From NCBI GenBank assembly GCA_951406725.2, contig OX597822.1, positions 89,714,001 through 89,778,000 on the forward strand: a stretch of 64,000 nucleotides of DNA. The letters are read 5' to 3'. Under the pieces are notes generated by a model. It saw nothing but the letters and a program-made list of their open reading frames with translations. It had not been told where the DNA came from and searched no databases. Of this stretch, positions 1 to 64,000 are shown in pieces; the stretch's first letter is position 1; each line of letters begins with the position of its first letter. The position numbers were made by a program, and so were the translations under genes. This DNA comes from Octopus vulgaris. Taxonomy: Eukaryota.

Positions 1-1329
1 GTGGACTGTCCTACTAAAGGTAAGATATTTTTGTTAGGCGTACCATTCAGGAAATCCCAAGGACCACAGTTTTCCCCATGGCTGCTCTATAATAACCAAA
101 CTTTATACTCTTATATTTATCCAGTAGAAATGGAAACATTTAAAATACATCAAAATTAATAAATTAATAACAGCTTAAGAATGGACTACACTGACATATT
201 CGTGAGTCTTACAGCATTAGCAAATGAATACTTCTCTACACTTTGTGTGTGTGTGTATATATAAAAATGCACATAGATTAGATAATGAACTTTGAATACT
301 GCATGAAATATAAACAGTGAAAAGGCCTAGCTTGAAATACTTCCTCTTAAAGATTGCTTCTATGCATTCCAGAAAGCAAAAAAATCCCAACCTTTTGTAC
401 ACAACCACAAATTTAGTTTACCAATTATTTTTGGAGAAATTCCTGCATACTTCGCCAGCTTTTCCGATATACCACTTATTTTTCTCACTACCTGAAAATA
501 TTTCACTTGATATCCAACCTTCATTCTTAATACAGCCGTCTCCATCCATATTTTACATCGACTACCCTCCTGAACCACTAAATTAGTTCTCCTTCTTCAC
601 CACCATACATCTCTCACTCTATCTCCACACTCTTACAGCCTACTGAATCACGTCATCTCTCTCTTTCTCACAAATTTATATGTAATGTGGTTACCTCCAC
701 TCCTATCTACACCTCAACTCTACGCAACCTTTACAGTTGTCACCTGCTCTCTTCCCCACCTCCCCTACTTGTCATTTGATCATTACTTGTTCTTCATTTA
801 TAATATTAACTCCCTCATCTGTTTCCCCATCTCCTATACACTCTTTCAACCACTACCCACCCATATTCCCTTTCCACTCTGACACCTCATACCAACTATT
901 TTAATCTCTTTCCAGCCTCACACTCATTCTCCTTTCTATAAAGTGAATAGCCTCTACAGAAAAACCTTGCTCTGTCCTGGTCACTTCTCTTAACATAAAC
1001 ACTCTCTCTCTCTCTTTTTCTCTACTGTAGTCTCACTCAGTCAGAGGAGATCTTAGTCTTGCAAGCTGAATGGTGATCTCATTATGCTAATGCAATTAAA
1101 AAAGCACTTAATACATGCAGTCATAGAAGTAATGGAAAGAAGACATTGGAACATGATGCAATCTTTGAAACTGTCAGATCCTGTCGAACCATCCAACCCA
1201 TGCCAGAAGGGAATATGGACATTAAATGATGATGATGGTGATAACTATTATTAATACAATTGTCATTTGTATCATTAGAAATACATTAATGCTATTATTA
1301 CTATTATTATTATTATTATTATTATGGAA

Positions 1330-1730
1330 AAGGCAGTGAGCTGGCAGAATTGCTTGCATGTTGAACAAAATGCTTTGTGGCATTTCTTCCAGTTTTATAT
1401 TTTGAGTTCAAATTTTGCCAAGATCAACTTTATCTTTAATCTTTTCTGGTTGATAAAATAAGTACCAGTTGAGCACAGAGAGGGTCAACATAATCAACTA
1501 ATTATAATTATTATGGAAGACAGTGAGCCAGCAGAATCGTTAGCATGCCGAGCAAAATGCTTAGTGGCATTTCATCTGTCTTCATGTTCTGCATTCAAAT
1601 TCTGCCAAGGTTGACTTTGCCTTTCATTCTTTCAGGGTCAATAAAATAAGTACCAGTTGAATACTGGGGTCGATGTAATTGACTTACCCGCTCCCAGAAA
1701 TTGCCGGCCTTGTGTCAAAATTTGAAATCA
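1330..1730 (+). mobile_element. Two tandem degenerate tRNA-derived SINE copies
   Basis: Two successive units (ggcagtgagctggcagaa...gagttcaaatt...ataagtaccagttga) match the cleaner copy at 27475-27705; flanked by (TTA)n. Confidence 0.7.
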
Positions 1731-2009
1731 TCATTATTATTATTATATGTTTGGCTATTGGTTTGTATTTGTATAAGTTGACTCCAAGTCTCACCTAGAG
1801 ACTTCAAGAGACAACAAGTTAGAAGTTCAAGTTGGAATTATGAACTAGAGTGCCGTATTTTTGGTCCAGAAAATATTTGTCAAAACATAAGAAATTTAGA
1901 AGTTTGTTTAAAAGTAATTTGATTATAAGACGTTAGTATGATCTTAAGATGACAGTAAAAGGTATTTGCTATTATGTACATTTTGACAATGTTTTCAGAT
2001 TAAAATGTT

Positions 2010-2461
2010 TTGGGGATTACACAGACAATATTTTTCATAGGATATGAGCAGTTTCCATGAGCACAATTTTTTGAATATCTTTATATCAGCTCCTTTTGCT
2101 ATCATTCATAGGGCACCTATCACAACAGGCATGGTTTTAGTCTTGAGGTTCCACATTTTACCAATTTCTATTTCAAGGTCTTTATATTTGCTCAGTTTTT
2201 GGTAGGTCTTGACAGACAGAATTATGTTGATCGGGACAATTGTATCAATGAAGAGGCATGATTTTTGTCTGAAATCTTTCAATATAATGTCTGGCCTATT
2301 TTCATCTATCTTTCTGTCAGTTTGAGAAGTAAAGTTCCAAAAGAGTGAGATGTGATAATTTTCAAGCACTGGAAGTGGTTTGTGTTCCCACCAGTTTTTA
2401 TTGTAGGGCAGGTCCAGATCATTGCAAATTACCCAGTGAATTTACCGTACCACTCTATCAT
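2010..2461 (-). mobile_element. 3' fragment of an RLE-type non-LTR retrotransposon (R4/NeSL-like)
   Basis: Minus-strand translation HDRVVR.IHWVIC...WWEHKP...ENRPDIILKD...FIDTIVP...KYKDLEIEIGKMW fits the end of the CCHC finger plus the PD..D restriction-like endonuclease. Confidence 0.75.
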
Positions 2462-4230
2462 GTCTGTTGAGATACTCCATAGGTACAAGAAGGCTGCACA
2501 TGGCAACCCGTTTGGTGCTGGTGGAGCCCGACAGACGATGCAATATGGAAGCTGGAGTGACGGTCAGATGAACCCTGGTGGAGGCAGGAACTGATGTAGC
2601 GCTGGCTGAGGCAGCCAATTTCTAGAGAGTGGCACCGAGGATTTGTAAAGGACAAACCGTGGGACTGTGGCAGGCAGTGGGCCAGTGGCAGGCTCAGTTG
2701 CATCACTGCAGGAAGGTAGTTGAGGTAGATGGTGGTCTGCCTGTGCATTTACAAGATCTGTTCACATGGAATCGCCAGAGCTTAGATGGCACTCAGGTGT
2801 TGCAGTTGAGGCAGCTGCTAGCGAGGTGTGCTGATGTGTTCTCAGCAGGAGATCTAGACGTTGGTTGTATGGACCTGGTGGAGCACCATATCGATACGGG
2901 TGGCCATTGCCCAATCAAGCAGCCAGCTCAGAGGATGGCCCTCGTTCAGCGATGGGAAATGGAAGAAGTGATGGAGAAATATCAACGACAGGGAGTAGTG
3001 GAAAAGTCGAACAGTCCCTGGTCATCAGCAATTGCTTTAGTGCAGAAAGGAGATGGTACAGTGAGATGCTGTGTGGATTATAGAGCACTAAATGAAGTGA
3101 CAGTGAAGGATTGGTTGGTTCCTACTTGTGTAAAGGAGTTGAGGAATCTTTTAGGACTGTGCACCTATTATAAGCGCTTTATAGAAAACTTTGTAATGTT
3201 GGCTGCACAAGCTACTGGGGAAGAGCCAAAAGTTTGAGTGGACTGCCATGACACAGGGCACTTTTGATGGACTCAAACAGGTGCTAGTGAGTTCTCTGAT
3301 GTTGCCGTACCCAGACCCGAGCAAGACTTTCATACTGGACTGTGACACCAGTAGCCATGGTATTGGTCAAGTACTGTCTCAGAGGAAGGGTGACAAGGAA
3401 TATGTGGTGGTGTATTACAGTAAAAAGCTTAGCCCACCCAAACGAAACTACTATGTAACCCGTAAGGAGCTTTTGGCACTGATGAAGAGCATTGAATTTT
3501 TTCGTTTGTACCTGTACGGTTCCCACTTTACCATCAGAATGGACCATGCAGTACTCAAGTGGCTGAGGACACTGTGGAACCTGGAGGAACAATTAGCACC
3601 TAGCTAGGGAAACTGGACCAGCACAATTATGAAGTACAGCACCGTTTGGGGCGGGTACATGATTACGCTGATAGCTTGAGATGTCGTCCTTGTAAACCGC
3701 ACCGCAAGCATTGTGCAGGAAGGGAAGAGCACAGTAATAAGTGCAACTGTACTGCAATGACTGGACATGTGTCAACCGGAGAATTACAGAAGAGGCTGAC
3801 GAGGAATACTGACTTAAGACCAGAGGCAGCGAGACCACCAGGGGAGGAACTGCCCATGGAAACCTCCAGCTATGTGAAACATCTGCAAGAGAGGCTGACT
3901 GAAGTACACCAGCAAGTTAGAGAAGCTCTGAAGTTTTCGGGTGAAGTGATGAAGTGTCGGCATGACACCAGGGCTACTGAGAACGACTTTAAGGAGGGTG
4001 ATGAAGTGTGGTTTCATAACCCCTAGTGGAAGAGAGGGCAGCCACTGAAGCTGCAGAGTCCATGGGAAGGACCTTATATCATGAGGAATCGCCTGTCTGA
4101 TGTGATGTACAAGATTTGAGGAGGCAGCAGGACTTCTCCAAAAATTGTGCATGCAAACCGTCTGTTGAGGTATCATGGATCTGGCCTGTTCACCTGGAGC
4201 ACGCCTTCAGGGGTTGGGTCCACCTGTTAA
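2462..4230 (+). mobile_element. Degenerate Ty3/Gypsy pol fragment (RT, RNase H, integrase tail) with internal deletions
   Basis: SNSPWSSAIALVQKGDGTVRCCVDYRALN (RT start); FILDCDTSSHGIGQVLSQ...YYSKKLS...NYYVTRKELLA (RNase H); GDEVW...KLQSPWEGPY (integrase GPY/F); stops and frameshifts. Confidence 0.9.
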
Positions 4231-4674
4231 GAAAGTACAAGGGAGGACCACGAACTCTAATTAAACAGTGACGACAAGTTGGTCAAAGAGTAAACATTTG
4301 CTGGTCTGGGAAACTGACATCATAGGGGCATGATGCAGTTCTCTCCCTTGCCAGCTCCTGTTAAATCGTGCAAGCCATGCCAGCATGGAAAATGAATATT
4401 GAACGATGATGATGATATAGTGAATTTATCCCAGTCACAAATTTTTAGTGTGGTAGTAAGACATTTCTTTTTGTTAATAGTTCACAATATATCGGTAGGC
4501 CATGTGAAAACAAGAATGACCACACCAATATTTATTTGAGTTTTCATTTATTTTATTAACCCATATTGTATATATGGAACAATGTTCATAAAGCAGCAAA
4601 CATAGTAGTTTGAATCTTCTGATAATACTATGAGAGAAGTGCATAATCACTGAAGACAAAGCAAATACAAGGAA

Positions 4675-5062
4675 CTAGCAGTATCGCCTGGCGTTGCTCG
4701 GGTTTGTTTCAACCCTTTAGAATTGGAATTTTTGAAAAGTATAAATTTTGCATTATGTAGCTTGTTATTCTCTTTAAGTGAACATTTTCTGGTTGAAATA
4801 CACCGAAAAATGGCGACACAGCAGTCAAAAGATCATAAAAAATAGGGATTTTCATAGAAATAAAGCACCTGTTTGATGTAAATAATTTTTGGTGTTAACA
4901 AGGTCCGATTTGAATTTTTTCCTCTATGGAAGGAAGAGCAAGCCTTTTTCTATCATACTCTCAATTTTGGTCAACTTGCACCGCAGGGTCTCGGAGGAGA
5001 TAGTGTTAGTTGAAGGCTACCAAACCTGCCATACACAGACAACTTCAGCTTTATATTATATA
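4675..5062 (-). mobile_element. Non-autonomous Helitron-like element
   Basis: On the minus strand it ends cccgagcaacgccaggcgatactgCTAG|T (subterminal hairpin plus CTAG); same family as 20855-21220. Confidence 0.75.
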
Positions 5063-7959
5063 AATATATAATATAATATAATATAAATATGGGCAACACA
5101 CACGTACGTACATCTATTGCATGTTTTGTGCAAGCATACATGTTCATAAACAGAAATGAATGGAAAAAATGTTGGTAAATTTGTAGATTAACACTCGTAC
5201 GATTTTCACTCGGAAAAAAAATCGTTTTTTTTGCATGGAATCAACTACTCTGGCCTCCTAATGTGCTACAATACCTTTTTTGTGGTCCGTGGAATGGAGT
5301 GGGGTGTGGTGGAAGCCTTGGAAATTGTACCCATTTATATTGTGTAATTCACTGACAAACTGTTACCTACCTCTTTGTTTCTTTGTTGTTAAATAAATGG
5401 ATTGTCAACAAAACACATTTTTACTCGACGTAAAAACAAAACTCTTTCACACCCAAAGTAATGTGTGTGTGAGAGAGAGGGGGGGAAAGATGAACGATTT
5501 AAAATAAATATATTGTAATTGTTGTGTGAGAAAGTATATATACTCTGATTATAAAATATAGAGTCTTTCAAAAACATCCTAAATTTGAACACTATATCTC
5601 GTGTTTAAGAAAAAACAAAACATTTTACATTTTATTTTTTATGAACGTTGTGACTTACTCTCCCACTCTCTCTCTCTCACTTTGTCTTTACCTTTTTTTT
5701 TGTTAGACGCTGTCAAACTATCTCCCACTCTTCCTTACACATACTTTTTCTGTACTATTTTTGTTAGATGTTGTGAAACACTCTCTCTCCCTCACACACA
5801 CACTTTCGTTTGGCTATGGCTAGAAGGGACTTAACTCATGTTAGCAGCCTTCCAATTTGGTAAAAACTATAGCTGAAAATAGATTTTTACCACTATCCAA
5901 GGGTGCCTCGAGAAAAAAATAAGTTGACAAAACCCAGGTAGGATGTTGACGAATGTCCTCCTAAAATTGGAGCGACATGTGTGCTAATTTGTGGACATGC
6001 ATAAATTACAATCACGTACACACACACATATAGATACAGATATAAATTACTGCATATAACCGATGTGTGTTATTTAACTCTGCAATTTAAGGTTGGAGCC
6101 TTTTGTCAGATGACATAAGCATGTTAAATAAGAAAAATACACAAATAACAGTGAGAGATGAACTTACTGAGCAAAATGACACAGTTGAATTTGGCAGATT
6201 TTTTAACTGTAAGCCACATCTTCCAGAACATTCAACAAATTCTTTGATGGGAAGACTCACACACTACTGTTCAAATTTGCTACATCAACCTTAATAAGTC
6301 ATCCAGTGCTGATTGAGCCACATTCAGTTAGGAGTTAATGTTTTTTATGGTGCCAACCCTAACCCTATTATGGTAATACAATAGGTCATAGTTCTGAGCT
6401 GGGAAAATGAGAATTATGGCTCAAAAGTCAGTAGGAGTGTTGCTACATATGTAGGTGTACATATTTTTTTCATGTATCAAAACAATCTGTACTCCTGTTC
6501 TTTGTGTAAGTTACCTTCCTTGTCTATAGGGAACTGACAAGAACACAAAAGAAATTTATAGACAGAAACGTCAAATAGGCACCCAAGCCCTTTTTTAAAA
6601 AATTTCCTCAGATACCTGTTTTCAACTATGGAGATTATTATTTTATCACAAAAGTAACATTTCACATTTCAACTTATAACATTCCACCCCAATTTATTAT
6701 AATTTTTATTGATAAAAATTCTGAAAAGTTTTTTATCAAAATTTCAAGTTTAAAAAAAAATTGCTTGCTGCTCCCATCGTCTTTCAAAATACTCACCTCC
6801 ACAGAGGTTTGACTCAGCTGTTCATTTGCATTGTATGCATGCTGATAGGGCAGCTGGTATTTGTAAATTAAAGAACACCTGTGATAATATATTTCTTGTT
6901 TCATGTTGGGTAAGTCTTGTTATTCCAAAAAATGGAATCATAATCTCACTATACCATCCAATGCGTCCTTCTCATTTTATACAACATTACCGGCATGGTA
7001 TTTACAGAATATCTGGCTGTAATTTCTAGTATGTAGAGCAATCACATTGACGCCTCATTCCTTAGAGCCATCAGCTAGTTCAGAGATGGGGAACCTGCAA
7101 CCTTAAGGCTGCATGCGACCTTCCAAGGCCATTGGTATATTTTCTTTCTTTTTTGACATTGAATATTTTTTTGTCTAAAATCATTATACACCCTAAACTT
7201 ACAATAAATGCACACATAGATGAAAGCAGTTTTCTTTGAACCCAATGAATTTAAACTCAAAGCAACAAGTATATAAAGGTAGTATTTCCTTGTCAGCTAC
7301 ACCAGCCTAGTGGGAGTAAGCGTCTCATCCATCTTTTCATTGTGATCTGTGCACCATACTTAGTAATTGCGTAGTCATGGCCAACTTCATACTGACTGGT
7401 TTTGTGAGACTGAGTTAGTTAGAGCCTTATTTGAAACTGTAAATCCATCAGTGCATGCATTAATTTTACAGACTTGTTTTTTATCATTAAGACTTGATAA
7501 GTGATACAGTGACTGTATTTATTACTACTCAGTTAAGCCAGCTGTACACTGCTTCAGACAAAACTGGTCTTAGACAAAACAATATCAATCAATGTCTGAA
7601 ACCATGTTATTGGAATTTTGGTCATAACTTCAACAACTGTCATTATTTTGTGAGATTGGAAACTGGCAATATTTGACATTATTTCTGCAACAATTAGGTA
7701 ATGATAAATAATAGCACTAATTACAGAAAAAAATAACAGCTAATCTTGATGTTGTTCAGTCTCGAATTGTAGTAACAATTGCTAAAATCAAAACCAAAAA
7801 CATGGTTTTGGATGCAAATTTATTGTGTCTTGTCTAAGACTGTTTTATTTGGGTCAATGTGTGACTGGTTTTACTAATTCGTTATTAAACTTTTATTTTT
7901 TTATAGTTTTTCAAAATAAATACACTCCTTTTTAACCCATAATTATCTCAAAAAAATTA

Positions 7960-9600
7960 AAATGAACTTTGAAAGAAGAGAACAGGATTTGAATTGCAAT
8001 ATTTTTTAGTAAATAGTGGAGGCAAAATGTCTTGCTTGTTTTGTGATACTGCAATTGTAATTGTTAAGAAATTCAATGCACAACAACATTATGCTCTTCA
8101 TAAAGACTATAAATATGCCAAATTAGAAGGGGAGTCTCGAAAGATAGCATTGCAGAAAATGAAAGATGGAAAACAAAAGCTAAGACAATTTTTCCAATCT
8201 GTGTTGCATCAAGGGAATGCTACGACAGGAGCTAGCTATAAAGCTGTATATTTGCTTGGAGAAAAGGTAAGCCATTCAGCGATGCAGAACTCATAAAGGA
8301 AAGTATTTTAGTAGTGGTATGAATTGGCCTGTAATGTAACAGAGCAACTGAGAAATATAATCCAAAAAGAAAATGTATATTGCTCAGTAGCTTTGGATGA
8401 ATCAACATATTCCAAAGATTCAGCACAAGTATTGTAATTTATTTGTGCTATAACTGATGCTTTTCAATTATAAGAAGAATTATTTCCTTTAGGCACCCTT
8501 AAAGGAAGGGCACGCAGGATAGATATTTTTAACAATTTCAAAGAGCAATACCACAAAGTAGGACTAAATTTTACTAATTTGACAAGTGTGTGCATGAATG
8601 GTGCTCCGGCTATGATGGCTGAAAGTGAAGGATTTATTGCACATCTTAAAAGAGTAACCAAAGAACCAAATGTACTGATTTCTTTCATTTAAATGTCATT
8701 TTAAATGACACTTTGCAGAAGGTTATAAGTATTGTAAACTATATCTGAGCAAATGCCCTGAAGTATCGTCGATTTTGAAACATGCTGATGATGGATGATG
8801 AAGTAATTAATGTGGATTTGCTTTATCACTCAAAAGTACGTTGGTTGTCACAAGGGAAAGTATTGGTCAAAATTTTGTCTTTACGAAGGCAAATAATTGA
8901 CTTTTTCAAAGAAAATAACAAACATTGTGATTTATCAAATCCAAATTTTTGCAGAGATCTTGCATTTTTATGTGATGTGATGTCAAAATAAAATGAGTTA
9001 AACATTTCGTTGCAAGACAAAAATAAATGTATTTATGATATGTGGCAAAAAATTTGGGCATTTAGAAAAAAATTGTCATTTTTCAAATTCCTTTTGGCTC
9101 AATCAAAACTTTCAGAAGGACACTTTCCTCAGCTTGTGAAGGTAATGAGTGAAAATGAAGAAGATATCTATCAATCTTTTGAAGAATATGGGTCAGTTTT
9201 AGACTCATTAATAGAATATAATAAAAGATAAAATGATTTTGAAAAACATAACATCACTCTGAAACTTGCTTTTCAGCCTCAGTCCATGTATCAAAGGCTT
9301 CCAAAGAGTTACAAATGGAGCTTATTGAAATGTCTGAAATTTCTGTTTGACATGAGGGAAATTCCTATTGAAATTTGGAAAAATGCAGTAGAATATCGTC
9401 TTTGTGAACATGCACACTGACTAATTTTCTCACTTTTTTTCAACATACTGTTGTGAAACCACATTCTCGTACTTGACGCAAATCAAGAATTCGCTGAGAA
9501 CACAATTGACAAATGAGCATTTGGAGGCCCAACCGAAATTAAGAACCACTATGTCAAAATGCTTTCTCAAAAAAAGCAAATTCAAAGAAGTCATTAATTT
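7960..9600 (+). mobile_element. Degenerate hAT transposase (Charlie/SPIN/GTF2IRD2-like)
   Basis: CLFC...QQHYALH (BED-like finger), SVALDEST, GAPAM, LLYHSKVRWLSQGKVL, STYCCETTFS...IKNSLRTQLTNEHL (hATC dimerisation); many stops and frameshifts. Confidence 0.85.
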
Positions 9601-9709
9601 GTACAAAAAGTACCGACTTGCCTCAGTTAAATTTTTGAAAATGTTATCTTCTCGATGTTCATAAGCTGTCTTTTTATAAGATTATTATTCATTTACTTAT
9701 TATCTGTAT

Positions 9710-10155
9710 CATCATCATCGTTTAGTGTCCGCTTTCCATGCTAGCATGGGTTGGACGGTTCAACTGGGTTCTAGGAATACAGAAGGCTGCACCAGGCACA
9801 GTCTGATCTGGCAATGTTTCTACGGCTGGATGCCCTTCCTAATGCCAACCACTCTGTGAGTGTAGTGGGTGCTTTTTACGTGCCAGATGAGGTTGGCAAA
9901 CGGCCATGATCGGATGGTGCATTTTACATGCCACCGGCATGGGGGCCAGGCGAGGCTGGCAATGGCCACAATCGGATGGTCCTTTTTACGTGCCACCGGC
10001 ACGAGGCCAGTCGAGTCAGCGCTGGCAACGGCCATGTTCGGATGGTTCTCTTACATACCACCGGCACTGGTATCACAGCTGCAATTTCCATTGATGTTGA
10101 TCGATTTCGATTTTGATTTTCACCACTTGCCTCAACAGGTCTTCACAAGTAGAGT
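9710..10155 (-). mobile_element. 5'-truncated RTE 3'UTR repeat with (GAT)n tail
   Basis: Reverse complement of the family ending aacccatgctagcatggaaagcggac..taaacgatgatgatg; internal gtggcacgtaaaaagcacc subrepeats. Confidence 0.75.
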
Positions 10156-10502
10156 TATGCTTTCAATTTCTATACCGAATTTCTACTGCCGAAAACCTGA
10201 ACTACACAAAGAACAAGATATAATGGGAGAAGGCGATATTCTCCCAATATTGTAAACCTTGCCTTCCATTATAAGACTTACAAGGTCAATATAAAGACCT
10301 TCACCTGGGAACAAAAAAAAAAAAAAAATTAACCAGCCTGGAGGTGTTAACAAGTGTGTGGAAAATGAATATGAAAAAAAAAAATGTGCGATGATGACCC
10401 TGGGGACTTCCAGAAAATTCACAAGTTCCGATTTTTCCGTCATAAATTCGGGTAAAATGGATATATATTGATTTTTTTTAATGGAATCCCTCGTTTTTGG
10501 TT

Positions 10503-11241
10503 ATGGAAGATCCGATTCTGAAAAATTTTTTTTCAAAAATCACATTTTCAAAATTTCAATTCCCTCACTACCACTTCATTTTTCACTTTTTCATCATTGT
10601 TCGTGCGTTTGTACTGGTTTTAAGGGTTAGGGTTTTAGGGTTAGGGTGTTAGAGTTGGGGTAAGGGTGACAAACGAAATATACACCGCCGGAAGTTCTTG
10701 TTGACAAACAACAGCAGTAATTTTATTCAGCTGAATACACATCATTGATTGGTTGAAATTACCGAAATACGAGAACTTTCACGTGAAATATACAGTGACA
10801 AACGAAATATACACCGCCGGAAGTTCTTGTTGACAAACAACAGCAGTAATTTTATTCAGCTGAATACACATCATTGATTGGTTGAAATTACCGAAATACG
10901 AGAACTTTCACGTGAAATAACTTCATAAATATAAGATTTTCTCAAAAATGCTAATAGTAAAAGATGTTTTATATGATACATTCTACTTGTGTCTGAAGTT
11001 TGAAAGTGTTTAGTTACAAAAAATTATTTTTTAAATCTGTAGGTCAAAAGGTAAAGATACAAAATTTGTTTGGAAAATTTAAATTTTTCAACAATAAAAT
11101 AAAATATATATATATGCCCTCAGGCCTTCAAGCGGCCTATCCACATGCTAGAAATAACAGCCAAATCTCACAAAACTGCGATAACATAACGAAATTTCGA
11201 AAAATCGATTTTTGAAAAATTTTTTCGGAATCGGATCCTCC
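10503..11241. mobile_element. TIR-bounded non-autonomous element with TTAGGG-like tract and internal 129-bp tandem duplication
   Basis: ggaagatccgattctgaaaaattttttttcaaaaatc at the left is inverted to gatttttgaaaaattttttcggaatcggatcctcc at the right; 10666-10790 is repeated at 10795-10919. Confidence 0.6.
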
Positions 11242-12539
11242 CTTTCAACCAGTGTAGTTTTGTGTGAATGTGAAATATGTCATTAAACATGCCGATTTGA
11301 CCATTGACTAAGTCAATGTGCGACTTGTTCTTTGTGACAACAAAAATATATTATTTGCCAAAATAATATATTCATTTGCATACGCGCAAGTCGTTGTAGG
11401 ATCGACTACTTACGACTAGCTAGCGCGGATGCGCGCACCGGGACCACTATTCGCTAGTACCGTATTTCGGGTTAAGATTACGCCGAAAACGGGTGGTGTG
11501 CGTATCCTTTACCTCCGCCGACGTAACTTCGGTATGAGTACCGGATACATTTCAAGAAAGTGTTGTTTTTTTTTATATATGGGAGGGTTAGGATTAGGGT
11601 TTGTGTTAGAGTTAGGGTTAGGGGTGGGAGAAAAGGGTTTCTCTTATCCTCAGAAATGTAAACAAAGTCACGTGTGTACCTATACCGAAGGTTCGACCCT
11701 CCGCCTGTTAAAATTCCACAATAACAATTTTGAAAAATGAATTTCTAAAAAAATGCTCTTACACGGACAATTCTTCTCGGAGACGAAATATTTGGCTGTG
11801 ATGCTAACATGCTGGCCTTGTTGATAAAAAGCGGTGTATAAGTTCCTCCTATAAAACTATCCACTCTGAAATTTCATTATTCGTAGTTTTGAAAACAAAA
11901 AGAGTGATAGATACTTTTGAGTAAGTTTATCATAATTTTCAGAGGTGACACCGACACCAAGGGGAACATCATGCAAGGTCTGAAGAACTGTAGCGTGTGG
12001 GTTGATTATTTATAGGAGGTTGAGTCTCTTCTCTTCACCGTCCAGAGGGTCTGAGGATTTTTTTTACGACAAATCTTATGACATAATAGCACATTTTCTT
12101 TTGAGCTGATTAAACATACAATTTGTCGGCGAACTATTATTTTCATATTCTTATTACTTGCTCTGGCTGATTTTCATGAAAATCATTTTTTCTGTCTTTT
12201 TGGATCCCCCAAAAAGTAAAACTTTTTTTGTTGTACACGTTTCGTGACGTCCTGTGCCCACATATGCGTATGTATGTATGTGTGTCTGTGTGTGTGTGTA
12301 TGTATGTATGTATGTACGTACGTATGTATGTATGTACGTATGCATATGTATATATGCATATATATATATACATGTTATTTATATTATAATATGATTGAAC
12401 ACCACGCATCCTCTTCTGAGTAAGTTTTATCTATCAGACAAGCAGACAGCAAAAGGTGCTGTAGAATAATAGGAAGGGTATCAGAGAAAGTAGTGTTCGT
12501 ATGTGGAAGATGCATAGGAGCCATAAAATCGCACTTAAG

Positions 12540-13442
12540 AAATCAATTTTTCTGAAATACCCAGAGTATCTTTAGAGGTAGTGGATAATGTCTGCTACTT
12601 AGGGGACTAAATTAGTAGTGGGGAAGGTTGTATGGAGAGTGTGATAGAATAAGAATAGGTTGGAGAAAATTCAGAGAGCTTTTACCTCTGTTGGCAACCA
12701 AAGGTTTCTCTCTCCAAAAGAAAGTAAGGTGGTATGATGCATGCATATGAATAGCATTGGTAGTGAGATGTGGGCCCTGAATGCAGAGAACATGCAAAGG
12801 CTAGAGAGGAACGAAGCTTGTATGCTCTGCTAGATGTGTAATGTAAGTGCACATGTGCGACAAAATATTTGTGTATTGAGTGAGAAGTTAGGTATAAGAA
12901 GAATTAGGTGCAATGTACAAGAAAGAAGGCTACACTGGTTTGGTCATGTAATGTAGATGGATGCCAACAGCTCCACAAAGAAGAGCTATTCACTCAAAGT
13001 GGACAGAACTTGTGAAAGAGGGAGACCAAGGAAGACATGGGACAAATTATTGAAGAATAACCTCAAAATGCTGAGCCTTTTAGACAAGATGATAAAGGAC
13101 CGAGATATCAGGCACTTTACAGTACTCAAGAAGACTCCTTTTCCACAGCAGAAGTATTAAGGCTGCATCCTCTAGCGAAGGGGATTGGCCTGCAAGAGAC
13201 TTGTGCTGCTGTCACATAAAAATCACTTGTGCCAGTGCCACATAAAAGCTCTCATGCCAGTGCCACGTTAAAAGCACCTGGCACATGCTGTAAGGTAGTT
13301 GGCATTAAGAAGGGCATCCGGCCATAGAAACCAAACCAAATCAGACTGGAACCTAGTGCAGCTCCCTGGCTTGCCAGCTCTGGTCAAACCATGCAACCCA
13401 TGCCAGTATGCAAAATGAATGTTGAAGGATGATGATGATGAT
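12540..13442 (+). mobile_element. RTE-clade LINE 3' portion (ORF end plus 3'UTR with (GAT)n tail)
   Basis: CYLGD...GWRKFRELLPLLATKGFSL...ERRLHWFGHV...RGRPRKTW, then a UTR ending gatgatgatgat. Confidence 0.8.
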
Positions 13443-14069
13443 ATAAGTCTGTGTGTATTTATGTTTGTCAAATAATAGGATGGGTATCATTATCATTGCA
13501 AGGAGTACTCTGATGGACTTTCTCTCTTAGTTCTAGATCACTTTGTGCCATCTTGCTTGATTCAAAACATAACAGTATCTTCATCTAAATGTTGTTGTGC
13601 TTCCACAAATAAGGAAGACTTTCCAGTGTTGTAACTTTTTTCCTTGAACTGCAGGACTTTGGAACTCTCTTCTATCTCATTGTTTTTCTCCTTATGATCT
13701 GAACTCTTTCAAGTCTAAAGTAAATTTATTCCTTTTGTCTTAATTTCTCCTTCATAATCCCTTACACTAAGTGGTTTCTTGCCTTGCTTAGGACTTTCTT
13801 ATAAAAAACAACAACAAAAATCATTAAAAAAAACCTAGCAGTTCAGCAGACAGAATTAATAGGATAAGTACCAGGCTTTAAAAGAATAAGTACTAAGGTT
13901 GTTCACCTGAAACCTTCAAGGTGATGCCCTACCAATGACTGAAACAAGTAAAAGATACAATAAAAAACGATTTCATTAATATTCATGCAATATTTCATAT
14001 TAAGACCCAGAAAGTGAAATGACTGAAGTTAGTTGAGGTCAGCATAAAATAATCACCTTTACAATAGGC

Positions 14070-14272
14070 ACGAGGCCAGCATTGTTCGGATAGTTGATTA
14101 CACTGACCCCAGTACTCAACTGGTACTTATTTCATCGACACCCCTACCCCACCAAAGGATGAAGGACAAAGTCAACCTTAGTGGTAATTGAGCTCAGAAC
14201 ATAGAGACAGATGAAATGTCGCTAAGCATTTTGATCCAGCATGCTAATGATTCTGCCAGCTTGCTGCCTTTA
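14070..14272 (-). mobile_element. tRNA-derived SINE
   Basis: Reverse complement of the family at 27475 (ggcagcaagctggcagaatcattagcatg...ataagtaccagttgagtactgggg). Confidence 0.7.
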
Positions 14273-14630
14273 GATCAGCATAAAATAATAAAATAAAAAT
14301 AAAATGCCTTACTCAATGAACATCCATGAAAATTGTAACATCATTAACATTGATGAGCTGACCGAAAGAAACTGTGTCGTATTTGTATTAATATGATGAA
14401 TATTGAAAGTGCAGTTAACTTTCTTGCATTGTTAAAATCAATTCATACTTCATCAGTATCCTGTAATGAACCAATGCATTTGCGAATCATATCACATGTT
14501 TAGATGGTAGAGTTTGGAGATACTATCGAAGTATTAGACAATATGGGCCTAACATGCCTGTGCCAAAACATCTCATACTCTGCAGATGTCTGCCAGACAG
14601 ATAATAAATCATGGGGTGCTTGCAGAACAG

Positions 14631-16690
14631 TTTTTTTTTTTTTTTTAATTTTTTATCTAGTTTCAGCTCACAAGCTGTGGCCATGCTGGGGCACCGCCAT
14701 TTGGTGTTGCTACATGATTTTATTTCACGAATGCTTTTCAGCAATTGCCATTTGGTGCATAAGAGAGTTCGATGCAGCTGCCCTCATCTGCACCTCCTGC
14801 CGTGAAGTTGGTTCATCTGGGATACCTGACAAGAAGTGATCCAGTTTTATTTTAAAGACATCTGCATCCACCCCATGCAGGTCTCTTAGGTTCTTCGGGA
14901 GGATATTGAAGAGCTGTGGGCCTCGGAAGCCCAGGCTATCACAGTATCTTGTCCTACATCTTGATGGCAAATTTGGAGTCCTTGGCACTATGCAGTGGCG
15001 CCCAGTTCTGGCATTTGTGTAACTCTTGATGCCAAAGTTTGGGACAAGCCCTTCTAGGATCTTCCAAATGTATATTATGGCATATCTTTCTCACCTACGC
15101 TCTAAGGAATAGAGTCTCAATCTCTTGAGTCTTTCCCAATAGCTTATATGCTGCACAGAGGCTATCTTCTTCGTGTAGCTTCGTTGGATCGCCTCAAGTT
15201 CTGTGATTAACTTGACACTGGATGGTGACCATAGCTGAGAGCAATAGTCAAAGTGGCTTAGGACAAGCGTCCTCCAGAGGACCATCATGGTTTCCTGGTC
15301 TCTTGTTCTAAAGGTTCTAAGAATCCATCCAGTCAGCCGCCTACATTTCATTGCTAATTTAGCAACATGCACATGAAAGGTTGCATCATCACTCATGTAA
15401 ATACCCAGGTCCCGCACTGATTGTGCTTCTGGGATTGCAATCCCTCCAGGTCCAGTGTATTTATTGGGTATTGCATTTAGTTTTGCATGCTGATAGCATA
15501 AAGCTTGAAACTTTTCAGCATTGAACTGCATGCTATTCTTTTCAGCCCACTTGTATATTTTGTCCAGCTCACATTGCAGGTGCTTAGTGTCTTCAGGGTT
15601 CTGTATTGCCTGTGAAACTTTTGTATCATCTGCATAACTTGTGATCGTGGCTCTCTGCATGGCTGAGGGCATGTCTGAGAGGGCCATTATGAACAGTAGT
15701 GGTCCCAAAACAGTGCCTTGCGGAACACCGCTCACTATTTGCATGTTAATGGAAGTGGACCATTGGCTTCTACCACCTAACTTCTATCCTTCAGAAAGTC
15801 ATGAAGCCATTCTCCCAATTTTCCAACTATGCCAAGATCATGCAGTTTATGACATACCATTCTATGATCGACTTTATAAAACGCCTTTGCAAAGTGGAGA
15901 TATATGACTTCCACATTTGAGTGGTTGAGCAGTCGTTTCAGCACCCAGTCATAGTGTTGTAGGAGCTGAGTTAAGCAGCTTCTTCCTGGTCGGAAACCAT
16001 GTTGGGTGTCAGGCAGCAAGTCATTTTTTTCAAGGAAGGTGATTAGTTTCCTTCTGACTATTCGTTCCATGACCTTGCTGATGTGTGAGGTCAGAGAGAT
16101 AGCTGTTTCTTTGGCATACCCGTAGAAAGCTCTGGAGTTAGATTTTATGTTGTCTATAGCCCAGGCTTCTTTGTCTGCTCTTTCTTTTCATGGGAGAGTT
16201 GCAGACATTTTTCAATTTCCAACAGTTTTATTTTCAGGCGGGACTTTTCACTGCTTTCAATTTGTTTGTTTAGGCGATTTGAAACTTTTGTATGCCGTCT
16301 CATTAGAATTTTCCTCTCTCTGGGGATTTTGCTCTTGTGTACTGTGGCCTTTCTCTCTGGGACACATTTGTAGCATATGGCTTGCATTACAGACATGAAT
16401 TGTTGAAGTTTCATGTCGATATCTGGCGAGGAGAGACATTCAGGCCAGTTTTGTTTGAGGATCTCTTTCTCAATTTGTTTCCAGTTTGCCTTAAGGAAGT
16501 TCAAGCAGGAAAAATTCTGAGAGTTTCTTGTAGGCTGCATGTCCATGCTTTCCTTTGGCCTGTACATGGTCAGCACTACCATGTTGTGATCTAAGAGTAG
16601 TGTCGGTGTCACTTTCACATTATGGATGAGATCCATATTATTTGTGAAGCAGAGATCCAGTATGTTACCTGCCCTGGTTGGTTGGAGTAT
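14631..16690 (-). mobile_element. CR1/L2-group LINE ORF2 remnant with 3' tail
   Basis: PTR.GN.LDL...LDHNMV (end of APE endonuclease), QHGFRPGRSCLTQL, FAKAF, SGVPQGTVLGPLLF, YADD, VRDLGI, DYCSQLWSP, LYSLERR; A-rich tail at about 14631-14655. Confidence 0.9.
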
Positions 16691-18798
16691 TTAAACAATA
16701 GTGCATCCATTCATTCTTAATACATCTTGTCAGACTCAAACATGAATATTTGGTCGCTTTAGGCAATGTTTTTTCATAACACTTACAATTCACCTATGTA
16801 AGGGAACTTGGAAACACTGGTATTTCAATCTTGTTTGTGTCTCCTCAACCAAAGCTACTCCATTAGACCAATAAACTTCAGAGGCACATGCACCTAGCTC
16901 CATGAATTATTATTTGTTTGATAAACGTTTGCATGCATCAGCAAATAATTTGTTCCCTGATTCCTTTAAACAAGAGCTCATGCTCTTATGAGATTCATTG
17001 TTCTTGTGAGGTAGCTTTGCTTGAGGAGACATACAATGAAGCCCAAACACCACAGTGGTTCGAAGACCTTTTGCACTGATGAACTCATGAATCACATGCT
17101 ATCAACACACAATGCCTAAAGGGAGATATTTTTGGTTGTAAAGAGCAATGATCTGATGTTAACATTCGAATTTTCAAGAAAGTGTAGGAGTCAGGAAAGC
17201 TATATTAGTTGTTGCAGTATAGCATGGTTGTGCTATGGCATACTCCAGCCAATCAGAGATGGGTGCATATTAATACCAAAAGCAGTTATTTGCCCTATAG
17301 GTAAGCGCACACTTTTTAACAGTCAGTGGAAGAACATGAAACGAACAACATCGGTTCTCCAAAAGATGGGACCAGCCCTTTTGTATTTCTCACCAACTTA
17401 GTGCCACAAACTTCTAAATCATATTCTCTCAACGCTGACCAGATCATGGACATCCTATTTTGTTTTTGTTAACTTTGCCTTGCAAGCACCTTTTCAGTTA
17501 GTCTGTATCAACACAACGCTACCTATATCATGAGTGGTTTATTTACCATCTCTACTAGCCTTTAACAGCTTTCAACTGAATCCATTCTTCAACTGTAAGT
17601 TTTAACACTTTTCTCCGACTCCTACACATACACCCGCTTCGCTTGTCACTTGTCAGCTCTCATTGCTATATTAATAAAATTACAATGTTTTGCTTAAAAT
17701 CTACCTTCTGATATTCATTTACATATGCTTCTCTAAAGCGCTTTTACTGGACTTTTCCACAAACATTTTCATACTTTAAATTAGTGACCACTCACACTAA
17801 ATTGGTTACTTTTTACACTGCAAAATGATTACATTGTTGACTTACCCAAAATGTATTAAGAATGGATATGTTATTGTATGGATTCTCCCTGTTTTATGAA
17901 AAACCCATGAATTAAATCGAAAGTATTTTACAAAAAAAAAAAATCTATTTCTGCAATTACCATTTTGCTACATCAGGCTTGTATCACTTTTATTTCATTT
18001 TAAAAACATACTTTTCACTTTCGTTTCACTGCCAAGTTTCTGGCAAATGACGATTTCTGTCGTCTTCGGAGGCTTCACTTTTGATATCATAAAACGAAAC
18101 TTCATTAATTTTGATGATTGCAGGGTGTAATTTGAAGGAGATTTGGTTGTTACTTCTAGTAGCTAGAGTGACCGCATATAAGCTTCATCGTTCATTCGAC
18201 TTGTCAAAGCATTGGTTAGATTTATTTTTTATTGCATAAATGTTACTTTTTGTATTTTATTCACTATTATCATTGAACCTTAGACAAAATGAAAGCGTTT
18301 CCAAGGAAAACAGCTCGGAAGACGTACTAAAAGAACCGTAACAATCTGAGCGGCTGATTCTTATGGATGGCCATAAATCACCCATTTAGACTAGCATGAT
18401 GGCTCAGTGTGAGAGGGAGTTACGATGCCAGACAATAGGTTTGAAAAGAAATCTATCAAAGTGCAACACATCGGGAGACAAATCCTGACAGCGATTTTAC
18501 CAGGTTACTACTGGAGAAAGTATTTTTGTAAGGTGCATCCTATATAAGCGAGTTGTAGCTTTGGAAGATTGTGCTAAAATTTATTGTCTTTTCGACATCC
18601 GTATTTCTAAACGTATGCCGATTTATTTCCCATAAGACAAATCTAGGCGACTTTACAAAGATGCGCAATAAGTTTTTGTAATCGAAAATTTTGCATTTTC
18701 TGAAATTTATTAGCTATATTAGCAGTTATAATTACATTGATTCGATGTAAGACAATTACATATAAAAATTATAAAACGCAATTTCTATAACCCGAAAC

Positions 18799-18875
18799 TA
18801 TAAATAGACGGAAGTTATGGTTAATACAATTAGCCAATCAAAAACAAGTACCGAAATTTAAAATTCGAGTCGAAG
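18799..18875 (+). promoter_or_regulatory. Candidate shugoshin core promoter (ETS, CCAAT, CHR-like motifs)
   Basis: ACGGAAGT 18808-18815, AGCCAATCA 18832-18840 and TTTAAA 18857-18862 lie just upstream of ATG 18876 in a locally CpG-richer zone. Confidence 0.5.
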
Positions 18876-18926
18876 ATGGATGCTGATAAAGACGTGCTTA
18901 GGAAAGAGTCACTTACATCGAAAAAG
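18876..18926 (+). CDS. SGO1: Shugoshin candidate exon 1 (MDADKDVLRKESLTSKK)
   Basis: ATG in aagATGg context, open to AAG|gtgaga donor; phase 0 matches exon 2. Could instead be a 5'UTR exon or unrelated, since exon 2 starts with its own ATG. Confidence 0.55.
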
Positions 18927-19557
18927 GTGAGAGATATGCTTAACTTTCAGAAAAGTTATTTGTTTCTCTACTGTTTAGTGCTTTCTGACTTTGTTTCTTC
19001 ATAATATTAGTAAGGCATATATAAAAAAAAAAGAAGCTATCTTATAACTCGGAGCGAAAGTATTGTGCATGATATCCTGCAAGATGACTCATTCCTTTTA
19101 TTTGGCAACGTTAAGTCGTGCAATGATCAGGAGAAAGTTATGAAATGCTTGTACGGAAATCAAATATAATTCTCGCCATTATTGTGTTTCGTTTTCCTAC
19201 ATCGTTTTGATTTAGCGGTCGTCTTTAATGATGTATCGAGTTCCATATCTACCTATCCGTCTGGATCAGTCCAGCAGTCTTGTCTGTGTCTTTTTATGTA
19301 TTTGTTACATACCTCTATATATCTGCTTGTATGTCTGTCTGTCTTTTTATGTATTTGTCCATTACATATCTTTATATCTGCTTATGTGTCTGGCTTTCTA
19401 CCTGCCCTTCTCTTTGCATATCTATTTGTCTATCTACATATATCTGTAGGCAACGCTAACTGAAACATTCGCAAGTCTACAAAATATTCGTTGGGAGCCA
19501 ATGACAGTTATCTCCATTATTTACAATTGACGGATATTTGTCCTCATCTTCTTTATT

Positions 19558-19602
19558 AACACAACGTTTCGGCTGATATACCCTCCATCTTCATTAGGTG
19601 TC
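19558..19602 (-). ncRNA. Decayed minimal type-I hammerhead ribozyme (Penelope-type)
   Basis: Minus strand reads GACAC-CUAAUGA-AGAUGG-AGGGUAUA-UCAGCC-GAAA-CG-UU-GUGUU: stem I GACAC/GUGUU, core CUGAUGA with one mismatch, GAAA, palindromic AACGUU in place of helix III; stem II is damaged. Confidence 0.55.
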
Positions 19603-19879
19603 TTGGGGAAATTTCCGAACCAAAATAAAGGATTTGCAGCATATTAGGGTAAGGAGATCAGAGTACTTGATTCGGTTAAACTAACGCGTTTAACCCGGTC
19701 ATAAAAACAAAAAACAAACGAAAAAAAAAATAGTGTAATAGGTGTAAAACAACTTCCTCTAAACGAATATGAAAAAAAAAAAAAAATGCGCGCTCGCGAA
19801 AGGGGTGGGGGTGAGGCCTCGGAAAATTCATATCGTGAATTTTCGAAAGTGTCTGACCCGGGCACAAAAATAAACAAAA

Positions 19880-20305
19880 AAAATAGGGCGAAGTTTCGTT
19901 TGTCGTAGCACACGTTTCCGTCGATTTCCGTAAAAAACTTTTATTTTTTTACATATGGCTTTGCGGGAATATTTGAAGTAATGAGAGAGAAAGCGATTGT
20001 ATGACGAGGGAAGTTCTTTTGAAGTTACCGTGCATGGGAAGCATTGATGTACATGTGTGTGTGTGTTTGATGGGGTGTGGGAGACAGACAGTATGTTGTG
20101 TAAGTGAAGTGCTTCTGTTAGTGTGTGTGAAGAGACAGAGAGAGTAATGTGTGAAAGAGAGAGATAACTGAAATTTTTACTCGGTGTATGTGTATATGTA
20201 TGTATATTACTTCAAAAGTTCCCGCAAGCCCATATGTAAAAAAAAATTTTTTTTACGGAAATCGACGGAAAGGTCTACTAGAGACGAAAGATCGCCCGCA
20301 TTTTT
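19880..20305. mobile_element. MITE with long (~100 bp) terminal inverted repeats
   Basis: tttccgtcgatttccgtaaaaaa...tacatatggctttgcgggaatatttgaagtaat is inverted to attacttcaaaagttcccgcaagcccatatgtaaaa...tttacggaaatcgacggaaa. Confidence 0.75.
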
Positions 20306-20854
20306 CTTTTTTTTTCTGCTGACTTGTATTATATAGTCTTTAACTCAATTCAGCAGTGCCAAACCAAAAGTATAGAAACTATTATTTCACTTCAATGGTG
20401 TTGGTTAATGTATTGATATTGATAAATTCACCACACACACACACACACACATTCAACTCCATAATAATAATAATAATAATAACAGCAGCAGCAGATACTA
20501 AAGATGGTGCTATGGCCTTTTCTTTGATAATATCTTTCTTGCTTATTTAAATTCAGTTCAATGCACACTTGCCTTGAACCAACCATTTCTCTTTGTGTGT
20601 GTTTCAAGAAGTTTTACACCATTTACACCTTTTTTTTTTCCTTTTTTCCGGCCCGTATCAAACACTATAGTTTAAAGGCCATGGACTGAAGATGTGAATT
20701 TTCCGAGTCCTCTCCCCCACCCCATTTAGCAGATTCGTATTCTCCTTTACCGAAAACGGAGGTTTGTATCGAAAAAAAACCAAACAAAAACATAAAAGTG
20801 GGAGTTTGTGGAGTACAAAAGAAAGTCTTGCACATGCTATTAGATATATATCTC

Positions 20855-21220
20855 TCTATATATAAAGCTGAAGTTGTCTGTGTATGGCAGGTTTGGTAGC
20901 CTTCAACTAACACTATCTCCTCTGAGACCCTGCAGCGCAAGTTGACCAAAATTGAGAGTATGATAGAAGGCTTGCTCTTCCTTCCATAGAAGAAAAAATT
21001 CAAATTAGACCATGTTAACACCAAAAATTATTTACAAGGTGCTTTTTTTTTCTATGAAAATCCCTATTTATTACGATTTTTTTACTGCTGTGTCGCAATT
21101 TTTCGGTGTATTTCAACCAGAAAATTGTTCACTTAAAGAGAATAACAAGCTACATAATGCAAAATTTTTACGTTTCAAAAATTCGAAACAAACCTGAGCA
21201 ACGCCGGGCAATACTGCTAG
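20855..21220 (+). mobile_element. Non-autonomous Helitron-like element
   Basis: Starts TCtatatataaagctgaag, ends cctgagcaacgccgggcaatactgCTAG|T; inverted sister copy at 4675-5062. Confidence 0.8.
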
Positions 21221-21258
21221 TGTATATATATATATATGTATGTATGTATGTATGTATA

Positions 21259-22520
21259 CTAGCAGAGATACCCGGCGTTGCTCGTGTTACATACAGATGA
21301 AGAATTAGACTTTCTCTTATATGTTCTCTAATGAACTGGAATATGTATGTTTCGAATTTCATCAAAATTGCAGATGAGGGTTATTTACACACCCCACAAA
21401 AAATTGTAATCGTGCCACATGTATCCCTGATTTTTTTTGCGCATATTCCAAAATTCCAGTCTTATTGAATCTGTTAAAAAGATTTTGCTCCTGAAAAATG
21501 AAGGTCATGGAGCTCTAAAATGTGATAGTTAAGGCCCCTGTTGGGGGTGGGCATCTTAATGTCAACCAGAGAGTTGAATTGTTGAGAATCTTTTTAACTT
21601 GGGTCTTAAATCTATTGTTTGAATTTCTTTGAAATAGGAAATATATGTTCACTGGGTTTGTAAAAGAGTGCAAAGCTACAGGAAACCAAAAGACGAATGA
21701 CCACAATAAGCAGTCAGTTACCTTACCCTAGTCGTTACCACTCCCAATGTAGGATTCTTCACCATCCAGGTGACAGGCACAGCTGTAAGATGCATTACAA
21801 ATCTATAGCAATTGGAAGGGCGTGACTCAACTGAAATAAACATTAACAACTGTGTGACGTGAGGGCTAAGGAGAAATGAAAGTTGGAGTTTGCAAATGAC
21901 CACTATACTGATACGTAACTGGACAGAATAAATTTACAATCTATAAATGTCTTTGAATAACCAGTCACTCATCTGAGAAGGCCTTGAAATCAATGTTACC
22001 ACCTGGGGACTGTGTGACCGAGTGATAATAAAAAGACTGAAAGGAAGTCTGCAATCAAATAACTTTACTCAACACTTTGCAACTGAATCAGTGGAGGCAA
22101 AGATGCCTCTCATTTACTTGACAATTTATGCACCACATTGCAGTGTTGTACCATTGAATTAGAAATAATGCTCAACTTTTATGGTCGGGTAACCCTACAG
22201 CTTCCAAGAGCACAACTGTATTCGTTTTTGCTTAGATAAAATGACAAAATTGTGGGTGTTAAGTCCCCATGGAAGTCTTTCTATTTTGTAAGAAGATGAA
22301 ATTTGACAAATATTACTTCATTTGCGTCTAATATCTATGGTTAAGATTTCATCAACAGCAAAAACATATGAATTGTCATGGGGGTTATGGCCCTTATGCA
22401 TAGAATATAATTTCCAAATTTCATAAAGATCCATTCAGTACTTTTGACCTAGTTTTGGATCAGAAAAGAAATGACTAAAATTTGGGAGTTAAGGCTCCCA
22501 TTAGGGTGTTATATATATAT
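21259..22520 (-). mobile_element. Helitron-like element (3' end clear, 5' boundary approximate)
   Basis: Minus-strand end cacgagcaacgccgggtatctctgCTAG|T at 21259; probable 5' end at the (TA)n run near 22520. Confidence 0.5.
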
Positions 22521-22735
22521 ATATACACACATACAAGGATAAATTGACAGATACATCTGAGTGGGCAAACAAAAATATGAGACACAGCCTAGTGCTTTTT
22601 TTATGTTGAGAAGCCTGGTACTTATTCTGTTAGTTTGTTCTTGTGAAACCAGTAAGTTATGTGGATGTAAATAAATGAACAGCAGTTGTGAAGCAGTGAT
22701 GAGGGCGAAACACAGACACACACACATACACTTAC

Positions 22736-22766
<31 letters not shown>

Positions 22767-22804
22767 TGATTTGTTTCAGTTCCTGTCTATGAAATCCATA
22801 TATA

Positions 22805-23023
22805 TTGTTGTTGGCATCCTTTTTGTCTCGGGAGACAATGGAGTTGCGCATAAAATAATCTAGTCAGGCTTTTACATTTCATGTCTTAATACATCTACTG
22901 TGGCTGTGTAGTCCTATCCTGGACAAACACTCCCTCTGGCAGGTGCCGTAAATGTAGCGAAGACTTTGCCTGGCTGGTTGTAATGTCATAGTTTCTTGTT
23001 GACGTCTTGTCTTTCCATTTCTC

Positions 23024-23059
<36 letters not shown>

Positions 23060-25540
23060 CACTCCTTTGTGTTCCCTCATTTATGGTACATCGCCAATGT
23101 CCATGGTTGCTGGCAACTGCTTCCCAGTTGATAATATTGATGTTGCAGGCATTCATGCCCCTTTTGCAAACATCCTTGTATCGTAAGGACGGTTTTCCCA
23201 CAGACCTAGTGCCCTTAGCAAGCTCTCTGTAAAGTATGTCCTTGGGGATTCTGCCATTTGCCATACAGCTATCATGTCCAAGCCATCTCATACGTCTTTG
23301 TGTGAGGAGTGTAAACATGCTTGGTATTCCAGCTTGCTTGAAGACATCTTTGTTGGGGCATGATTCTGCCATTTGATGCGATGGATTTTCCGGAGGCAGC
23401 GCAGGTGAAAGATGTTTAGGCGACGCTCTTGGTGTGTGTATGGCGTCCAAGTCTCACTTTCATACAGTAGAGTGCTAAATACACATGCCTGGTAAATCTT
23501 CATTTTTGTGGTCTTGGTCAGCTTATTGTTGTCCCATGCCTGTTTGGAGAGTTGGACCATCACAGCAGCTGCCTTGCCAATGCGTATATTGAGCTCAGCA
23601 TCAAGGGATAGGTTGTAGGTGACGGTAGAGCCAAGATAGGTAAACTTCTCCACCTCCTATAGTCTGTGATCTCCAATATGTATGTTTGGGATGTCTGATG
23701 TAGCCTGACCCATGATGTTGGTCTTCTTGAGGCTGATAACTAAGCCAAAGTCGCTACAAGCTTGCTCAAAACAGTTGATGAGCCTTTGTAGGGCTTCTTC
23801 TGTATGTGATACCAGAGCATCATCATCAGCAAATAGCATCTCCTTGATCAGGACGCTTCTAATTTTGGTCTTGCCATGCAGATGCGAGAGATTGAACAGT
23901 TTCCCGTCACTTCTACTGTGCAGAAACACTCCATCATCTGATGTCTCAAAGGCATGTGACAGCAGCAGCGAGAAGATGCCAAATAATGTAGGAGCAAGGA
24001 CACAATCTTGCTTTAACCTGTTTTTTATTTGGAAGGCGGCTGATGTTGAACCATTGTGTTATATGGTGCCTTGAATATCATCATGGAAAGATTTGATGAT
24101 CCTCAGCTGCTTTGGTGGACATCCGATTTTTTGGAGCAGGATGAAGAGGACTTTTCTACTTACCAAGTCAAAGGCCTTTGTCCGATCAATGAAGGCCATA
24201 TATAATGGCATTTTCTGCTCTCTGGACTTCTCCTGAAGTTGGCGTATGGAGAATGTCATGTCAAAAGTTGATCTGCTTCTTCTAAAGCAACACTACGATT
24301 CTGGATAAATTCGAGAAGCAAGCAGTTGTAGCCTGGACAGGATAACGCGAGCAAAGGCCTTTCCAACAGTTCTTAGAAGAGATATTCCACAGTAATTGTT
24401 ACAATCACCATGGTCACCTTTGTTTTTGTAAAGCGTAATGATGTTGGCATCCCGCATATCCTGAAGGACTGTACCCTCTTCCCAGCACTGACACAGAAGC
24501 TCATGAAGGTGCCGAAGCAGGATGGTGTTTTTGCCGGTTTTGATGATCTCTAAGGGGATGCCGTCTTTTCCCGGAGCCTTGTTACTTGCTAGGGAATCAA
24601 TAGCCTTGGTGAGCTCTGCTATAGATGGCAGACTGTCAAGTTCACACGTGACTGGCAAGATCTTGACACCCTCGATTGCAGCCTCAGCTACCGAGATCTC
24701 CCATGAGTAGAGATCCTGGTAGTACCCCACCCATCTATCCATTTGCTTGCTTTAGTCCTTGATGAGATCTCCAGTAGTTGATTTCAGAGTGGCTGACTTG
24801 GTTGTGGATGGACCGAGGGCCTTCTTCAAACCGGCATACATCCCATGGGTGTTGCCACTATCAGAAGCTGACTGGATACTCTGACAGATTTTCTGCCAAT
24901 ACCTATTTGCACAGCGTCTGGCAGTCAGTTGGGTTTTATTTCTTGCCTTTCTGAGTTCTTCGAGTGACTTTGTAGAAGAATCACTCTTGTATTGCATCAG
25001 AGCTGCACACTTTGCTTCAATAACTGTTTCCAGCTCTGAGAGCCCAGCACTGAACCAATCTAAGTTTTGCCTTTCTCTCATACCGAAAGTATCTATTGAT
25101 GTAGTATACAAAGCTTCCCTGATATAATTCCACCTACTTTCAGCAGAGGAGGTTGGGCAGGTACTGAGGGCAACTTTGGTAGAAACAGCAAAACATTGTT
25201 GCAGTGTAGGGTCCGAGGTTTTGGCAGTGTTAATGCGTTGTTGGCCCATTTTCTTGGAATGATGGACTTTTTTAGACAGAACCTTCACCCTGCTTCTTAT
25301 TAGTGAATGATCTGTGTCACAATCCACGCTGTGGTAACTACGGGTCAGTTGAACAAAATTCAGAAAGGATCTTCATGTAATGATGAGATCCAGCTGATGC
25401 CAGTGGTGAGATCTTGGATGTCTCCAAGAAGCCTTGTGGGATGTCTTGTTGGCAAAGAATGTGTTGGTGATGCACAGGTTATGGTATGTACAAAATTCAA
25501 GTAGTCTCTGACCACTGTCATTCATGTTGCCAATACCAAA
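22805..25540 (-). mobile_element. RTE/BovB-like LINE, ~2.7 kb, 5'-truncated and frameshifted
   Basis: WRHPRSHHWHQLDLI..DCDTDHSLI (endonuclease), KAPGKDGIP, NYCGISLL, FID.TKAFD, KQDCVLAPTLF, LFADD, FTYLGS, LLYESETW, GRIPKDILY; (CAA)n tail at 22805; ~80-bp flanking duplication. Confidence 0.92.
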
Positions 25541-25610
25541 ACATACACTTACATATATACATACATATATATATACGATTGATTTGTTTCAGCTACTGTC
25601 TACGAAATCC

Positions 25611-25659
<49 letters not shown>

Positions 25660-25859
25660 GATAAATTGATAGATACAACTGAGTGGGCAAACAAAAATAT
25701 GAGACATTGCGTAGTGCTTTTTTATATTTTGATAAGCCTATCAGTTTCTTCTTGTGAAACCAGTAAGTTATGGGGATGTAAATAAACGAACACCAGTTGT
25801 GAAGCAGTGATGAGGGAGAAACACAAAGACACACACATAGACTTATATATATACATACA

Positions 25860-26030
25860 TATACATACAGTTGATTTCTTTCAGTTTCTGTCTACAAAAT
25901 CCACTGACAAGGCTTTGGTTGGTCTGAGGCTATAGCAGAAGACACATGCCAAGTTACCACACAGTGGGACTGAACTGAGGACCATGTGTTTTGGAACCAA
26001 GTTTGTTACCACACAGCCACACCTGCACCT
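25860..26030 (-). mobile_element. tRNA/CORE-like SINE
   Basis: Reverse complement of the family at 36472 (ggtgcaggtgtggctgtgtggtaa...agttcagtcccactg...cttggcatgtgtcttc). Confidence 0.7.
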
Positions 26031-26083
26031 ATGTATGTGTGGGTGTATGTGTGTATGGGTGTATATATGTATGCATGTATATA

Positions 26084-26121
<38 letters not shown>

Positions 26122-26540
26122 AACATACATATATACATATGTATATCTATAGAAATACATCTATATATATATACATGTATACATATACAGCTATACACAT
26201 ACATGTATACATATACATCTATATATATACATGTATATACACATCCATATACATACAATAGAGAGATGTTTTTGTTTCACTTTTAACACATAATACTGAA
26301 ATAGTGGAGAAGATATAATATTGCTAGGCAAGAAGTTAAACATTTTTTTTTTGCCCATGACACTACATGGACCCTAAGTAAGCCCCCCCCCCCCCATTCC
26401 AAACCAAAATATGGGATTTGCAGCATATTACGAGGTCAGGGTACTTGATTCCACGCAAAAAATCTGAGGTTTTTTTTTTTTTTTTTTTTTTTTAGTGAAA
26501 ATCGTGCAGGTGTTACTCTGGAAATTTACCCTCAATCGTA

Positions 26541-26753
26541 AAGTATTTTTCGGCGTTGTTGTTGTTATTATTATTCAGGTCACTGCTTGGAATTGAACTT
26601 GGAATCTTGGGGTTAGTAGCCTGCGCTCTTAACCACTACGCCATATACCGTGGTTAAGAATGCAGGCTACTAACCCCAGGCAGTGACCTGCATGATAATA
26701 ATAATAACAACAACAACATCGAAAAATACCTTATCCGTCAATTGTAAATAATG
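26541..26753. repeat. Fold-back palindrome of a tRNA-like head plus (AAT/AAC)n
   Basis: Arms 26541-26636 and 26650-26732 are reverse complements around a 13-nt loop; the minus arm has A-box TGGCGTAGTGG and B-box GTTCAATTCC. Confidence 0.8.
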
Positions 26754-26825
26754 TGTTGACACTTTCACTTAAAATTTCTGCAATTTAAATCAAAACTTTT
26801 TAGTTACTATGGTGACAACACTCTA

Positions 26826-26868
<43 letters not shown>

Positions 26869-27150
26869 TACATTGACGTATATTTTGATTCCTTCCCTTC
26901 TTTCCCACCCTCTCATGGATGTGATGGATAGACAGATGGTGTTCCACTTCTCTTTTACGACTTTTGTTAACTGTTTTATACTATTATTAGTCTTTAATAT
27001 CAGAAAGCATTTCTGTAATACTGAAAATATTCTCTCACAAATAAGGAAATGTATGCATGAAAGTATTAGTACTAAGTATATTATTTAAATTGATGGAGTC
27101 ATGTAATTATTTCTAAAATTTCAATTAATGTTTGATTTTTCTTTGTTTAG

Positions 27151-27271
27151 ATGGAAGAATCCTCAAAATTAAAAGGACTCAGTAAAGTGAAACTAAAAGT
27201 TGTGAAGAAAAAAGTCCATATACGACAGCATAAAAATTTAAATCGTTCTAACAGCAGTTTTAACTGCAGCT
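27151..27271 (+). CDS. SGO1: Shugoshin exon 2 (basic N-terminus)
   Basis: ttttctttgtttag|ATGGAAGAA...AGCT|gtaagt; MEESSKLKGLSKVKLKVVKKK...SFNCS; phase 1 joins exon 3 as TTA. Confidence 0.85.
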
Positions 27272-27474
27272 GTAAGTATGAAGGTCAAGATTTGAATGTA
27301 AAAAGTAGTGTTTTTGGCATGTGTGTGTGTATGTATGTTTACATGTGCATGTGTGTGTATTATACATTAACTATTTTTTACTATTGGTAACACAAGAAAT
27401 TCAAAATTATTTTAGTTTGTATCTATGTGCTCATGCATTATGTATGCTTTATACTTCATGATATAGCCCTCTGT

Positions 27475-27705
27475 AGGCGGCGAGGTAGCAGAAATGTTAG
27501 CACGTCGGGCGAAATGCTTAGCAGTATTTCGTCTGCCGTTACGTTGTGAGTTCAAATTCCACCGAGGTCGACTTTACCTTTCATCCTTTCGGGGTCGATA
27601 AATTAAGTACCGGTTACGCACTGGGGTCGATGTAATCGACTTATACCTATGTCTGTCCTTGTTTGTCCTCTCTATGTTTAGCCCCTTGTGGGTAATAAAG
27701 AAATA
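27475..27705 (+). mobile_element. Intact tRNA-derived SINE with perfect 15-bp TSD
   Basis: GATATAGCCCTCTGT at 27460-27474 and 27706-27720; B-box-like gagttcaaattcc; A-rich tail. Confidence 0.9.
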
Positions 27706-27931
27706 GATATAGCCCTCTGTTTGCAGATATATACATTTAAATAAGTTAAAATGCTGTAATGTGTTTGAATTCCAAACATAATATTATATAAATAATTATA
27801 TAAACCGTAAAAGTCCAAATTGTTTCAACTTGTAAATATTCTTTCTGATATACATAATCAGAGTTCAATTCTGTATGTCACTTCAAGGTCCATTGGTTCT
27901 GAAGTGATACTATATTTGATTGATCTTTATT

Positions 27932-27962
<31 letters not shown>

Positions 27963-28589
27963 TACTGCCTTCTTGTGTTGACTTCATATGATAGTTGTAA
28001 ATGAATTACATCACCATAGAAGCAGTATATTTCATTTCCAATCTTCCATGAAAACTTGTCTGGTCATGCAGAATATTAACCTGCCTAGTAACAAGTAACA
28101 GAAAGGGCATCTGACTGTAGAAAATCTGCTTCAATAAATTTTGTCCAACCCATGCAATCATGGAAGAGTTGACGTTAAATGGTTATGATGATGATAACAT
28201 ATTTTCTTCTGCATTGCTAATGAGATCTAAGTAATATGAAACTGCTGGCAACAAACTTTTACTTTCAATGATACAATCTATCATCTTTTAATGTCTGGCT
28301 TCTACACTTGACTATATTGAAAGATATCATTGACAATAGATTTCCTTGAGTAATTTCTTTTCATTAAAAATTTTTTTTTTCATTTACACTTTCCAAAGTT
28401 ATACAAATTCAAATTGAAACAAGATTACTCATTTTTGTATAAGAGAACTCTTTGTTTTACTAATATTGGTGGTACAAACATATGTGGAATTGTTTATTAA
28501 TATTTTTTATACTAAAATAAATTTAAAGTGTTTCAAAACTTTAAAAATATTTATAATTGAAGTATTTTCTAAATTTATTTTATTTTCAG

Positions 28590-28798
28590 TAAATGCTTCA
28601 ACAAAAATGAAACAAACATTGAGATCTAACAACAAAGCTCTAGCTCACGCATTACAGGTTGCAAGACAAGATTTAGCATTGGCCACTAACATCATCACTT
28701 CTCTTAGATTGGATAATAGAAATATGATGCTTGAAGCTGCCAACAATAAGTATATGGCTTCACATTGTCTTGAAGAGCAAGTTGGTGCTCGGTTGAAG
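28590..28798 (+). CDS. SGO1: Shugoshin exon 3 (N-terminal coiled coil, PP2A-B56-binding region)
   Basis: tattttcag|...NASTKMKQTLRSNNKALAHALQVARQDL...LRLDNRNM...RLK|gtaagc; resembles the NN(K/R)xL(A/V)xAL core of shugoshin coiled coils. Confidence 0.92.
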
Positions 28799-28951
28799 GT
28801 AAGCAAGCATCCAAAATAATTTATCTTTGTTTCATTGCACCTTTAATTACTAAATTTTTAAGAACACCCTAGATACGTTTCAATTAAATTCTAAAATAAT
28901 CAAGACTTCAACTGATTTCATAAAACGAGTATAATTTTTTATTTATCGATG

Positions 28952-29886
28952 CAGTAGCATGCAGACGTCTTCGGCCACTTTAAACTATTGTAAATTTCTA
29001 CTAACGCCAACTAAAGTGAATGTTTCACATTGTGTTTTTTACAGATGAAACATTGGCCCTGTTGGAGTTATTCCCATACCTAATCATTATATTTTGTAGT
29101 AGGGGTTCTGAATGAGAGGGGAATATGTGAGATGACCACCAAAAATGGCTATGCAAAAGTTTTTGGCCCCTTCACATAAACCAATCAAGATATAGTGTTT
29201 TAAAACAGAAAATTTATTACATAATGTTCATTTCACGAAGTTACTGTACATTGTTAATATTTTGTGTGGCTTCCCTTAGCTTGAATAATTGCTTCAATGT
29301 GCTTGGGAAGAGATGCATACAAATCCTTCTCCATCTTCACAGGTATGAAATGCCATTCTCTGTAGCTGAGATCCCACAACTCTTTAAGATTGTGTGGATT
29401 CTTCTGATGAACTCTTCTCTTTAGTTCTGTCCACATTTGCTCAATGATATTTAAGTCAGGGCTCTCAGCTGGCCAATCTTTCAATATGGTAATACCTTCA
29501 TCAGCTAGACTCTGTTGTGTTGCACAGCTCTGTCATGCTGAAAAATCTCCCCTTCATCCAAGTCTGGTAACAAACTGCCCTTCAATAACTGGATGTATTT
29601 GGCACTGTTCAAGTTACCGTCAATTTTAACCAACTTTCTTCAACCATCACTTTTCATGTACCCTCAAAGCATCAAAAATGAAATAAATCTAGACATACTT
29701 GAAAATACACATACACTATAACAATTCATGAATAGAAGAAATTAATTAACATAATTTTAATTTGTCCCAAACTTCACTGTTTTTGTCATGTAATGTGGGT
29801 TGTTGCGCTTTTCTGGAGGCCTTCTGACAAATTCTCACTTATTTAAACAATAGTTTAAAGTGGCCAAAGGCTTTTGTGTGGTACTG
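28952..29886 (-). mobile_element. Internally deleted Tc1-like transposon
   Basis: TIRs cagtagcatgcagacgtcttcggccactttaaactattgt / acaatagtttaaagtggccaaaggcttttgtgtggtactg|TA; transposase remnants FVRRP..TVKFG, IDGNLNSAKY, WPAESPDLNIIE, KGSHTKY. Confidence 0.9.
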
Positions 29887-30684
29887 TATTTGGTGGTTTT
29901 GGAACAACTTAATTATACTTTTAAATCAGTTACATAATTTTTTCTCAAAGCTAATTATAGGGAAATTCAGTAAAATGTTGATGAAATTTTTAAAATTTCA
30001 TTTTACAATCACTATGTGAAAAATGTTATTAGACAAGTATATAACTAAATTGAAATATAGAAGAATTAGGCATATTATTGGAATTTCAGTATTGTATCCA
30101 AAGCAGGCATACCATAAAGGCAAAATAGCACAAAATACTGCAGTTCATATATAAAAAATATACAAAAATAAATACAAAATATACAAAAATGAAATAAATC
30201 CAGACATACTTGAAAATACACAAACATACACAATAACGATTCATGAATAGAAGAAATTCATTAACATAATTTTAATTTGTCACTCATTTTGTAGATTAAT
30301 TGAAAGTGTGTATTTAAATAAAAAAAAGTTGAAAACAAGGTAAACTTGAAAAAATATTGTATAAAATAAAATTTTATATCAAATTAAATAAGTTGTAAAA
30401 TTGTAAAGCATTCCAAACTGCATAATGGAGTTTTGCTGTATCCACATCAAAAAGTTGTTTCAGTTGGCTTGGCTGTTCGCTGAAGATTTTTCTCTTTCAG
30501 AGAGCTACCCCACCTTTTACTTTTTTTCAATGAATAGCCTGTTTTTAACTGCATCGACACAGCAGCTTTTGAGTCCCCTTGTTTAACAAGCAAAATCATT
30601 CAGGAGACTTATATTTATTATAAGCTAAACTAAATATCATCACCATTATTTCAATCTACCGAATATTAGTTTGTCATTTAATTC

Positions 30685-30950
30685 ATCCACTGCTGGACCA
30701 GTTAGAGACAAAAATTGTGAAACTGATTACTGGCAGGACTAGTTTGGATAAGATGCAGTTTGATTTTGTCCCAGGAAGAGGTACCATTGATGCTATATTC
30801 CTAGTGAGATAACTGCATAGCTTCGATAAGTGTCGATCTAAGAAGGCTTTTGACAGAAACCCTTGCTTCGTAATCTGGTGGTTGGTAAGGAAACTGGAGA
30901 TAAATGGCTTGTGAAGGCCATACAAATCTGTACAGAGGCGCAGTAAGTAA
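30685..30950 (+). mobile_element. RTE RT fragment
   Basis: MQFDFVPGRGTIDAIFLVR...KAFDR. Confidence 0.7.
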
Positions 30951-31221
30951 TGACACACCTGTCTTGAATTCCCCTGTTATGGCCTAGAAAAACTAATAAG
31001 GTAAGTGACCTAGGAACCAAATCTTGGGTAGCATCTAACTAAATGCTAAGTTTCTCACTGAACTTCTTGCTAACTTTTACTTTGCTGACTGCACCCTCTG
31101 TACAAGGCTTGCATGGCTCTTGCAAGCCATTCATCTACCCCCCAGTTTTCTTAGCATTTATCAAACTACAGAGCATGGTAACTTGTCAAAAGCTTTTTGT
31201 GGGTCAATAGATGATGTTTAA

Positions 31222-31432
31222 CCCTTTAGTGTTCGCATTATTCTGCCAAAATTAATCCTTTTTTATCCACATTGCTTTGAACTAATCATGCATTATCTTG
31301 TAGCTATGAGATTATGATGAGGTAGCTGTTAATTTTTAAAATGATATTGTAGGGTTAGTGTGAGAGACCAGATCTGGCCAGTTTGAACATAAAACAGGCA
31401 GAATACTTCTGGCCGGTTTAAATGCTAAAGGC
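31222..31432. mobile_element. piggyBac-type MITE
   Basis: TTAA|ccctttag...ctaaagg(c)|TTA; same family as 59846-60065. Confidence 0.7.
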
Positions 31433-31881
31433 TTATCAGATTGCTTTTAGGTAAGAACTTCTGTAGCTATTTCACTAAAAAAATTGCATCAGTAACTCCC
31501 AATCCTAGTACAAACCTAAACTGCACCTTGTTTAACCCTTTCATTACTATATTTCTGACCAAAATACACCCCTTATGTGTTTCAATTAATTTCTAACATA
31601 ATCATAAATTTAGTCTGGTTTCATTAAACAACTATAACTTTTTTATTTATCAATATATTATGATTTTTGGAAGATAATTTAATGAAATGTTCTCAACCAA
31701 TTCTATACTATAATTTTTGTCACAAAGTGACTCTAATTGCAGGTAGATACAGGTAAATCCTGGTAAATTCAACAAAATATAAAATTATTAAAATTTTGTT
31801 CAAACATCGCTATAGAAAATGGGTTATTAGCTAATATTCAATTGGGTATACAACAAAATTTTACTATAGAATTTGTTATTC

Positions 31882-32204
31882 TGGGTAACTTTCTGATACC
31901 CATAATAATATTTATGGCAAAATAGGCCTTAATTTCATTTAAGGTTGTGGGAAACAACAACCTATCCTTTCTTTCGCTTTGTTTACATTTAGCGTAACGG
32001 TTCATTTCCGCCGTAATTTTCTGATACCCACAATAATATTTATGGGTAACTTTCTGATACCCATAATAATATTTATGGCAAAATAGGCCTTAATTTCATT
32101 TAAGGTTGTGGGAAACAACAAACTATCCTTTCTTTCGCTTTGTTTACATTTAGCTTAACGGTTCATTTCCGCCGTAATTTTCTGATACCCACAATAATAT
32201 TTAT
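31882..32204. repeat. 161-bp tandem direct duplication
   Basis: 31882-32042 is nearly identical to 32043-32203; lies downstream of another TTAA|CCCTT terminus at 31536. Confidence 0.9.
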
Positions 32205-32674
32205 TGGTTTTGGCAGAGACTGAGAGAAATGTTTTGAAGTGCTACGAACAACTACTGTTTCAAATGAACAACGCACACACACAAACATATTCATTCCTGA
32301 TATGACACCCACACATGTGCTCTGTATTTCTAGCAACTCGTAGCAGTTGCCTACATTTTGTATGTAGTGTACCTATAATGAATCAAACCCTTTAAATAAA
32401 TTCTTTTCAATTATGGATCGATTTACATATTTGTTTACATACACCTTCCATTTGCATCTATGTTCATTGATACACACTTAACCACTACAGCCCTTTCTAC
32501 TTTTCAAAGAGAAATGGAAGTTTTCCTTTTCCCTTTAAGCTATGCAGAAGTTTCCTTCTGCTGTGCTTCTGATCATTCTGTCTTTATTTTAAAACTATAA
32601 TTCATAATTGTGTATTGTAGTATTTAAAATGTATATATTAAATTAACAAATTATATTTTTCATGTTTCTTACAG

Positions 32675-32850
32675 CCTATTCTGATGCTGATTAAGCAAAA
32701 GGTTTCAGATATTGGTGAACATCTTACCATTGTTACTTCAGCAGTACATGATATTTCTGAAAGTATTGTATCATATTTATCTACATCAGCTGTTAACTCA
32801 AGATCAAACTCAATAGAAATTGGCCAAAATATAGTAAAATCTCTTACAGA
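32675..32850 (+). CDS. SGO1: Shugoshin exon 4
   Basis: tttcttacag|CCTATTCTG...ACAGA|gtaagt; PILMLIKQKVSDIGEHL...KSLT; phases 0 and 2 fit both neighbours. Confidence 0.85.
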
Positions 32851-32907
32851 GTAAGTAAATATTATTTTGGTAATTTAATGCTCAAAAGAAACGGAGGCAA
32901 AGTGGCT

Positions 32908-33615
32908 GAGTTCCTTTTGAGCATTGGGCCTCCCGGACGAGTTCCTTTTGAGCATTGGGCCTCCCGGACGAGTTCCTTTTGAGCATTGGGCCTCCCGGAC
33001 GAGTTCCTTTCGAGCATTGGCCTCCCGGACGAGTTCCTTTTGAGCATTGGGCCTCCCGGACGAGTTCCTTTCGAGCATTGGGCCTCCCGGACGAGTTCCT
33101 TTCGAGCATTGGGCCTCCCGGACGAGTTCCTTTCGAGCATTGGGCCTCCCGGACGGGTTCCTTTCGAGCATTGGGCCTCCCGGACGGGTTCCTTTCGAGC
33201 ATTGGGCCTCCCGGACGGGTTCCTTTCGAGCATTGGGCCTCCCGGACGGGTTCCTTTCGAGCATTGGGCCTCCCGGACGGGTTCCTTTCGAGCATTGGGC
33301 CTCCCGGACGGGTTCCTTTCGAGCATTGGGCCTCCCGGACGGGTTCCTTTCGAGCATTGGGCCTCCCGGACGGGTTCCTTTCGAGCACTGGGCCTCCCGG
33401 ACGGGTTCCTTTCGAGCATTGGGCCTCCCGGACGGGTTCCTTTCGAGCATTGGGCCTCCCGGACGGGTTCCTTTCGAGCATTGGGCCTCCCGGACGGGTT
33501 CCTTTCGAGCATTGGGCCTCCCGGACGGGTTCCTTTCGAGCATTGGGCCTCCCGGACGGGTTCCTTTCGAGCATTGGGCCTCCCGGACGGGTTCCTTTCG
33601 AGCATTGGGCCTCCC
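32908..33615. repeat. GC-rich 31-bp minisatellite, ~23 units
   Basis: Unit g(a/g)gttccttt(t/c)gagcattgggcctcccggac repeated head-to-tail with no spacers. Confidence 0.97.
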
Positions 33616-33877
33616 AGAGGCAAAATGGCCAAGTTAGTTTTGAGTGTTGGACCTCACGGAGGCAATGATACTACATACTAAACTCCATGAGCTCTTTGTT
33701 GCATGCTGGGAAGAGTACAAGCTGCCATGAGTTCTCCTCGATGCTGTCATCATTACACCATACAAAAAGAAAGGTGTAAAGTCAGACTGCTCAAACTACC
33801 AGGGATCACCCTGCTTTCCACTGCAGCAAAAGTTCTAGCAAGATTACTCAACAGACTTGTGTGTGTATACACACATA

Positions 33878-35362
<1,485 letters not shown>

Positions 35363-35538
35363 GTGTCATATATGATGCATGGCCACCCAGAAAATATGTC
35401 CTGTATGTCATATGTAATACACAGGACAGGCCAAAGCTAAATGCAATACCTTGTTTCATGTTTCTTACTTTATGTCCTGTATATACTTTAGTGAACTTGT
35501 TCATTATTTAATGTTACAATCTTTTCTTTTGTATTTAG

Positions 35539-35696
35539 AACCCCTAATGAAAAGGTTTTGCTCAATAAAGATGCCATAGGTGATGTTGCTTTAAAGAAAA
35601 ATGTTAATTCCCAGATTTGTAATGAGCTCAGCTTCATTGCTGAGACTTTTATTAATACGGATTATACTTCAAATACACTTGATGTGTTGTCTAAAG
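35539..35696 (+). CDS. SGO1: Shugoshin exon 5
   Basis: ttttgtatttag|AACCCCT...TCTAAAG|gtaaat; TPNEKVLLNKDAIGDV...DVLSK; phases 2 and 1 fit. Confidence 0.8.
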
Positions 35697-36471
35697 GTAA
35701 ATATTACATGTTTAAATATTACAAATATTTATGATAAATTTACCAAAAATATTGTATTACAAATGTTTTGGAGAAGTACAAAAATGTAACCAATTTCATG
35801 TAAAAAATATTTACATCAGCACATTTTACACCCAGCTTTCTATGCTAGCATAGGATATATGTGACTCAGAGCATGTCACTGCTTATTGTGGTTGTGTGTA
35901 ATTTGGTTTTGAGGAATTCTTGTTGCAATGTTAATGCAGTTACACAAAAAGATATTGCCAAAGACTGAAGTACCATTATCATTATCTGCTACTGGGAGAT
36001 TAAAGGGGTTAGAACTATTAAGAGTCAAAACAAAGGTATAAGGTGAAATTTGTTGTACAAGGATATGGAACTATATTTACTTCTAATGTAAATGTAAGTT
36101 TGATTTTCTCCATTTGTAGTGTAGAGTAGTATTGTTTACAATTGCACCATAAAAACAGCATTTGTACAAGAGAGAGTGACAGCCAGGTTAAACTAAAAAT
36201 CATGTTAATGTATCTTGTTTTTATCTTTTAAAATGTGATTGAAAAATCGGTATATGTTTCTCATGAACTGAAGGAAATATGTTTGGCAACAAGACTTATA
36301 AAGAATTTTCTTCTTTATTTGTTGATTTCAATGTCAGCTGTAATGCTTCTCTTTCTTCCATTCTGTGTACAACAATAGTGGCTCTAGATAGTGAAAATGA
36401 ATAGAACATTTTGAAAATCTGCCATGAACACCATATGTGACTAGTGTCTGTAAAAGAAAAATGATAGACAT

Positions 36472-36870
36472 AGGCGCAGGAGTGGCTGTGTGGTAAGTAG
36501 CTTGTTTACCAACCACATGGTTCCGGGTTCAGTCCCACTGCGTGGCACCTTGGGCAAGTGTCTTCTACTATAGCCTCAGGCCGACCAAAGCCTTGTGAAT
36601 GGATTTGGTAGACGGAAACTGAAAGAAGCTCGTCGTATATATATATATATATATATATATGATTGTGTGTGTCTGTGTTTGTCCCCCTAGCATTGCTTGA
36701 CAACCGATGCTGGTGTGTTTATGTCCCCGTTACTTAGTGGTTCGGCAAAAAGAGACCGATAGAATAAGTACTGGGCTTACAAAAGAATAAGTCCCGGGGT
36801 CGAGTTGCTTGACTAAAGGTAGTGCTCCAGCATGGCCAGTCAAATGACTGAAACAAGTAAAAGAGTAAAA
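36472..36870 (+). mobile_element. Full-length tRNA/CORE-like SINE with LINE-like 3' tail
   Basis: A-box tggctgtgtgg, B-box ggttcagtccc, ccttgggcaagtgtctt core, internal (TA)n, tail gtgctccagcatggcc...actgaaacaagtaaaagag. Confidence 0.85.
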
Positions 36871-37538
36871 AGAGAGAGAGAGGTGTTGGTACTCTGCAGT
36901 GTGAGAAGTGCTGATGTTTCTGCTGAACATGATAAAACATTCACTAACTGATTACTTTATGCCAAAAAAGACAGGCTATTGCAAAGTCTATCTTTTCTCT
37001 TAGTCTTGGAGAACAGACTCCTCTTGCATAAGGCTGCACTTGTTGACTGCAGCATGGGAATTTTATGATGTCAATAGAGAAATCTTGGCACAGATTTTGC
37101 AAAGCTGTTTTTCCACAAGGGTTATATGTAAAGCTTTGCCAGATAACTATTTCTGAATTAAGTTCTTGATGAAGTAATAGCTACAACTATGGAGACAAGC
37201 ACTATCAATGTTCCATACAATGGAGTTAGCTCCAGTTGTGGCTGAAGTGACATCAGAGGAAGCAGCCACAACTCTCTCTCAGTTTGTCCTGAGATCAGGA
37301 ATGGTACTGGTAACACCAGAGGTAGCTGGTGTTACTAGTCATCAAAGTCAACAAATATATATCGGAGAGGCACTGAGCAGCTATAAGCACACATACACAC
37401 ACGGCAGTAGCTCCTGCCTACCGAATTCAATCACAAAGCTTCGGTTGGCTCGGGGCTATAGTGGAAGACACCTGCCCAAAGTGCCACGCAGTGGGACTGA
37501 ACCCGAAACCATGTAGCTAGGAAGCAAGCTCCCTAACC

Positions 37539-37569
<31 letters not shown>

Positions 37570-37599
37570 TATATACATATATATATGTGTGTGTGTGTG

Positions 37600-38000
37600 A
37601 TGGAAGGCCAAAACTGGAAGGCAGATTTACCCTACTTTCTTTACTAATGCATGATAACTCCCCACAGTGCAACCAGTGTCCCTCTTCGAGGCCCTTAATA
37701 GGAGGAAGATGAATGTCAGTCTACTTGGTGTCATGCATTATAAAACTTCTTTGTTTAATACATTCCTGCATAACCTTGAATAATGCTCTGAACAGTGATA
37801 AAATATAAACATATGCAGACCAGATCTGATGCACCCAAATTCTTCACTTCTCATGGACAACAGTGTGCTCATACAGCAATGAAGAGACTGTCTCTACCTT
37901 TCAAGGCAAGCCCATTTATAGTTGTCTAGAAAAGTAGGAATTTGGTAACAATAGAACATGGTTCCTATAAAATCTCATGCAATTTTTCATTCCTCAAGCA
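37600..38000 (+). mobile_element. Heavily decayed LTR-retrotransposon integrase C-terminal fragment
   Basis: NWKADLPYFL...TPHSATSV...KYKTYAD pattern only; weak. Confidence 0.35.
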
Positions 38001-39402
38001 TCTGAAGAAAAAGGCATATGAACTAACTGATGAACTGCTGTCAGTGATGCCACCTGAACCAATCAGGATGGACATAACTCCAAGGATATCATTTCAACCA
38101 AAATTTCCACTACAGCCTAAATTGAGTCAGAAAATGTAAACAAAACAAGGACAAACTGATGAAATTATAAATTACTAACAGTTTATTGTATATGGTGAAA
38201 ATTAAGTAATTTTCACTGTATGTGCCTGTAATTTGAATAAAAAAAAATTGAGGTAAAATGTTATATAAAATCTATTACAGAATTTCGGAGGTTTTTTTCT
38301 GACACCACTTTAATACATTAGAAGTATAATGAAAGGCAAAATAGCACAGCTGTTAGTGTTGAATAAAATGCCTTGTGGTATTTGTCCCAACTCTGTGCTC
38401 AAATTTCATGAGGTCCTGTCTAACCATGCTAGCATGGACAGTGGATGTTAAAAGATGATGATGTTAATTTTGCCTTTCAATTTTTCAAGGATAACAAAGA
38501 AAAATTAATTCAAAGTGGTGGATTGGTAAAACTGCTAGGTCAAAGAAGATGCCTTACAATATCGTTTTCTGGTTCTGTACACTGTAGAAACACCTGTGGT
38601 GTCAAGCTGCATCAGCCAACTCAGCAGCATTTCCCTTAGGCAACCTTGGTGGTATTGGAGAGGGAAGAGTTACATGGATGAATAAAAAAAAAAATTTTTT
38701 TTAAAAACCCTCACCCCTGCTTGCAGATGAATGATCAGCTTTGACTGCAGAGGCCCCCATTATTATAATAAAAGAAATACTTATGTATTTGGTTCCCCTT
38801 TATAATTAGATTATCAATTAACCAATCTCATTTCCTGGCATCACAACGTTTCATTTATGAACATTCGATATAGCTGAGGAACAGCAGAAGCTAATCTACT
38901 AGCAATATTTTTTTTAGAGAACTTTGTAACATCAAAGATGATCTCTATATTCAGTTATGGAATGTTATCTATCTTTTGATGATGGTAGCGAATATTTTTT
39001 CCAAGTAAAATAATCCCAATGATTATGAGATCAAAATGCAGTTACACAGATTTTTCTTATAAACTTTCTTATGTACTTTATGTTCCATTTTAAAAGTAAT
39101 GTTCTTTTTCAGACTTTTTTTATTGTTTTATACTGATTGAGATATCATGAATGTTTTTCATGAAACATTTTTCAAGTCTATTTTCTTGATGTTTCCATTT
39201 TGCTTGACATTATCAAAAAACAAATCAATGGTACAGAGATAAATTAATAATTATGATAAAATTGTAATTAAAGTTGATACACATTATTAAGACCCTGGGG
39301 AAAACAGAATTCTGTTCTATGTAATATTTGCTTATTGTTATTTATCATTATTTCATGATAAAGAGAAAAACTAATTCTTTTCTTTTCCTGTTCATTTTTT
39401 AG

Positions 39403-40101
39403 TTGATGAATTGGAATCTGAAAAATTGTGTAAAAATGCTGACGAAAATCATTTAAACGTCCCCATTGAAAAACCTAAAATTGCTACTAAAAGTCGCCCT
39501 GATGTAGAAAGACGTTCCAGTATTCAATTTAGACGGGAATCTCTGGATGAAATCGATTTTGGTTCAAATCTCCCAACTACCCGAAATAGGCGCCGTTCTT
39601 CATTACACTTGTCTGCTACAGGTCTTGACAAAAAGCGTCACCAACAATTGGATATTTTAGAACCGTCAGTTATTAAAGATTCTTGTGCAGAAGTTAATTT
39701 GGAAAATGCAGCTGACAGGGATAAAGTAGTTAAAAATAACTCTAACCATATTCCTTGTACTGATGCATCAATGCCAAATGGTAAAGCTGCAGAAACAGCC
39801 TTAATAGTTAATGATGCTGATAATGGTTTAAATAATGCCATACCCAACGTTACAATAACTGGTGAAGTTGACATGGAATTGACTGAAATAATAAACAACA
39901 CTGACGTAATGCATGAGTCATCACAAAATCTACCAACTGGTAATGATGTTCATCCATCTGATATAAATCTGGAGAAACAAAAGGATACGACTGTTGCTAA
40001 AGAAACTTTTGTTAAACCAACAGTAGCACCTAATAAAGTAAAAGCAAAAGGCAACAAAAAATCGTCAAAGAGCTCAAAGGATAAAAAGGAAGATGAAAGA
40101 G
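39403..40101 (+). CDS. SGO1: Shugoshin exon 6, copy A (699 bp, phase 1-1)
   Basis: ttcattttttag|TTGATGAATTG...GAAAGAG|gtgtgt; open frame DELESEKLCK...KEDER. Confidence 0.8.
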
Positions 40102-40374
40102 GTGTGTATTTCTTTTTTTCTAATTTGTTTCACTGCCTTTCTATAATGAAATGAAAGGATGCAAAATATAAAAATGCTGCTTAGGTGAAAACATTCACTG
40201 ACATGGTAATTCGTAATTTCTGCTACAAAACAAAATGTAGTGCTCTGTGAGAATAAATTGCTTTAATTCTATTGGTGGGGAATTAAGACTTATTACAACA
40301 TTTGATGGAAGGTCTTGCAGCATTTATTCAAAGACTTTAGTGTCTGAGTTCAAATTTCTCCAATGTCAAATTTA

Positions 40375-40530
40375 CTAAAAAAGAGGTTTTACTCTATAAA
40401 AATATCATGGGTGATGTTGTTTTGAAGAAAAATGTATATCTCCAGATTTTTAATGATCTAAGCTTGATTGCTGTGTTTTTTTTTATCAAGCTGGATTTTT
40501 ATTTCAAATACACTTGATTAACTCTAAAAA
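40375..40530 (+). pseudogene. Decayed duplicate of shugoshin exon 5
   Basis: gaggttttactctataaaaatatcatgggtgatgttgttttgaagaaaaatgt...ttcaaatacacttgat aligns to 35550-35695; acceptor and donor lost; similarity continues into the intron (41130-41570 vs 35800-36055). Confidence 0.8.
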
Positions 40531-40645
40531 TATCCCATGTTTAAATACTCCAGATATTCATAGTAAATTTGCCAAAAGTATTGTATAAACAAATGTTTTA
40601 TGCTTTTGAAAACTTTGCAGAAGAGTCACTATCGTCATTATTTAA

Positions 40646-40866
40646 CCCTTTCGTTACTGTATTTATTTTAAGATGCTCTGTGTTTCTTTCAATTACTTTA
40701 AATATAACAAAGAATTTAGTAAAATAACTTAGTTATCATTAAGCTAGTGTTAGGAGCATAAATTGTGACTAGGGTTTGGTGGAAAATTTTAATTCAAAAC
40801 TTATGAAAACAAGACATTTGTACTACAGAGCCATAGATGGTTTCAGCCAGGTTGGTAATGAAAGGG
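40646..40866. mobile_element. piggyBac-type MITE nested in an RTE-UTR repeat
   Basis: TTAA|ccctttcgttac...gtaatgaaaggg|TTAA; splits the tail (atcgtcattatttaa/tgtctgttttccatgc) of a minus-strand (GAT)n element. Confidence 0.85.
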
Positions 40867-42873
40867 TTAATGTCTGTTTTCCATGCTGGCATGGGTTGGA
40901 CAGTTTGACCAGAGTTGGCAGACAGGAGAGCTGCACCAGTTTCCACTTTGATGTGGTTTGAGTTCTACAGTTGGATGCCCTTCCTAATGCCTACCATTTT
41001 ACAGAGATGGCTGGGATCCTTCCTTATGGGGCATTGGCATGGGTGCTTTTATGTGGTGCCAGCATGGGCACTACTATATGGTGCTGACATGGGTGCTTTT
41101 TACATGCCACCAGCACAGGGCTCTTGGTGAGAAAAATATTTACATAAGCAGATCGTTTTACATCTAGCTTTCTATGCTAGCATGGGTTGGATGTATCTCA
41201 GCATGTTACCACTTGTTGTGGTACTTCATCATTTGCTGTACCCAGCAACAGAGAAAATGGCCAATTTTGTTGCTTTTATAAATTACACAGTAATTTATAA
41301 ATTATTTTGCTATATGGAGAGCATGAATGAAATACGACAAGTTATGCTTGAAATATCAGGCAGTGAATAGGATACAAAAGACAGAAAGCTGCAGGGTTTT
41401 GAGTAATTGTTGTTGAGTTAATGAAATTAGACAAAGTATTATTATAAAGACTGGAGTACCAGTATCATCATCTGTTGCTCTGTGGATAAAGGGATTGTAC
41501 TGAAAAGAGTATGTCAGTCAAATTATAAGAACTATTAAGAGTCAAAATGAAGTGTAAGATGAAATTTGTAGCTGTTCAATTGAGAAAAAAATATGGTTTA
41601 TCTAACATTCTTCTCTGGCCAATGTTATCAGGCTTCATCAGTAGAAGAATATTGTCTATTTTTGCTAGCCAGCTGTGTAGCAACAAGCTTGCTGTGCAGA
41701 ATGTTTATTAGAAAAATTGAAGTGATGCTGTAAAATGAGATTAACTGATAATTAAATTTTAAAAAAGCCACTCACTGCTTATTTAGTTACAAATTTCTTT
41801 TCAGTGTTTTCAAATACTGATCTTATTTGCTCAAAGAATAATGTTAATAAACCCACCCCATTACCTCTTTTTATCTCCTACTATTTCCACCTTTCTGTAC
41901 CCTGGCACTTTGCATCACTTTTGCACCCCACTCCATTTCATGTCCTCTTTGCTGCCATCTATTACCTTCCTGATCAACACTTACTTCCTCCAACATTCCT
42001 TCCACCTAATATTCACAATTGACCATGCCTCCATCATGTTCATCACTCACTGCAGTTACCCTCTATCCCCGTCATTATCCATCTGCCACTCACTTCTTAC
42101 ATTCCTACCAACTTACTTACCTGCCCATATCTCTTTTATTCACCTTCCTGTAATCTGAGGTTATGCCCTGAAGCATCTTCATTACCATTCTCTTTCTTGA
42201 CCAACAAGGGTAACTATGTAGCTCCCCCATAGAAAGACACCTGTTTCTGATTCCTATCTTAATTTAACTTCTCATCACCTAATATAAAGCTACTTCCTCA
42301 GTCCTACTATCCAACACAGTTGAGGGGTCTTAATTACTTAGTGACTTCACTAGTGCCAGCGTCATGTAAAAAGCATCCAGTACACTATAGGGGTTGGCAT
42401 TAGAGAGGGTACCCAGCCATAAAAGTAGTAAAAATGATACATTTGTCAGACGATAGGCTTCTTTCAGTTTCCATTCTACCATATCCTCTCACAAAGCTTT
42501 GGTTGGTCTGGGGTTATAGTAGAAGGCACTTGTCCAAGGTGTCAAACATTGGGATTGAACCCAAGACCACATGGTTGGGAAGCAAGTTTCTTAACCATAT
42601 AACCCTGCCTGTTCCTGTACTATGCCTACACACCTAAATTTAGCCCAGTAGACCATGTTATTGATTTAATCTTACATATAATAAAGCACAATGTGTGTTT
42701 CATTGGCCATGCTAGGGAAACAACTGTAAATGGAGTGGCAGTGAATGACAGAGACACTAAAAGGCGGGCAAACAGCATTCAATGGTTTTGCTCTGAAGAA
42801 GCTGATATTTTAATCAAAATAAAACTGCAGAGTTTTATTGTAAATTGTATTTAGTTTATCAGTTTAGTTTATC

Positions 42874-42909
<36 letters not shown>

Positions 42910-43029
42910 GTGCACACACACACACATACACACACACAAAATAGTTGTATATGAAATTGAATATTAAACACTTTTGTTTTCAAAATATTATCATTCACTT
43001 GAAGCACAATCTTCAAACTTTGTGCTTCA

Positions 43030-43625
43030 CCGAGGTGATGACAAGTGACTAAGACCTTTGGAGATATGCTGTGCTTGAGAAGACTCGGCAAGCCTAGTGA
43101 GGCCGTGGCCTATGCCAGTGCAGTATGACCAGCCCATCAAAGAGTACCCTTCAATCATTGGGGAATAAACTGCACTTGCAAAGACCTGTTGAGGCAAGTG
43201 AAGTCGTCATTCTGTTCGATGACAGTACCACCTGATTGGCACCTGTGCTGGTGGCATGTAAAAAGCACCATTCGAGTGTGGTTGATGCTGGTGTCGCCTG
43301 ACTGGTCCCGTGCCAGTGGCACGTAAAAAGCACCATTCGAGTGTGGCTGTTGCCAGTGCCACCTGATTGGCTTCCTTTCCGGTGGCACATAAGAAGCACC
43401 ATTCAAGCATGGCTGATGTCAGTACTGCCTGACAGGCCCTTGTGCCAGTGACATGTGAAAAGGACCCACTGCACTCTCAGAGTGGTTGGCATTAGAAAGG
43501 GCATCCAGCTGTAGAAACATTGCCAGATCGGATTGGAGCCTGGTGCGACCTCTTGGCTTGCCAGCCGTCACTCAAACTGTCCAACCCATGCCAGCATGGA
43601 AAGTGGTCTTTAAACGATGATGATA
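43030..43625 (+). mobile_element. RTE 3'UTR repeat with multiple ~57-nt internal subrepeats
   Basis: Repeated gtggcac(g/a)taaaaagcaccattc units, then the family tail ending aaacgatgatgat. Confidence 0.75.
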
Positions 43626-43849
43626 TCATATATATCTATATCAGTATATATATATATATATAAATGTTATGTGAATGATCATATGTAGATATATATTTGT
43701 ATATATACTTACATTTTTTTATATACTTACATTTCTTTTTCTTTTGTTTTGGTTCATTTTTCCATGCTTGCCCTTTGTGATACAAGCCCTTATTTCCTTT
43801 TTTAATTATAGGATAATTTATTTTACTGACTTCAATCTAAAACATGCAT

Positions 43850-43992
43850 GTGTGCACACATTCACACATGCATATATATATTTGTATATATATGCAGATA
43901 CATAGGTGTATATAAATATGTATGCATATGTATGATTATATGTATATATATATATATATACATACACACACATATGTACATATATATGCATG

Positions 43993-44030
<38 letters not shown>

Positions 44031-44300
44031 CACACACATATGTACATATATATGCATGTATATATATATATATACATACACATATGTACATATATATGCA
44101 CACACATGTACATATATATGCATGTATATATATATATATATACATACACACACACACATATGTACATATATATGCATGTATATATATATACATACACACA
44201 CATATGTACATATATATGCATGTATATATATATATATACATACATACACACACACACACATATGTACATATATATATATATATATATACACATACACACA
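43850..44300. repeat. Complex purine-pyrimidine microsatellite with higher-order unit
   Basis: Recurrent cacacatatgtacatatatatgcatgtata(ta)n units. Confidence 0.95.
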
Positions 44301-44301
44301 C

Positions 44302-44449
44302 AGAGTCCCCTCCTATTTATCATAGTCCTCCAGGCAATAACGGAGGAATTCAAGACAGGATGCCCCTAGGAGCTCCTCTATGCTGATGACCTTGCTCTAA
44401 TTGCTGAGTCACTATCAGAACTGGAGAAGTTTCAGGTGTGGAAACAAGG
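44302..44449 (+). mobile_element. RTE RT fragment truncated by an LTR
   Basis: [35 protein letters not shown]. Confidence 0.8.
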
Positions 44450-44854
44450 TGTAACGAAGGATCTGTTATCGATTCACTGAAAGGGTGTCGATATCCGATC
44501 TAGTCACATATAATCTCATAAGACAATACAGACGAAGTCAGGTTGAAGGTAAAAAGACAGCAGTTCGTTTATTTATTGTGATGTCGTACGTGTCTGATGG
44601 GAGAAATACAGCCTCTGATATACAGCTACGTGTTAGTTTGTTGATGGTCGTTGGCGGCTATCAGTGAGGTTGTCAGAGCCGTTGAATGTACGTCGTATCG
44701 CGGCAAGCTGTGGAGCCGGAGAGAAAGATTTGAGCTTGGCGGGCTTGAGGGAACGTTTCCCGCACATGCGCATGGGGGAAGACTTCCGGTGGCCACCCGG
44801 AAGTAGTCCCATTCTGCGCATGCGCGCTGAACCCTACACAGTAGCATCACTACA
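44450..44854 (-). mobile_element. Gypsy 3' LTR (minus strand)
   Basis: On minus: PPT-like gaggggag then TGTAGTGAT...CGTTACA; AATAAA inside; GCGCATGCGC and CCGGAAG motifs. Confidence 0.85.
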
Positions 44855-46700
44855 AGGCTCCCCTCTGAGTGCGAAGTATGACAACAAGAAAATTTGTGGT
44901 GGTGCTGCAGAAAACAGAAGGCTTGCCGATCCCCCAGAAGACTTGGTACATAATATCATACAACAAGAAAAATTTTTGAAAGAAAGTTAAATGTAGATTG
45001 TCTTTGAAAGTTTCTTGGGCCAATGCACTGTTCTGCCCGATTTTGTAACATACGGTGTGCTCGGGGCACCCGTTGACGGCGAGGGTGGTGTTGTAGGAGC
45101 CGGTGAAGGCAAAGGCGTCTGTGCAGGTGAAGGCGTTTGTGCAGGTGAATGTGCAGTCAAATCAATATGATGGCCTAGAAAATCTAGGGAAGAGCGTCCG
45201 AAAACACACTTGTCGGGATTTATGCGTATGCTATAAGCGCGAAGACGCTGAAAAAGCTGAGAAAGGTGCTGGAGATGATTTTTACGTGTGTCGCTCGCAA
45301 TGAGTATATCATCGACATAGGCAAACACAAAATCAAGACCGTGGACAACCTCATCAATGAAACGCTGGAAAGTGCTAGTAGCATTCCGCAAACCGAAACT
45401 CATGTACAAAAACTCAAAACACCCAAAGGGGGTAGTGATCGCAGTTTTCGGAACGTCGGCTGGGTTGACCGGTATTTGATGGTACGCGCGTATAAGGTCG
45501 ACCTTCGAAAAAATGGTACAACCATGGAGATTTGCCGTAAAGTCCCGGAGATTTCTAATCGGGTATCTGTCGGCTATAGTTACGGCATTGAGGCGTCGAT
45601 AGTCTCCAACCGGGTGAAAATCAGACTCGCCCTTTCGGGCCAAATGAAGGGGAGATGCCCATGGGCTGGTGGAGGGGCGTATAAGGCCAAGTTGAAGCAT
45701 GTGCTCAAACTCGGCCCTGGCCGTTTCTAGTCGGTCTGGCGCAAGGCGCCGTGGTCGTGAAAATACAGGTAGCCCATTGGTGGTGATGAAATGGAGGGTC
45801 GAGTGGGTAGGCTTTTCCGGTTTAAAGGCAATGTCCACTAGCTCCGGAAATTAAACCAAAAGAGAGTGAAAAGGGTCTCCAGAGGTGGCAACAAAGAATG
45901 TCGGGCTAAGGACCGCAGTGGTGGAACTCCCAGTTGGTGTAGAGAGTGACGTCGTGCTATCAAGAAGCCTCCGACGCCTGACATCCACCAATTGATTAAA
46001 CCTATCCAGGAAATCAGCGCCGAGAATAGGATGCGGGATGTCAGCTATGACGAAAACCCATTGAAAGTCTCGACGAAGGTTGAGGTCGAGGCGCAGCGAA
46101 ATCTGACCGTAAGTGGTTATGGGAGACGAGTCAATAGCATGCAAGACAATCGAAGAGCGCTTGGGCTTGTCTGCAGCCAGACGAAGGGGCCAGATGCTGC
46201 AACAGGAGCCGGTGTCCACCATGAAGAATTTCTTCGACACCAGATCTTTTACAAAGAATGCACGATGTTTGGGAAACGAGATGGAAGAAGGTGACGTGCT
46301 CACCTCCTCCGGATTTAGTTTTCCGAGGGCTTGAAAGTGCACGGCTGGGTACACCAATCTGCCTTTTCGGCATACTTCGAATGGTACCAGCACCAGCTGG
46401 AACAAGAAACAGAGTCACTCCGACTACGGGAAATAGAGCTACTGCGACTACGACTGCGAGATAGGCGCCCGATCGCACGGCATAGATCATCGATTCTCCG
46501 CGTAAGCGCATCGATGTTCTCGGCTAGTTTATCATTCGTCGGAGGGGGCTCTGTACATGCGTACAGGCCCCGCGAGGGAGATGGGCGCGAAAACTCCAAC
46601 ACCTTGTCGGCCATCGTGGCGATCTGGTCCACAGACACAGAATCCAGTGCTGTGAACAAAAAAATCCAGTTTTTTCTGCCAAGTCTGAACACGATCAACT
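44855..46700 (-). mobile_element. Ty3/Gypsy gag-protease-RT, internally deleted
   Basis: gag end CWYHSKYAEKADWCTQPC; protease FMVDTG...ILGADFL; RT SPWASPL...DYRRLN...FAYVDDILI...FLGH, fused directly to the integrase tail TKSGRTVHWP (RNase H and integrase core missing). Confidence 0.92.
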
Positions 46701-47324
46701 GTGCACAGTCATCATCCTTCGACGATTTGTTTCCGGTCCCCTCAAACAGTTATAAAAGGAGCCTCTCTTATTTACAGCAATAATGACGACACTAACATAC
46801 ACCACGGATGCCTTCATATCATCGATGCCTTTTCTCTGCCGTCGTCATCACCATCGTCGTCTTTCGACTTCACGTCGTCGTTATCTTCGTCGCCAGCAAC
46901 ACTAAGCAACAATGTGTCTCAAGTCCGTCACTGTCGCCTTCAACACCGTTGACCTCAACAATATGTAAATAGCAACTCGCGGAAGTTTAGCTTTCACGCT
47001 GTTAGTGTATACACACCAGGATTAACAGCACAGTCTACCTGCGAGATCTTCTGTACCAATTTAACCTGTCACAGCATTGAAGCCACAACCGCTACACGAC
47101 ATGTGTTCAACCGGCATCTGCATTTGTGATCTCAGCATTCTATTACAGAACGAACTGCTATTATGTATCAGGCTATTACGGACTGGTAAATTAACTCCAT
47201 CTTGTCTGAAATACCCTGAGAGACTTTTTTTTTCCTATGCGCTGTATTTTTATTTTGCTCGCATTGGATTTTTTTGTTGTTAAGTGATCTCTGGTTCAAG
47301 ACCAGAATCACGTCAGGGTCACCT

Positions 47325-47820
47325 TGTTTGTACTTCTGTCGCACACACGTACACACATAGTTAATACACACACAAATGCTATCTCTCTCACATTCATACG
47401 TCACACATGCCTTTCTCGCTTGTTTTTCCATGCTCAATTTGCCTTTGTAGACACAACTCATCTCTGTAAGACCCTAGGTCGGTCACGTATACATAGAGAA
47501 AGTTGTTTGTCCATTATAACGCGCCAGCATGTCACACTTTTGTTCCTGCACGACCGAGGCATATAATCGCTCAAGCACTGGCTGGCAGCCTCAGCCTTAC
47601 TACATTAACCACTGGCATATTCATTGCTGTGTTTCAGTCTAGCAAGCCCTATTACATTCATGCACCTCTGTTCTGCACGTGTACTGCCTTGTTTTGCAAC
47701 ACGTCTGCGTCAGCTCAATTCTTTTCCCGACTCAAAGAACGTCGGATGTTCACATGCGCTGCGCCCATGTTTAGGCGTAATTTTTTCCCTGTTAGACCCC
47801 TGTTGGTCACGTAATTAACA
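47325..47820 (-). mobile_element. Probable 5' LTR of a different LTR family, with PBS
   Basis: On minus TGTT...AACA termini followed by aggtgaccctgacgtg (PBS-like, 47309-47324); not similar to the other two LTRs. Confidence 0.55.
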
Positions 47821-48430
47821 GAGAAAATTATCTGTCTCGCGCATCACACCAGCATGCTTGCACTGTCACCTTGCTAACCTTACACTTTCAGCTGAAGCAC
47901 TGTCTGCCTTTTGTGTTACTAGCGATCTATCTGTCAATTCCATTTCCTCTCCTGCAGCAATTGACTTAACTGCTATTTCGCAGGATCAACCACCTTTAGA
48001 GGAGTTGGATTTAACTTCGCCTAGGTTTATTAACTGTAAGTTTGCCTAGCTTCTGCTCCTTTCAGCGGAAGGCTCTATACTTTGTGACGTATCCACCGGT
48101 TCTCCTAGACCGTTAGTACCTGAGAAACATCAACGTTCTGTGTTTGATGCTCTTCATTCACTGTCACATCCAGGTATCTCTGCCACAGTTCTTTTGGCCC
48201 AATATGCGACGATCGATTACCTCTTGGGCATGCTCTTGTTTGAAGTGCCAGAGTGCTAAGGTCCATGGACACGTTCGTGCTCCACTTGGACAGTTTTCTT
48301 CTCCTGAAGCCCGTTTTCGCCATGTCCACCTTGATTTGGTTGGACCATGGCCTGTGAGTAATGGGTTCTCATATATATTTAACTTTATCGATCATTTCTC
48401 ATGTTGGCCGGAAGCTATTCTTATTCACAC
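47821..48430 (+). mobile_element. Gypsy integrase N-terminal fragment
   Basis: LCDVSTGSPRPLVP...HSLSHPG...FFWPNM...CLKCQ (HHCC), HVHLDLVGP...IDHFSCWPEAI. Confidence 0.9.
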
Positions 48431-48619
48431 ATGCACCTTTGATTTTGCTCATTTTGAGTATTTTTTCTCTTTTTTCCTTTTGGTAAATTTTCTTGTGTAT
48501 ATTGTAAATTCTGCCATTTTGTTATATTGTGTGCTATTTTGGTTATCTGGTATCCACCTTGAGTTTTTATTAGTCACTACAAGGAATATTGTTCGTGCTT
48601 AGGCACTGGGGGGGAGCTT

Positions 48620-49143
48620 TGTAGTGATCCTATACAACGGTGCGCGCGTGCGCACCGCCCTTTTCTGTTTCGCGCGTGCAGAGTTGGTGCTTTCACCAAG
48701 GCAGAGGGGAAGAGCCCTCTCGCGCATGCGCAAAGACCGGAAGAGGGAATTTGCTGACGTGGCGTTTGGCTTGTTAGGCGAAGGGAGCGTGAACCTTAAA
48801 AGGGTCCAGAGAGATATAGCAGCAGTAGGCAGTGACTTGAGACACGGCGACTGAAGGTTGCAGACGTAGTCTTTTCGCTCTCTCCGGACGCCATTTTGAC
48901 TAGTTCTGTTTTTTAGCGGCTGAACATTGTAAAATCTTACAAGCGATAAAGTTCAGCTCTGACACATCCATACCAAGGGATACCAGATACACCACTTATT
49001 TCGTTCTGTGGATAAGAGAATAAAGTATATATATTTTTTACGTTTGCGTCTTCTGACTGGTAGAATCTGGATATTAAAAGCAACGGAAAGTGATTGCACC
49101 ACTTGCACCCAAAAAGTGCAATAAGCTATTCGTTCCCGTTACA
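48620..49143 (+). mobile_element. Gypsy 3' LTR (sense to shugoshin)
   Basis: PPT gggggggag 48608-48616, TGTAGTGAT...CGTTACA termini, AATAAA 49019-49024. Confidence 0.88.
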
Positions 49144-49675
49144 TATATATATATATATATATATAATATGTGTGTGTGTCTGTGTCCTCATAACTTAGAT
49201 GTTCAGCAGAAGAGACTGATGGAATAAGCACCAGGCTTACAGGGAATAGTAAGTCCAGGGGTCGATTTCTTCAACTAAAGAGTAGTGCTCCAGCATGGCC
49301 ACCATCAAATGACAAACAAGTAAAGGAACAAAAGAATATCACAAGAACGTTCCATACCACTAAACCACAAAGGTTCTTTGAATATGTACAATGTATTTTA
49401 AGGTTAAACAGTAATTCTGTTTATGTTTGCATAACTGAAATATTTTGGTTGGATTATATAGTTATCGGTTTTACACTTCTTTCTATATTCTGTAACCGTC
49501 ACAATATAGAAACATTTCTCATGGCACCAGCACACAATTTACACATGCTTACATTTTTTATGTTTTCCATGAATTTTTCATGGGTCCAGCTAGTAATAAA
49601 TTATTATTTTTCATAATTTTGTTTTCTATGATAAAGGTAAAACCTAATTCTTTTCTTTTCCTATTCATTTTTTAG

Positions 49676-50374
49676 TTGAATTGGAATCTGAAAAATTGTG
49701 TAAAAATGCTGACGAAAATCATTTAAACGTCCCCATTGAAAAACCTAAAATTGCTACTAAAAGTCGCCCTGATGTAGAAAGACGTTCCAGTATTCAATTT
49801 AGACGGGAATCTCTGGATGAAATCGATTTTGGTTCAAATCTCCCAACTACCCGAAAAAGGCGCTGTTCTTCATTACACTTGTCTGCTACAGGTCTTGACA
49901 AAAAGCGTCACCAACAATTGGATATTTTAGAACCGTCAGTTATTAAAGATTCTTGTGCAGAAGAAGTTAATTTGGAAAATGCAGCTGACAGGGATAAAGT
50001 AGTTAAAAATAACTCTAACCATATTCCTTGTACTGATGCATCAATGCCAAATGGTAAAGCTGCAGAAACAGCCTTAGTAGTTAATGATGCTGATAATGGT
50101 TTAAATAATGCCATACCCAACGTTACAATAACTGGTGAAGTTGACATGGAATTGACTGAAATAATAAACAACACTGACGTAATGCATGAGTCATCACAAA
50201 ATCTACCAACTGGTAATGATGTTCATCCATCTGATATAAATCTGGAGAAACAAAAGGATACGACTGTTGCTAAAGAAACTTTTGTTAAACCAACAGTAGC
50301 ACCTAATAAAGTAAAAGCAAAAGGCAACAAAAAATCGTCAAAGAGCTCAAAGGATAAAAAGGAAGATGAAAGAG
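49676..50374 (+). CDS. SGO1: Shugoshin exon 6, copy B (699 bp, phase 1-1)
   Basis: ttcattttttag|TTGAATTG...GAAAGAG|gtgtgt; open frame, about 99% identical to copy A. Confidence 0.85.
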
Positions 50375-50709
50375 GTGTGTATTTCTTTTTTTCTAATTTG
50401 TTTCACTGCCTTTCTATAATGAAATGAAAGGATGCAAAATATAAAAATGCTGCTTAGGTGAAAACATTCACTGACATGGTAATTCGTAATTTCTGCTACA
50501 AAACAAAATGCAGGTCTACAGTCACAAATTTACAGAATCTATTTGATGTAATTAAATATTATGCTTCAAAGTAATGAAATTGAAAACTGAGTACTTCAAG
50601 GTAACTTAGTTTGTTTGTATTTTCTCCTATTGTTTCTCTATTAAAATAAGAAACAAACTGGTCCATTTTCAATTTGAATTAAGAAACTTTCTTTTTTTTT
50701 TCTTTTTAG

Positions 50710-52175
50710 ATAAATGCAAAGAAACTGATGATAATGAAAATAAAACTGTTATTGAGTTAAGGTTACCAAAACCTGGGAAGATTGTTTTTTCCGCGACAAG
50801 GAAAAAATTTTCTGGTCTTCGACCATCTGCACCCAATGTCAGATCAAAAAAGAAAATTAACGAAGAGAAAAAAGACAGGGAAGAACCAAAATCTTTGTTT
50901 GATTTCCATGACAAAACTCCTCAATTGTTAAATAAGAAAGACGTAAAAGATGAAGGCATTTATAATGTTTCTTTGAATGATTCTACATTTGGTAAATGCC
51001 AAAGTCTTGGTCAATATCGTGAGCGAGTTGCCATGGCAAAAGAGAAGAAAAAAGAAGAGATTACTGATGTCAAAGATAATTCAGACAAAATTATTAATGA
51101 TAACCAAACTGTATCCAGAATTTCTAATGAGTGCAATGAAGAAAAGATAAAACTTTCACAGTCTAAGAAATCATTAACTAAAGATCAGCCTGTTGCTAGA
51201 AAAAAGTCACGTTCAAGGAAAAAAATAGATGATGATGATGATGAAGACTATGAAAGCAAACATATATCTACATGTGAAACTAATGTTCCTGTGAGAACTC
51301 TTACCCGCAGAACACGGTCAAAAGTTGTTAGTTATGCAGAAGTTGATGAAAGTTTTGATACAAGTGTTATAAAACCACAAGCTACACCAGAAATTAATAA
51401 AAATTGTCAAAAGACTACTACGAGATTAGAATTGGTTGGTTCTGATAAGACTGATGGAGGCATGAAACAATCTGAAAATTCTAAAATAACCAATAAAAAT
51501 AGTTTAAAGCAAGATTCCGAGATGGTGATTTCAAGTCCTTCTCAAAGTCCCAAGGGGAAAACTTCTGAACTTTCTAACTCCAACAGCAAATCAACAATGA
51601 ATGAATTGCACAAAGACAGAGCACAAAAGCATTCTAAACCAAATGAAAATTTAGAAAAAGGAACTGTATCCTCATTAAAACAATCAAGTAACGTCAGTGA
51701 CATTCTTGAGCGCTATAGAAAAGCTTTACAAGATGATGACGTTTCCACTAATGTACCCTTAAGGATGAGAGGCAGATCAAGCAGTCATATACGGAGAGAA
51801 TCTTTGACCAACTCAACTGCAGAAAATGCTAGAATTGGTTCATCCAAACATAGATCACGATCAGCTTCTTCTGTTAAAGCAGGTAGTACCAATTCAGGAA
51901 CAGACTGCTGTAATTCAGATGAAAAAATGCTTTCTGAATTATCATCAACTAAAATCACAAAAGAGAAAAGACAATCCAGATTAAGTAAAGGAAAACTTAG
52001 CAAATTAGAACAGGAAATTAGTACAAAAAATGTCAGATCCCGATCTAGAAAATCACATAGAAATGTTCCAGAGAAGACGGACAAAGAAAATTTCAGCGAA
52101 AAGACACCTGATTTGATTAATGCTGATGACATTTTAAAAATGAAAAAAGATGTTCACTCTAAAGTGAAAGGAAAG
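50710..52175 (+). CDS. SGO1: Shugoshin exon 7 (large K/S/D/E-rich disordered region)
   Basis: ttctttttag|ATAAATGC...GGAAAG|gtaaat; 1466 bp open; phases 1 and 0 fit. Confidence 0.9.
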
Positions 52176-52381
52176 GTAAATCATCTCTAAAATTTTTTTT
52201 CAGATGCTTTTCATAATTACTTTTTACTAATGGATTATAAGATTGAAATAAGAGGGATTCACTTATTTTTTTTTTTTTTTAATCATGAGTAAATATTACT
52301 GAAAAAGCTTCAGATTTTTGGTCACTTGAAGAGTTATAATGATATACTGTTTGCTGTTCATAATCAAATTTTCTTTTCCAG

Positions 52382-52518
52382 GCAACATTAATTTGTGAAA
52401 TCAAGGAAAATATTGATGTGGAACTCACTGATTTGCCAGCAGAAGCCACTTCAAGAAATACAAGTCCTTTAAATTTTTCCAAAAATACGCCAAAACGTCT
52501 ATCTGAAGATAATTATGG
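52382..52518 (+). CDS. SGO1: Shugoshin exon 8
   Basis: ttcttttccag|GCAACATTA...TATGG|gtaaat; ATLICEIKENIDV...TPKRLSEDNY; phases 0 and 2 fit. Confidence 0.85.
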
Positions 52519-53254
52519 GTAAATCTTTTTTTAAAATTTTTATGTAGTATCATCAGCATTTGAGTTTTGTTGCAAATTCTGAACTTATAAAAATGTTTGT
52601 TTTCATGTTTATGAACTATTTTCATATGAAGTTGAAATTTCATTCATTGCATAATTTTATTGGTTATTCTAGAATATAAATATACATTGACATTTATTTT
52701 AAATATATATGTTTAATTTGTCTATAATTGAGGTTCAGTCTTGTCATTGATTAACCTTCAGTTGGTATTGTTCATCAAGACAGTCTTTTCTTCCACAGCT
52801 CTAGTCTGTGCTGGACTACAGTATTCAATGTGGTCTCTTTTTTTCTAGATAGGCTGTGGTCTGAGAAATCAGTCACAGTGACTATTTTGTTGATTCAGTA
52901 AATACAATAATGTTCACATTGACTCAGTGACCACATAACGGTTCCTGTTTTGGTTCATTGTATGTGAACCATTCATACACTGTGATTCACTGTTAAAAAA
53001 ATTTAAGCTGTTTATTCAAGCATTGGTAATAATCAGGTCTTGGATAAATGTTTATAAATTTCTAAATAGCTTTCAGCAATAAATATAAAAGATAAGTGCT
53101 GTTTAAGATATTGTAAAAAATATTTTTGTTTGTTTGAGAATATAGTATATAAATATTTAATATGAGTGGATTTCTCCTATCAAAAGTAATGAAATATATT
53201 TTGTGTTCCAGTGAGGCTATCTCATTCATACGGATTTAGTTAATAGCTTAATTC

Positions 53255-53520
53255 ATCATCATCATTTAGCATCCACTTTCCATGCTAGCATGGGTTGGAC
53301 GGTTCAACTGTGGTCTGGGAAGCCAGAAGGCTGCACCAGGCCCAGTCTGATCTGGCAATGTTTCTACGGCTGGATGCCCTTCCTAACGCCAACCACTCCA
53401 TGAGTGTAGTGGGTACTTTTTACGTGCCACCGGCACAGGTGCCAGACGAGGCTGGCAAACGGCCACGATTGGATGGTGCTTTTTACGTGCCACCGGCACG
53501 GAGGCCAGGCGAGGCTGATG
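53255..53520 (-). mobile_element. RTE 3'UTR (GAT)n repeat
   Basis: Reverse complement of the family tail. Confidence 0.75.
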
Positions 53521-54134
53521 CATTAAAAATACATTTGTTGCATAAAAAAGGTATACATATATCTCAGTGAATATTCATAGTTTAGGTTGGCATTAGGAAG
53601 GGCATCCAGCTGTAGAAACCATGCCAAAGAAAATTGGAACCTGTTGGGGCTCCCCTGCTTACCAGTTTTCAGTCAAACTGTCCAACCCATACCAGCATGG
53701 AAAACAGGCGTTAAATGATGATGATTTGAGAAAGTATGTGTATGATTAATTCCTCTACATTAATGGTCATCAATTTTGACATTTACACTTAAGATATTAC
53801 TAATTTTATACTGCCTTACATTATGTATTATTAGTGGCATTAAGCATATCACTAATGCAAATAGAACACCATGCAAACTCTTCATTTGATTTTGATACTT
53901 CTGAATCTTCAGAAGAAATTATCTTCATTTTCCAGTGTTTCTTTAATGTCCACTTTAATGCCCAAGCTACCACATTTTAGGAATTCCACTATTCAGTAAT
54001 AAGAAACCATACCAGAAAGCCTATATTGTTGTTTTTGTTGAGATTATACTCTCCCTCACAGGTTCTTAGGAACTTGCAATTTACCTTGACACTAAAAGGT
54101 TCTCCACTGATGCTCAAAAATATTGGAACATTTT

Positions 54135-54556
54135 TAATGCATACCTTTCCTTCTTGGGACACAAAACTCTACTTGTGAAGATCTGTTGAGGCAAGTGAAA
54201 TCGAAATCGATAAAAAATCCATGGAAATTGTAGTTGTGATACCAGTGCTGGTGGCACGTAGAAGAACTATCCGAATGTGGCCGTTGCCAGCGCCACTCTA
54301 ACTGGCCTCTGTGCTGGTGGCACGTAAAAAGCACCTACCAATCATGGCCATTGCCAGCCTCACATGGCACCTGTGCTGGTGGCACGTAAAAGCACCCACT
54401 ACACTCACGGAGTGGTTGGCGTTAGGAAGGGCATCCAGCTGTAGAAACACTGCCAGATCAGACTGGGCCTGATGCAGCCTCCTGGCTTCCCAGACCCCAG
54501 TCAAACCGTCCAACCTATGCTAGCATGAAAAGCGGATGTTAAATGATGATGATGAT
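54135..54556 (+). mobile_element. RTE 3'UTR (GAT)n repeat
   Basis: Family subrepeats and tail ending gatgatgatgat. Confidence 0.75.
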
Positions 54557-55546
54557 AATAATTCATAGCAAAATGATCATGACGCAAAAGTAATGGTTGT
54601 GAATGGCAAGAATGAAACAAGCAAAATAAAATTAATTTAAAAGGTGGGATTAGATCCTCTTATGTTCTTGTGGAATTGCGTGGCTGTTTATAATTTCATA
54701 TTTGATCATTACAGAAAATGAAAATTTATTAAATGTTTATAACAATATGTCAAACATATACTTAAAGGCTTTTTAGTTTTGTGAATTATATGACAACCTC
54801 ATTAGTGCTGGTATCATGTAAAATGCACCCAATGCCCTTTGTGAAGAGGTTTGCATTGGGAAGAGAATCAGTTGTAGAAATTAAGCCAAAAATGTGACAT
54901 TAAAGCACAGTACATTCCTTTGATTTTGTTCCTGTAAAATTGTAATAACTGTGGAAAATGGTGAATGAGGAGACAAAAACACTCAACAGACTGCACTCAT
55001 TTTTCTCAAAGTACAACTAGCAATCTCTGTAACACCTCTACTGGAGGCCACCTAATTCCTTCTTCACTTTTCTTTATAATCTCTACCATGTGTCAACCCT
55101 CAAACATTCCTTTTGGAAAATGTATCCTATTAGAATTTTTTCTTACATGCATAAACTTGCAGAGATTAAGACTGAAGAGTTGTTTAGAACTTCCCTAAGC
55201 AAATAATTTTCAACATAGATACTGGGGATCAATATAGTCAGTTATTGAAATTTGTGGCATGTGCCTAACTGATACTAATTTATTGATCAAAGCTAAGGTT
55301 TCCCTTGTTAGCATTTAAACAAGTCATACCCATACTTATTGATGACTAACTTAACAAAGCTCATGTAATATGTTGTGGAGTTGTTGAAAATGTTTGTAGT
55401 ATAATTCCAACATAATTATTTTCAGTTAGGCTAAACGTGTTTCCAGCAAATTAATATGTATAAAAATGAAATATATTACTGAATTGTTAAAACACTTGTT
55501 TGGATCAGGAAAAATTTTAAACACGTTTTTATTTTTTATTTTTCAG

Positions 55547-55621
55547 GGACACCTTTAGTGTTAAACGTCCTCGAAGAAATGCCATTAAATCAATATCATA
55601 CAGAGAGCCTGCATTAAACTT
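55547..55621 (+). CDS. SGO1: Shugoshin exon 9 (first part of SGO motif)
   Basis: tttttcag|GGACACC...AACTT|gtaagt; DTFSVKRPRRNAIKSISYREPALN matches the RxRR....(V/I)SYxEPxL shugoshin C-terminal motif. Confidence 0.93.
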
Positions 55622-57089
55622 GTAAGTATAACTATTATTTAATAATGTAATTGCTATAAAAATGTCAATGAAATCAGGACTTGTAAAAGTTTTGTTCTGC
55701 TATATCTTATAATGACTTAGCCTCTTTTGTACAACTCAATTTACAGAGAATGGGTGAAGAGAGGAAGCTTGTCATAAAATCTCACCTGTCTTCCAGTTGG
55801 TTTTATTTCAGAATAGCTGCACCTGTCATGGCCATCCAATCTTCATATTTTTCATATTTACTGTAACCAGGACTGCATTGTCCATAATGTCCTCCTTTCA
55901 GATGGGAAAATACAACAAGGAAATATGGTTACAAAGTTCACTTGTCAACTGCTCCAACCAATTGCTCATATCACTTACATTGTTTTAAGTTTCTTTTCCA
56001 TATTCCCTGGCCACTGAGAAAAGTACATATTAAAAATCTCTCTCTCAATTTTGTAAACCAAGTGATATTACAGCACAGCATCACTTTCTTCATGAATTGC
56101 TTCAATTTCATTTTCACCACTACTGATAAAGGAAATTATTACTGCTAGAGTTTGTCTACCTGTATTTTCAATATTCTCCGCAAAAAGATAATCTTCAAAT
56201 TTGTTTTCTAAGCTAACTGTTGTCAGTCATGTCTGTGTAAGTCATACTTGTTTTTTTTTTCAAATTCACAGATGCATGAAGATCATTCAAATTTTGTTAC
56301 ACGCTAAATTTGATGATGATAAAATAGGTGCAAGCATAGCTGTGTAGTTGCAAAGTTTTCTTTGCACTTATTTGGTCTGAAGCATTTTGGGCAAAGTCTT
56401 CTACTATAACTTCATGCTGATCAATGTCCTGCAAATGAAATTCAGTTGCCAGAAGCTGTATGGAAGCTTATTGTGTGTGTGTGGTTGGTTGACTAAAGCC
56501 TTGTAAATGAAACTGGGTAGATGGAACCCTGTCATACTGTACCTCTTCTTGGGTAGTAAACCTACTTTATAGTCTCTTGATACCACATTTGGGTGTTTTT
56601 AGCAGAGTTCACTCTGTTATAAGCAGGTCACTGGTCGAGGATAACTTGATGTCTCCGTTGTTTGCCCTACCAGCCTCAGAGGTTCTGCAAAAGTCATGGC
56701 ACAGCTTTTTTACATATCTTGACATAAACACTATTTGAGCTGCAGTGACATTTGTTTATGACTCCTGTGAACAACACAGCCTGTAGCTTAGTAGTTTTGT
56801 TGGTTTTGATGTATGAAGATCAGTGCAATGAAAATATTTGAAATGCAAGTAAGGTTGGCAACTGGAAAGCTATGTGACCATAGAGTATTGCCTCAATAAC
56901 TTGTCTAACTCATTTAAACATAGAAAAAGTTGGCATAACATTGATGATAACCAAAATGGGTAGCTGAAAGTTACTTGTACCAATTATAACATTTTTTTAT
57001 TGGTTAATATCAGAAATTTCCATTGTGACTAAATATGTAAACCAAGAATATAAAATTATATTGAAGGGCCAATCACATTGCTCATGATA

Positions 57090-57597
57090 TCTGTATATAT
57101 AAAACTGTAGTTGTGTGAGTGTCTGTCTCCTACGATTTAGATTCCTAACTACTCCCACATTTTGCGGTGCAGTTTAACCAAATTCGGGTATCTTATAGTC
57201 GTGATTCATATCGAGCCCGTCTGGGTATTAGCGCACGTCTACGATGAGTCTACGATTTTAAAAATAATTTAACATCATTTTTTATTCCATTTTAATGCAT
57301 ATTTTTTCGTGTGTCGATGGCGGCGGAGTTGGCGTCCACGCTCACACCTGTGTTGCTTCTCTCCCTTCTTCCCTCTTTCGTGAAGCTGTGGGGAAGGGAG
57401 TATAAAGAAATTAACGTCGTAAAGCGTTGTCAAGGAGACCAGCGTTCTTTTAGAACAACGACTTCATAGCTTGAAGACACCAAAACAGTAATGGCTAAGA
57501 AAGCCCGAATTGGCATCTATAAGGGAAGTAACTCTCTAAAAATGCTTATATAGTTATTTCCCTTACAAACCCGAGCAACGCCGGGTGATACTGCTAG
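57090..57597 (+). mobile_element. Non-autonomous Helitron-like element
   Basis: A|TCtgtatatataaaactg...cccgagcaacgccgggtgatactgCTAG|T: AT insertion site, no TSD, subterminal hairpin. Confidence 0.85.
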
Positions 57598-58749
57598 TAA
57601 TGTTTAAGAGACTATTGAAGCTGAGTTACTTTACTTCAAAATAAGAATTTGGAACAGTGAGTAAGATGAAAGCTAAATCATGTGATATTTGCAAATTAAG
57701 AGTAGGATTATTGGTATAGCTTAATTTTTCTTTTATGGTTTTGTCAGAAATAGAAGATCTGTTACTTTTCAGGGCCTTTGATACTGGTGGGAGGAAGAAA
57801 AGAACTTATTTTCAGATTGATAACATGGTTCAAATGATGGTGGCAATAGACATTTATACACACAAGCTGCATATAGATTGTGAATCAAGGGTAAAAAAAC
57901 AACAACTTAGAGCACAATCACATCATATATTTTATCCAAGAATAAAATAAATAGATAAAATGCTTTTGTGGATTCCCATGATTCTCTGTTACCATCCAGT
58001 TCCATTATTATGAATTTGAGCTTGAGTTATAGTGAACCTTTCCAACCATGGATGCCATTCCTATGGATGCATTTTAGCTACTCTTGATAGAAGTTGCTGA
58101 TCCTGACCATTGATCTTCTAGGATTTCTCTACTCGGCATCAATGTAAGAAGCACCATTGGCTCAGTTGAGCTCTTTCACTCCCTCTTCACAATCCACCAT
58201 GCTACAGTCCCATGGGTGCTATACCTTGCCAAGGGGCAACCTGTAACTGTGCTGGGCATGGTTGTCACTCTGTGAGGTATTGTTACATAAAATAAGATAT
58301 GAAAAAAGAAGGAAAATCAGAATGATGTAATAGATATGAATTAAGGAAGTGGTTAAATTAATTTAAAAAGGGATGGCAATCAGAGCAAGATGTAGTCATT
58401 TGGGATAAAATGTAGTTCTTGTATGAGAAAGGGTAAGATGACATTTCTGGTTAAAGATTTTTGCCTATATTTATGGCTTAATCAGAGGTGGAAGGGAGTG
58501 TTATGACTTTTGATGAACCTCTGAGGTTAGTGGGGTAGGCAATGTAGATATCAAGCTATCTTCAGACCAGTATCCTACTTGTAAATAGAGTGAACTCTGC
58601 TAAAAACACCCAAGGACAAGGTAATGGTGTTAATCAAGGCTACCACCCAAAAAGAGCTACAATGTTTCTAGCCAGGTGCGAAGGAAGATGGCTCAGACAA
58701 ATAATGGTAAATTGCTGCTGGTACCTCTAACATGATTGTTCTTATCATA

Positions 58750-59420
58750 CATCATTGTTAAACGTCTGCTTTCCATGCTGGCCTGGGTTGGATGGTTTGA
58801 CAAGGAGCTAGCTGGCAGGGATCTGCACCAACTCCAGCTGTCTGTTGATGCATGGTTTCTACAGCTGGATGTCTTCCCTAACACCAACCACTTAAGAGTG
58901 TGCTGGGTGCCTTTTATGTGTCACTGGCTCCTGAAAGGACAAGCCTGTATATGTGGAAGACAGGAATTTTACTTAGCTTGACATGCCTTATCAAGGACAG
59001 CAAATCACCACATCTCCTGGTCCCTTGTCATTTCCTGAGTGAGGCCCAACATCCGAAGATCCTTTCTCACCACTTCGTCCCATGTCTTCCTGGGTATACC
59101 CGTTCTACAGGTACCCTCCACAATTAGAGCTCAGCACTTCTTTACTCAGCTGTCCTCATCCATACACATCACCTGACCAAACTAGCACAGTTTTCTCTCT
59201 CGCACACAACATCTGGTGCCTCTTATACCCATTTTACCTCTTAATTCATTTACACTCTATTGTGCATGCATACTGACATTACCCAGCCAGTGAAGCCTGC
59301 TAGCTTCATTTCTTTCAAGTCTTCGCAAATCCTCTGTAATCATAGCCCATGTTTCACTGCCATGTAACACAGCTGTATATACACAGGCATCATACAGTCT
59401 GCCTTTCATTCTGGGGGAGA
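58750..59420 (-). mobile_element. RTE LINE 3' fragment with UTR
   Basis: KGRLYDACV..AVLHGSETWA...LERNEAS; RGRHGTK-like C-terminus; family UTR tail. Confidence 0.75.
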
Positions 59421-59845
59421 GGTGAAAGGCAGATTCTATGATGCCTGCATACATACAGCTATGTTAATCATACAAATTGTGTTTTTCTATGCCTGAAAAA
59501 TGTTGCATTGTTTTTCTTTGTCCATTTTTAGGTTCATTTTTTCATGCCAGCACAGGTTAGACTAATATGTTACTGAAGTATTATTTTACAGCTGGCTATT
59601 CTTCCTCATGTCTCCCCTTACCAGGTTTTCAAATAACGAATCTCTTGTTCCACACAGTTTCAAAAGCACGAAGGGAGCAGATGATTTATTGATGAAAGTG
59701 CTAACAACAACACTACTCAGATGCTATGTCTTTCATATAAGTGAGCACAGTTATAAGCAGAAACACACACTCACACTCAATCATTCACTTACATGCTCAC
59801 TCACTCATTCTCTCACTCTCTCTGCTGCTGCTGTCACTGCTTTCA

Positions 59846-60065
59846 CCCTTTAGCATTCAGATTATTCTGTCAAATGTAAAGCTTATGTATTCACACCATG
59901 TAAAATTAATCTTGCATCATTTCATGGCTTTGAGATTTCAATGATGTGATTGTTTATTTTTAAAATGACACAATAAGGTAGCTATGAATGACCACATCTG
60001 GCCAGTTTGAACATAGAATAGGTAGAATATTTTGGCCAGATATGGCCGGTCTAAACACTAAAGGG
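59846..60065. mobile_element. piggyBac-type MITE
   Basis: ccctttagcattcag...aacactaaaggg|TTAA; sister of 31222-31432. Confidence 0.75.
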
Positions 60066-60233
60066 TTAAAAGTTTATGTGATTCAATTTTAAAAATTTGT
60101 TTTCAGAAAGGAAGTTTTTATTTTTTATTTTTTTTATTTTTAAAGAAATGTTAACAAAAGATAATGTTTTGTGTTCTAATCCCTCTTAATTGTCTAGCAT
60201 TCTAGAAGTTTTTTAATTGTTTTTCATATTTAG

Positions 60234-60306
60234 GAAACTCCGGCAAGGTGATGAACTATTTGTGGCTAAAGCTCTTGAAAATGGCAATTTTGGTAAGGAA
60301 GATTAA
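60234..60306 (+). CDS. SGO1: Shugoshin exon 10 (second part of SGO motif)
   Basis: ttcatatttag|GAAACTCCGGCAAGGTGAT gives (L)KLRQGDELF, completing EPALNLKLRQGD. The exon either ends at a gtaagg donor after 60292 or reads through to TAA at 60304-60306. Confidence 0.88.
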
Positions 60307-62169
60307 TTTTACTTTTAATCTCATGACATCAGTTGATGTAAATTTATACATGCTGTGTACATGTTTTAAATTGGATGGCATAAATATAGGTGGCCTTATC
60401 TGCCTTGTGTTTTTTTTTGTACCGGTTGATGTAAATATCCACTATCACTCATGGAGTCAGTAATAGTCCACCATGCAAATTTCAAGGAATCTGATGGGTT
60501 TGTGAGGTTCATGTAAATATTTCCAGTTTGGTTCGAGGTATCTTTGTTGTAATAGTATAAAAACTGCATTTTGGTGATCACACCACCATTTCCATTATGG
60601 CTTCTTAGCAAATTTTATGCATTCAGCTAATTCTTCTGGTCCTTAACAGAACTGTCATGTCCAGCTACACCAGTTTCATTGAATTTATGGTCTTTGAATT
60701 CATCTTCATGTCCAGCTTCATGTTTGTAGAGAAAGAAAGACTAAAGTGTTGGCTGAGGATTGAAGGAAATGCTAGTGCATTGGATGATATGAGGGATGTC
60801 ACTAACTTACCTTGTTGAATTGGATGATTAATTGGGGGAATTTTCACATGATGGGAATGGGAGTGTAGAGAAAGTATGTTTGGGAAGCATTTTGATGAGA
60901 GAATTGAGTGTAAAGTTGGGGTGAAAATAGGCCTTTTCAGCAAAAGTACCATTAACATATACTGGCATACGTATACTTTTGCCCACCTTTTAAATATGTA
61001 TCTGAATTCTGTACAACTCTTTCACTCTTTCTTTTAGTCTCTCTCAGACTTCCTTCTTTCTTTCCTCTTTTCCTTTTCTCACTCCCCTTCTTGCACAGGT
61101 CTTGGCTTTCTCTTTCTTTAATCTACCTACTTTTCCTCGTTTATCCCCCTTGTACCTTCTCCGTGTCCCTTTGATTCTCTTTCTCGTTCTCCCTTTAATT
61201 CTTCCACATGACTGGTGTTCGGCCAAGCATGATCTTTCTTTCTTGGCGTAACTGCTGGCCGCAAAGCATCTCTTATATTCCTTTCTCGTGAACGTAAGAC
61301 TTTCATCTCTTACGTTCATCGATATTCCAGCCCCAAAGCAGCTTTCACTCCACACACACCAGCTCCATTTGATTTGCCTCTATTAGTTGAAAGACATCTG
61401 TTATTTACTTGTCATTTGTAATTGTGTAACATTTTCTCTGTTTTTTTGTTGTCTTTGTTGTCATATACATTTGCTTGCATTCTCCCAAAATATTTAATAC
61501 CCTTAGCTTAGATTTGTGGGGCCAACCAGATTTGAACAGTTCCAAGTGTAACCAGCCAAAGCTGTAAGGATAATCTGGAAACTTGACTGGGGAGAGAAGG
61601 CCATGAATGACTCTTCCTTGTTTTTTCCTGTTTGTCTGTGCATCGCTATCTGTCAAGATGTTTTACTGTAATCTGTTGCATTCTTGTTTTATTTTTTAGA
61701 TTTCTATATACATATATACATGTGTGTGTGTGTGTGTGTGTGTGTCTATATATATGAGTTTATATCTATATTTGTTTGTATATATATGTGTGTGTGTATA
61801 TGTGTGTGTACGATATGTGATTTGCAAATGTAAATAAGAATTATATATAAATATAAAAAAAGTAAAAGATATGCAATTAAAAAATATAAAATAATATGTA
61901 TATATAAAGTAAAATTATACATATATACACATATAAAAAAACAAAGAAGATATATACATATTTACAGACATTTTGTTGGATGGCCGTTGACTGTTCAGGA
62001 GTTCATCCATTCTTTGACAGGTCTTATTTTTCATCCTACAAAATATCCAAAAACACCCTCCTCACCAAGAAAGCCTGGTGTGGTTGCCAGTTTAGTTGCT
62101 GACAACCTAATCATGCAACAGGTTGTACTGGTTTACATGTTACCAGTAGCAATCAAGAGCAACCTGACA

Positions 62170-64000
62170 TAAGGGTCAGCGTAGAGAATCTGGTGTTGGG
62201 TTTGCTCTCAAGAATACATTAGCATCCTCCATTGCAGAGCTTCCAAGTGGTATATCTGAACGGATCATGTCATGCCGTATTAAACTGACAAATGGTAGGT
62301 TTCTTACCGTTGTCAGTATTTATGCACTAATAATGTCCCATTCTGATGAAACTGTAGGACAGTTTTATGACGATCTAGCTCACTTATTGAGGAAAGTACC
62401 AATTTCTTCTGACAAGCTGGTCATACTGGGAGATTTCAATGCAAGAGCTGGAAAGGACTGTTTCATGGCCTGTTTTAGGTTGACGTGGGATTGGAAAATG
62501 CAATAAAAATGGAGTAGCTCTTTTGATGTTTTGTACTGAGAATAATCTGGTTGTCACCAACACTGTTTAAGCAGAAAAATTAAATATAAAACCACCTGGA
62601 TGCACTCAAGATCTAAGCACTGGCATCTTATAGATTATATTCTGATCAGGAAACGTGATATGAAAGACGTTTCTAGCATTCGGGTCATGAGAGGGGCAGA
62701 GAGCTGGATTGACCATCATCTAGTGCATAGAAAAACAGATTTTGCAGTAATGCCTAAAAATCGACAGTCGTGTCCTAATGTATCCAAAAAGTTAAATGTT
62801 GCAAACTTTAAATTATCAAGCAACTTACAAAGATTCCACAGTGCTATAGAAAGTATCAATCTTAACCCAAACAATCTATGGGAAGGTTTCAAAACAAAAG
62901 TATTTCAGGCTGCAAGTTCATCAGTGGGATTTAAATCTCATAAATCCAGTGCCTGGTTCTCAGATAGATCAGCAGAAATTCATGATCTACTTTTAGAAAA
63001 ACATAACTTAGGCAATACACTTCTTTCTCAGTCCTTGAACTTCAACTCAAATGAAACTTACATAAAGCTGCAAAGGAAAGTGCAGACTGCTCTAAGGAAA
63101 ATTAAACAGGAATGGTGGAATGATAGAGCAAAAGGGGCACAAGAAGCAGCTGATAGAAATGATGCCAAGGGTTTGTACTCTTATGTTAAGGAGGTATATG
63201 GCCCAAAATCTTCCTCAATAGCTCCAGTGAGAACAGTAAATAGACATTTTCTTCTGATTGACACTGCTTCTATTCATAAGTGTTGGGTAGAACATTTTTC
63301 TGGACTTTTGAATAGACGATCATCCGTTGACATGAGGACAATAGAAAAAATTGAACACTTTCCAGTTATAGAAGAGATGGTATTTGAACCAGCACTGAAT
63401 GATATTTATTTAGCTGTGAATAAACTGAATAACAATAAGTCTCCAGGGTCTGATGGAACCTGTGCAGAAGTCTTGAAATATGGGAGTGACAAAATGTTTG
63501 AACTCTTAAATATATTAATTCCTCACTGTTGGAGAACTGAGAAAGTGCCTCAAGACTGGATTGATGCCATTTTAGTCTCCTTGTATAAATCAGGGCCAAA
63601 AGATGTGTGTGGTCATTTTCGTGGGATTTCGCTTTTGTCTGTGGTTGGAAAGGTACTTGGCTGCATTTTGTTAGAACATTTAAATACCTTTATAGTTCCA
63701 AATATAGTGTCTGACTCTCATCGTTCCTCCAGGAGCACAGCTGATTGTATCTTTACTGTTAGACAATTACAAGAAAAGTACATTGAACAGAATCTTGCTC
63801 TATACCATTGCTTGTTGATTCGAGCAAAGCATGCAATACTGTTAATCAAAATGCTCTGTGGCTAATTCTAAGGAAAATAGGTTGCCCAGAAAAATTTGTA
63901 AACATGGTCAGGGATTTGCATCAAAATATGAAAGCCAGAGTTAATTTTGGTGGTAGGCTCTCTGAATCTTTTGCTGTGGAAAATGGAGTAATGCAAGGAA
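62170..64000 (+). mobile_element. RTE-clade LINE (APE endonuclease plus RT start), runs off the window
   Basis: ERIMSCR...VSIYA...LGDFNAR, TWMHSRSKHWHLIDYIL, DHHLV, KSPGSDG, FRGISLLSVVGK, IFTVRQLQEK, VENGVMQG; frameshifted. Confidence 0.92.

What the first reader, a model, noticed from the sequence alone, without database searches (positions are those of the whole stretch)
19515..26753. Split fold-back element joining a tRNA-like Pol III head to a Penelope-type hammerhead ribozyme (retrozyme-like SINE)
A perfect 22-bp inverted repeat (cattatttacaattgacggata 19515-19536; tatccgtcaattgtaaataatg 26732-26753) brackets 7.2 kb of nested TEs. Inside the left end is a decayed minimal hammerhead on the minus strand (19602-19558). 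Inside the right end is a head-to-head palindrome of a tRNA-like head (A and B boxes) plus (AAT/AAC)n. Removing the intervening DNA gives a short unit, tRNA head - microsatellite - hammerhead - terminus, in inverted duplicate. Minimal hammerheads with a palindromic helix III and inverted terminal arrangements are established for Penelope-like elements, and tRNA-headed hammerhead repeats are known in schistosomes. A cephalopod Pol III-driven, self-cleaving, Penelope-mobilised family is my inference. This copy is probably inactive (CUAAUGA core).
Basis: partly seen in the sequence, partly recalled or inferred. Interest (0 to 1): 0.72.

Follow-up and report, generated by a model that had tools for sequence, protein, structure and literature searches.

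The report
Penelope jumping gene with tRNA-type promoter
The two pieces are the separated halves of one broken copy of the end repeat of a very common protein-coding Penelope-type jumping gene, not a separate SINE; the repeat begins with a tRNA-type promoter and the whole element lacks RNA polymerase III stop signals, so it is likely read by polymerase III, which would be unexpected for a transposon that makes its own protein.

Summary
In detail: inverted 22-mer, decayed minimal hammerhead, tRNA-like head and (AAT/AAC)n are where stated, and the halves are contiguous elsewhere. They are not a SINE or retrozyme. The unit is the pseudo-LTR (pLTR) of an autonomous Penelope/Poseidon-type element: 2,652-nt monomer, 835-aa RT plus GIY-YIG-type ORF starting inside the repeat, about 60,000 insertions estimated, most without ORF. 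Solo and ORF-linked repeats share consensus, divergence and frame-preserving indels. Inverted pairs and a one-sided 30-nt tail (35 of 38 pairs) are known Penelope hallmarks. The unusual part: the pLTR starts with a SINE/tRNA-derived head with intact A and B boxes, 5' ends pile up just upstream of box A, and the consensus sense strand has no run of four T (P 0.003-0.03; control families have them). An unrelated element (L226) also has A/B boxes there. Polymerase III transcription of a protein-coding retrotransposon is my inference (about 0.55); a TATA-like box upstream keeps polymerase II open, and one headless family also has a T4-free ORF. This copy is inactive (core G5A, deletions). The scan reported the same family earlier on other DNA of this genome.

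The parts
19508..19621 (-). Left arm, 3' part of the antisense pLTR (family positions 133-249): codons of the ORF N-terminus, hammerhead and 3' terminus; no tail
   Evidence: 89.8% identical to the family consensus; alignment
19515..19536 (-). Left 22-mer: family positions 222-243, next to the first of the two common 3' ends (u241-250)
19558..19602 (-). Minimal type I hammerhead with palindromic ACGU helix III; core reads CUAAUGA (G5A) and stem II is damaged; predicted cut after GUU between 19563 and 19562; predicted inactive
   Evidence: that G5A inactivates hammerheads is recalled knowledge
19613..19673 (+). One subterminal repeat unit of an unrelated, probably DNA-transposon, family; joined to the pLTR arm at a 9-10 nt microhomology
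   Evidence: 80% like 26397-26451; family has 2,191 candidates with internal repeats
19672..26386 (.). Nested later insertions: inverted-repeat elements (about 19672-20731, with one nested at 19873-20316), a repeat at 20838-21221, SINE-like pieces (22525-22800, 25647-26030), a decayed LINE and simple repeats
   Evidence: blastn against stored loci; repeats
23060..25545 (-). Decayed endonuclease plus reverse-transcriptase LINE, probably RTE clade; passenger, not part of the element
   Evidence: translation; the clade name is recalled from motifs, not from a call
26387..26530 (+). Terminus of the same probable DNA transposon; marks the right edge of the interruption
   Evidence: matches end sharply at 26530-26531 in 40 scored copies; related copy at 5174-5304
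26531..26653 (-). Left arm, 5' part of the antisense pLTR (family positions 3-126): tRNA/SINE-like head, (AAT)n(AAC)n, linker, mutated start codon at 26533-26535
   Evidence: 88.7% identical to the consensus
26633..26643 (-). Box A (TGGCGTAGTGG), intact
   Evidence: sequence; family positions 14-24
26589..26599 (-). Box B (AGTTCAATTCC), 44 nt from box A, intact
   Evidence: sequence; family positions 58-68
26650..26753 (+). Right arm: inverted, 5'-truncated pLTR starting at family position 21 through a GTGG microhomology; 20-nt deletion removes box B, 104-nt deletion removes start codon and hammerhead; ends at position 243
   Evidence: pairwise alignment
26732..26753 (+). Right 22-mer: family positions 222-243, sharing the u231 variant with the left arm

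Best explanation
This is one broken, inverted solo pseudo-LTR of an autonomous Penelope/Poseidon-type retrotransposon, later split by 6.9 kb of nested insertions, and the parent element is likely transcribed by RNA polymerase III from a tRNA-type promoter captured into that repeat. Shown: the monomer is head (A and B boxes), (AAT)n, start codon, hammerhead inside the first codons, tail, then the rest of an 835-aa RT/endonuclease ORF that stops 23 nt before the next head; most copy 5' ends lie at the head's first bases; 3' ends lie at two sites about 30 nt apart. Inferred: (1) an RNA starts at the G 13 nt upstream of box A and runs into the ORF; the sense strand has lost every T4 run, so polymerase III would not stop; (2) as shown in vitro for anole Poseidon, the protein would nick AT-rich DNA and start reverse transcription inside the RNA at the pLTR/ORF junction; copying from there to the RNA 5' end gives a 250-280 nt solo pLTR, which explains why most copies have no ORF; only longer-than-unit RNAs would deliver the ORF; (3) both DNA ends are primed (one at each start site) from the same source RNA and the cDNA ends join through the short palindrome at the head's start or other microhomologies, giving head-to-head pairs with one tail; (4) solo copies keep a promoter but lack the ORF sequence beyond the tail that the anole protein needs, so they are probably dead ends, not a SINE lineage; (5) the hammerhead probably cuts only as a dimer or with protein help and is not needed for insertion.
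For: ORF end directly upstream of the head in L011 and most of L062-L080; pLTR upstream of and in frame with the ORF in L084, L090; uninterrupted 835-aa consensus ORF, monomer 2,652 nt; homologues carry RT domains, one is an 836-aa Anolis carolinensis protein at 44% (RT) and 35% (C-terminal part). 26 insertions in 120 evenly spaced 10-kb stretches of C1-C8, 22 without ORF, 13 inverted. Of 40 head-bearing arms from sets not picked on 5' sequence, 24 of the 29 that reach u16 end between u-5 and u16, none in the next 24 nt, 5 run on; ORF-bearing copies L108, L112, L126 also start at u10, u5, u1. Tail on exactly one arm in 35 of 38 inverted pairs; arms share derived variants at 0.0058 per site against 0.0017 (maximum 0.0043) in 2,000 permutations. 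Solo and ORF-linked repeats: divergence 7.6/7.6% (head), 5.2/5.4% (rest); the seven indel classes seen 6 or more times are 3 or 9 nt except one 1-nt change in a homopolymer. For polymerase III: one A+B pair in the monomer, none on the antisense strand, 0 of 20,000 shuffles; boxes intact though acceptor and T stems are broken; head 64-73% like other A/B-box SINE-type heads of this genome; T>=4 runs 0 in 2,652 nt against 30 A>=4 runs, P = 0.028 (codon shuffle), 0.003 (third-base model), 0.007 (base shuffle), TTTT the most depleted 4-mer; a Neptune-type family of the same genome has 11 in 2.3 kb; 21 related families total 108 observed against 91 expected; related pLTRs are mostly T-rich before the hammerhead; 31 of 38 host tRNA genes have T>=4 within 40 nt, 11 of them exactly T4 first. 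L226, the only one of 21 related loci with an A+B pair between ORF and hammerhead, also has 0 T4 in its 2,349-nt aligned ORF part (5.1 expected).
Against: No experiment. A TATA-like TTTATAAG lies about 28 nt upstream of the start, which suits polymerase II as well; fixed pLTR 5' ends with palindromes occur in Penelope elements without tRNA heads (PMC3846280, passages), so the pile-up of ends shows a start site, not the polymerase. The T4 deficit is modest: P = 0.07 and 0.23 under order-1 and order-2 Markov nulls, and G>=4 is also absent. The headless L259 family has a T4-free ORF too (0 against 3.7 expected), and 4 of 21 families have none. L226's whole ORF has two T4 near its start (P = 0.18), its head is no more like host tRNAs than shuffles (49 against 49), and I widened the box pattern after seeing it. 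Boxes are only slightly better conserved among copies than the rest of the head (4.2 against 5.3%), as expected for copies that decay after insertion. An uncapped polymerase III RNA would need an unexplained route to translation; Kojima 2024 (PMC10886601, passage) holds that autonomous elements must use polymerase II. One CpG site in box B differs between solo and linked copies (28 of 77 against 6 of 60), a possible hint of a solo sublineage. I saw no complete head-to-tail tandem of two monomers.
Confidence: 0.6

Rival explanations
1. Ordinary Poseidon-type element transcribed by polymerase II. A SINE head was captured into the 3' UTR and rides along; the RNA starts at u1 because of the upstream TATA-like box (or an internal polymerase II promoter); the missing T runs are a by-product of an A-rich coding strand.
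For: TTTATAAG about 28 nt upstream of u1 and a TCACTCC initiator-like word between; Drosophila Penelope has an internal LINE-like promoter (PMC2377424, abstract); Adineta pLTRs have TATA/Inr and 5' palindromes (PMC3846280, passages); headless L259 family has a T4-free ORF; weak significance under Markov nulls.
Against: Both boxes are intact at tRNA spacing while the tRNA stems are broken; the untranslated part is also free of T4, unlike the T-rich UTRs of most relatives including L259's family; the same-genome Neptune-type control has 11 T4 runs; ORF-bearing copies that start at u1-10 lack the TATA-like box.
Confidence: 0.3
2. Two promoters: polymerase II makes the coding RNA from a tandem locus, and polymerase III makes short RNAs from solo pLTRs that are themselves copied in trans, i.e. 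a nascent Penelope-mobilised SINE.
For: 22 of 26 random insertions have no ORF; solo copies retain A and B boxes; box B CpG asymmetry between solo and linked copies; pLTRs can act in trans in Adineta (PMC3846280, passage).
Against: No diagnostic solo consensus, equal divergence, frame-preserving indels in solo copies too; anole Poseidon needs the first 172 nt of the ORF on the template, beyond the tail where solo copies end (PMC11167929, parts 1-2 of 4); internal initiation alone explains the excess of solo copies.
Confidence: 0.08
3. Retrozyme-like element that propagates through hammerhead cleavage and circular RNA.
For: Consensus hammerhead is intact (119 of 179 arms keep CUGAUGA) and its stems covary across ten families; retrozymes are related to pLTRs (bioRxiv 10.64898/2026.07.22.740005, part 1 of 5 and passages).
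Against: No head-to-tail arrays among 26 random insertions or 58 picked loci; no clear excess of 5' ends at the cut site (14 of 201 at risk in u186-201, near background); hammerheads in inverted arms lie on opposite strands and could not pair as a dimer in one transcript.
Confidence: 0.02

Closest known systems
Poseidon_Ac (PAc) of Anolis carolinensis, Penelope/Poseidon clade (Frangieh et al. 2024, PMC11167929; parts 1-2 of 4 read)
   Same: Single RT plus C-terminal endonuclease ORF of about 835 aa, ORF start inside the pLTR next to the hammerhead, two 3' ends that define a tail, AT-rich flanks. An 836-aa Anolis protein (P0091) is 44% identical over the RT; that P0091 is PAc is my inference.
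   Different: The octopus-type element has a tRNA/SINE head with A and B boxes at the pLTR start, an (AAT)n spacer and a T4-free sense strand; none of this is mentioned for PAc in the parts read. The endonuclease motif reads VY..PCSCG..YKG, as in its closest relatives.
Adineta vaga Penelope families, e.g. Pen2a (Arkhipova et al. 2013, PMC3846280; passages)
   Same: pLTR of about 200-280 nt that includes the first codons, adjacent inverted pLTR, optional 31-nt tail on one end, palindrome at the pLTR 5' end.
   Different: Their pLTRs carry TATA/Inr-like motifs; 'tRNA' does not occur in the main text.
Minimal type I hammerheads of metazoan PLEs (Cervera and De la Pena 2014, PMC4209133; parts 1-2 of 4, two of three supplements searched)
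   Same: CUGANGA, extra base before stem II, G10.1-C11.1, longer stem II, 4-5 bp stem I, palindromic helix III.
   Different: Their consensus has a U-rich stretch upstream; here it is not U-rich.
Schistosome SM-alpha/Sj-alpha SINE-like repeats (as reviewed in PMC6765202; passages; primary papers not read)
   Same: Polymerase III promoter followed by a hammerhead.
   Different: Those are non-coding tandem repeats released by cleavage; here the unit is the end repeat of a coding element and occurs singly or inverted.
TRIMp3: Cassandra, Helenus, Ajax (Kojima 2024, PMC10886601; abstract and passages)
   Same: A small-RNA-derived polymerase III promoter inside a terminal repeat, proposed to arise by SINE insertion.
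   Different: All are non-autonomous LTR elements; the paper states their autonomous partners must use polymerase II. Here the promoter sits in the repeat of the protein-coding element itself.
Octopus SINEs OK, OR1, OR2 (Ohshima and Okada 1994; not held, seen only as cited in PMC4824008 and PMC4758252)
   Same: tRNA-derived heads in an octopus; the head here is 64-73% like other SINE-type heads of this genome.
   Different: OR1 and OR2 are cited as CORE-SINEs; this unit has no body other than PLE sequence. I could not compare the published sequences, so identity with one of the three is not excluded.

Membership tests
EN+ Penelope-like element, Penelope/Poseidon clade | Single ORF with RT and C-terminal GIY-YIG-type endonuclease | tested here: met
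   835-aa consensus ORF; RVT_1 hit E 6e-05, below the curated cut-off; aligns end to end with PLE-type proteins; motif reads YKG
EN+ Penelope-like element, Penelope/Poseidon clade | pLTR that contains the ORF start and flanks the ORF | tested here: met
   L084, L090, L108, L112, L126; 3' pLTR after the stop
EN+ Penelope-like element, Penelope/Poseidon clade | Minimal type I hammerhead in the pLTR | tested here: met
   90% of 91 cells paired, 9 of 10 pairs with compensatory change across 10 sequences, slid controls 24-42%
EN+ Penelope-like element, Penelope/Poseidon clade | Inverted 5'-truncated copy and 30-40 nt tail on one end | tested here: met
   13 of 26 random insertions inverted; tail on one arm in 35 of 38 pairs; the window copy has no tail
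EN+ Penelope-like element, Penelope/Poseidon clade | Placement among Poseidon-type rather than Neptune-type proteins | tested here: met
   Groups with P0001/2/8/9/3/5 (SH-aLRT 100), far from the host Neptune-type protein; quick tree only, no named reference set
EN+ Penelope-like element, Penelope/Poseidon clade | Partial-tandem master loci | tested here: inconclusive
   pLTR-ORF-pLTR copies seen (L090, L173); no two complete monomers in tandem within the 3-4.7 kb loci
EN+ Penelope-like element, Penelope/Poseidon clade | Polymerase II promoter in the pLTR | tested here: inconclusive
   TATA-like word upstream of, and A/B boxes inside, the repeat
SINE (SINEBase definition, PMC3531059) | Short (<700 nt) with a tRNA-, 7SL- or 5S-derived head | tested here: met
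   Solo copies 250-280 nt; head aligns to host tRNAs above all 300 shuffles
SINE (SINEBase definition, PMC3531059) | Non-autonomous family with its own lineage, distinct from the partner | tested here: not met
   Same consensus and divergence as ORF-linked pLTRs; frame-preserving indels; one CpG site differs
SINE (SINEBase definition, PMC3531059) | Transcribed by polymerase III from an internal promoter | tested here: inconclusive
   Boxes, start site and T4 deficit are indirect; RNA runs were unstranded and fragmented
SINE (SINEBase definition, PMC3531059) | Reverse-transcribed by a partner LINE | tested here: not met
   The 3' end is PLE coding sequence
Non-LTR retrozyme | Head-to-tail tandem units, each with a hammerhead | tested here: not met
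   None among 26 random insertions and 58 picked loci
Non-LTR retrozyme | Non-coding unit | tested here: not met
   u122-275 encodes the first 51 residues of the ORF
Non-LTR retrozyme | Self-cleavage and circular RNA | not testable with these tools
   No pile-up of copy ends at the cut site; no bench data
TRIMp3 (Cassandra/Helenus/Ajax) | Non-autonomous element with two LTRs, PBS and PPT | tested here: not met
   Coding PLE monomer, no LTR pair around a non-coding interior

The most novel reading that the evidence does not exclude
An autonomous, protein-coding retrotransposon transcribed by RNA polymerase III: a Poseidon-type element captured a SINE head as its promoter, purged its whole 2.65-kb sense strand of terminators, has its 835-aa protein translated from an uncapped RNA, and the same solution arose at least twice (L226).
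Probability: 0.45. Interest if true: 0.8.

Novelty: new variant of a known kind. Interest (0 to 1): 0.52.

Why it matters
The field separates autonomous retrotransposons (polymerase II) from SINEs (polymerase III); SINEBase defines them so (PMC3531059, passages) and Kojima 2024 argues autonomous elements must use polymerase II. A high-copy coding element with a tRNA-type promoter and a terminator-free strand would break that rule and make two things directly testable: long polymerase III transcripts, and translation of an uncapped retroelement RNA. Even under polymerase II, the family shows that tens of thousands of SINE-looking, hammerhead-bearing repeats are by-products of internal initiation by a Penelope element, which extends the in vitro anole result to a genome and warns against automatic SINE annotation in cephalopods.

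Tried and rejected
Rfam and ARAGORN found no hammerhead or tRNA in family copies; the models miss minimal hammerheads and decayed heads, so this says little. PDB sequence search: nothing at E <= 1. Pfam: one sub-threshold RT hit, none for the C-terminal fragment. Viral contigs: 30 pattern matches, no relative. Sequencing runs: no indexed RNA holder listed. Three raw RNA runs with the same species label as some holders lay on the pLTR and the ORF 3' part, equally on both strands, with no pile-up at the head start or cut site; unstranded fragmented libraries of a repeat cannot show promoter, strand or cleavage, so I use them neither way. Hammerhead cleavage as a source of 5' ends: no clear peak. 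Extra conservation of the hammerhead core among copies: 4.4% against 5.3%, not convincing. A T4-free clade of PLEs: rejected, T4-free ORFs are scattered on the tree. First box pattern missed the element's own box B and was corrected. Target-site duplications were not surveyed beyond this locus. The random sample is 120 stretches on C1-C8 only; the other chromosomes were not sampled. Not in print, as far as searched: searches returned no paper on a tRNA-headed or polymerase III Penelope element; supplements of PMC13282606, PMC8557442 and two of three of PMC4209133 held no match to the hammerhead word. Repbase, Dfam, the O. vulgaris repeat library, Ohshima and Okada 1994, Lunse et al. 2017 (not held) and bioRxiv supplements could not be seen and may hold this family.

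Full report
Observation. The two 22-mers are exact reverse complements and stop sharply. The minus strand at 19602-19558 has the layout of a minimal type I hammerhead with core CUAAUGA, and 26531-26733 has two opposed tRNA-like heads with (AAT)n(AAC)n. The window is G000:C9:89,714,001-89,778,000 of a 2.8-Gb genome; that it is an octopus is inference, not a call result. Each half is a high-copy repeat (1,855 and 2,616 first-look candidates, 40 scored each). Elsewhere the halves are one unit: 15 of 29 hammerhead-picked loci carry the head in register and 28 of 29 head-picked loci carry the hammerhead (my reading).

What the unit is. In L011 and L010 the sequence upstream of the head is not flank but the end of a reading frame. 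Searching with it gave loci with ORF end, head, linker, hammerhead and tail in order, and walking upstream gave the RT and then a second pLTR in front of the ORF. The majority sequence of 79 segments gives an uninterrupted ORF of 835 aa that starts at position 122 of the repeat, 34 nt before the hammerhead core, and stops 23 nt before the next head; the monomer is 2,652 nt. Homologues carry RT domains and include an 836-aa Anolis carolinensis protein (44% over the RT, 35% over the C-terminal part); the nearest are 57-75% identical and unnamed. This is the architecture of Penelope/Poseidon elements (PMC8557442, PMC3846280, passages; PMC11167929, parts 1-2 of 4). The hammerhead stems covary across ten sequences from different families (90% of 91 cells paired, 9 of 10 pairs compensated, slid controls 24-42%).

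Copy structure. In 120 evenly spaced 10-kb stretches of C1-C8 there are 26 insertions (about 60,000 +/- 12,000 genome-wide if representative); 22 have no ORF sequence, 13 are inverted, 11 have head and hammerhead. 3' ends cluster at u241-250 and u272-281, about 30 nt apart, like the two internal RT start sites that define the tail of anole Poseidon. Of 38 inverted pairs 35 have the tail on exactly one arm, 2 on both, 1 on none; paired arms share derived variants 3.4 times more than permuted pairs. 5' ends: of 40 head-bearing arms (17 random, 23 from hammerhead-picked loci), 24 of the 29 that reach u16 end between u-5 and u16, none in the next 24 nt and 5 run into the ORF end. The head starts with a 5-bp palindrome that forms the centre of many inverted pairs.

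Not a SINE. Solo and ORF-linked repeats have equal divergence (7.6 and 7.6% in the head, 5.2 and 5.4% downstream), no fixed difference, and recurrent indels of 3 or 9 nt inside the coding part. So the sources were under selection for the reading frame. One CpG site in box B does differ (28 of 77 solo, 6 of 60 linked). Internal initiation explains the solo copies: RT starting at the pLTR/ORF junction of an RNA that begins at the head yields only the pLTR. The anole protein needs the first 172 nt of the ORF on its template (PMC11167929); solo copies here end at ORF +123 to +160, so by analogy they would be poor templates. This step is inferred.

This locus. The antisense arm runs u249-133 (19508-19621) and u126-3 (26531-26653); the sense arm starts at u21 and has lost u47-66 and about u119-222. 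Both ends share the u231 variant (13 of 178 other arms), so this is one insertion. Between them lie the end of a probable DNA transposon, a subterminal unit of the same family joined at a microhomology, inverted-repeat elements, SINE pieces and a decayed LINE. The only hammerhead has G5A, the start codon is mutated, there is no tail and no visible target-site duplication. The copy is a fossil about 400 nt upstream of an expressed exon.

The unusual part. The head aligns to the genome's own tRNAs (best tRNA-Arg, 49-51 of 76 positions) above all 300 shuffles and is 64-73% like other SINE-type heads, so capture of a SINE head is likely. Boxes A and B are intact, 44 nt apart, the only such pair in the monomer, while the acceptor and T stems are broken. 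The inferred start is a G 13 nt before box A. The sense strand has no T>=4 in 2,652 nt (P = 0.028 codon shuffle, 0.003 third-base model, 0.007 base shuffle; 0.07 and 0.23 under Markov nulls that absorb TT and TTT depletion). Host tRNA genes are mostly followed by T>=4 (31 of 38). Controls: an equally A-rich Neptune-type family in this genome has 11 such runs in 2.3 kb; 21 related families from metagenomes and genome bins (longest member, at least 1,200 nt; shorter families left out) have 108 against 91 expected, but four have none, among them the headless L259 family. Most related pLTRs are T-rich before the hammerhead, as in the published consensus. One of 21 related loci, L226, has an A+B pair at the same place (3 of 20,000 shuffles; pattern widened after I saw it) and the strongest T4 deficit in the aligned region, though two T4 runs lie early in its ORF and its head is not measurably tRNA-like by alignment.

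Weighing. Identity as a Penelope/Poseidon pLTR: about 0.95. Polymerase III as the source of at least the retrotransposing RNA: about 0.55-0.6. Against it stand a TATA-like word 28 nt upstream of the start, known 5' palindromes and fixed ends in headless pLTRs (PMC3846280), the L259 counter-example and the translation problem. RNA runs could not decide.

Known and new. tRNA-type promoters in terminal repeats are known only for non-autonomous elements in what I read (PMC10886601; schistosome repeats in PMC6765202). Ten literature searches gave no tRNA-headed or polymerase III Penelope element; Repbase, Dfam and Ohshima and Okada 1994 were not available. The scan noted the same family before on other DNA of this genome (e1-8669850 reached the same reading; e1-8663237 speaks of SINE-like short copies; e1-8663524 of a tRNA-headed hitchhiker, which my one search does not support if it is this family). 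I had recorded my reading before that look-up. Verdict: new variant of a known kind, interest 0.52.

Noticed in passing
L226:2828-3030 and 5619-5684 (contig JGI1357J11328_10009043): An intact, tandem Penelope-like element (855-aa ORF, 38% identical) with box A- and box B-like words 56 nt apart between the ORF stop and the hammerhead, followed by a short AAT tract; only two T4 runs per monomer, both early in the ORF, one in a small hairpin loop. On a separate long branch in the quick tree. Possible second case.
   Followed up: partly
L228, L253, L254, L255, L259: A Penelope-like family with no T4 in about 2 kb of ORF but a very T-rich 330-nt UTR and no A/B boxes; counter-example to the T4 argument.
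   Followed up: partly
L097:2860-3478, L197-L225: A second, Neptune-type Penelope-like family of this genome (1,033 candidates), used as control.
   Followed up: partly
L033:1-450, L007:2500-2700: Another hammerhead repeat family (CUGACGA core, short stem II, T-rich), in direct tandem in L033; retrozyme-like.
   Followed up: no
window 27151-27271 (+): A 121-nt exon with AG and GTAAGT borders, covered by RNA reads; the element ends about 400 nt upstream, probably in an intron. Gene not identified.
   Followed up: partly
window 26387-26530, 19613-19673, 5174-5304: End of a probable DNA transposon with about 125-nt subterminal repeats, 2,191 candidates, some in inverted pairs 3-5 kb apart; superfamily not determined.
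   Followed up: partly
family positions 35 and 63 (CpG sites in the head): G>A is commoner in solo than in ORF-linked heads (28 of 77 against 6 of 60 at u63); unexplained.
   Followed up: no
L425-L430: Penelope-like ORFs on contigs of bacterial genome bins; probably host DNA carried into the bins.
   Followed up: no
L141: Cluster of seven tRNA-Cys-like genes in 3 kb, two with changed anticodons.
   Followed up: no

What the first reader, a model, noticed from the sequence alone, without database searches (positions are those of the whole stretch)
35539..50510. Old tandem duplication in which only the exon-6 tract is homogenised (gene-conversion signature)
The duplicated unit also included exon 5 and intron 5. 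Their second copies (40375-40600 and 41130-41570 vs 35545-36055) are heavily diverged (roughly 70-80% by eye), have lost splice sites and carry independent TE insertions. Yet exon 6 plus 136 bp of downstream intron (40102-40237 = 50375-50510) are essentially identical, and upstream identity decays within about 35 bp of the acceptor. Selection on protein cannot explain identical intron and synonymous sites, so recent intragenic gene conversion (concerted evolution) is the simplest reading.
Basis: partly seen in the sequence, partly recalled or inferred. Interest (0 to 1): 0.7.

Follow-up and report, generated by a model that had tools for sequence, protein, structure and literature searches.

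The report
Octopus shugoshin exon pair kept identical
In an octopus gene that likely encodes shugoshin, a guard of chromosome cohesion, one exon sits in two nearly identical copies inside an otherwise decayed old duplication, likely because recombination has copied one over the other; a paper-nautilus gene model shows the same exon doubled with its own near-identical copies.

Summary
In an octopus shugoshin-like gene, exon 6 occurs twice (39403-40101, 49676-50374; 699 bp each). Exon plus 136 bp of intron differ at 3 of 832 sites and two 3-bp indels, with 0 of about 286 silent sites different. The duplicated exon-5/intron-5 pieces differ at 83 of 443 sites (about 30 My by a borrowed clock). DNA contigs of other organisms carry both copies, so it is no artefact. 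RNA contigs join exon 5 to 6A (4 of 4 runs) and exon 6 to 6B (listed in 3 of 4), so both copies are likely spliced in tandem. Octopus sinensis has the same pair; an Argonauta hians gene model has this exon doubled too, 114 of 117 residues alike at the 5' end but diverged at the 3' end, and copies group by lineage. Cuttlefish have one copy. Best reading: an old tandem duplication whose frame-breaking exon-5 copy decayed, while selection kept exon 6 intact as a substrate for gene conversion. Corrections: a repeat insertion, not gradual decay, bounds the 5' side; most of intron 5 has no counterpart; conversion after the vulgaris-sinensis split is only suggested. Known process, new and tidy case.

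The parts
18876..18926 (+). coding exon 1 of the shugoshin-like gene
   Evidence: tblastn and exact peptide match to P0006
27151..27271 (+). exon 2
   Evidence: 100% to P0006 18-57, AG/GT edges
28590..28798 (+). exon 3, start of the N-terminal coiled coil
   Evidence: helix 56-164 at high pLDDT
32675..32850 (+). exon 4
35539..35696 (+). exon 5, 158 bp, phase 2 to 1, functional copy
   Evidence: RNA contigs cover it and splice to 39403 in 4 of 4 runs
35697..36053 (+). start of intron 5, the part with a diverged counterpart in unit 2
39351..39402 (+). acceptor flank of 6A, 4 of 52 sites differ from copy B
39403..40101 (+). exon 6A, 699 bp, phase 1-1, 233 codons, predicted disordered
40102..40237 (+). 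intron tract after 6A, identical to 50375-50510
40238..40374 (+). 137-bp unique stretch of unclear origin; likely holds the duplication junction
   Evidence: no significant match to intron 4 end or to the rest of intron 6; no other genomic match found
40375..40599 (+). decayed copy of exon 5 and intron-5 start; both splice sites lost, frame broken
   Evidence: 31 of 145 and 11 of 66 sites differ
40640..41130 (.). interspersed repeats inserted in the intron-5 copy
   Evidence: many repeat matches
41132..41569 (+). three further diverged blocks of the intron-5 copy
44600..49135 (-). retrotransposon remnant with reverse transcriptase frame between the copies (limits approximate)
   Evidence: Pfam RVT_1 E 9e-31 at 44987-45847; multi-copy at 48250-49135; ORFs
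49168..49611 (+). high-copy SINE-like repeat ending about 65 bp before the 6B acceptor; 5' wall of the homology
   Evidence: 1013 candidates, 38 of 40 scored matches are this repeat; 80-88% to 6 of 6 fetched copies
49623..49675 (+). acceptor flank of 6B
49676..50374 (+). exon 6B, 699 bp, phase 1-1
50375..50510 (+). intron tract after 6B
50710..52175 (+). exon 7
   Evidence: 100% to P0006 705-1193
55548..55621 (+). exon 9, most of the C-terminal SGO-like basic motif
   Evidence: Shugoshin_C on P0006 1246-1267, below cut-off

Best explanation
Two near-identical, spliced copies of exon 6 lie in an octopus shugoshin-like gene inside a tandem duplication whose other parts are about 19% diverged, and the exon copies were likely homogenised by non-allelic gene conversion within the last few million years. 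The duplication took in exon 5, intron 5, exon 6 and at least 136 bp of intron 6 (shown by order and homology). The exon-5 copy (158 bp) would shift the frame after 6A, while 6B (699 bp, phase 1-1) does not (shown); so the exon-5 copy likely lost its splice sites and its surroundings filled with indels and repeats, ending exchange there about 30 My ago or earlier (inferred, borrowed clock). Selection on the reading frame likely kept both exon-6 copies free of insertions, leaving about 835 bp of unbroken homology 10 kb apart on which conversion could go on, bounded by a repeat upstream of 6B and the end of homology downstream (inferred). The protein gains a second 233-residue disordered block. 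The doubled exon in Argonauta is either the same ancestral duplication homogenised separately (my estimate 60%) or a second duplication (40%).
For: Three layers of divergence in one colinear unit: 83 of 443, 4 of 52, 3 of 832 (flank vs tract p=3e-4). 0 of about 150 synonymous and 0 of 136 intron sites differ; all 3 substitutions change the protein, and the exon is only about 40% identical to Argonauta, so protein constraint is weak. DNA contigs: run X3 (organism B) lists all four flanks with the shared tract collapsed at 93 vs 45-51 depth; X2 112 vs 48-56. RNA contigs: exon 5 to 6A in 4 of 4 runs, exon-6 end to 6B start listed in 3 of 4; 4 of 5 O. sinensis isoforms and the O. vulgaris model hold both copies. 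Argonauta copies: 114 of 117 identical at the 5' end, then diverged, with homologous last 30 residues (14 of 30; 0 of 100000 shuffles). Tree of 9 sequences groups copies by lineage; grouping by position rejected, AU p=2e-44. In organisms B and C copy A differs from copy B at two sites 22-25 bp from the tract end, where the window and organism A runs have none.
Against: Non-reciprocal transfer is not shown. Both 3-bp indels are shared by position between O. vulgaris and O. sinensis, and paralog distance (2-3 amino-acid changes) equals ortholog distance (2-3), so no full homogenisation since their split. Zero silent differences has P=0.006 under the literature clock but 0.07-0.15 with the flank divergence seen here. 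The two tract-end differences cannot be polarised. No GC rise in the tract: GC3 0.22 vs 0.23 in exon 7; intron 0.29 vs 0.25 and 0.32. About 3.3 kb of intron 5 has no counterpart and the junction was not located. The exon-5 copy is 79% identical to exon 5 in DNA while the Argonauta ortholog is 23 of 48 in protein, so exchange or the duplication itself postdates that split. The Argonauta evidence is one predicted protein without DNA. A back-spliced circle of 6B would give the same RNA junction.
Confidence: 0.76

Rival explanations
1. Repeated unequal crossing-over between the two exons (one-copy and three-copy intermediates) homogenised the tract, not conversion.
For: Gives the same end sequence. 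The contig of organism D joins the 6B upstream flank to the 6A downstream flank, the shape of a middle copy in a three-copy allele.
Against: That contig has depth under 10 and can be a graph path through the collapsed tract. Depth in X2 and X3 is about twice the flanks, as for two copies. A return to two copies with both outer flank pairs intact needs two well-placed crossovers.
Confidence: 0.11
2. A fresh copy of exon 6 with short flanks was inserted a few million years ago; the decayed exon-5 copy comes from a separate older event.
For: Homology stops sharply at both ends; most of intron 5 has no counterpart.
Against: The 52-bp acceptor flank is significantly older than the tract (p=3e-4). 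The pieces in unit 2 keep the order of unit 1. The repeat upstream of 6B is 12-20% from its relatives, older than the tract. Argonauta has an old-ended pair of the same exon.
Confidence: 0.08
3. Purifying selection on the RNA or DNA sequence itself (splicing or pairing elements) keeps both copies alike.
For: The acceptor flank is more conserved than other intron blocks (4 of 52 vs 83 of 443, p=0.053).
Against: The exon has changed freely between lineages (about 40% protein identity to Argonauta) and carries silent changes in other organisms' contigs; selection would conserve orthologs as well as paralogs.
Confidence: 0.03
4. Assembly or polishing artefact (false duplication or over-polished copy).
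For: Run X2 may be the window's own sample; Logan contigs drop minor variants.
Against: Runs of three other organisms carry flanks of both copies; O. sinensis records from another assembly hold both exons, 98% alike, with their own differences; spliced junctions specific to each copy.
Confidence: 0.02

Closest known systems
Mosaic concerted evolution of gene pairs BMP8A/B, DDX19A/B, TUBG1/2 (PMC2720389; passages read)
   Same: Part of an old duplicate, exon with adjoining intron, stays more alike between paralogs than between orthologs; trees look like repeated independent duplications.
   Different: Those are whole paralogous genes with raised GC in converted parts; here two exons of one gene, both in one transcript, with no GC rise.
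Duplicated exon 26a/26b of Nav1.4 in salamanders (PMC8476164; passages read)
   Same: Old tandem duplicate exon in one gene with conversion between the copies.
   Different: There the exons are alternative terminal exons, diverged, with 56-77 bp tracts; here the whole 699-bp exon plus intron is homogenised and both copies are joined in series.
KNL1 MELT repeat arrays (PMC4558858; passages read)
   Same: Disordered region of a chromosome-segregation protein in which motif-bearing blocks are multiplied and evolve in concert in separate lineages.
   Different: KNL1 has many short repeats with a known ligand, explained by unequal crossover; here one intron-bounded 233-residue unit in two copies, with no known ligand.
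Dscam mutually exclusive exon arrays (PMC3236188; abstract read)
   Same: Tandemly duplicated exons within one gene.
   Different: Mutually exclusive, diverged, and no sign of conversion was found there.
Shugoshin family (Pfam PF07557/PF07558)
   Same: N-terminal coiled coil, long disordered middle, C-terminal basic motif.
   Different: Internal exon doubling, seen in 2 of the cephalopod lineages sampled (Octopus, Argonauta) and not in cuttlefish or other mollusc homologs.

Membership tests
Shugoshin | C-terminal SGO basic motif | tested here: inconclusive
   Shugoshin_C at residues 1246-1267, 17.2 bits, cut-off 23.3; of 7 homologous proteins scanned 6 hit and 2 (P0024, P0025) pass the cut-off; UniRef names P0006 a Shugoshin C-terminal domain protein
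Shugoshin | N-terminal coiled coil related to Sgo1 | tested here: met
   Helix 56-164 at pLDDT mostly 77-94; profile hits human Sgo1 chain 3fga_D weakly, E 0.4, 1 of 2 hits; top 4 Atlas rows shown include shugoshins at 0.79-0.82, leads only. The exon alone found nothing in Pfam or PDB
Shugoshin | PP2A binding and centromeric protection of cohesin (recalled) | not testable with these tools
   no functional data
Concerted evolution by gene conversion | Paralogs closer than orthologs across species | tested here: met
   Met for Octopus vs Argonauta (AU p=2e-44); not resolved between O. vulgaris and O. sinensis, where indels group by position
Concerted evolution by gene conversion | Identity at silent and intron sites inside an older duplicate | tested here: met
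   0 of about 286 vs 52 of 298
Concerted evolution by gene conversion | Duplication older than the species compared | tested here: inconclusive
   Older than vulgaris-sinensis (shared); shared origin with Argonauta not shown
Concerted evolution by gene conversion | Non-reciprocal transfer without copy-number change | not testable with these tools
   needs phased population or gamete data
Concerted evolution by gene conversion | Raised GC in the tract (common, not obligatory) | tested here: not met
Mutually exclusive duplicated exons | Only one copy per transcript | tested here: not met
   exon-6 end joined to 6B start in 3 of 4 RNA runs; 4 of 5 O. sinensis isoforms hold both; isoform X5 holds 6A only
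False duplication in an assembly | Uniform near-allelic identity, absent from independent data | tested here: not met

The most novel reading that the evidence does not exclude
One exon of shugoshin was doubled in the ancestor of argonauts and octopuses and has since been re-homogenised separately in each lineage because two matching blocks of basic phospho-site-like motifs are favoured: a KNL1-like, conversion-maintained motif dosage in the cohesion protector. The part homogenised in both lineages is the 5' 100 or so residues holding the R/K-R-x-S/T-hydrophobic motifs (their reading as Aurora-type sites is recalled).
Probability: 0.2. Interest if true: 0.65.

Novelty: new member of a known kind. 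Interest (0 to 1): 0.42.

Why it matters
It is a compact natural experiment on where concerted evolution stops: in one 15-kb unit, a frame-breaking exon copy and introns dropped out of exchange while the frame-preserving exon stayed in, with an inserted repeat as one wall. It warns that near-identical exon copies misdate a duplication by about fifty-fold (0.5 vs 30 My by the same clock) and collapse in short-read assemblies. If shared with Argonauta, it points to long-held selection on the disordered middle of a chromosome-segregation protein, testable with existing octopod genomes. The process itself is textbook.

Tried and rejected
Locating the duplication junction: 40238-40374 matched neither the end of intron 4 (236 of 500 shuffles as good; anchored 14 of 150) nor the rest of intron 6 (391 of 500; 33 of 150); the control passed (0 of 60). 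More octopod species: a search for shorter relatives found 0 among 2539 candidates; the representatives search gave 15 proteins, with no full-length octopod besides P0002 and P0007; metagenome contigs 0 of 107 candidates. So no O. bimaculoides or Amphioctopus copy was seen. Using collapsed contigs to claim variants shared by both copies was rejected: contigs keep one path (the 6B form of the 3-bp insertion was kept in 8 of 8 runs), which may be an assembler bias. Polarising the two tract-end differences with organism D was rejected: its 2 of 8 differences are unlisted and its position in the tree is unknown. Contig depth in RNA runs was not used to rank expression. No run was on record as RNA; the spliced joints, not the label, carry the argument. 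No exon 5-to-6B joint or use of the exon-5 copy was among the 15 joints shown, but 161 were hidden. Pfam search of the own genome for Shugoshin_C missed even this gene, so it says nothing on paralogs. One search was uninformative. The synonymous-site count used a wrong frame and was redone. A longer Mytilus isoform (P0036) has no such repeat. Earlier findings of the scan: none returned.
Full report
Observation. The window is 37.5% GC, repeat-rich animal DNA at G000:C9:89714001-89778000. Its only long near-identical pair is 39334-40240 vs 49600-50513, and the genome search finds just these two places. Exons 6A (39403-40101) and 6B (49676-50374) are each 699 bp with AG/GT edges. They differ by 3 substitutions in 696 columns, all non-synonymous, and two balancing 3-bp indels; the next 136 intron bases are identical, and homology then stops. 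Between the copies lie diverged copies of exon 5 and the first 360 bp of intron 5, in the same order, with 83 of 443 aligned sites different; these have no other match in the genome. Both splice sites of the exon-5 copy fall in small deletions in the alignment.

Refinements. Upstream of the acceptors similarity lasts 52 bp (4 different) and ends next to a high-copy SINE-like repeat at 49168-49611. Much of the spacer is repeats, including a retrotransposon remnant. The middle 3.3 kb of intron 5 has no detectable counterpart, and the junction could not be placed.

The gene. Ten of its coding exons lie in the window and match a named Octopus vulgaris protein (P0006) and O. sinensis LOC115216772. 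It has a long N-terminal helix and is otherwise predicted disordered, exon 6 included. Shugoshin_C hits the C-terminus below cut-off in cephalopods and above it in 2 of 4 other mollusc homologs scanned; the profile weakly hits human Sgo1; Atlas leads agree. I call it shugoshin-like and likely the shugoshin.

Not an artefact. I laid 4 of the 24 listed runs as DNA. X3 (organism B) lists all four flanks with the tract collapsed at about twice their depth; X2 (organism A, possibly the window's own sample) lists three flanks and the same doubling; X5 lists three, X7 two. O. sinensis records hold both exons with their own differences.

Both copies are used. In 4 further runs, spliced contigs join exon 5 to 6A in 4 of 4; a joint from the exon-6 end to the 6B-type start is listed in 3 of 4, with 106 rows hidden. 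A 6B circle would give the same joint, but 4 of 5 O. sinensis isoforms and the O. vulgaris model hold both copies in series. Exon 5 is 158 bp and would shift the frame after 6A; exon 6 would not. This explains which part of the duplicate survived (inference).

Across species. The Argonauta hians model P0007 has the same exon twice: 114 of 117 residues alike, then divergence, with homologous final 30 residues (14 of 30, 0 of 100000 shuffles). Its copies are about 40% identical to the Octopus ones. None of the 14 proteins of the two cuttlefish-like clusters (one named Sepia pharaonis) has such a repeat. On 9 sequences and 95 columns of the 5' part, copies group by lineage and grouping by position is rejected (AU p=2e-44). 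This fits one old duplication homogenised twice or two duplications. Against a simple ancestral story, both old layers look younger than the Octopus-Argonauta split: the Octopus exon-5 copy is 79% identical in DNA to exon 5, and the Argonauta tails are closer to each other (score 67) than either is to Octopus (8, 39). I put a shared origin at about 60%, because two duplications of the same exon are a priori unlikely.

Timing. With dS 0.0036 per My (PMC13282606, passages; taken as per lineage) the old blocks stopped exchanging about 30 My ago, a minimum since only alignable blocks count; the acceptor flank about 11 My (4 sites, wide error); the tract about 0.5 My. O. vulgaris and O. sinensis split 2.5 My ago (PMC10700109, passages) and share both indels by position, so the whole tract has not been overwritten since. 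Partial later events are suggested: 0 of about 286 silent sites differ (P 0.006 by clock, 0.07-0.15 by the 5-7 differences in 763 flank bases seen here), and organisms B and C have two copy-A-specific bases near the tract end that the window and runs X11, X15 lack. Direction could not be fixed. There is no GC rise.

Mechanism. Shown: colinear duplicate, three divergence layers, silent identity, both exons spliced, repeat at the 5' edge, lineage grouping. Inferred: frame selection removed the exon-5 copy and kept exon 6 insertion-free; conversion between copies 10 kb apart did the homogenising (0.76). Rivals: repeated unequal crossing-over (0.11), a fresh inserted copy (0.08), selection on the nucleotide sequence (0.03), artefact (0.02). 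Why two copies are kept is untested; the stretch homogenised in both lineages carries two or three R/K-R-x-S/T-hydrophobic motifs per copy, also present in other molluscs, and their reading as kinase sites is recalled.

Comparison. The pattern is mosaic concerted evolution as described for mammalian gene pairs (PMC2720389, passages), with a duplicated-exon precedent in newt Nav1.4 (PMC8476164, passages) and a functional analogue in KNL1 (PMC4558858, passages); Dscam exons are the contrast (PMC3236188, abstract). PMC9635652 (passages) gave no Argonauta-Octopus date. I found no paper on this case: searches for shugoshin with octopus (1 paper, unrelated by its listing), shugoshin with mollusc (7 listings) and cephalopod with exon duplication and gene conversion (0); other searches were seen as listings only. 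Subscription journals are mostly not covered and no supplements were read, so a mention in genome-paper tables could be missed.

Verdict. Real, correctly read by the first stage in essence, and strengthened by the Argonauta parallel. A new member of a known kind; interest 0.42.

Noticed in passing
window 10616-10919: A perfect 129-bp-period tandem pair (10666-10919) beside a short telomere-like run.
   Followed up: no
window 32910-33615 and 31882-32204: GC-rich 31-bp minisatellite of 22.8 copies at 98% in intron 4, and a 161-bp tandem pair at 98% in intron 3.
   Followed up: no
window 50710-52175 (exon 7): O. sinensis isoform X3 lacks 15 residues from inside this exon, which would be an intron within an exon.
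   Followed up: no
window 39403-40101 and 50710-51100: Short motifs in exons 6 and 7 are nearly invariant across 12 mollusc homologs in an otherwise disordered region (alignment positions 389-399, 492-509, 535-542); Argonauta copy A has lost the first of them. Candidate binding motifs.
   Followed up: partly
window 39688/49959: Contigs of 8 of 8 runs keep the 6B form of the 3-bp insertion although both reference proteins lack it in 6A; assembler bias or a spreading converted allele.
   Followed up: partly
window 49615-50510, run X7: One low-depth contig joins the 6B upstream flank to the 6A downstream flank; graph path or a hybrid copy.
   Followed up: no
P0007 residues about 560-690: Argonauta copy B carries its own short tandem Lys/Val/Pro-rich repeats that lengthen it to 314 residues.
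   Followed up: no
window 50540 and 50648: Organisms B and C share a 22-bp insertion and a 3-bp deletion in intron 6 relative to the window.
   Followed up: no

What the first reader, a model, noticed from the sequence alone, without database searches (positions are those of the whole stretch)
39370..50510. Shugoshin has two near-identical, frame-preserving copies of a 233-codon exon
Exon 6A (39403-40101) and 6B (49676-50374) are both exactly 699 bp, phase 1-1, with intact acceptor and donor. By eye they differ only by compensating 3-nt indels (extra GAT at the start of A, extra GAA in B) and three amino-acid changes (N/K, R/C, I/V); I saw no synonymous differences. Splicing could include one copy, both or neither in frame (about 1054 aa with one copy vs 1287 aa with both, if exon 1 is coding and exon 10 reads through). 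That would change the spacer between the PP2A-binding coiled coil and the centromere-targeting SGO motif. Two changes fall in one basic phospho-motif (RNRRRSS vs RKRRCSS). The functional reading is inference.
Basis: partly seen in the sequence, partly recalled or inferred. Interest (0 to 1): 0.75.

Follow-up and report, generated by a model that had tools for sequence, protein, structure and literature searches.

The report
Old octopus shugoshin exon kept identical
The common octopus gene for shugoshin, a protein that guards chromosome segregation, carries two 99.6%-identical copies of one large exon that are joined in its RNA, while the decayed duplicate DNA beside them differs by about 19%, so the duplication is likely old and the copies likely kept alike by gene conversion; an argonaut's predicted protein shows a similar doubling.

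Summary
In detail: two 699-bp phase-1 exons with 3 substitutions and two 3-nt indels. It is not an assembly artefact. O. sinensis proteins and a DNA run of another organism have both copies. The copies are not simply a young duplicate. Behind 6A lie a dead copy of exon 5 and collinear pieces of intron 5, 19% diverged (87/451) and unique in the genome. The exon-6 block has no differences at about 286 neutral sites. Best reading: an old ~4.7-kb tandem duplication of exon 5 to exon 6, with exon 6 homogenised by gene conversion. An ~11%-diverged organism shows an exon6-exon6 joint, and Argonauta's protein repeats the same exon start (114/117 identical). Spliced contigs show 5-6A, 6-6B and 6-7, with no 5-6B seen, so both copies are usually included; regulated skipping is unproven. 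The exon is disordered but holds two mollusc-conserved motifs (RRSSL aligned with RRGTF; DMELT). The R/C change removes a conserved arginine in copy B. I found no earlier scan note or paper on this locus. It is a clean new case of a known process.

The parts
18876..18926 (+). shugoshin exon 1 (coding part, ATG at 18876)
   Evidence: matches CAI9728244.1 residues 1-17
27151..27271 (+). exon 2
28590..28798 (+). exon 3, N-terminal coiled coil (NNKAL stretch)
   Evidence: profile's best PDB match is Sgo1 coiled coil 3fga_D, E=0.18; AF2 helix 53-165
32675..32850 (+). exon 4
35539..35696 (+). exon 5, phase 2-1 (asymmetric); start of the old duplicated unit
39403..40101 (+). exon 6A, 699 bp, phase 1-1; holds RRSSL and DMELT motifs
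   Evidence: spliced from exon 5 in runs X8, X10, X11, X19
39351..40237 (+). homogenised tract, copy A (acceptor flank 4/52 mismatches, exon 3/696, donor flank 0/136)
40375..40599 (+). dead copy of exon 5 and the start of intron 5 (77%; no acceptor; frameshift and stops)
41132..41569 (+). three collinear remnants of the duplicated intron 5 (41132-41222, 41395-41498, 41528-41569)
44450..49140 (.). broken LTR-retroelement pieces between the copies: reverse transcriptase on minus, integrase piece on plus
   Evidence: RVT_1 107.7 bits; Integrase_H2C2 28.1 bits; closest other copies 93%
49330..49629 (.). interspersed repeat abutting the 5' edge of tract B
   Evidence: 38 other places listed, 88-92%
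49623..50510 (+). homogenised tract, copy B
49676..50374 (+). exon 6B, 699 bp, phase 1-1; Arg-to-Cys change in the RRSSL motif
   Evidence: exon6-to-6B junction in X8, X11 and X19
50710..52175 (+). exon 7 (LRLP and FDFHDKTP motifs, single copy)
   Evidence: 6-7 and 7-8 joints
52382..52518 (+). exon 8
55547..55621 (+). exon 9, SGO motif
   Evidence: PF07557 17.2 bits, under the 23.3 cut-off
60234..60292 (+). exon 10 (the last exon lies beyond the window)

Best explanation
The octopus shugoshin gene carries two near-identical copies of exon 6 inside a decayed tandem repeat of exon 5, intron 5 and exon 6, and the copies are likely old and kept alike by gene conversion, with both likely included in most transcripts. 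Steps: (1) inferred: a ~4.7-kb head-to-tail duplication (about 35544-40237) made 5-6A-5'-6B. (2) Shown: copy 5' lacks an acceptor and is broken; exon 5 is phase 2-1, so it could not follow 6A in frame, whereas exon 6 is phase 1-1 and can. (3) Shown: 5' and the intron remnants differ by 19% and transposons have filled the second unit, yet an 890-bp tract around exon 6 is 98.4% identical, neutral sites included. (4) Inferred: non-allelic gene conversion homogenises that tract. (5) Shown in contigs: 5-6A, 6-6B and 6-7 joints. (6) Inferred: the 1302-aa protein has a doubled disordered segment, with two DMELT motifs and two basic phospho-motif clusters, one of them a likely kinesin-13 docking site that copy B has weakened.
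For: Old duplicate: four collinear plus-strand matches behind 6A. They occur nowhere else in the genome (3 matches in all). They score 113, 51 and 51 against shuffle maxima of 21, 17 and 18. Contrast: 87/451 mismatches vs 0 at about 286 neutral sites (150 synonymous plus 136 intronic), Fisher p=1e-20. Mobile elements between or abutting the copies are 7-12% from their closest listed relatives. Organism D, about 11% diverged in these exons, has an exon6-to-exon6-start joint (depth 8.48) beside a 6-7 joint (9.02) in run X24. Argonauta GAB1601099.1 repeats the same exon start, 114/117 identical, with older tails (14/29). The tree groups copies by genus. Sepia and other molluscs have no such repeat (3 of 14 proteins carry it). 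Splicing. 4 of 5 O. sinensis RefSeq isoforms hold both copies. Motifs: R302 is nearly invariant and D395, M396 and T399 are invariant in 10 mollusc proteins. Exon 6 has pLDDT under 50.
Against: No single conversion event was caught: two synonymous letters in organism C contigs could sit in one copy or both. 5 of 8 segments tested for old homology gave nothing above shuffles, so the unit's limits are inferred. Run X22 (organism D, same study as X24) lists no 6-6 joint, and its exon-6 3' part runs unbranched into exon 7. An exon6-exon6 joint could also be a circular RNA. The 61-bp junction contigs in X8 and X11 have 30 letters a side, one short of the tool's 31-letter rule. The runs' RNA status is a guess of the tool. 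The dead exon 5 is closer to Octopus exon 5 (19/32) than Argonauta's exon 5 is (11/32), which fits a duplication younger than the Argonauta split. The Argonauta repeat rests on one predicted protein. Copy B's Arg-to-Cys change is in contigs of three studies, which argues against strong selection for two intact sites. The octopus motif (S-L-H-L) fits the published pT-X-hydrophobic-hydrophobic pattern only in part.
Confidence: 0.77

Rival explanations
1. The old duplicate lost its exon 6, and a recent event (a few million years ago) copied only the 890-bp exon-6 block back in. Organism D and Argonauta duplicated independently, or show circular RNA or a model error.
For: Both indels are shared by O. 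vulgaris and O. sinensis and all point changes are species-private, which fits one recent copy event. The 3' edge of the tract is sharp. X22 lists no 6-6 joint.
Against: The copy sits where the old unit predicts it, after 5' and its intron and before exon 7. No target-site duplication longer than 7 bp was found. The acceptor flank shows a gradient (4/52). Three separate events on one exon would be needed. A one-off re-copy into the old site is itself a conversion-like event.
Confidence: 0.12
2. Regulated alternative splicing includes one copy, both or neither, tuning linker length and motif number between tissues. This can hold on top of the best explanation.
For: Both exons are phase 1-1 with equally strong pyrimidine tracts. 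RefSeq O. sinensis X5 skips 6B (1 of 5 isoforms). Contigs drop rare variants, so minor isoforms would be invisible.
Against: Exon-5 contigs enter 6A in 4 of 4 runs of organisms A and C laid as RNA-like, and no 5-6B or 5-7 joint was listed (tables were cut). The 6-6B depth is at least the 5-6A depth in X8 (87.1 vs 70.8), X11 (4.6 vs 4.2) and X19 (329 vs 161), a weak hint only. 6A-7 and 6B-7 reads are identical over 297 nt, so X5 is an expected mapping by-product.
Confidence: 0.2
3. False duplication of two haplotypes in the assembly.
For: Very high identity of the two copies.
Against: Only 890 bp are alike and the flanks are unrelated. The O. sinensis assembly has both copies with the same indels. 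DNA run X6 has flank contigs at depth 39-50, the repeat at 93 and a second acceptor contig at 51. Spliced exon6-6B joints exist.
Confidence: 0.01
4. An old duplicate kept identical by purifying selection alone.
For: The exon holds conserved motifs.
Against: Synonymous sites and 136 intron bases are identical too. The exon is among the least conserved parts between species (about 40% to Argonauta).
Confidence: 0.02

Closest known systems
Salamander Nav1.4 exons 26a/26b (10.1101/2021.03.25.437018; abstract, section 6 and passages read)
   Same: An old intragenic exon duplication, both copies expressed, substitutions homogenised by non-allelic gene conversion.
   Different: There the exons are alternative terminal exons with numerous non-synonymous differences. 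Here both internal copies are joined in one transcript, the whole exon is near-identical, and a dead neighbour exon marks the age.
KNL1 MELT-repeat arrays (PMC4558858; abstract and one passage read)
   Same: A chromosome-segregation scaffold whose disordered region gains docking motifs by recurrent, lineage-specific multiplication; the doubled exon here also holds a DMELT string.
   Different: KNL1 arrays are many short repeats. Here it is one whole-exon doubling across a 9.6-kb intron. Bub1-Bub3 binding of the octopus DMELT is untested.
Vertebrate SGO2 central region, kinesin-13 docking (10.1101/2024.04.13.589357, passages; PMC4301718, passages)
   Same: An Arg-x-phosphosite-hydrophobic motif in the disordered middle of a shugoshin; molluscan RRGTF motifs fit it and align with octopus RRSSL.
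   Different: The octopus motif has Ser for Thr and His at +2; copy B lacks the -2 Arg; binding was not tested.
Nebulin and titin intragenic segmental duplications (search listing and abstract starts only)
   Same: Highly identical in-frame exon blocks within one gene.
   Different: Those are multi-exon segmental duplications with copy-number variation. That their introns are near-identical too is recalled. Here the introns have decayed and only an 890-bp tract is alike.
Dscam-type mutually exclusive duplicated exons (PMC3236188, passages)
   Same: Tandem duplicated exons in one gene.
   Different: Dscam exons are either-or, divergent and show no gene conversion; this pair is the opposite on all three points.

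Membership tests
Shugoshin | C-terminal SGO motif (Pfam PF07557) | tested here: inconclusive
   Only Shugoshin-family hit, 17.2 bits, E=0.0045, under the 23.3 cut-off; the homologues from Batillaria (31.7) and Mytilus (25.1) pass it
Shugoshin | N-terminal coiled coil like that of Sgo1 | tested here: met
   AF2 helix 53-165, pLDDT 80-97 over residues 61-160; best of 4 PDB matches at E up to 10 is Sgo1 3fga_D, E=0.18, weak on its own; Pfam listed no Shugoshin N-terminal family
Shugoshin | Orthology to mollusc proteins that pass the SGO cut-off | tested here: met
   phmmer E 5e-17 and 3e-16 to those two proteins; shared invariant KPG, FDFH and DM-T columns; one locus in the genome for the start of exon 7
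Shugoshin | Centromere localisation, PP2A binding, cohesin protection | not testable with these tools
   Needs cell biology
Concerted evolution by non-allelic gene conversion | Copies closer within than between lineages | tested here: met
   Tree groups Ah_A with Ah_B (97/93) apart from the four Octopus copies (81/90); organism D is about 11% from the window while A vs B is 0.4%
Concerted evolution by non-allelic gene conversion | Homogenised tract inside an older, diverged duplicate | tested here: met
   87/451 vs 3/696 and 0/136
Concerted evolution by non-allelic gene conversion | Neutral sites homogenised too | tested here: met
   0 differences at about 286 synonymous and intronic sites
Concerted evolution by non-allelic gene conversion | Derived variants shared by both copies after a species split | tested here: inconclusive
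   39596C and 39983A (synonymous) in organism C contigs X6 and X19, but a merged contig cannot show whether one or both copies carry them
Mutually exclusive duplicated exons (Dscam type) | Copies used either-or, never joined | tested here: not met
   Exon6-to-6B junctions in X8, X11 and X19
Haplotype false duplication | Flanks duplicated too; absent from other individuals and assemblies | tested here: not met
Kinesin-13 docking motif of SGO2 | pT-X-hydrophobic-hydrophobic with an Arg two residues before | tested here: inconclusive
   Copy A R-S-S-L-H-L keeps the Arg but has Ser and His; copy B lacks the Arg; the genome has a kinesin-13 N-terminal domain

The most novel reading that the evidence does not exclude
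The exon-6 doubling arose once, before octopuses and argonauts split (between about 46 and 101 My ago). It has been homogenised separately in each lineage ever since, and it is retained because it doubles the Aurora-B-regulated kinesin-13 and MELT-like docking sites on the animal's only shugoshin. Copy B mutations and skipping would then act as a dial on microtubule-destabiliser recruitment in meiosis, a centromere-drive effector in mice.
Probability: 0.15. Interest if true: 0.78.

Novelty: new member of a known kind. Interest (0 to 1): 0.52.

Why it matters
It shows that near-identity of two exons need not mean recent duplication or bad assembly. Here a dead neighbour exon gives an internal clock (19% vs 0.4%), which makes an unusually clean natural case for measuring intragenic gene conversion across about 10 kb. 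The doubled segment is the motif-bearing middle of the only shugoshin found in this genome, and a second octopod lineage shows the same doubling. So either a very old homogenised duplicate or repeated evolution on one exon is on the table, and both are testable with existing genomes. It also warns that short-read isoform models at such loci (O. sinensis X5) are unreliable.

Tried and rejected
Run search: no holder on record as RNA; RNA status of X8-X18, X22 and X24 is the tool's guess. I laid 7 different runs of the 24 listed (X8 twice). Depth sums were used only as a weak hint. tables were flooded by repeats and cut, so no 6-6B row for X10 was seen. Self-BLASTP for internal repeats failed its positive control and was replaced by 5-mer diagonals. 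First exon coordinates were wrong and were fixed. Old homology was not found upstream of exon 5, in four further intron-5 pieces, for 40238-40374 against intron 6 or intron 4, or for the far upstream flanks. No transposon-style target-site duplication around either block. Positive selection from 3:0 changes was rejected (P=0.48). No named O. bimaculoides shugoshin turned up, so that species is untested. Rfam: 0 matches. Literature: 'shugoshin'+'octopus' gave 1 listing, off topic by its abstract start; 'shugoshin'+'exon duplication' gave 1, off topic; 'shugoshin, mollusc, cephalopod' (2 of 3 terms) listed 15 of 3,420 papers, none of the 15 holding 'shugoshin'; a five-term search gave 0; PMC5134366 has no passage on repeats, duplication or molluscs. 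Subscription journals and bioRxiv supplements were not searchable and could mention the locus.
Full report
Observation. A self-comparison of the window finds one long near-identical pair outside tandem arrays: 39351-40237 and 49623-50510, 98.4% over 891 columns. Inside lie two 699-bp exons with AG and GT borders that differ by two 3-nt indels and three substitutions (N/K, R/C, I/V), none synonymous. The block occurs twice in the genome of 2.80 Gb. Eleven exons in the window translate to the first 1283 residues of the named O. vulgaris protein CAI9728244.1. Its last exon lies about 3 kb beyond the window, giving 1302 aa with both copies. That record's contig has the same length as the window's contig, so it is not independent support.

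Gene identity. The protein has a confident N-terminal helix (53-165). The best of 4 PDB matches of a 10-protein profile is the Sgo1 coiled coil (3fga_D, E=0.18). A C-terminal SGO motif scores under Pfam's cut-off here but over it in Batillaria and Mytilus homologues. These two features define shugoshins in PMC4301718 (passages), which also lists LRLP among HP1- or Mad2-binding motifs; LRLP is present in exon 7. The start of exon 7 matches one locus among 10 candidates scored.

Not an artefact. O. sinensis RefSeq isoforms X1-X4 hold both copies with the same two indels, and X5 holds only A. In DNA run X6 (organism C) the listed flank contigs have depth 39-50 and the exon contig 93, and a second contig carries the 6B-type acceptor at depth 51.

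Splicing. In X8, X10 and X19 the exon-5 contig runs 36 letters past its aligned end, the length expected for 6A and not 6B. In X8 and X11 the loose end reads exon 5 plus the 6A start. The end of exon 6 joins the 6B acceptor in X19 and in 61-bp contigs of X8 and X11 (30 letters a side, one short of the tool's bridging rule). 6-7 and 7-8 joints are GT..AG in X8 and X11. B-specific letters are in the X10 and X11 contigs. No 5-6B or 5-7 joint was listed, but contigs drop rare forms and one search's tables were cut. The 6-6B depth equals or exceeds 5-6A in 3 of 3 runs with both values, a weak hint of near-constitutive inclusion. Skipping of 6B cannot be judged from short reads, since the last 297 nt are identical. 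The runs' RNA status is the tool's guess, though they splice at GT..AG and lack depth in most non-repeat intron bins.

The duplication is old. Directly behind 6A lie a copy of exon 5 and the start of intron 5 (40375-40599, 77%) and three more intron-5 pieces in order. A genome search with 35500-36100 returns only itself and two of these pieces. Three test segments scored 113, 51 and 51 against shuffle maxima of 21, 17 and 18; five other segments gave nothing. The exon-5 copy has no acceptor and is broken. Exon 5 is phase 2-1 and exon 6 phase 1-1, so only exon 6 could be used twice in frame. The offset is 4831 bp at exon 5 and 10273 bp at exon 6, which fits a unit of about 4.7 kb later swollen by mobile elements. 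These include broken LTR-element pieces whose closest listed relatives are 93% alike (40 of 496 candidates scored) and a repeat abutting tract B at 88-92%.

The contrast. The old pieces differ at 87 of 451 columns, a floor since only alignable pieces count. The exon differs at 3 of 696, the donor flank at 0 of 136 and the acceptor flank at 4 of 52. Zero differences at about 286 neutral sites against about 51-55 expected gives p=1e-20. Selection on protein cannot hold synonymous and intronic bases identical, and this exon is poorly conserved between species. Gene conversion over an 890-bp tract is the simplest cause; this step is inference.

Other lineages. Organism D differs from the window by about 11% in these exons. 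Run X24 shows an exon6-to-exon6-start joint (8.48) beside a 6-7 joint (9.02). Run X22 of the same study shows two variants of part of the exon but lists no such joint. A circular RNA would give the same joint. The Argonauta hians protein GAB1601099.1 repeats the same exon start, 114 of 117 residues identical; its first copy is shorter, lacks the DMELT-like motif and ends in a tail 14/29 identical to the second copy's. A tree groups copies by genus (7 rows, bootstrap not settled). Sepia and the other molluscs lack the repeat (3 of 14 proteins have it). PMC7104719 (passages) dates Argonauta-Tremoctopus at 46 Ma and Cirrata-Incirrata at 101 Ma; that the Octopus-Argonauta split lies between is my inference. 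O. vulgaris and O. sinensis split 2.5 Ma ago (10.1101/2023.05.16.540928, passages). The dead exon 5 is closer to Octopus exon 5 (19/32) than Argonauta's is (11/32). So either homogenisation of the whole unit went on after the split, or the two lineages duplicated independently. I rate these about even.

What is doubled. Exon 6 is predicted disordered (pLDDT under 50, shallow alignment) but holds two conserved motifs. RRSSL aligns with RRGTF or RRETF of other molluscs, which carry several such motifs. D, M and T of DMELT are invariant in 10 proteins. Kinesin-13 N-terminal domains bind SGO2 peptides of the form pT-X-hydrophobic-hydrophobic with an Arg two residues before the site (10.1101/2024.04.13.589357, passages). 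The genome has such a domain. The octopus motif fits only in part, and R303C in copy B removes that Arg; the Cys letter is in contigs of three studies. SGO2 and MCAK are centromere-drive effectors in mice, and SGO2 evolves rapidly (10.1101/2020.11.26.400515, passages). A link to the octopus doubling is speculation, and the damaged B motif points as readily to redundancy.

Comparison and verdict. Closest precedents are salamander Nav1.4 exons 26a/b and KNL1 repeat turnover (abstract); Dscam is the contrast. Paper searches and scan notes showed nothing on this locus. This is a real, clean new case of intragenic concerted evolution in a chromosome-segregation gene; regulated isoform switching is not shown. 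Interest 0.52.

Noticed in passing
window 44450-49140: Two broken LTR-retroelement pieces in opposite orientation in the 6A-6B intron: reverse transcriptase on minus, integrase piece on plus; both ends begin TGTAAC read inward.
   Followed up: partly
window 32910-33615: A 31-bp GC-rich minisatellite, 22.8 copies at 98%, starts 60 bp after the exon 4 donor.
   Followed up: no
runs X22 and X24 laid on window 51300-52450: Organism D runs hold two different exon 7/8-like sequences, one about 89% alike and one more diverged: a second shugoshin gene or a mixed sample.
   Followed up: no
window 18834-18862: CCAAT box followed by TTTAAA just before the ATG, resembling the CCAAT/CHR layout of G2/M genes (motif recalled, one search shows the bases).
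   Followed up: no
L004 1507-1602 (G000:C10): One kinesin-13 (KIF2A-like) N-terminal domain match in the genome; it keeps the K-x-K pair (TKGKE) that resembles the phosphate-binding lysines of human KIF2C.
   Followed up: partly
P0013, P0016, P0008 (other molluscs): Bivalve and gastropod shugoshins carry 3-4 RRGTF/KRETF-type motifs in the same middle region, so motif number varies across molluscs.
   Followed up: partly
window 10666-10919 and 31882-32208: Young local tandem duplications (125 bp at 100%; 161 bp at 98%).
   Followed up: no
window 2626-4026, 14725-16690, 23040-25372, 62168-63865: Further retroelement-like open frames (LTR-type and LINE-type by eye); not scanned.
   Followed up: no
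O. sinensis isoforms P0001-P0005: RefSeq also models two alternative last exons and two variants inside exon 7.
   Followed up: no
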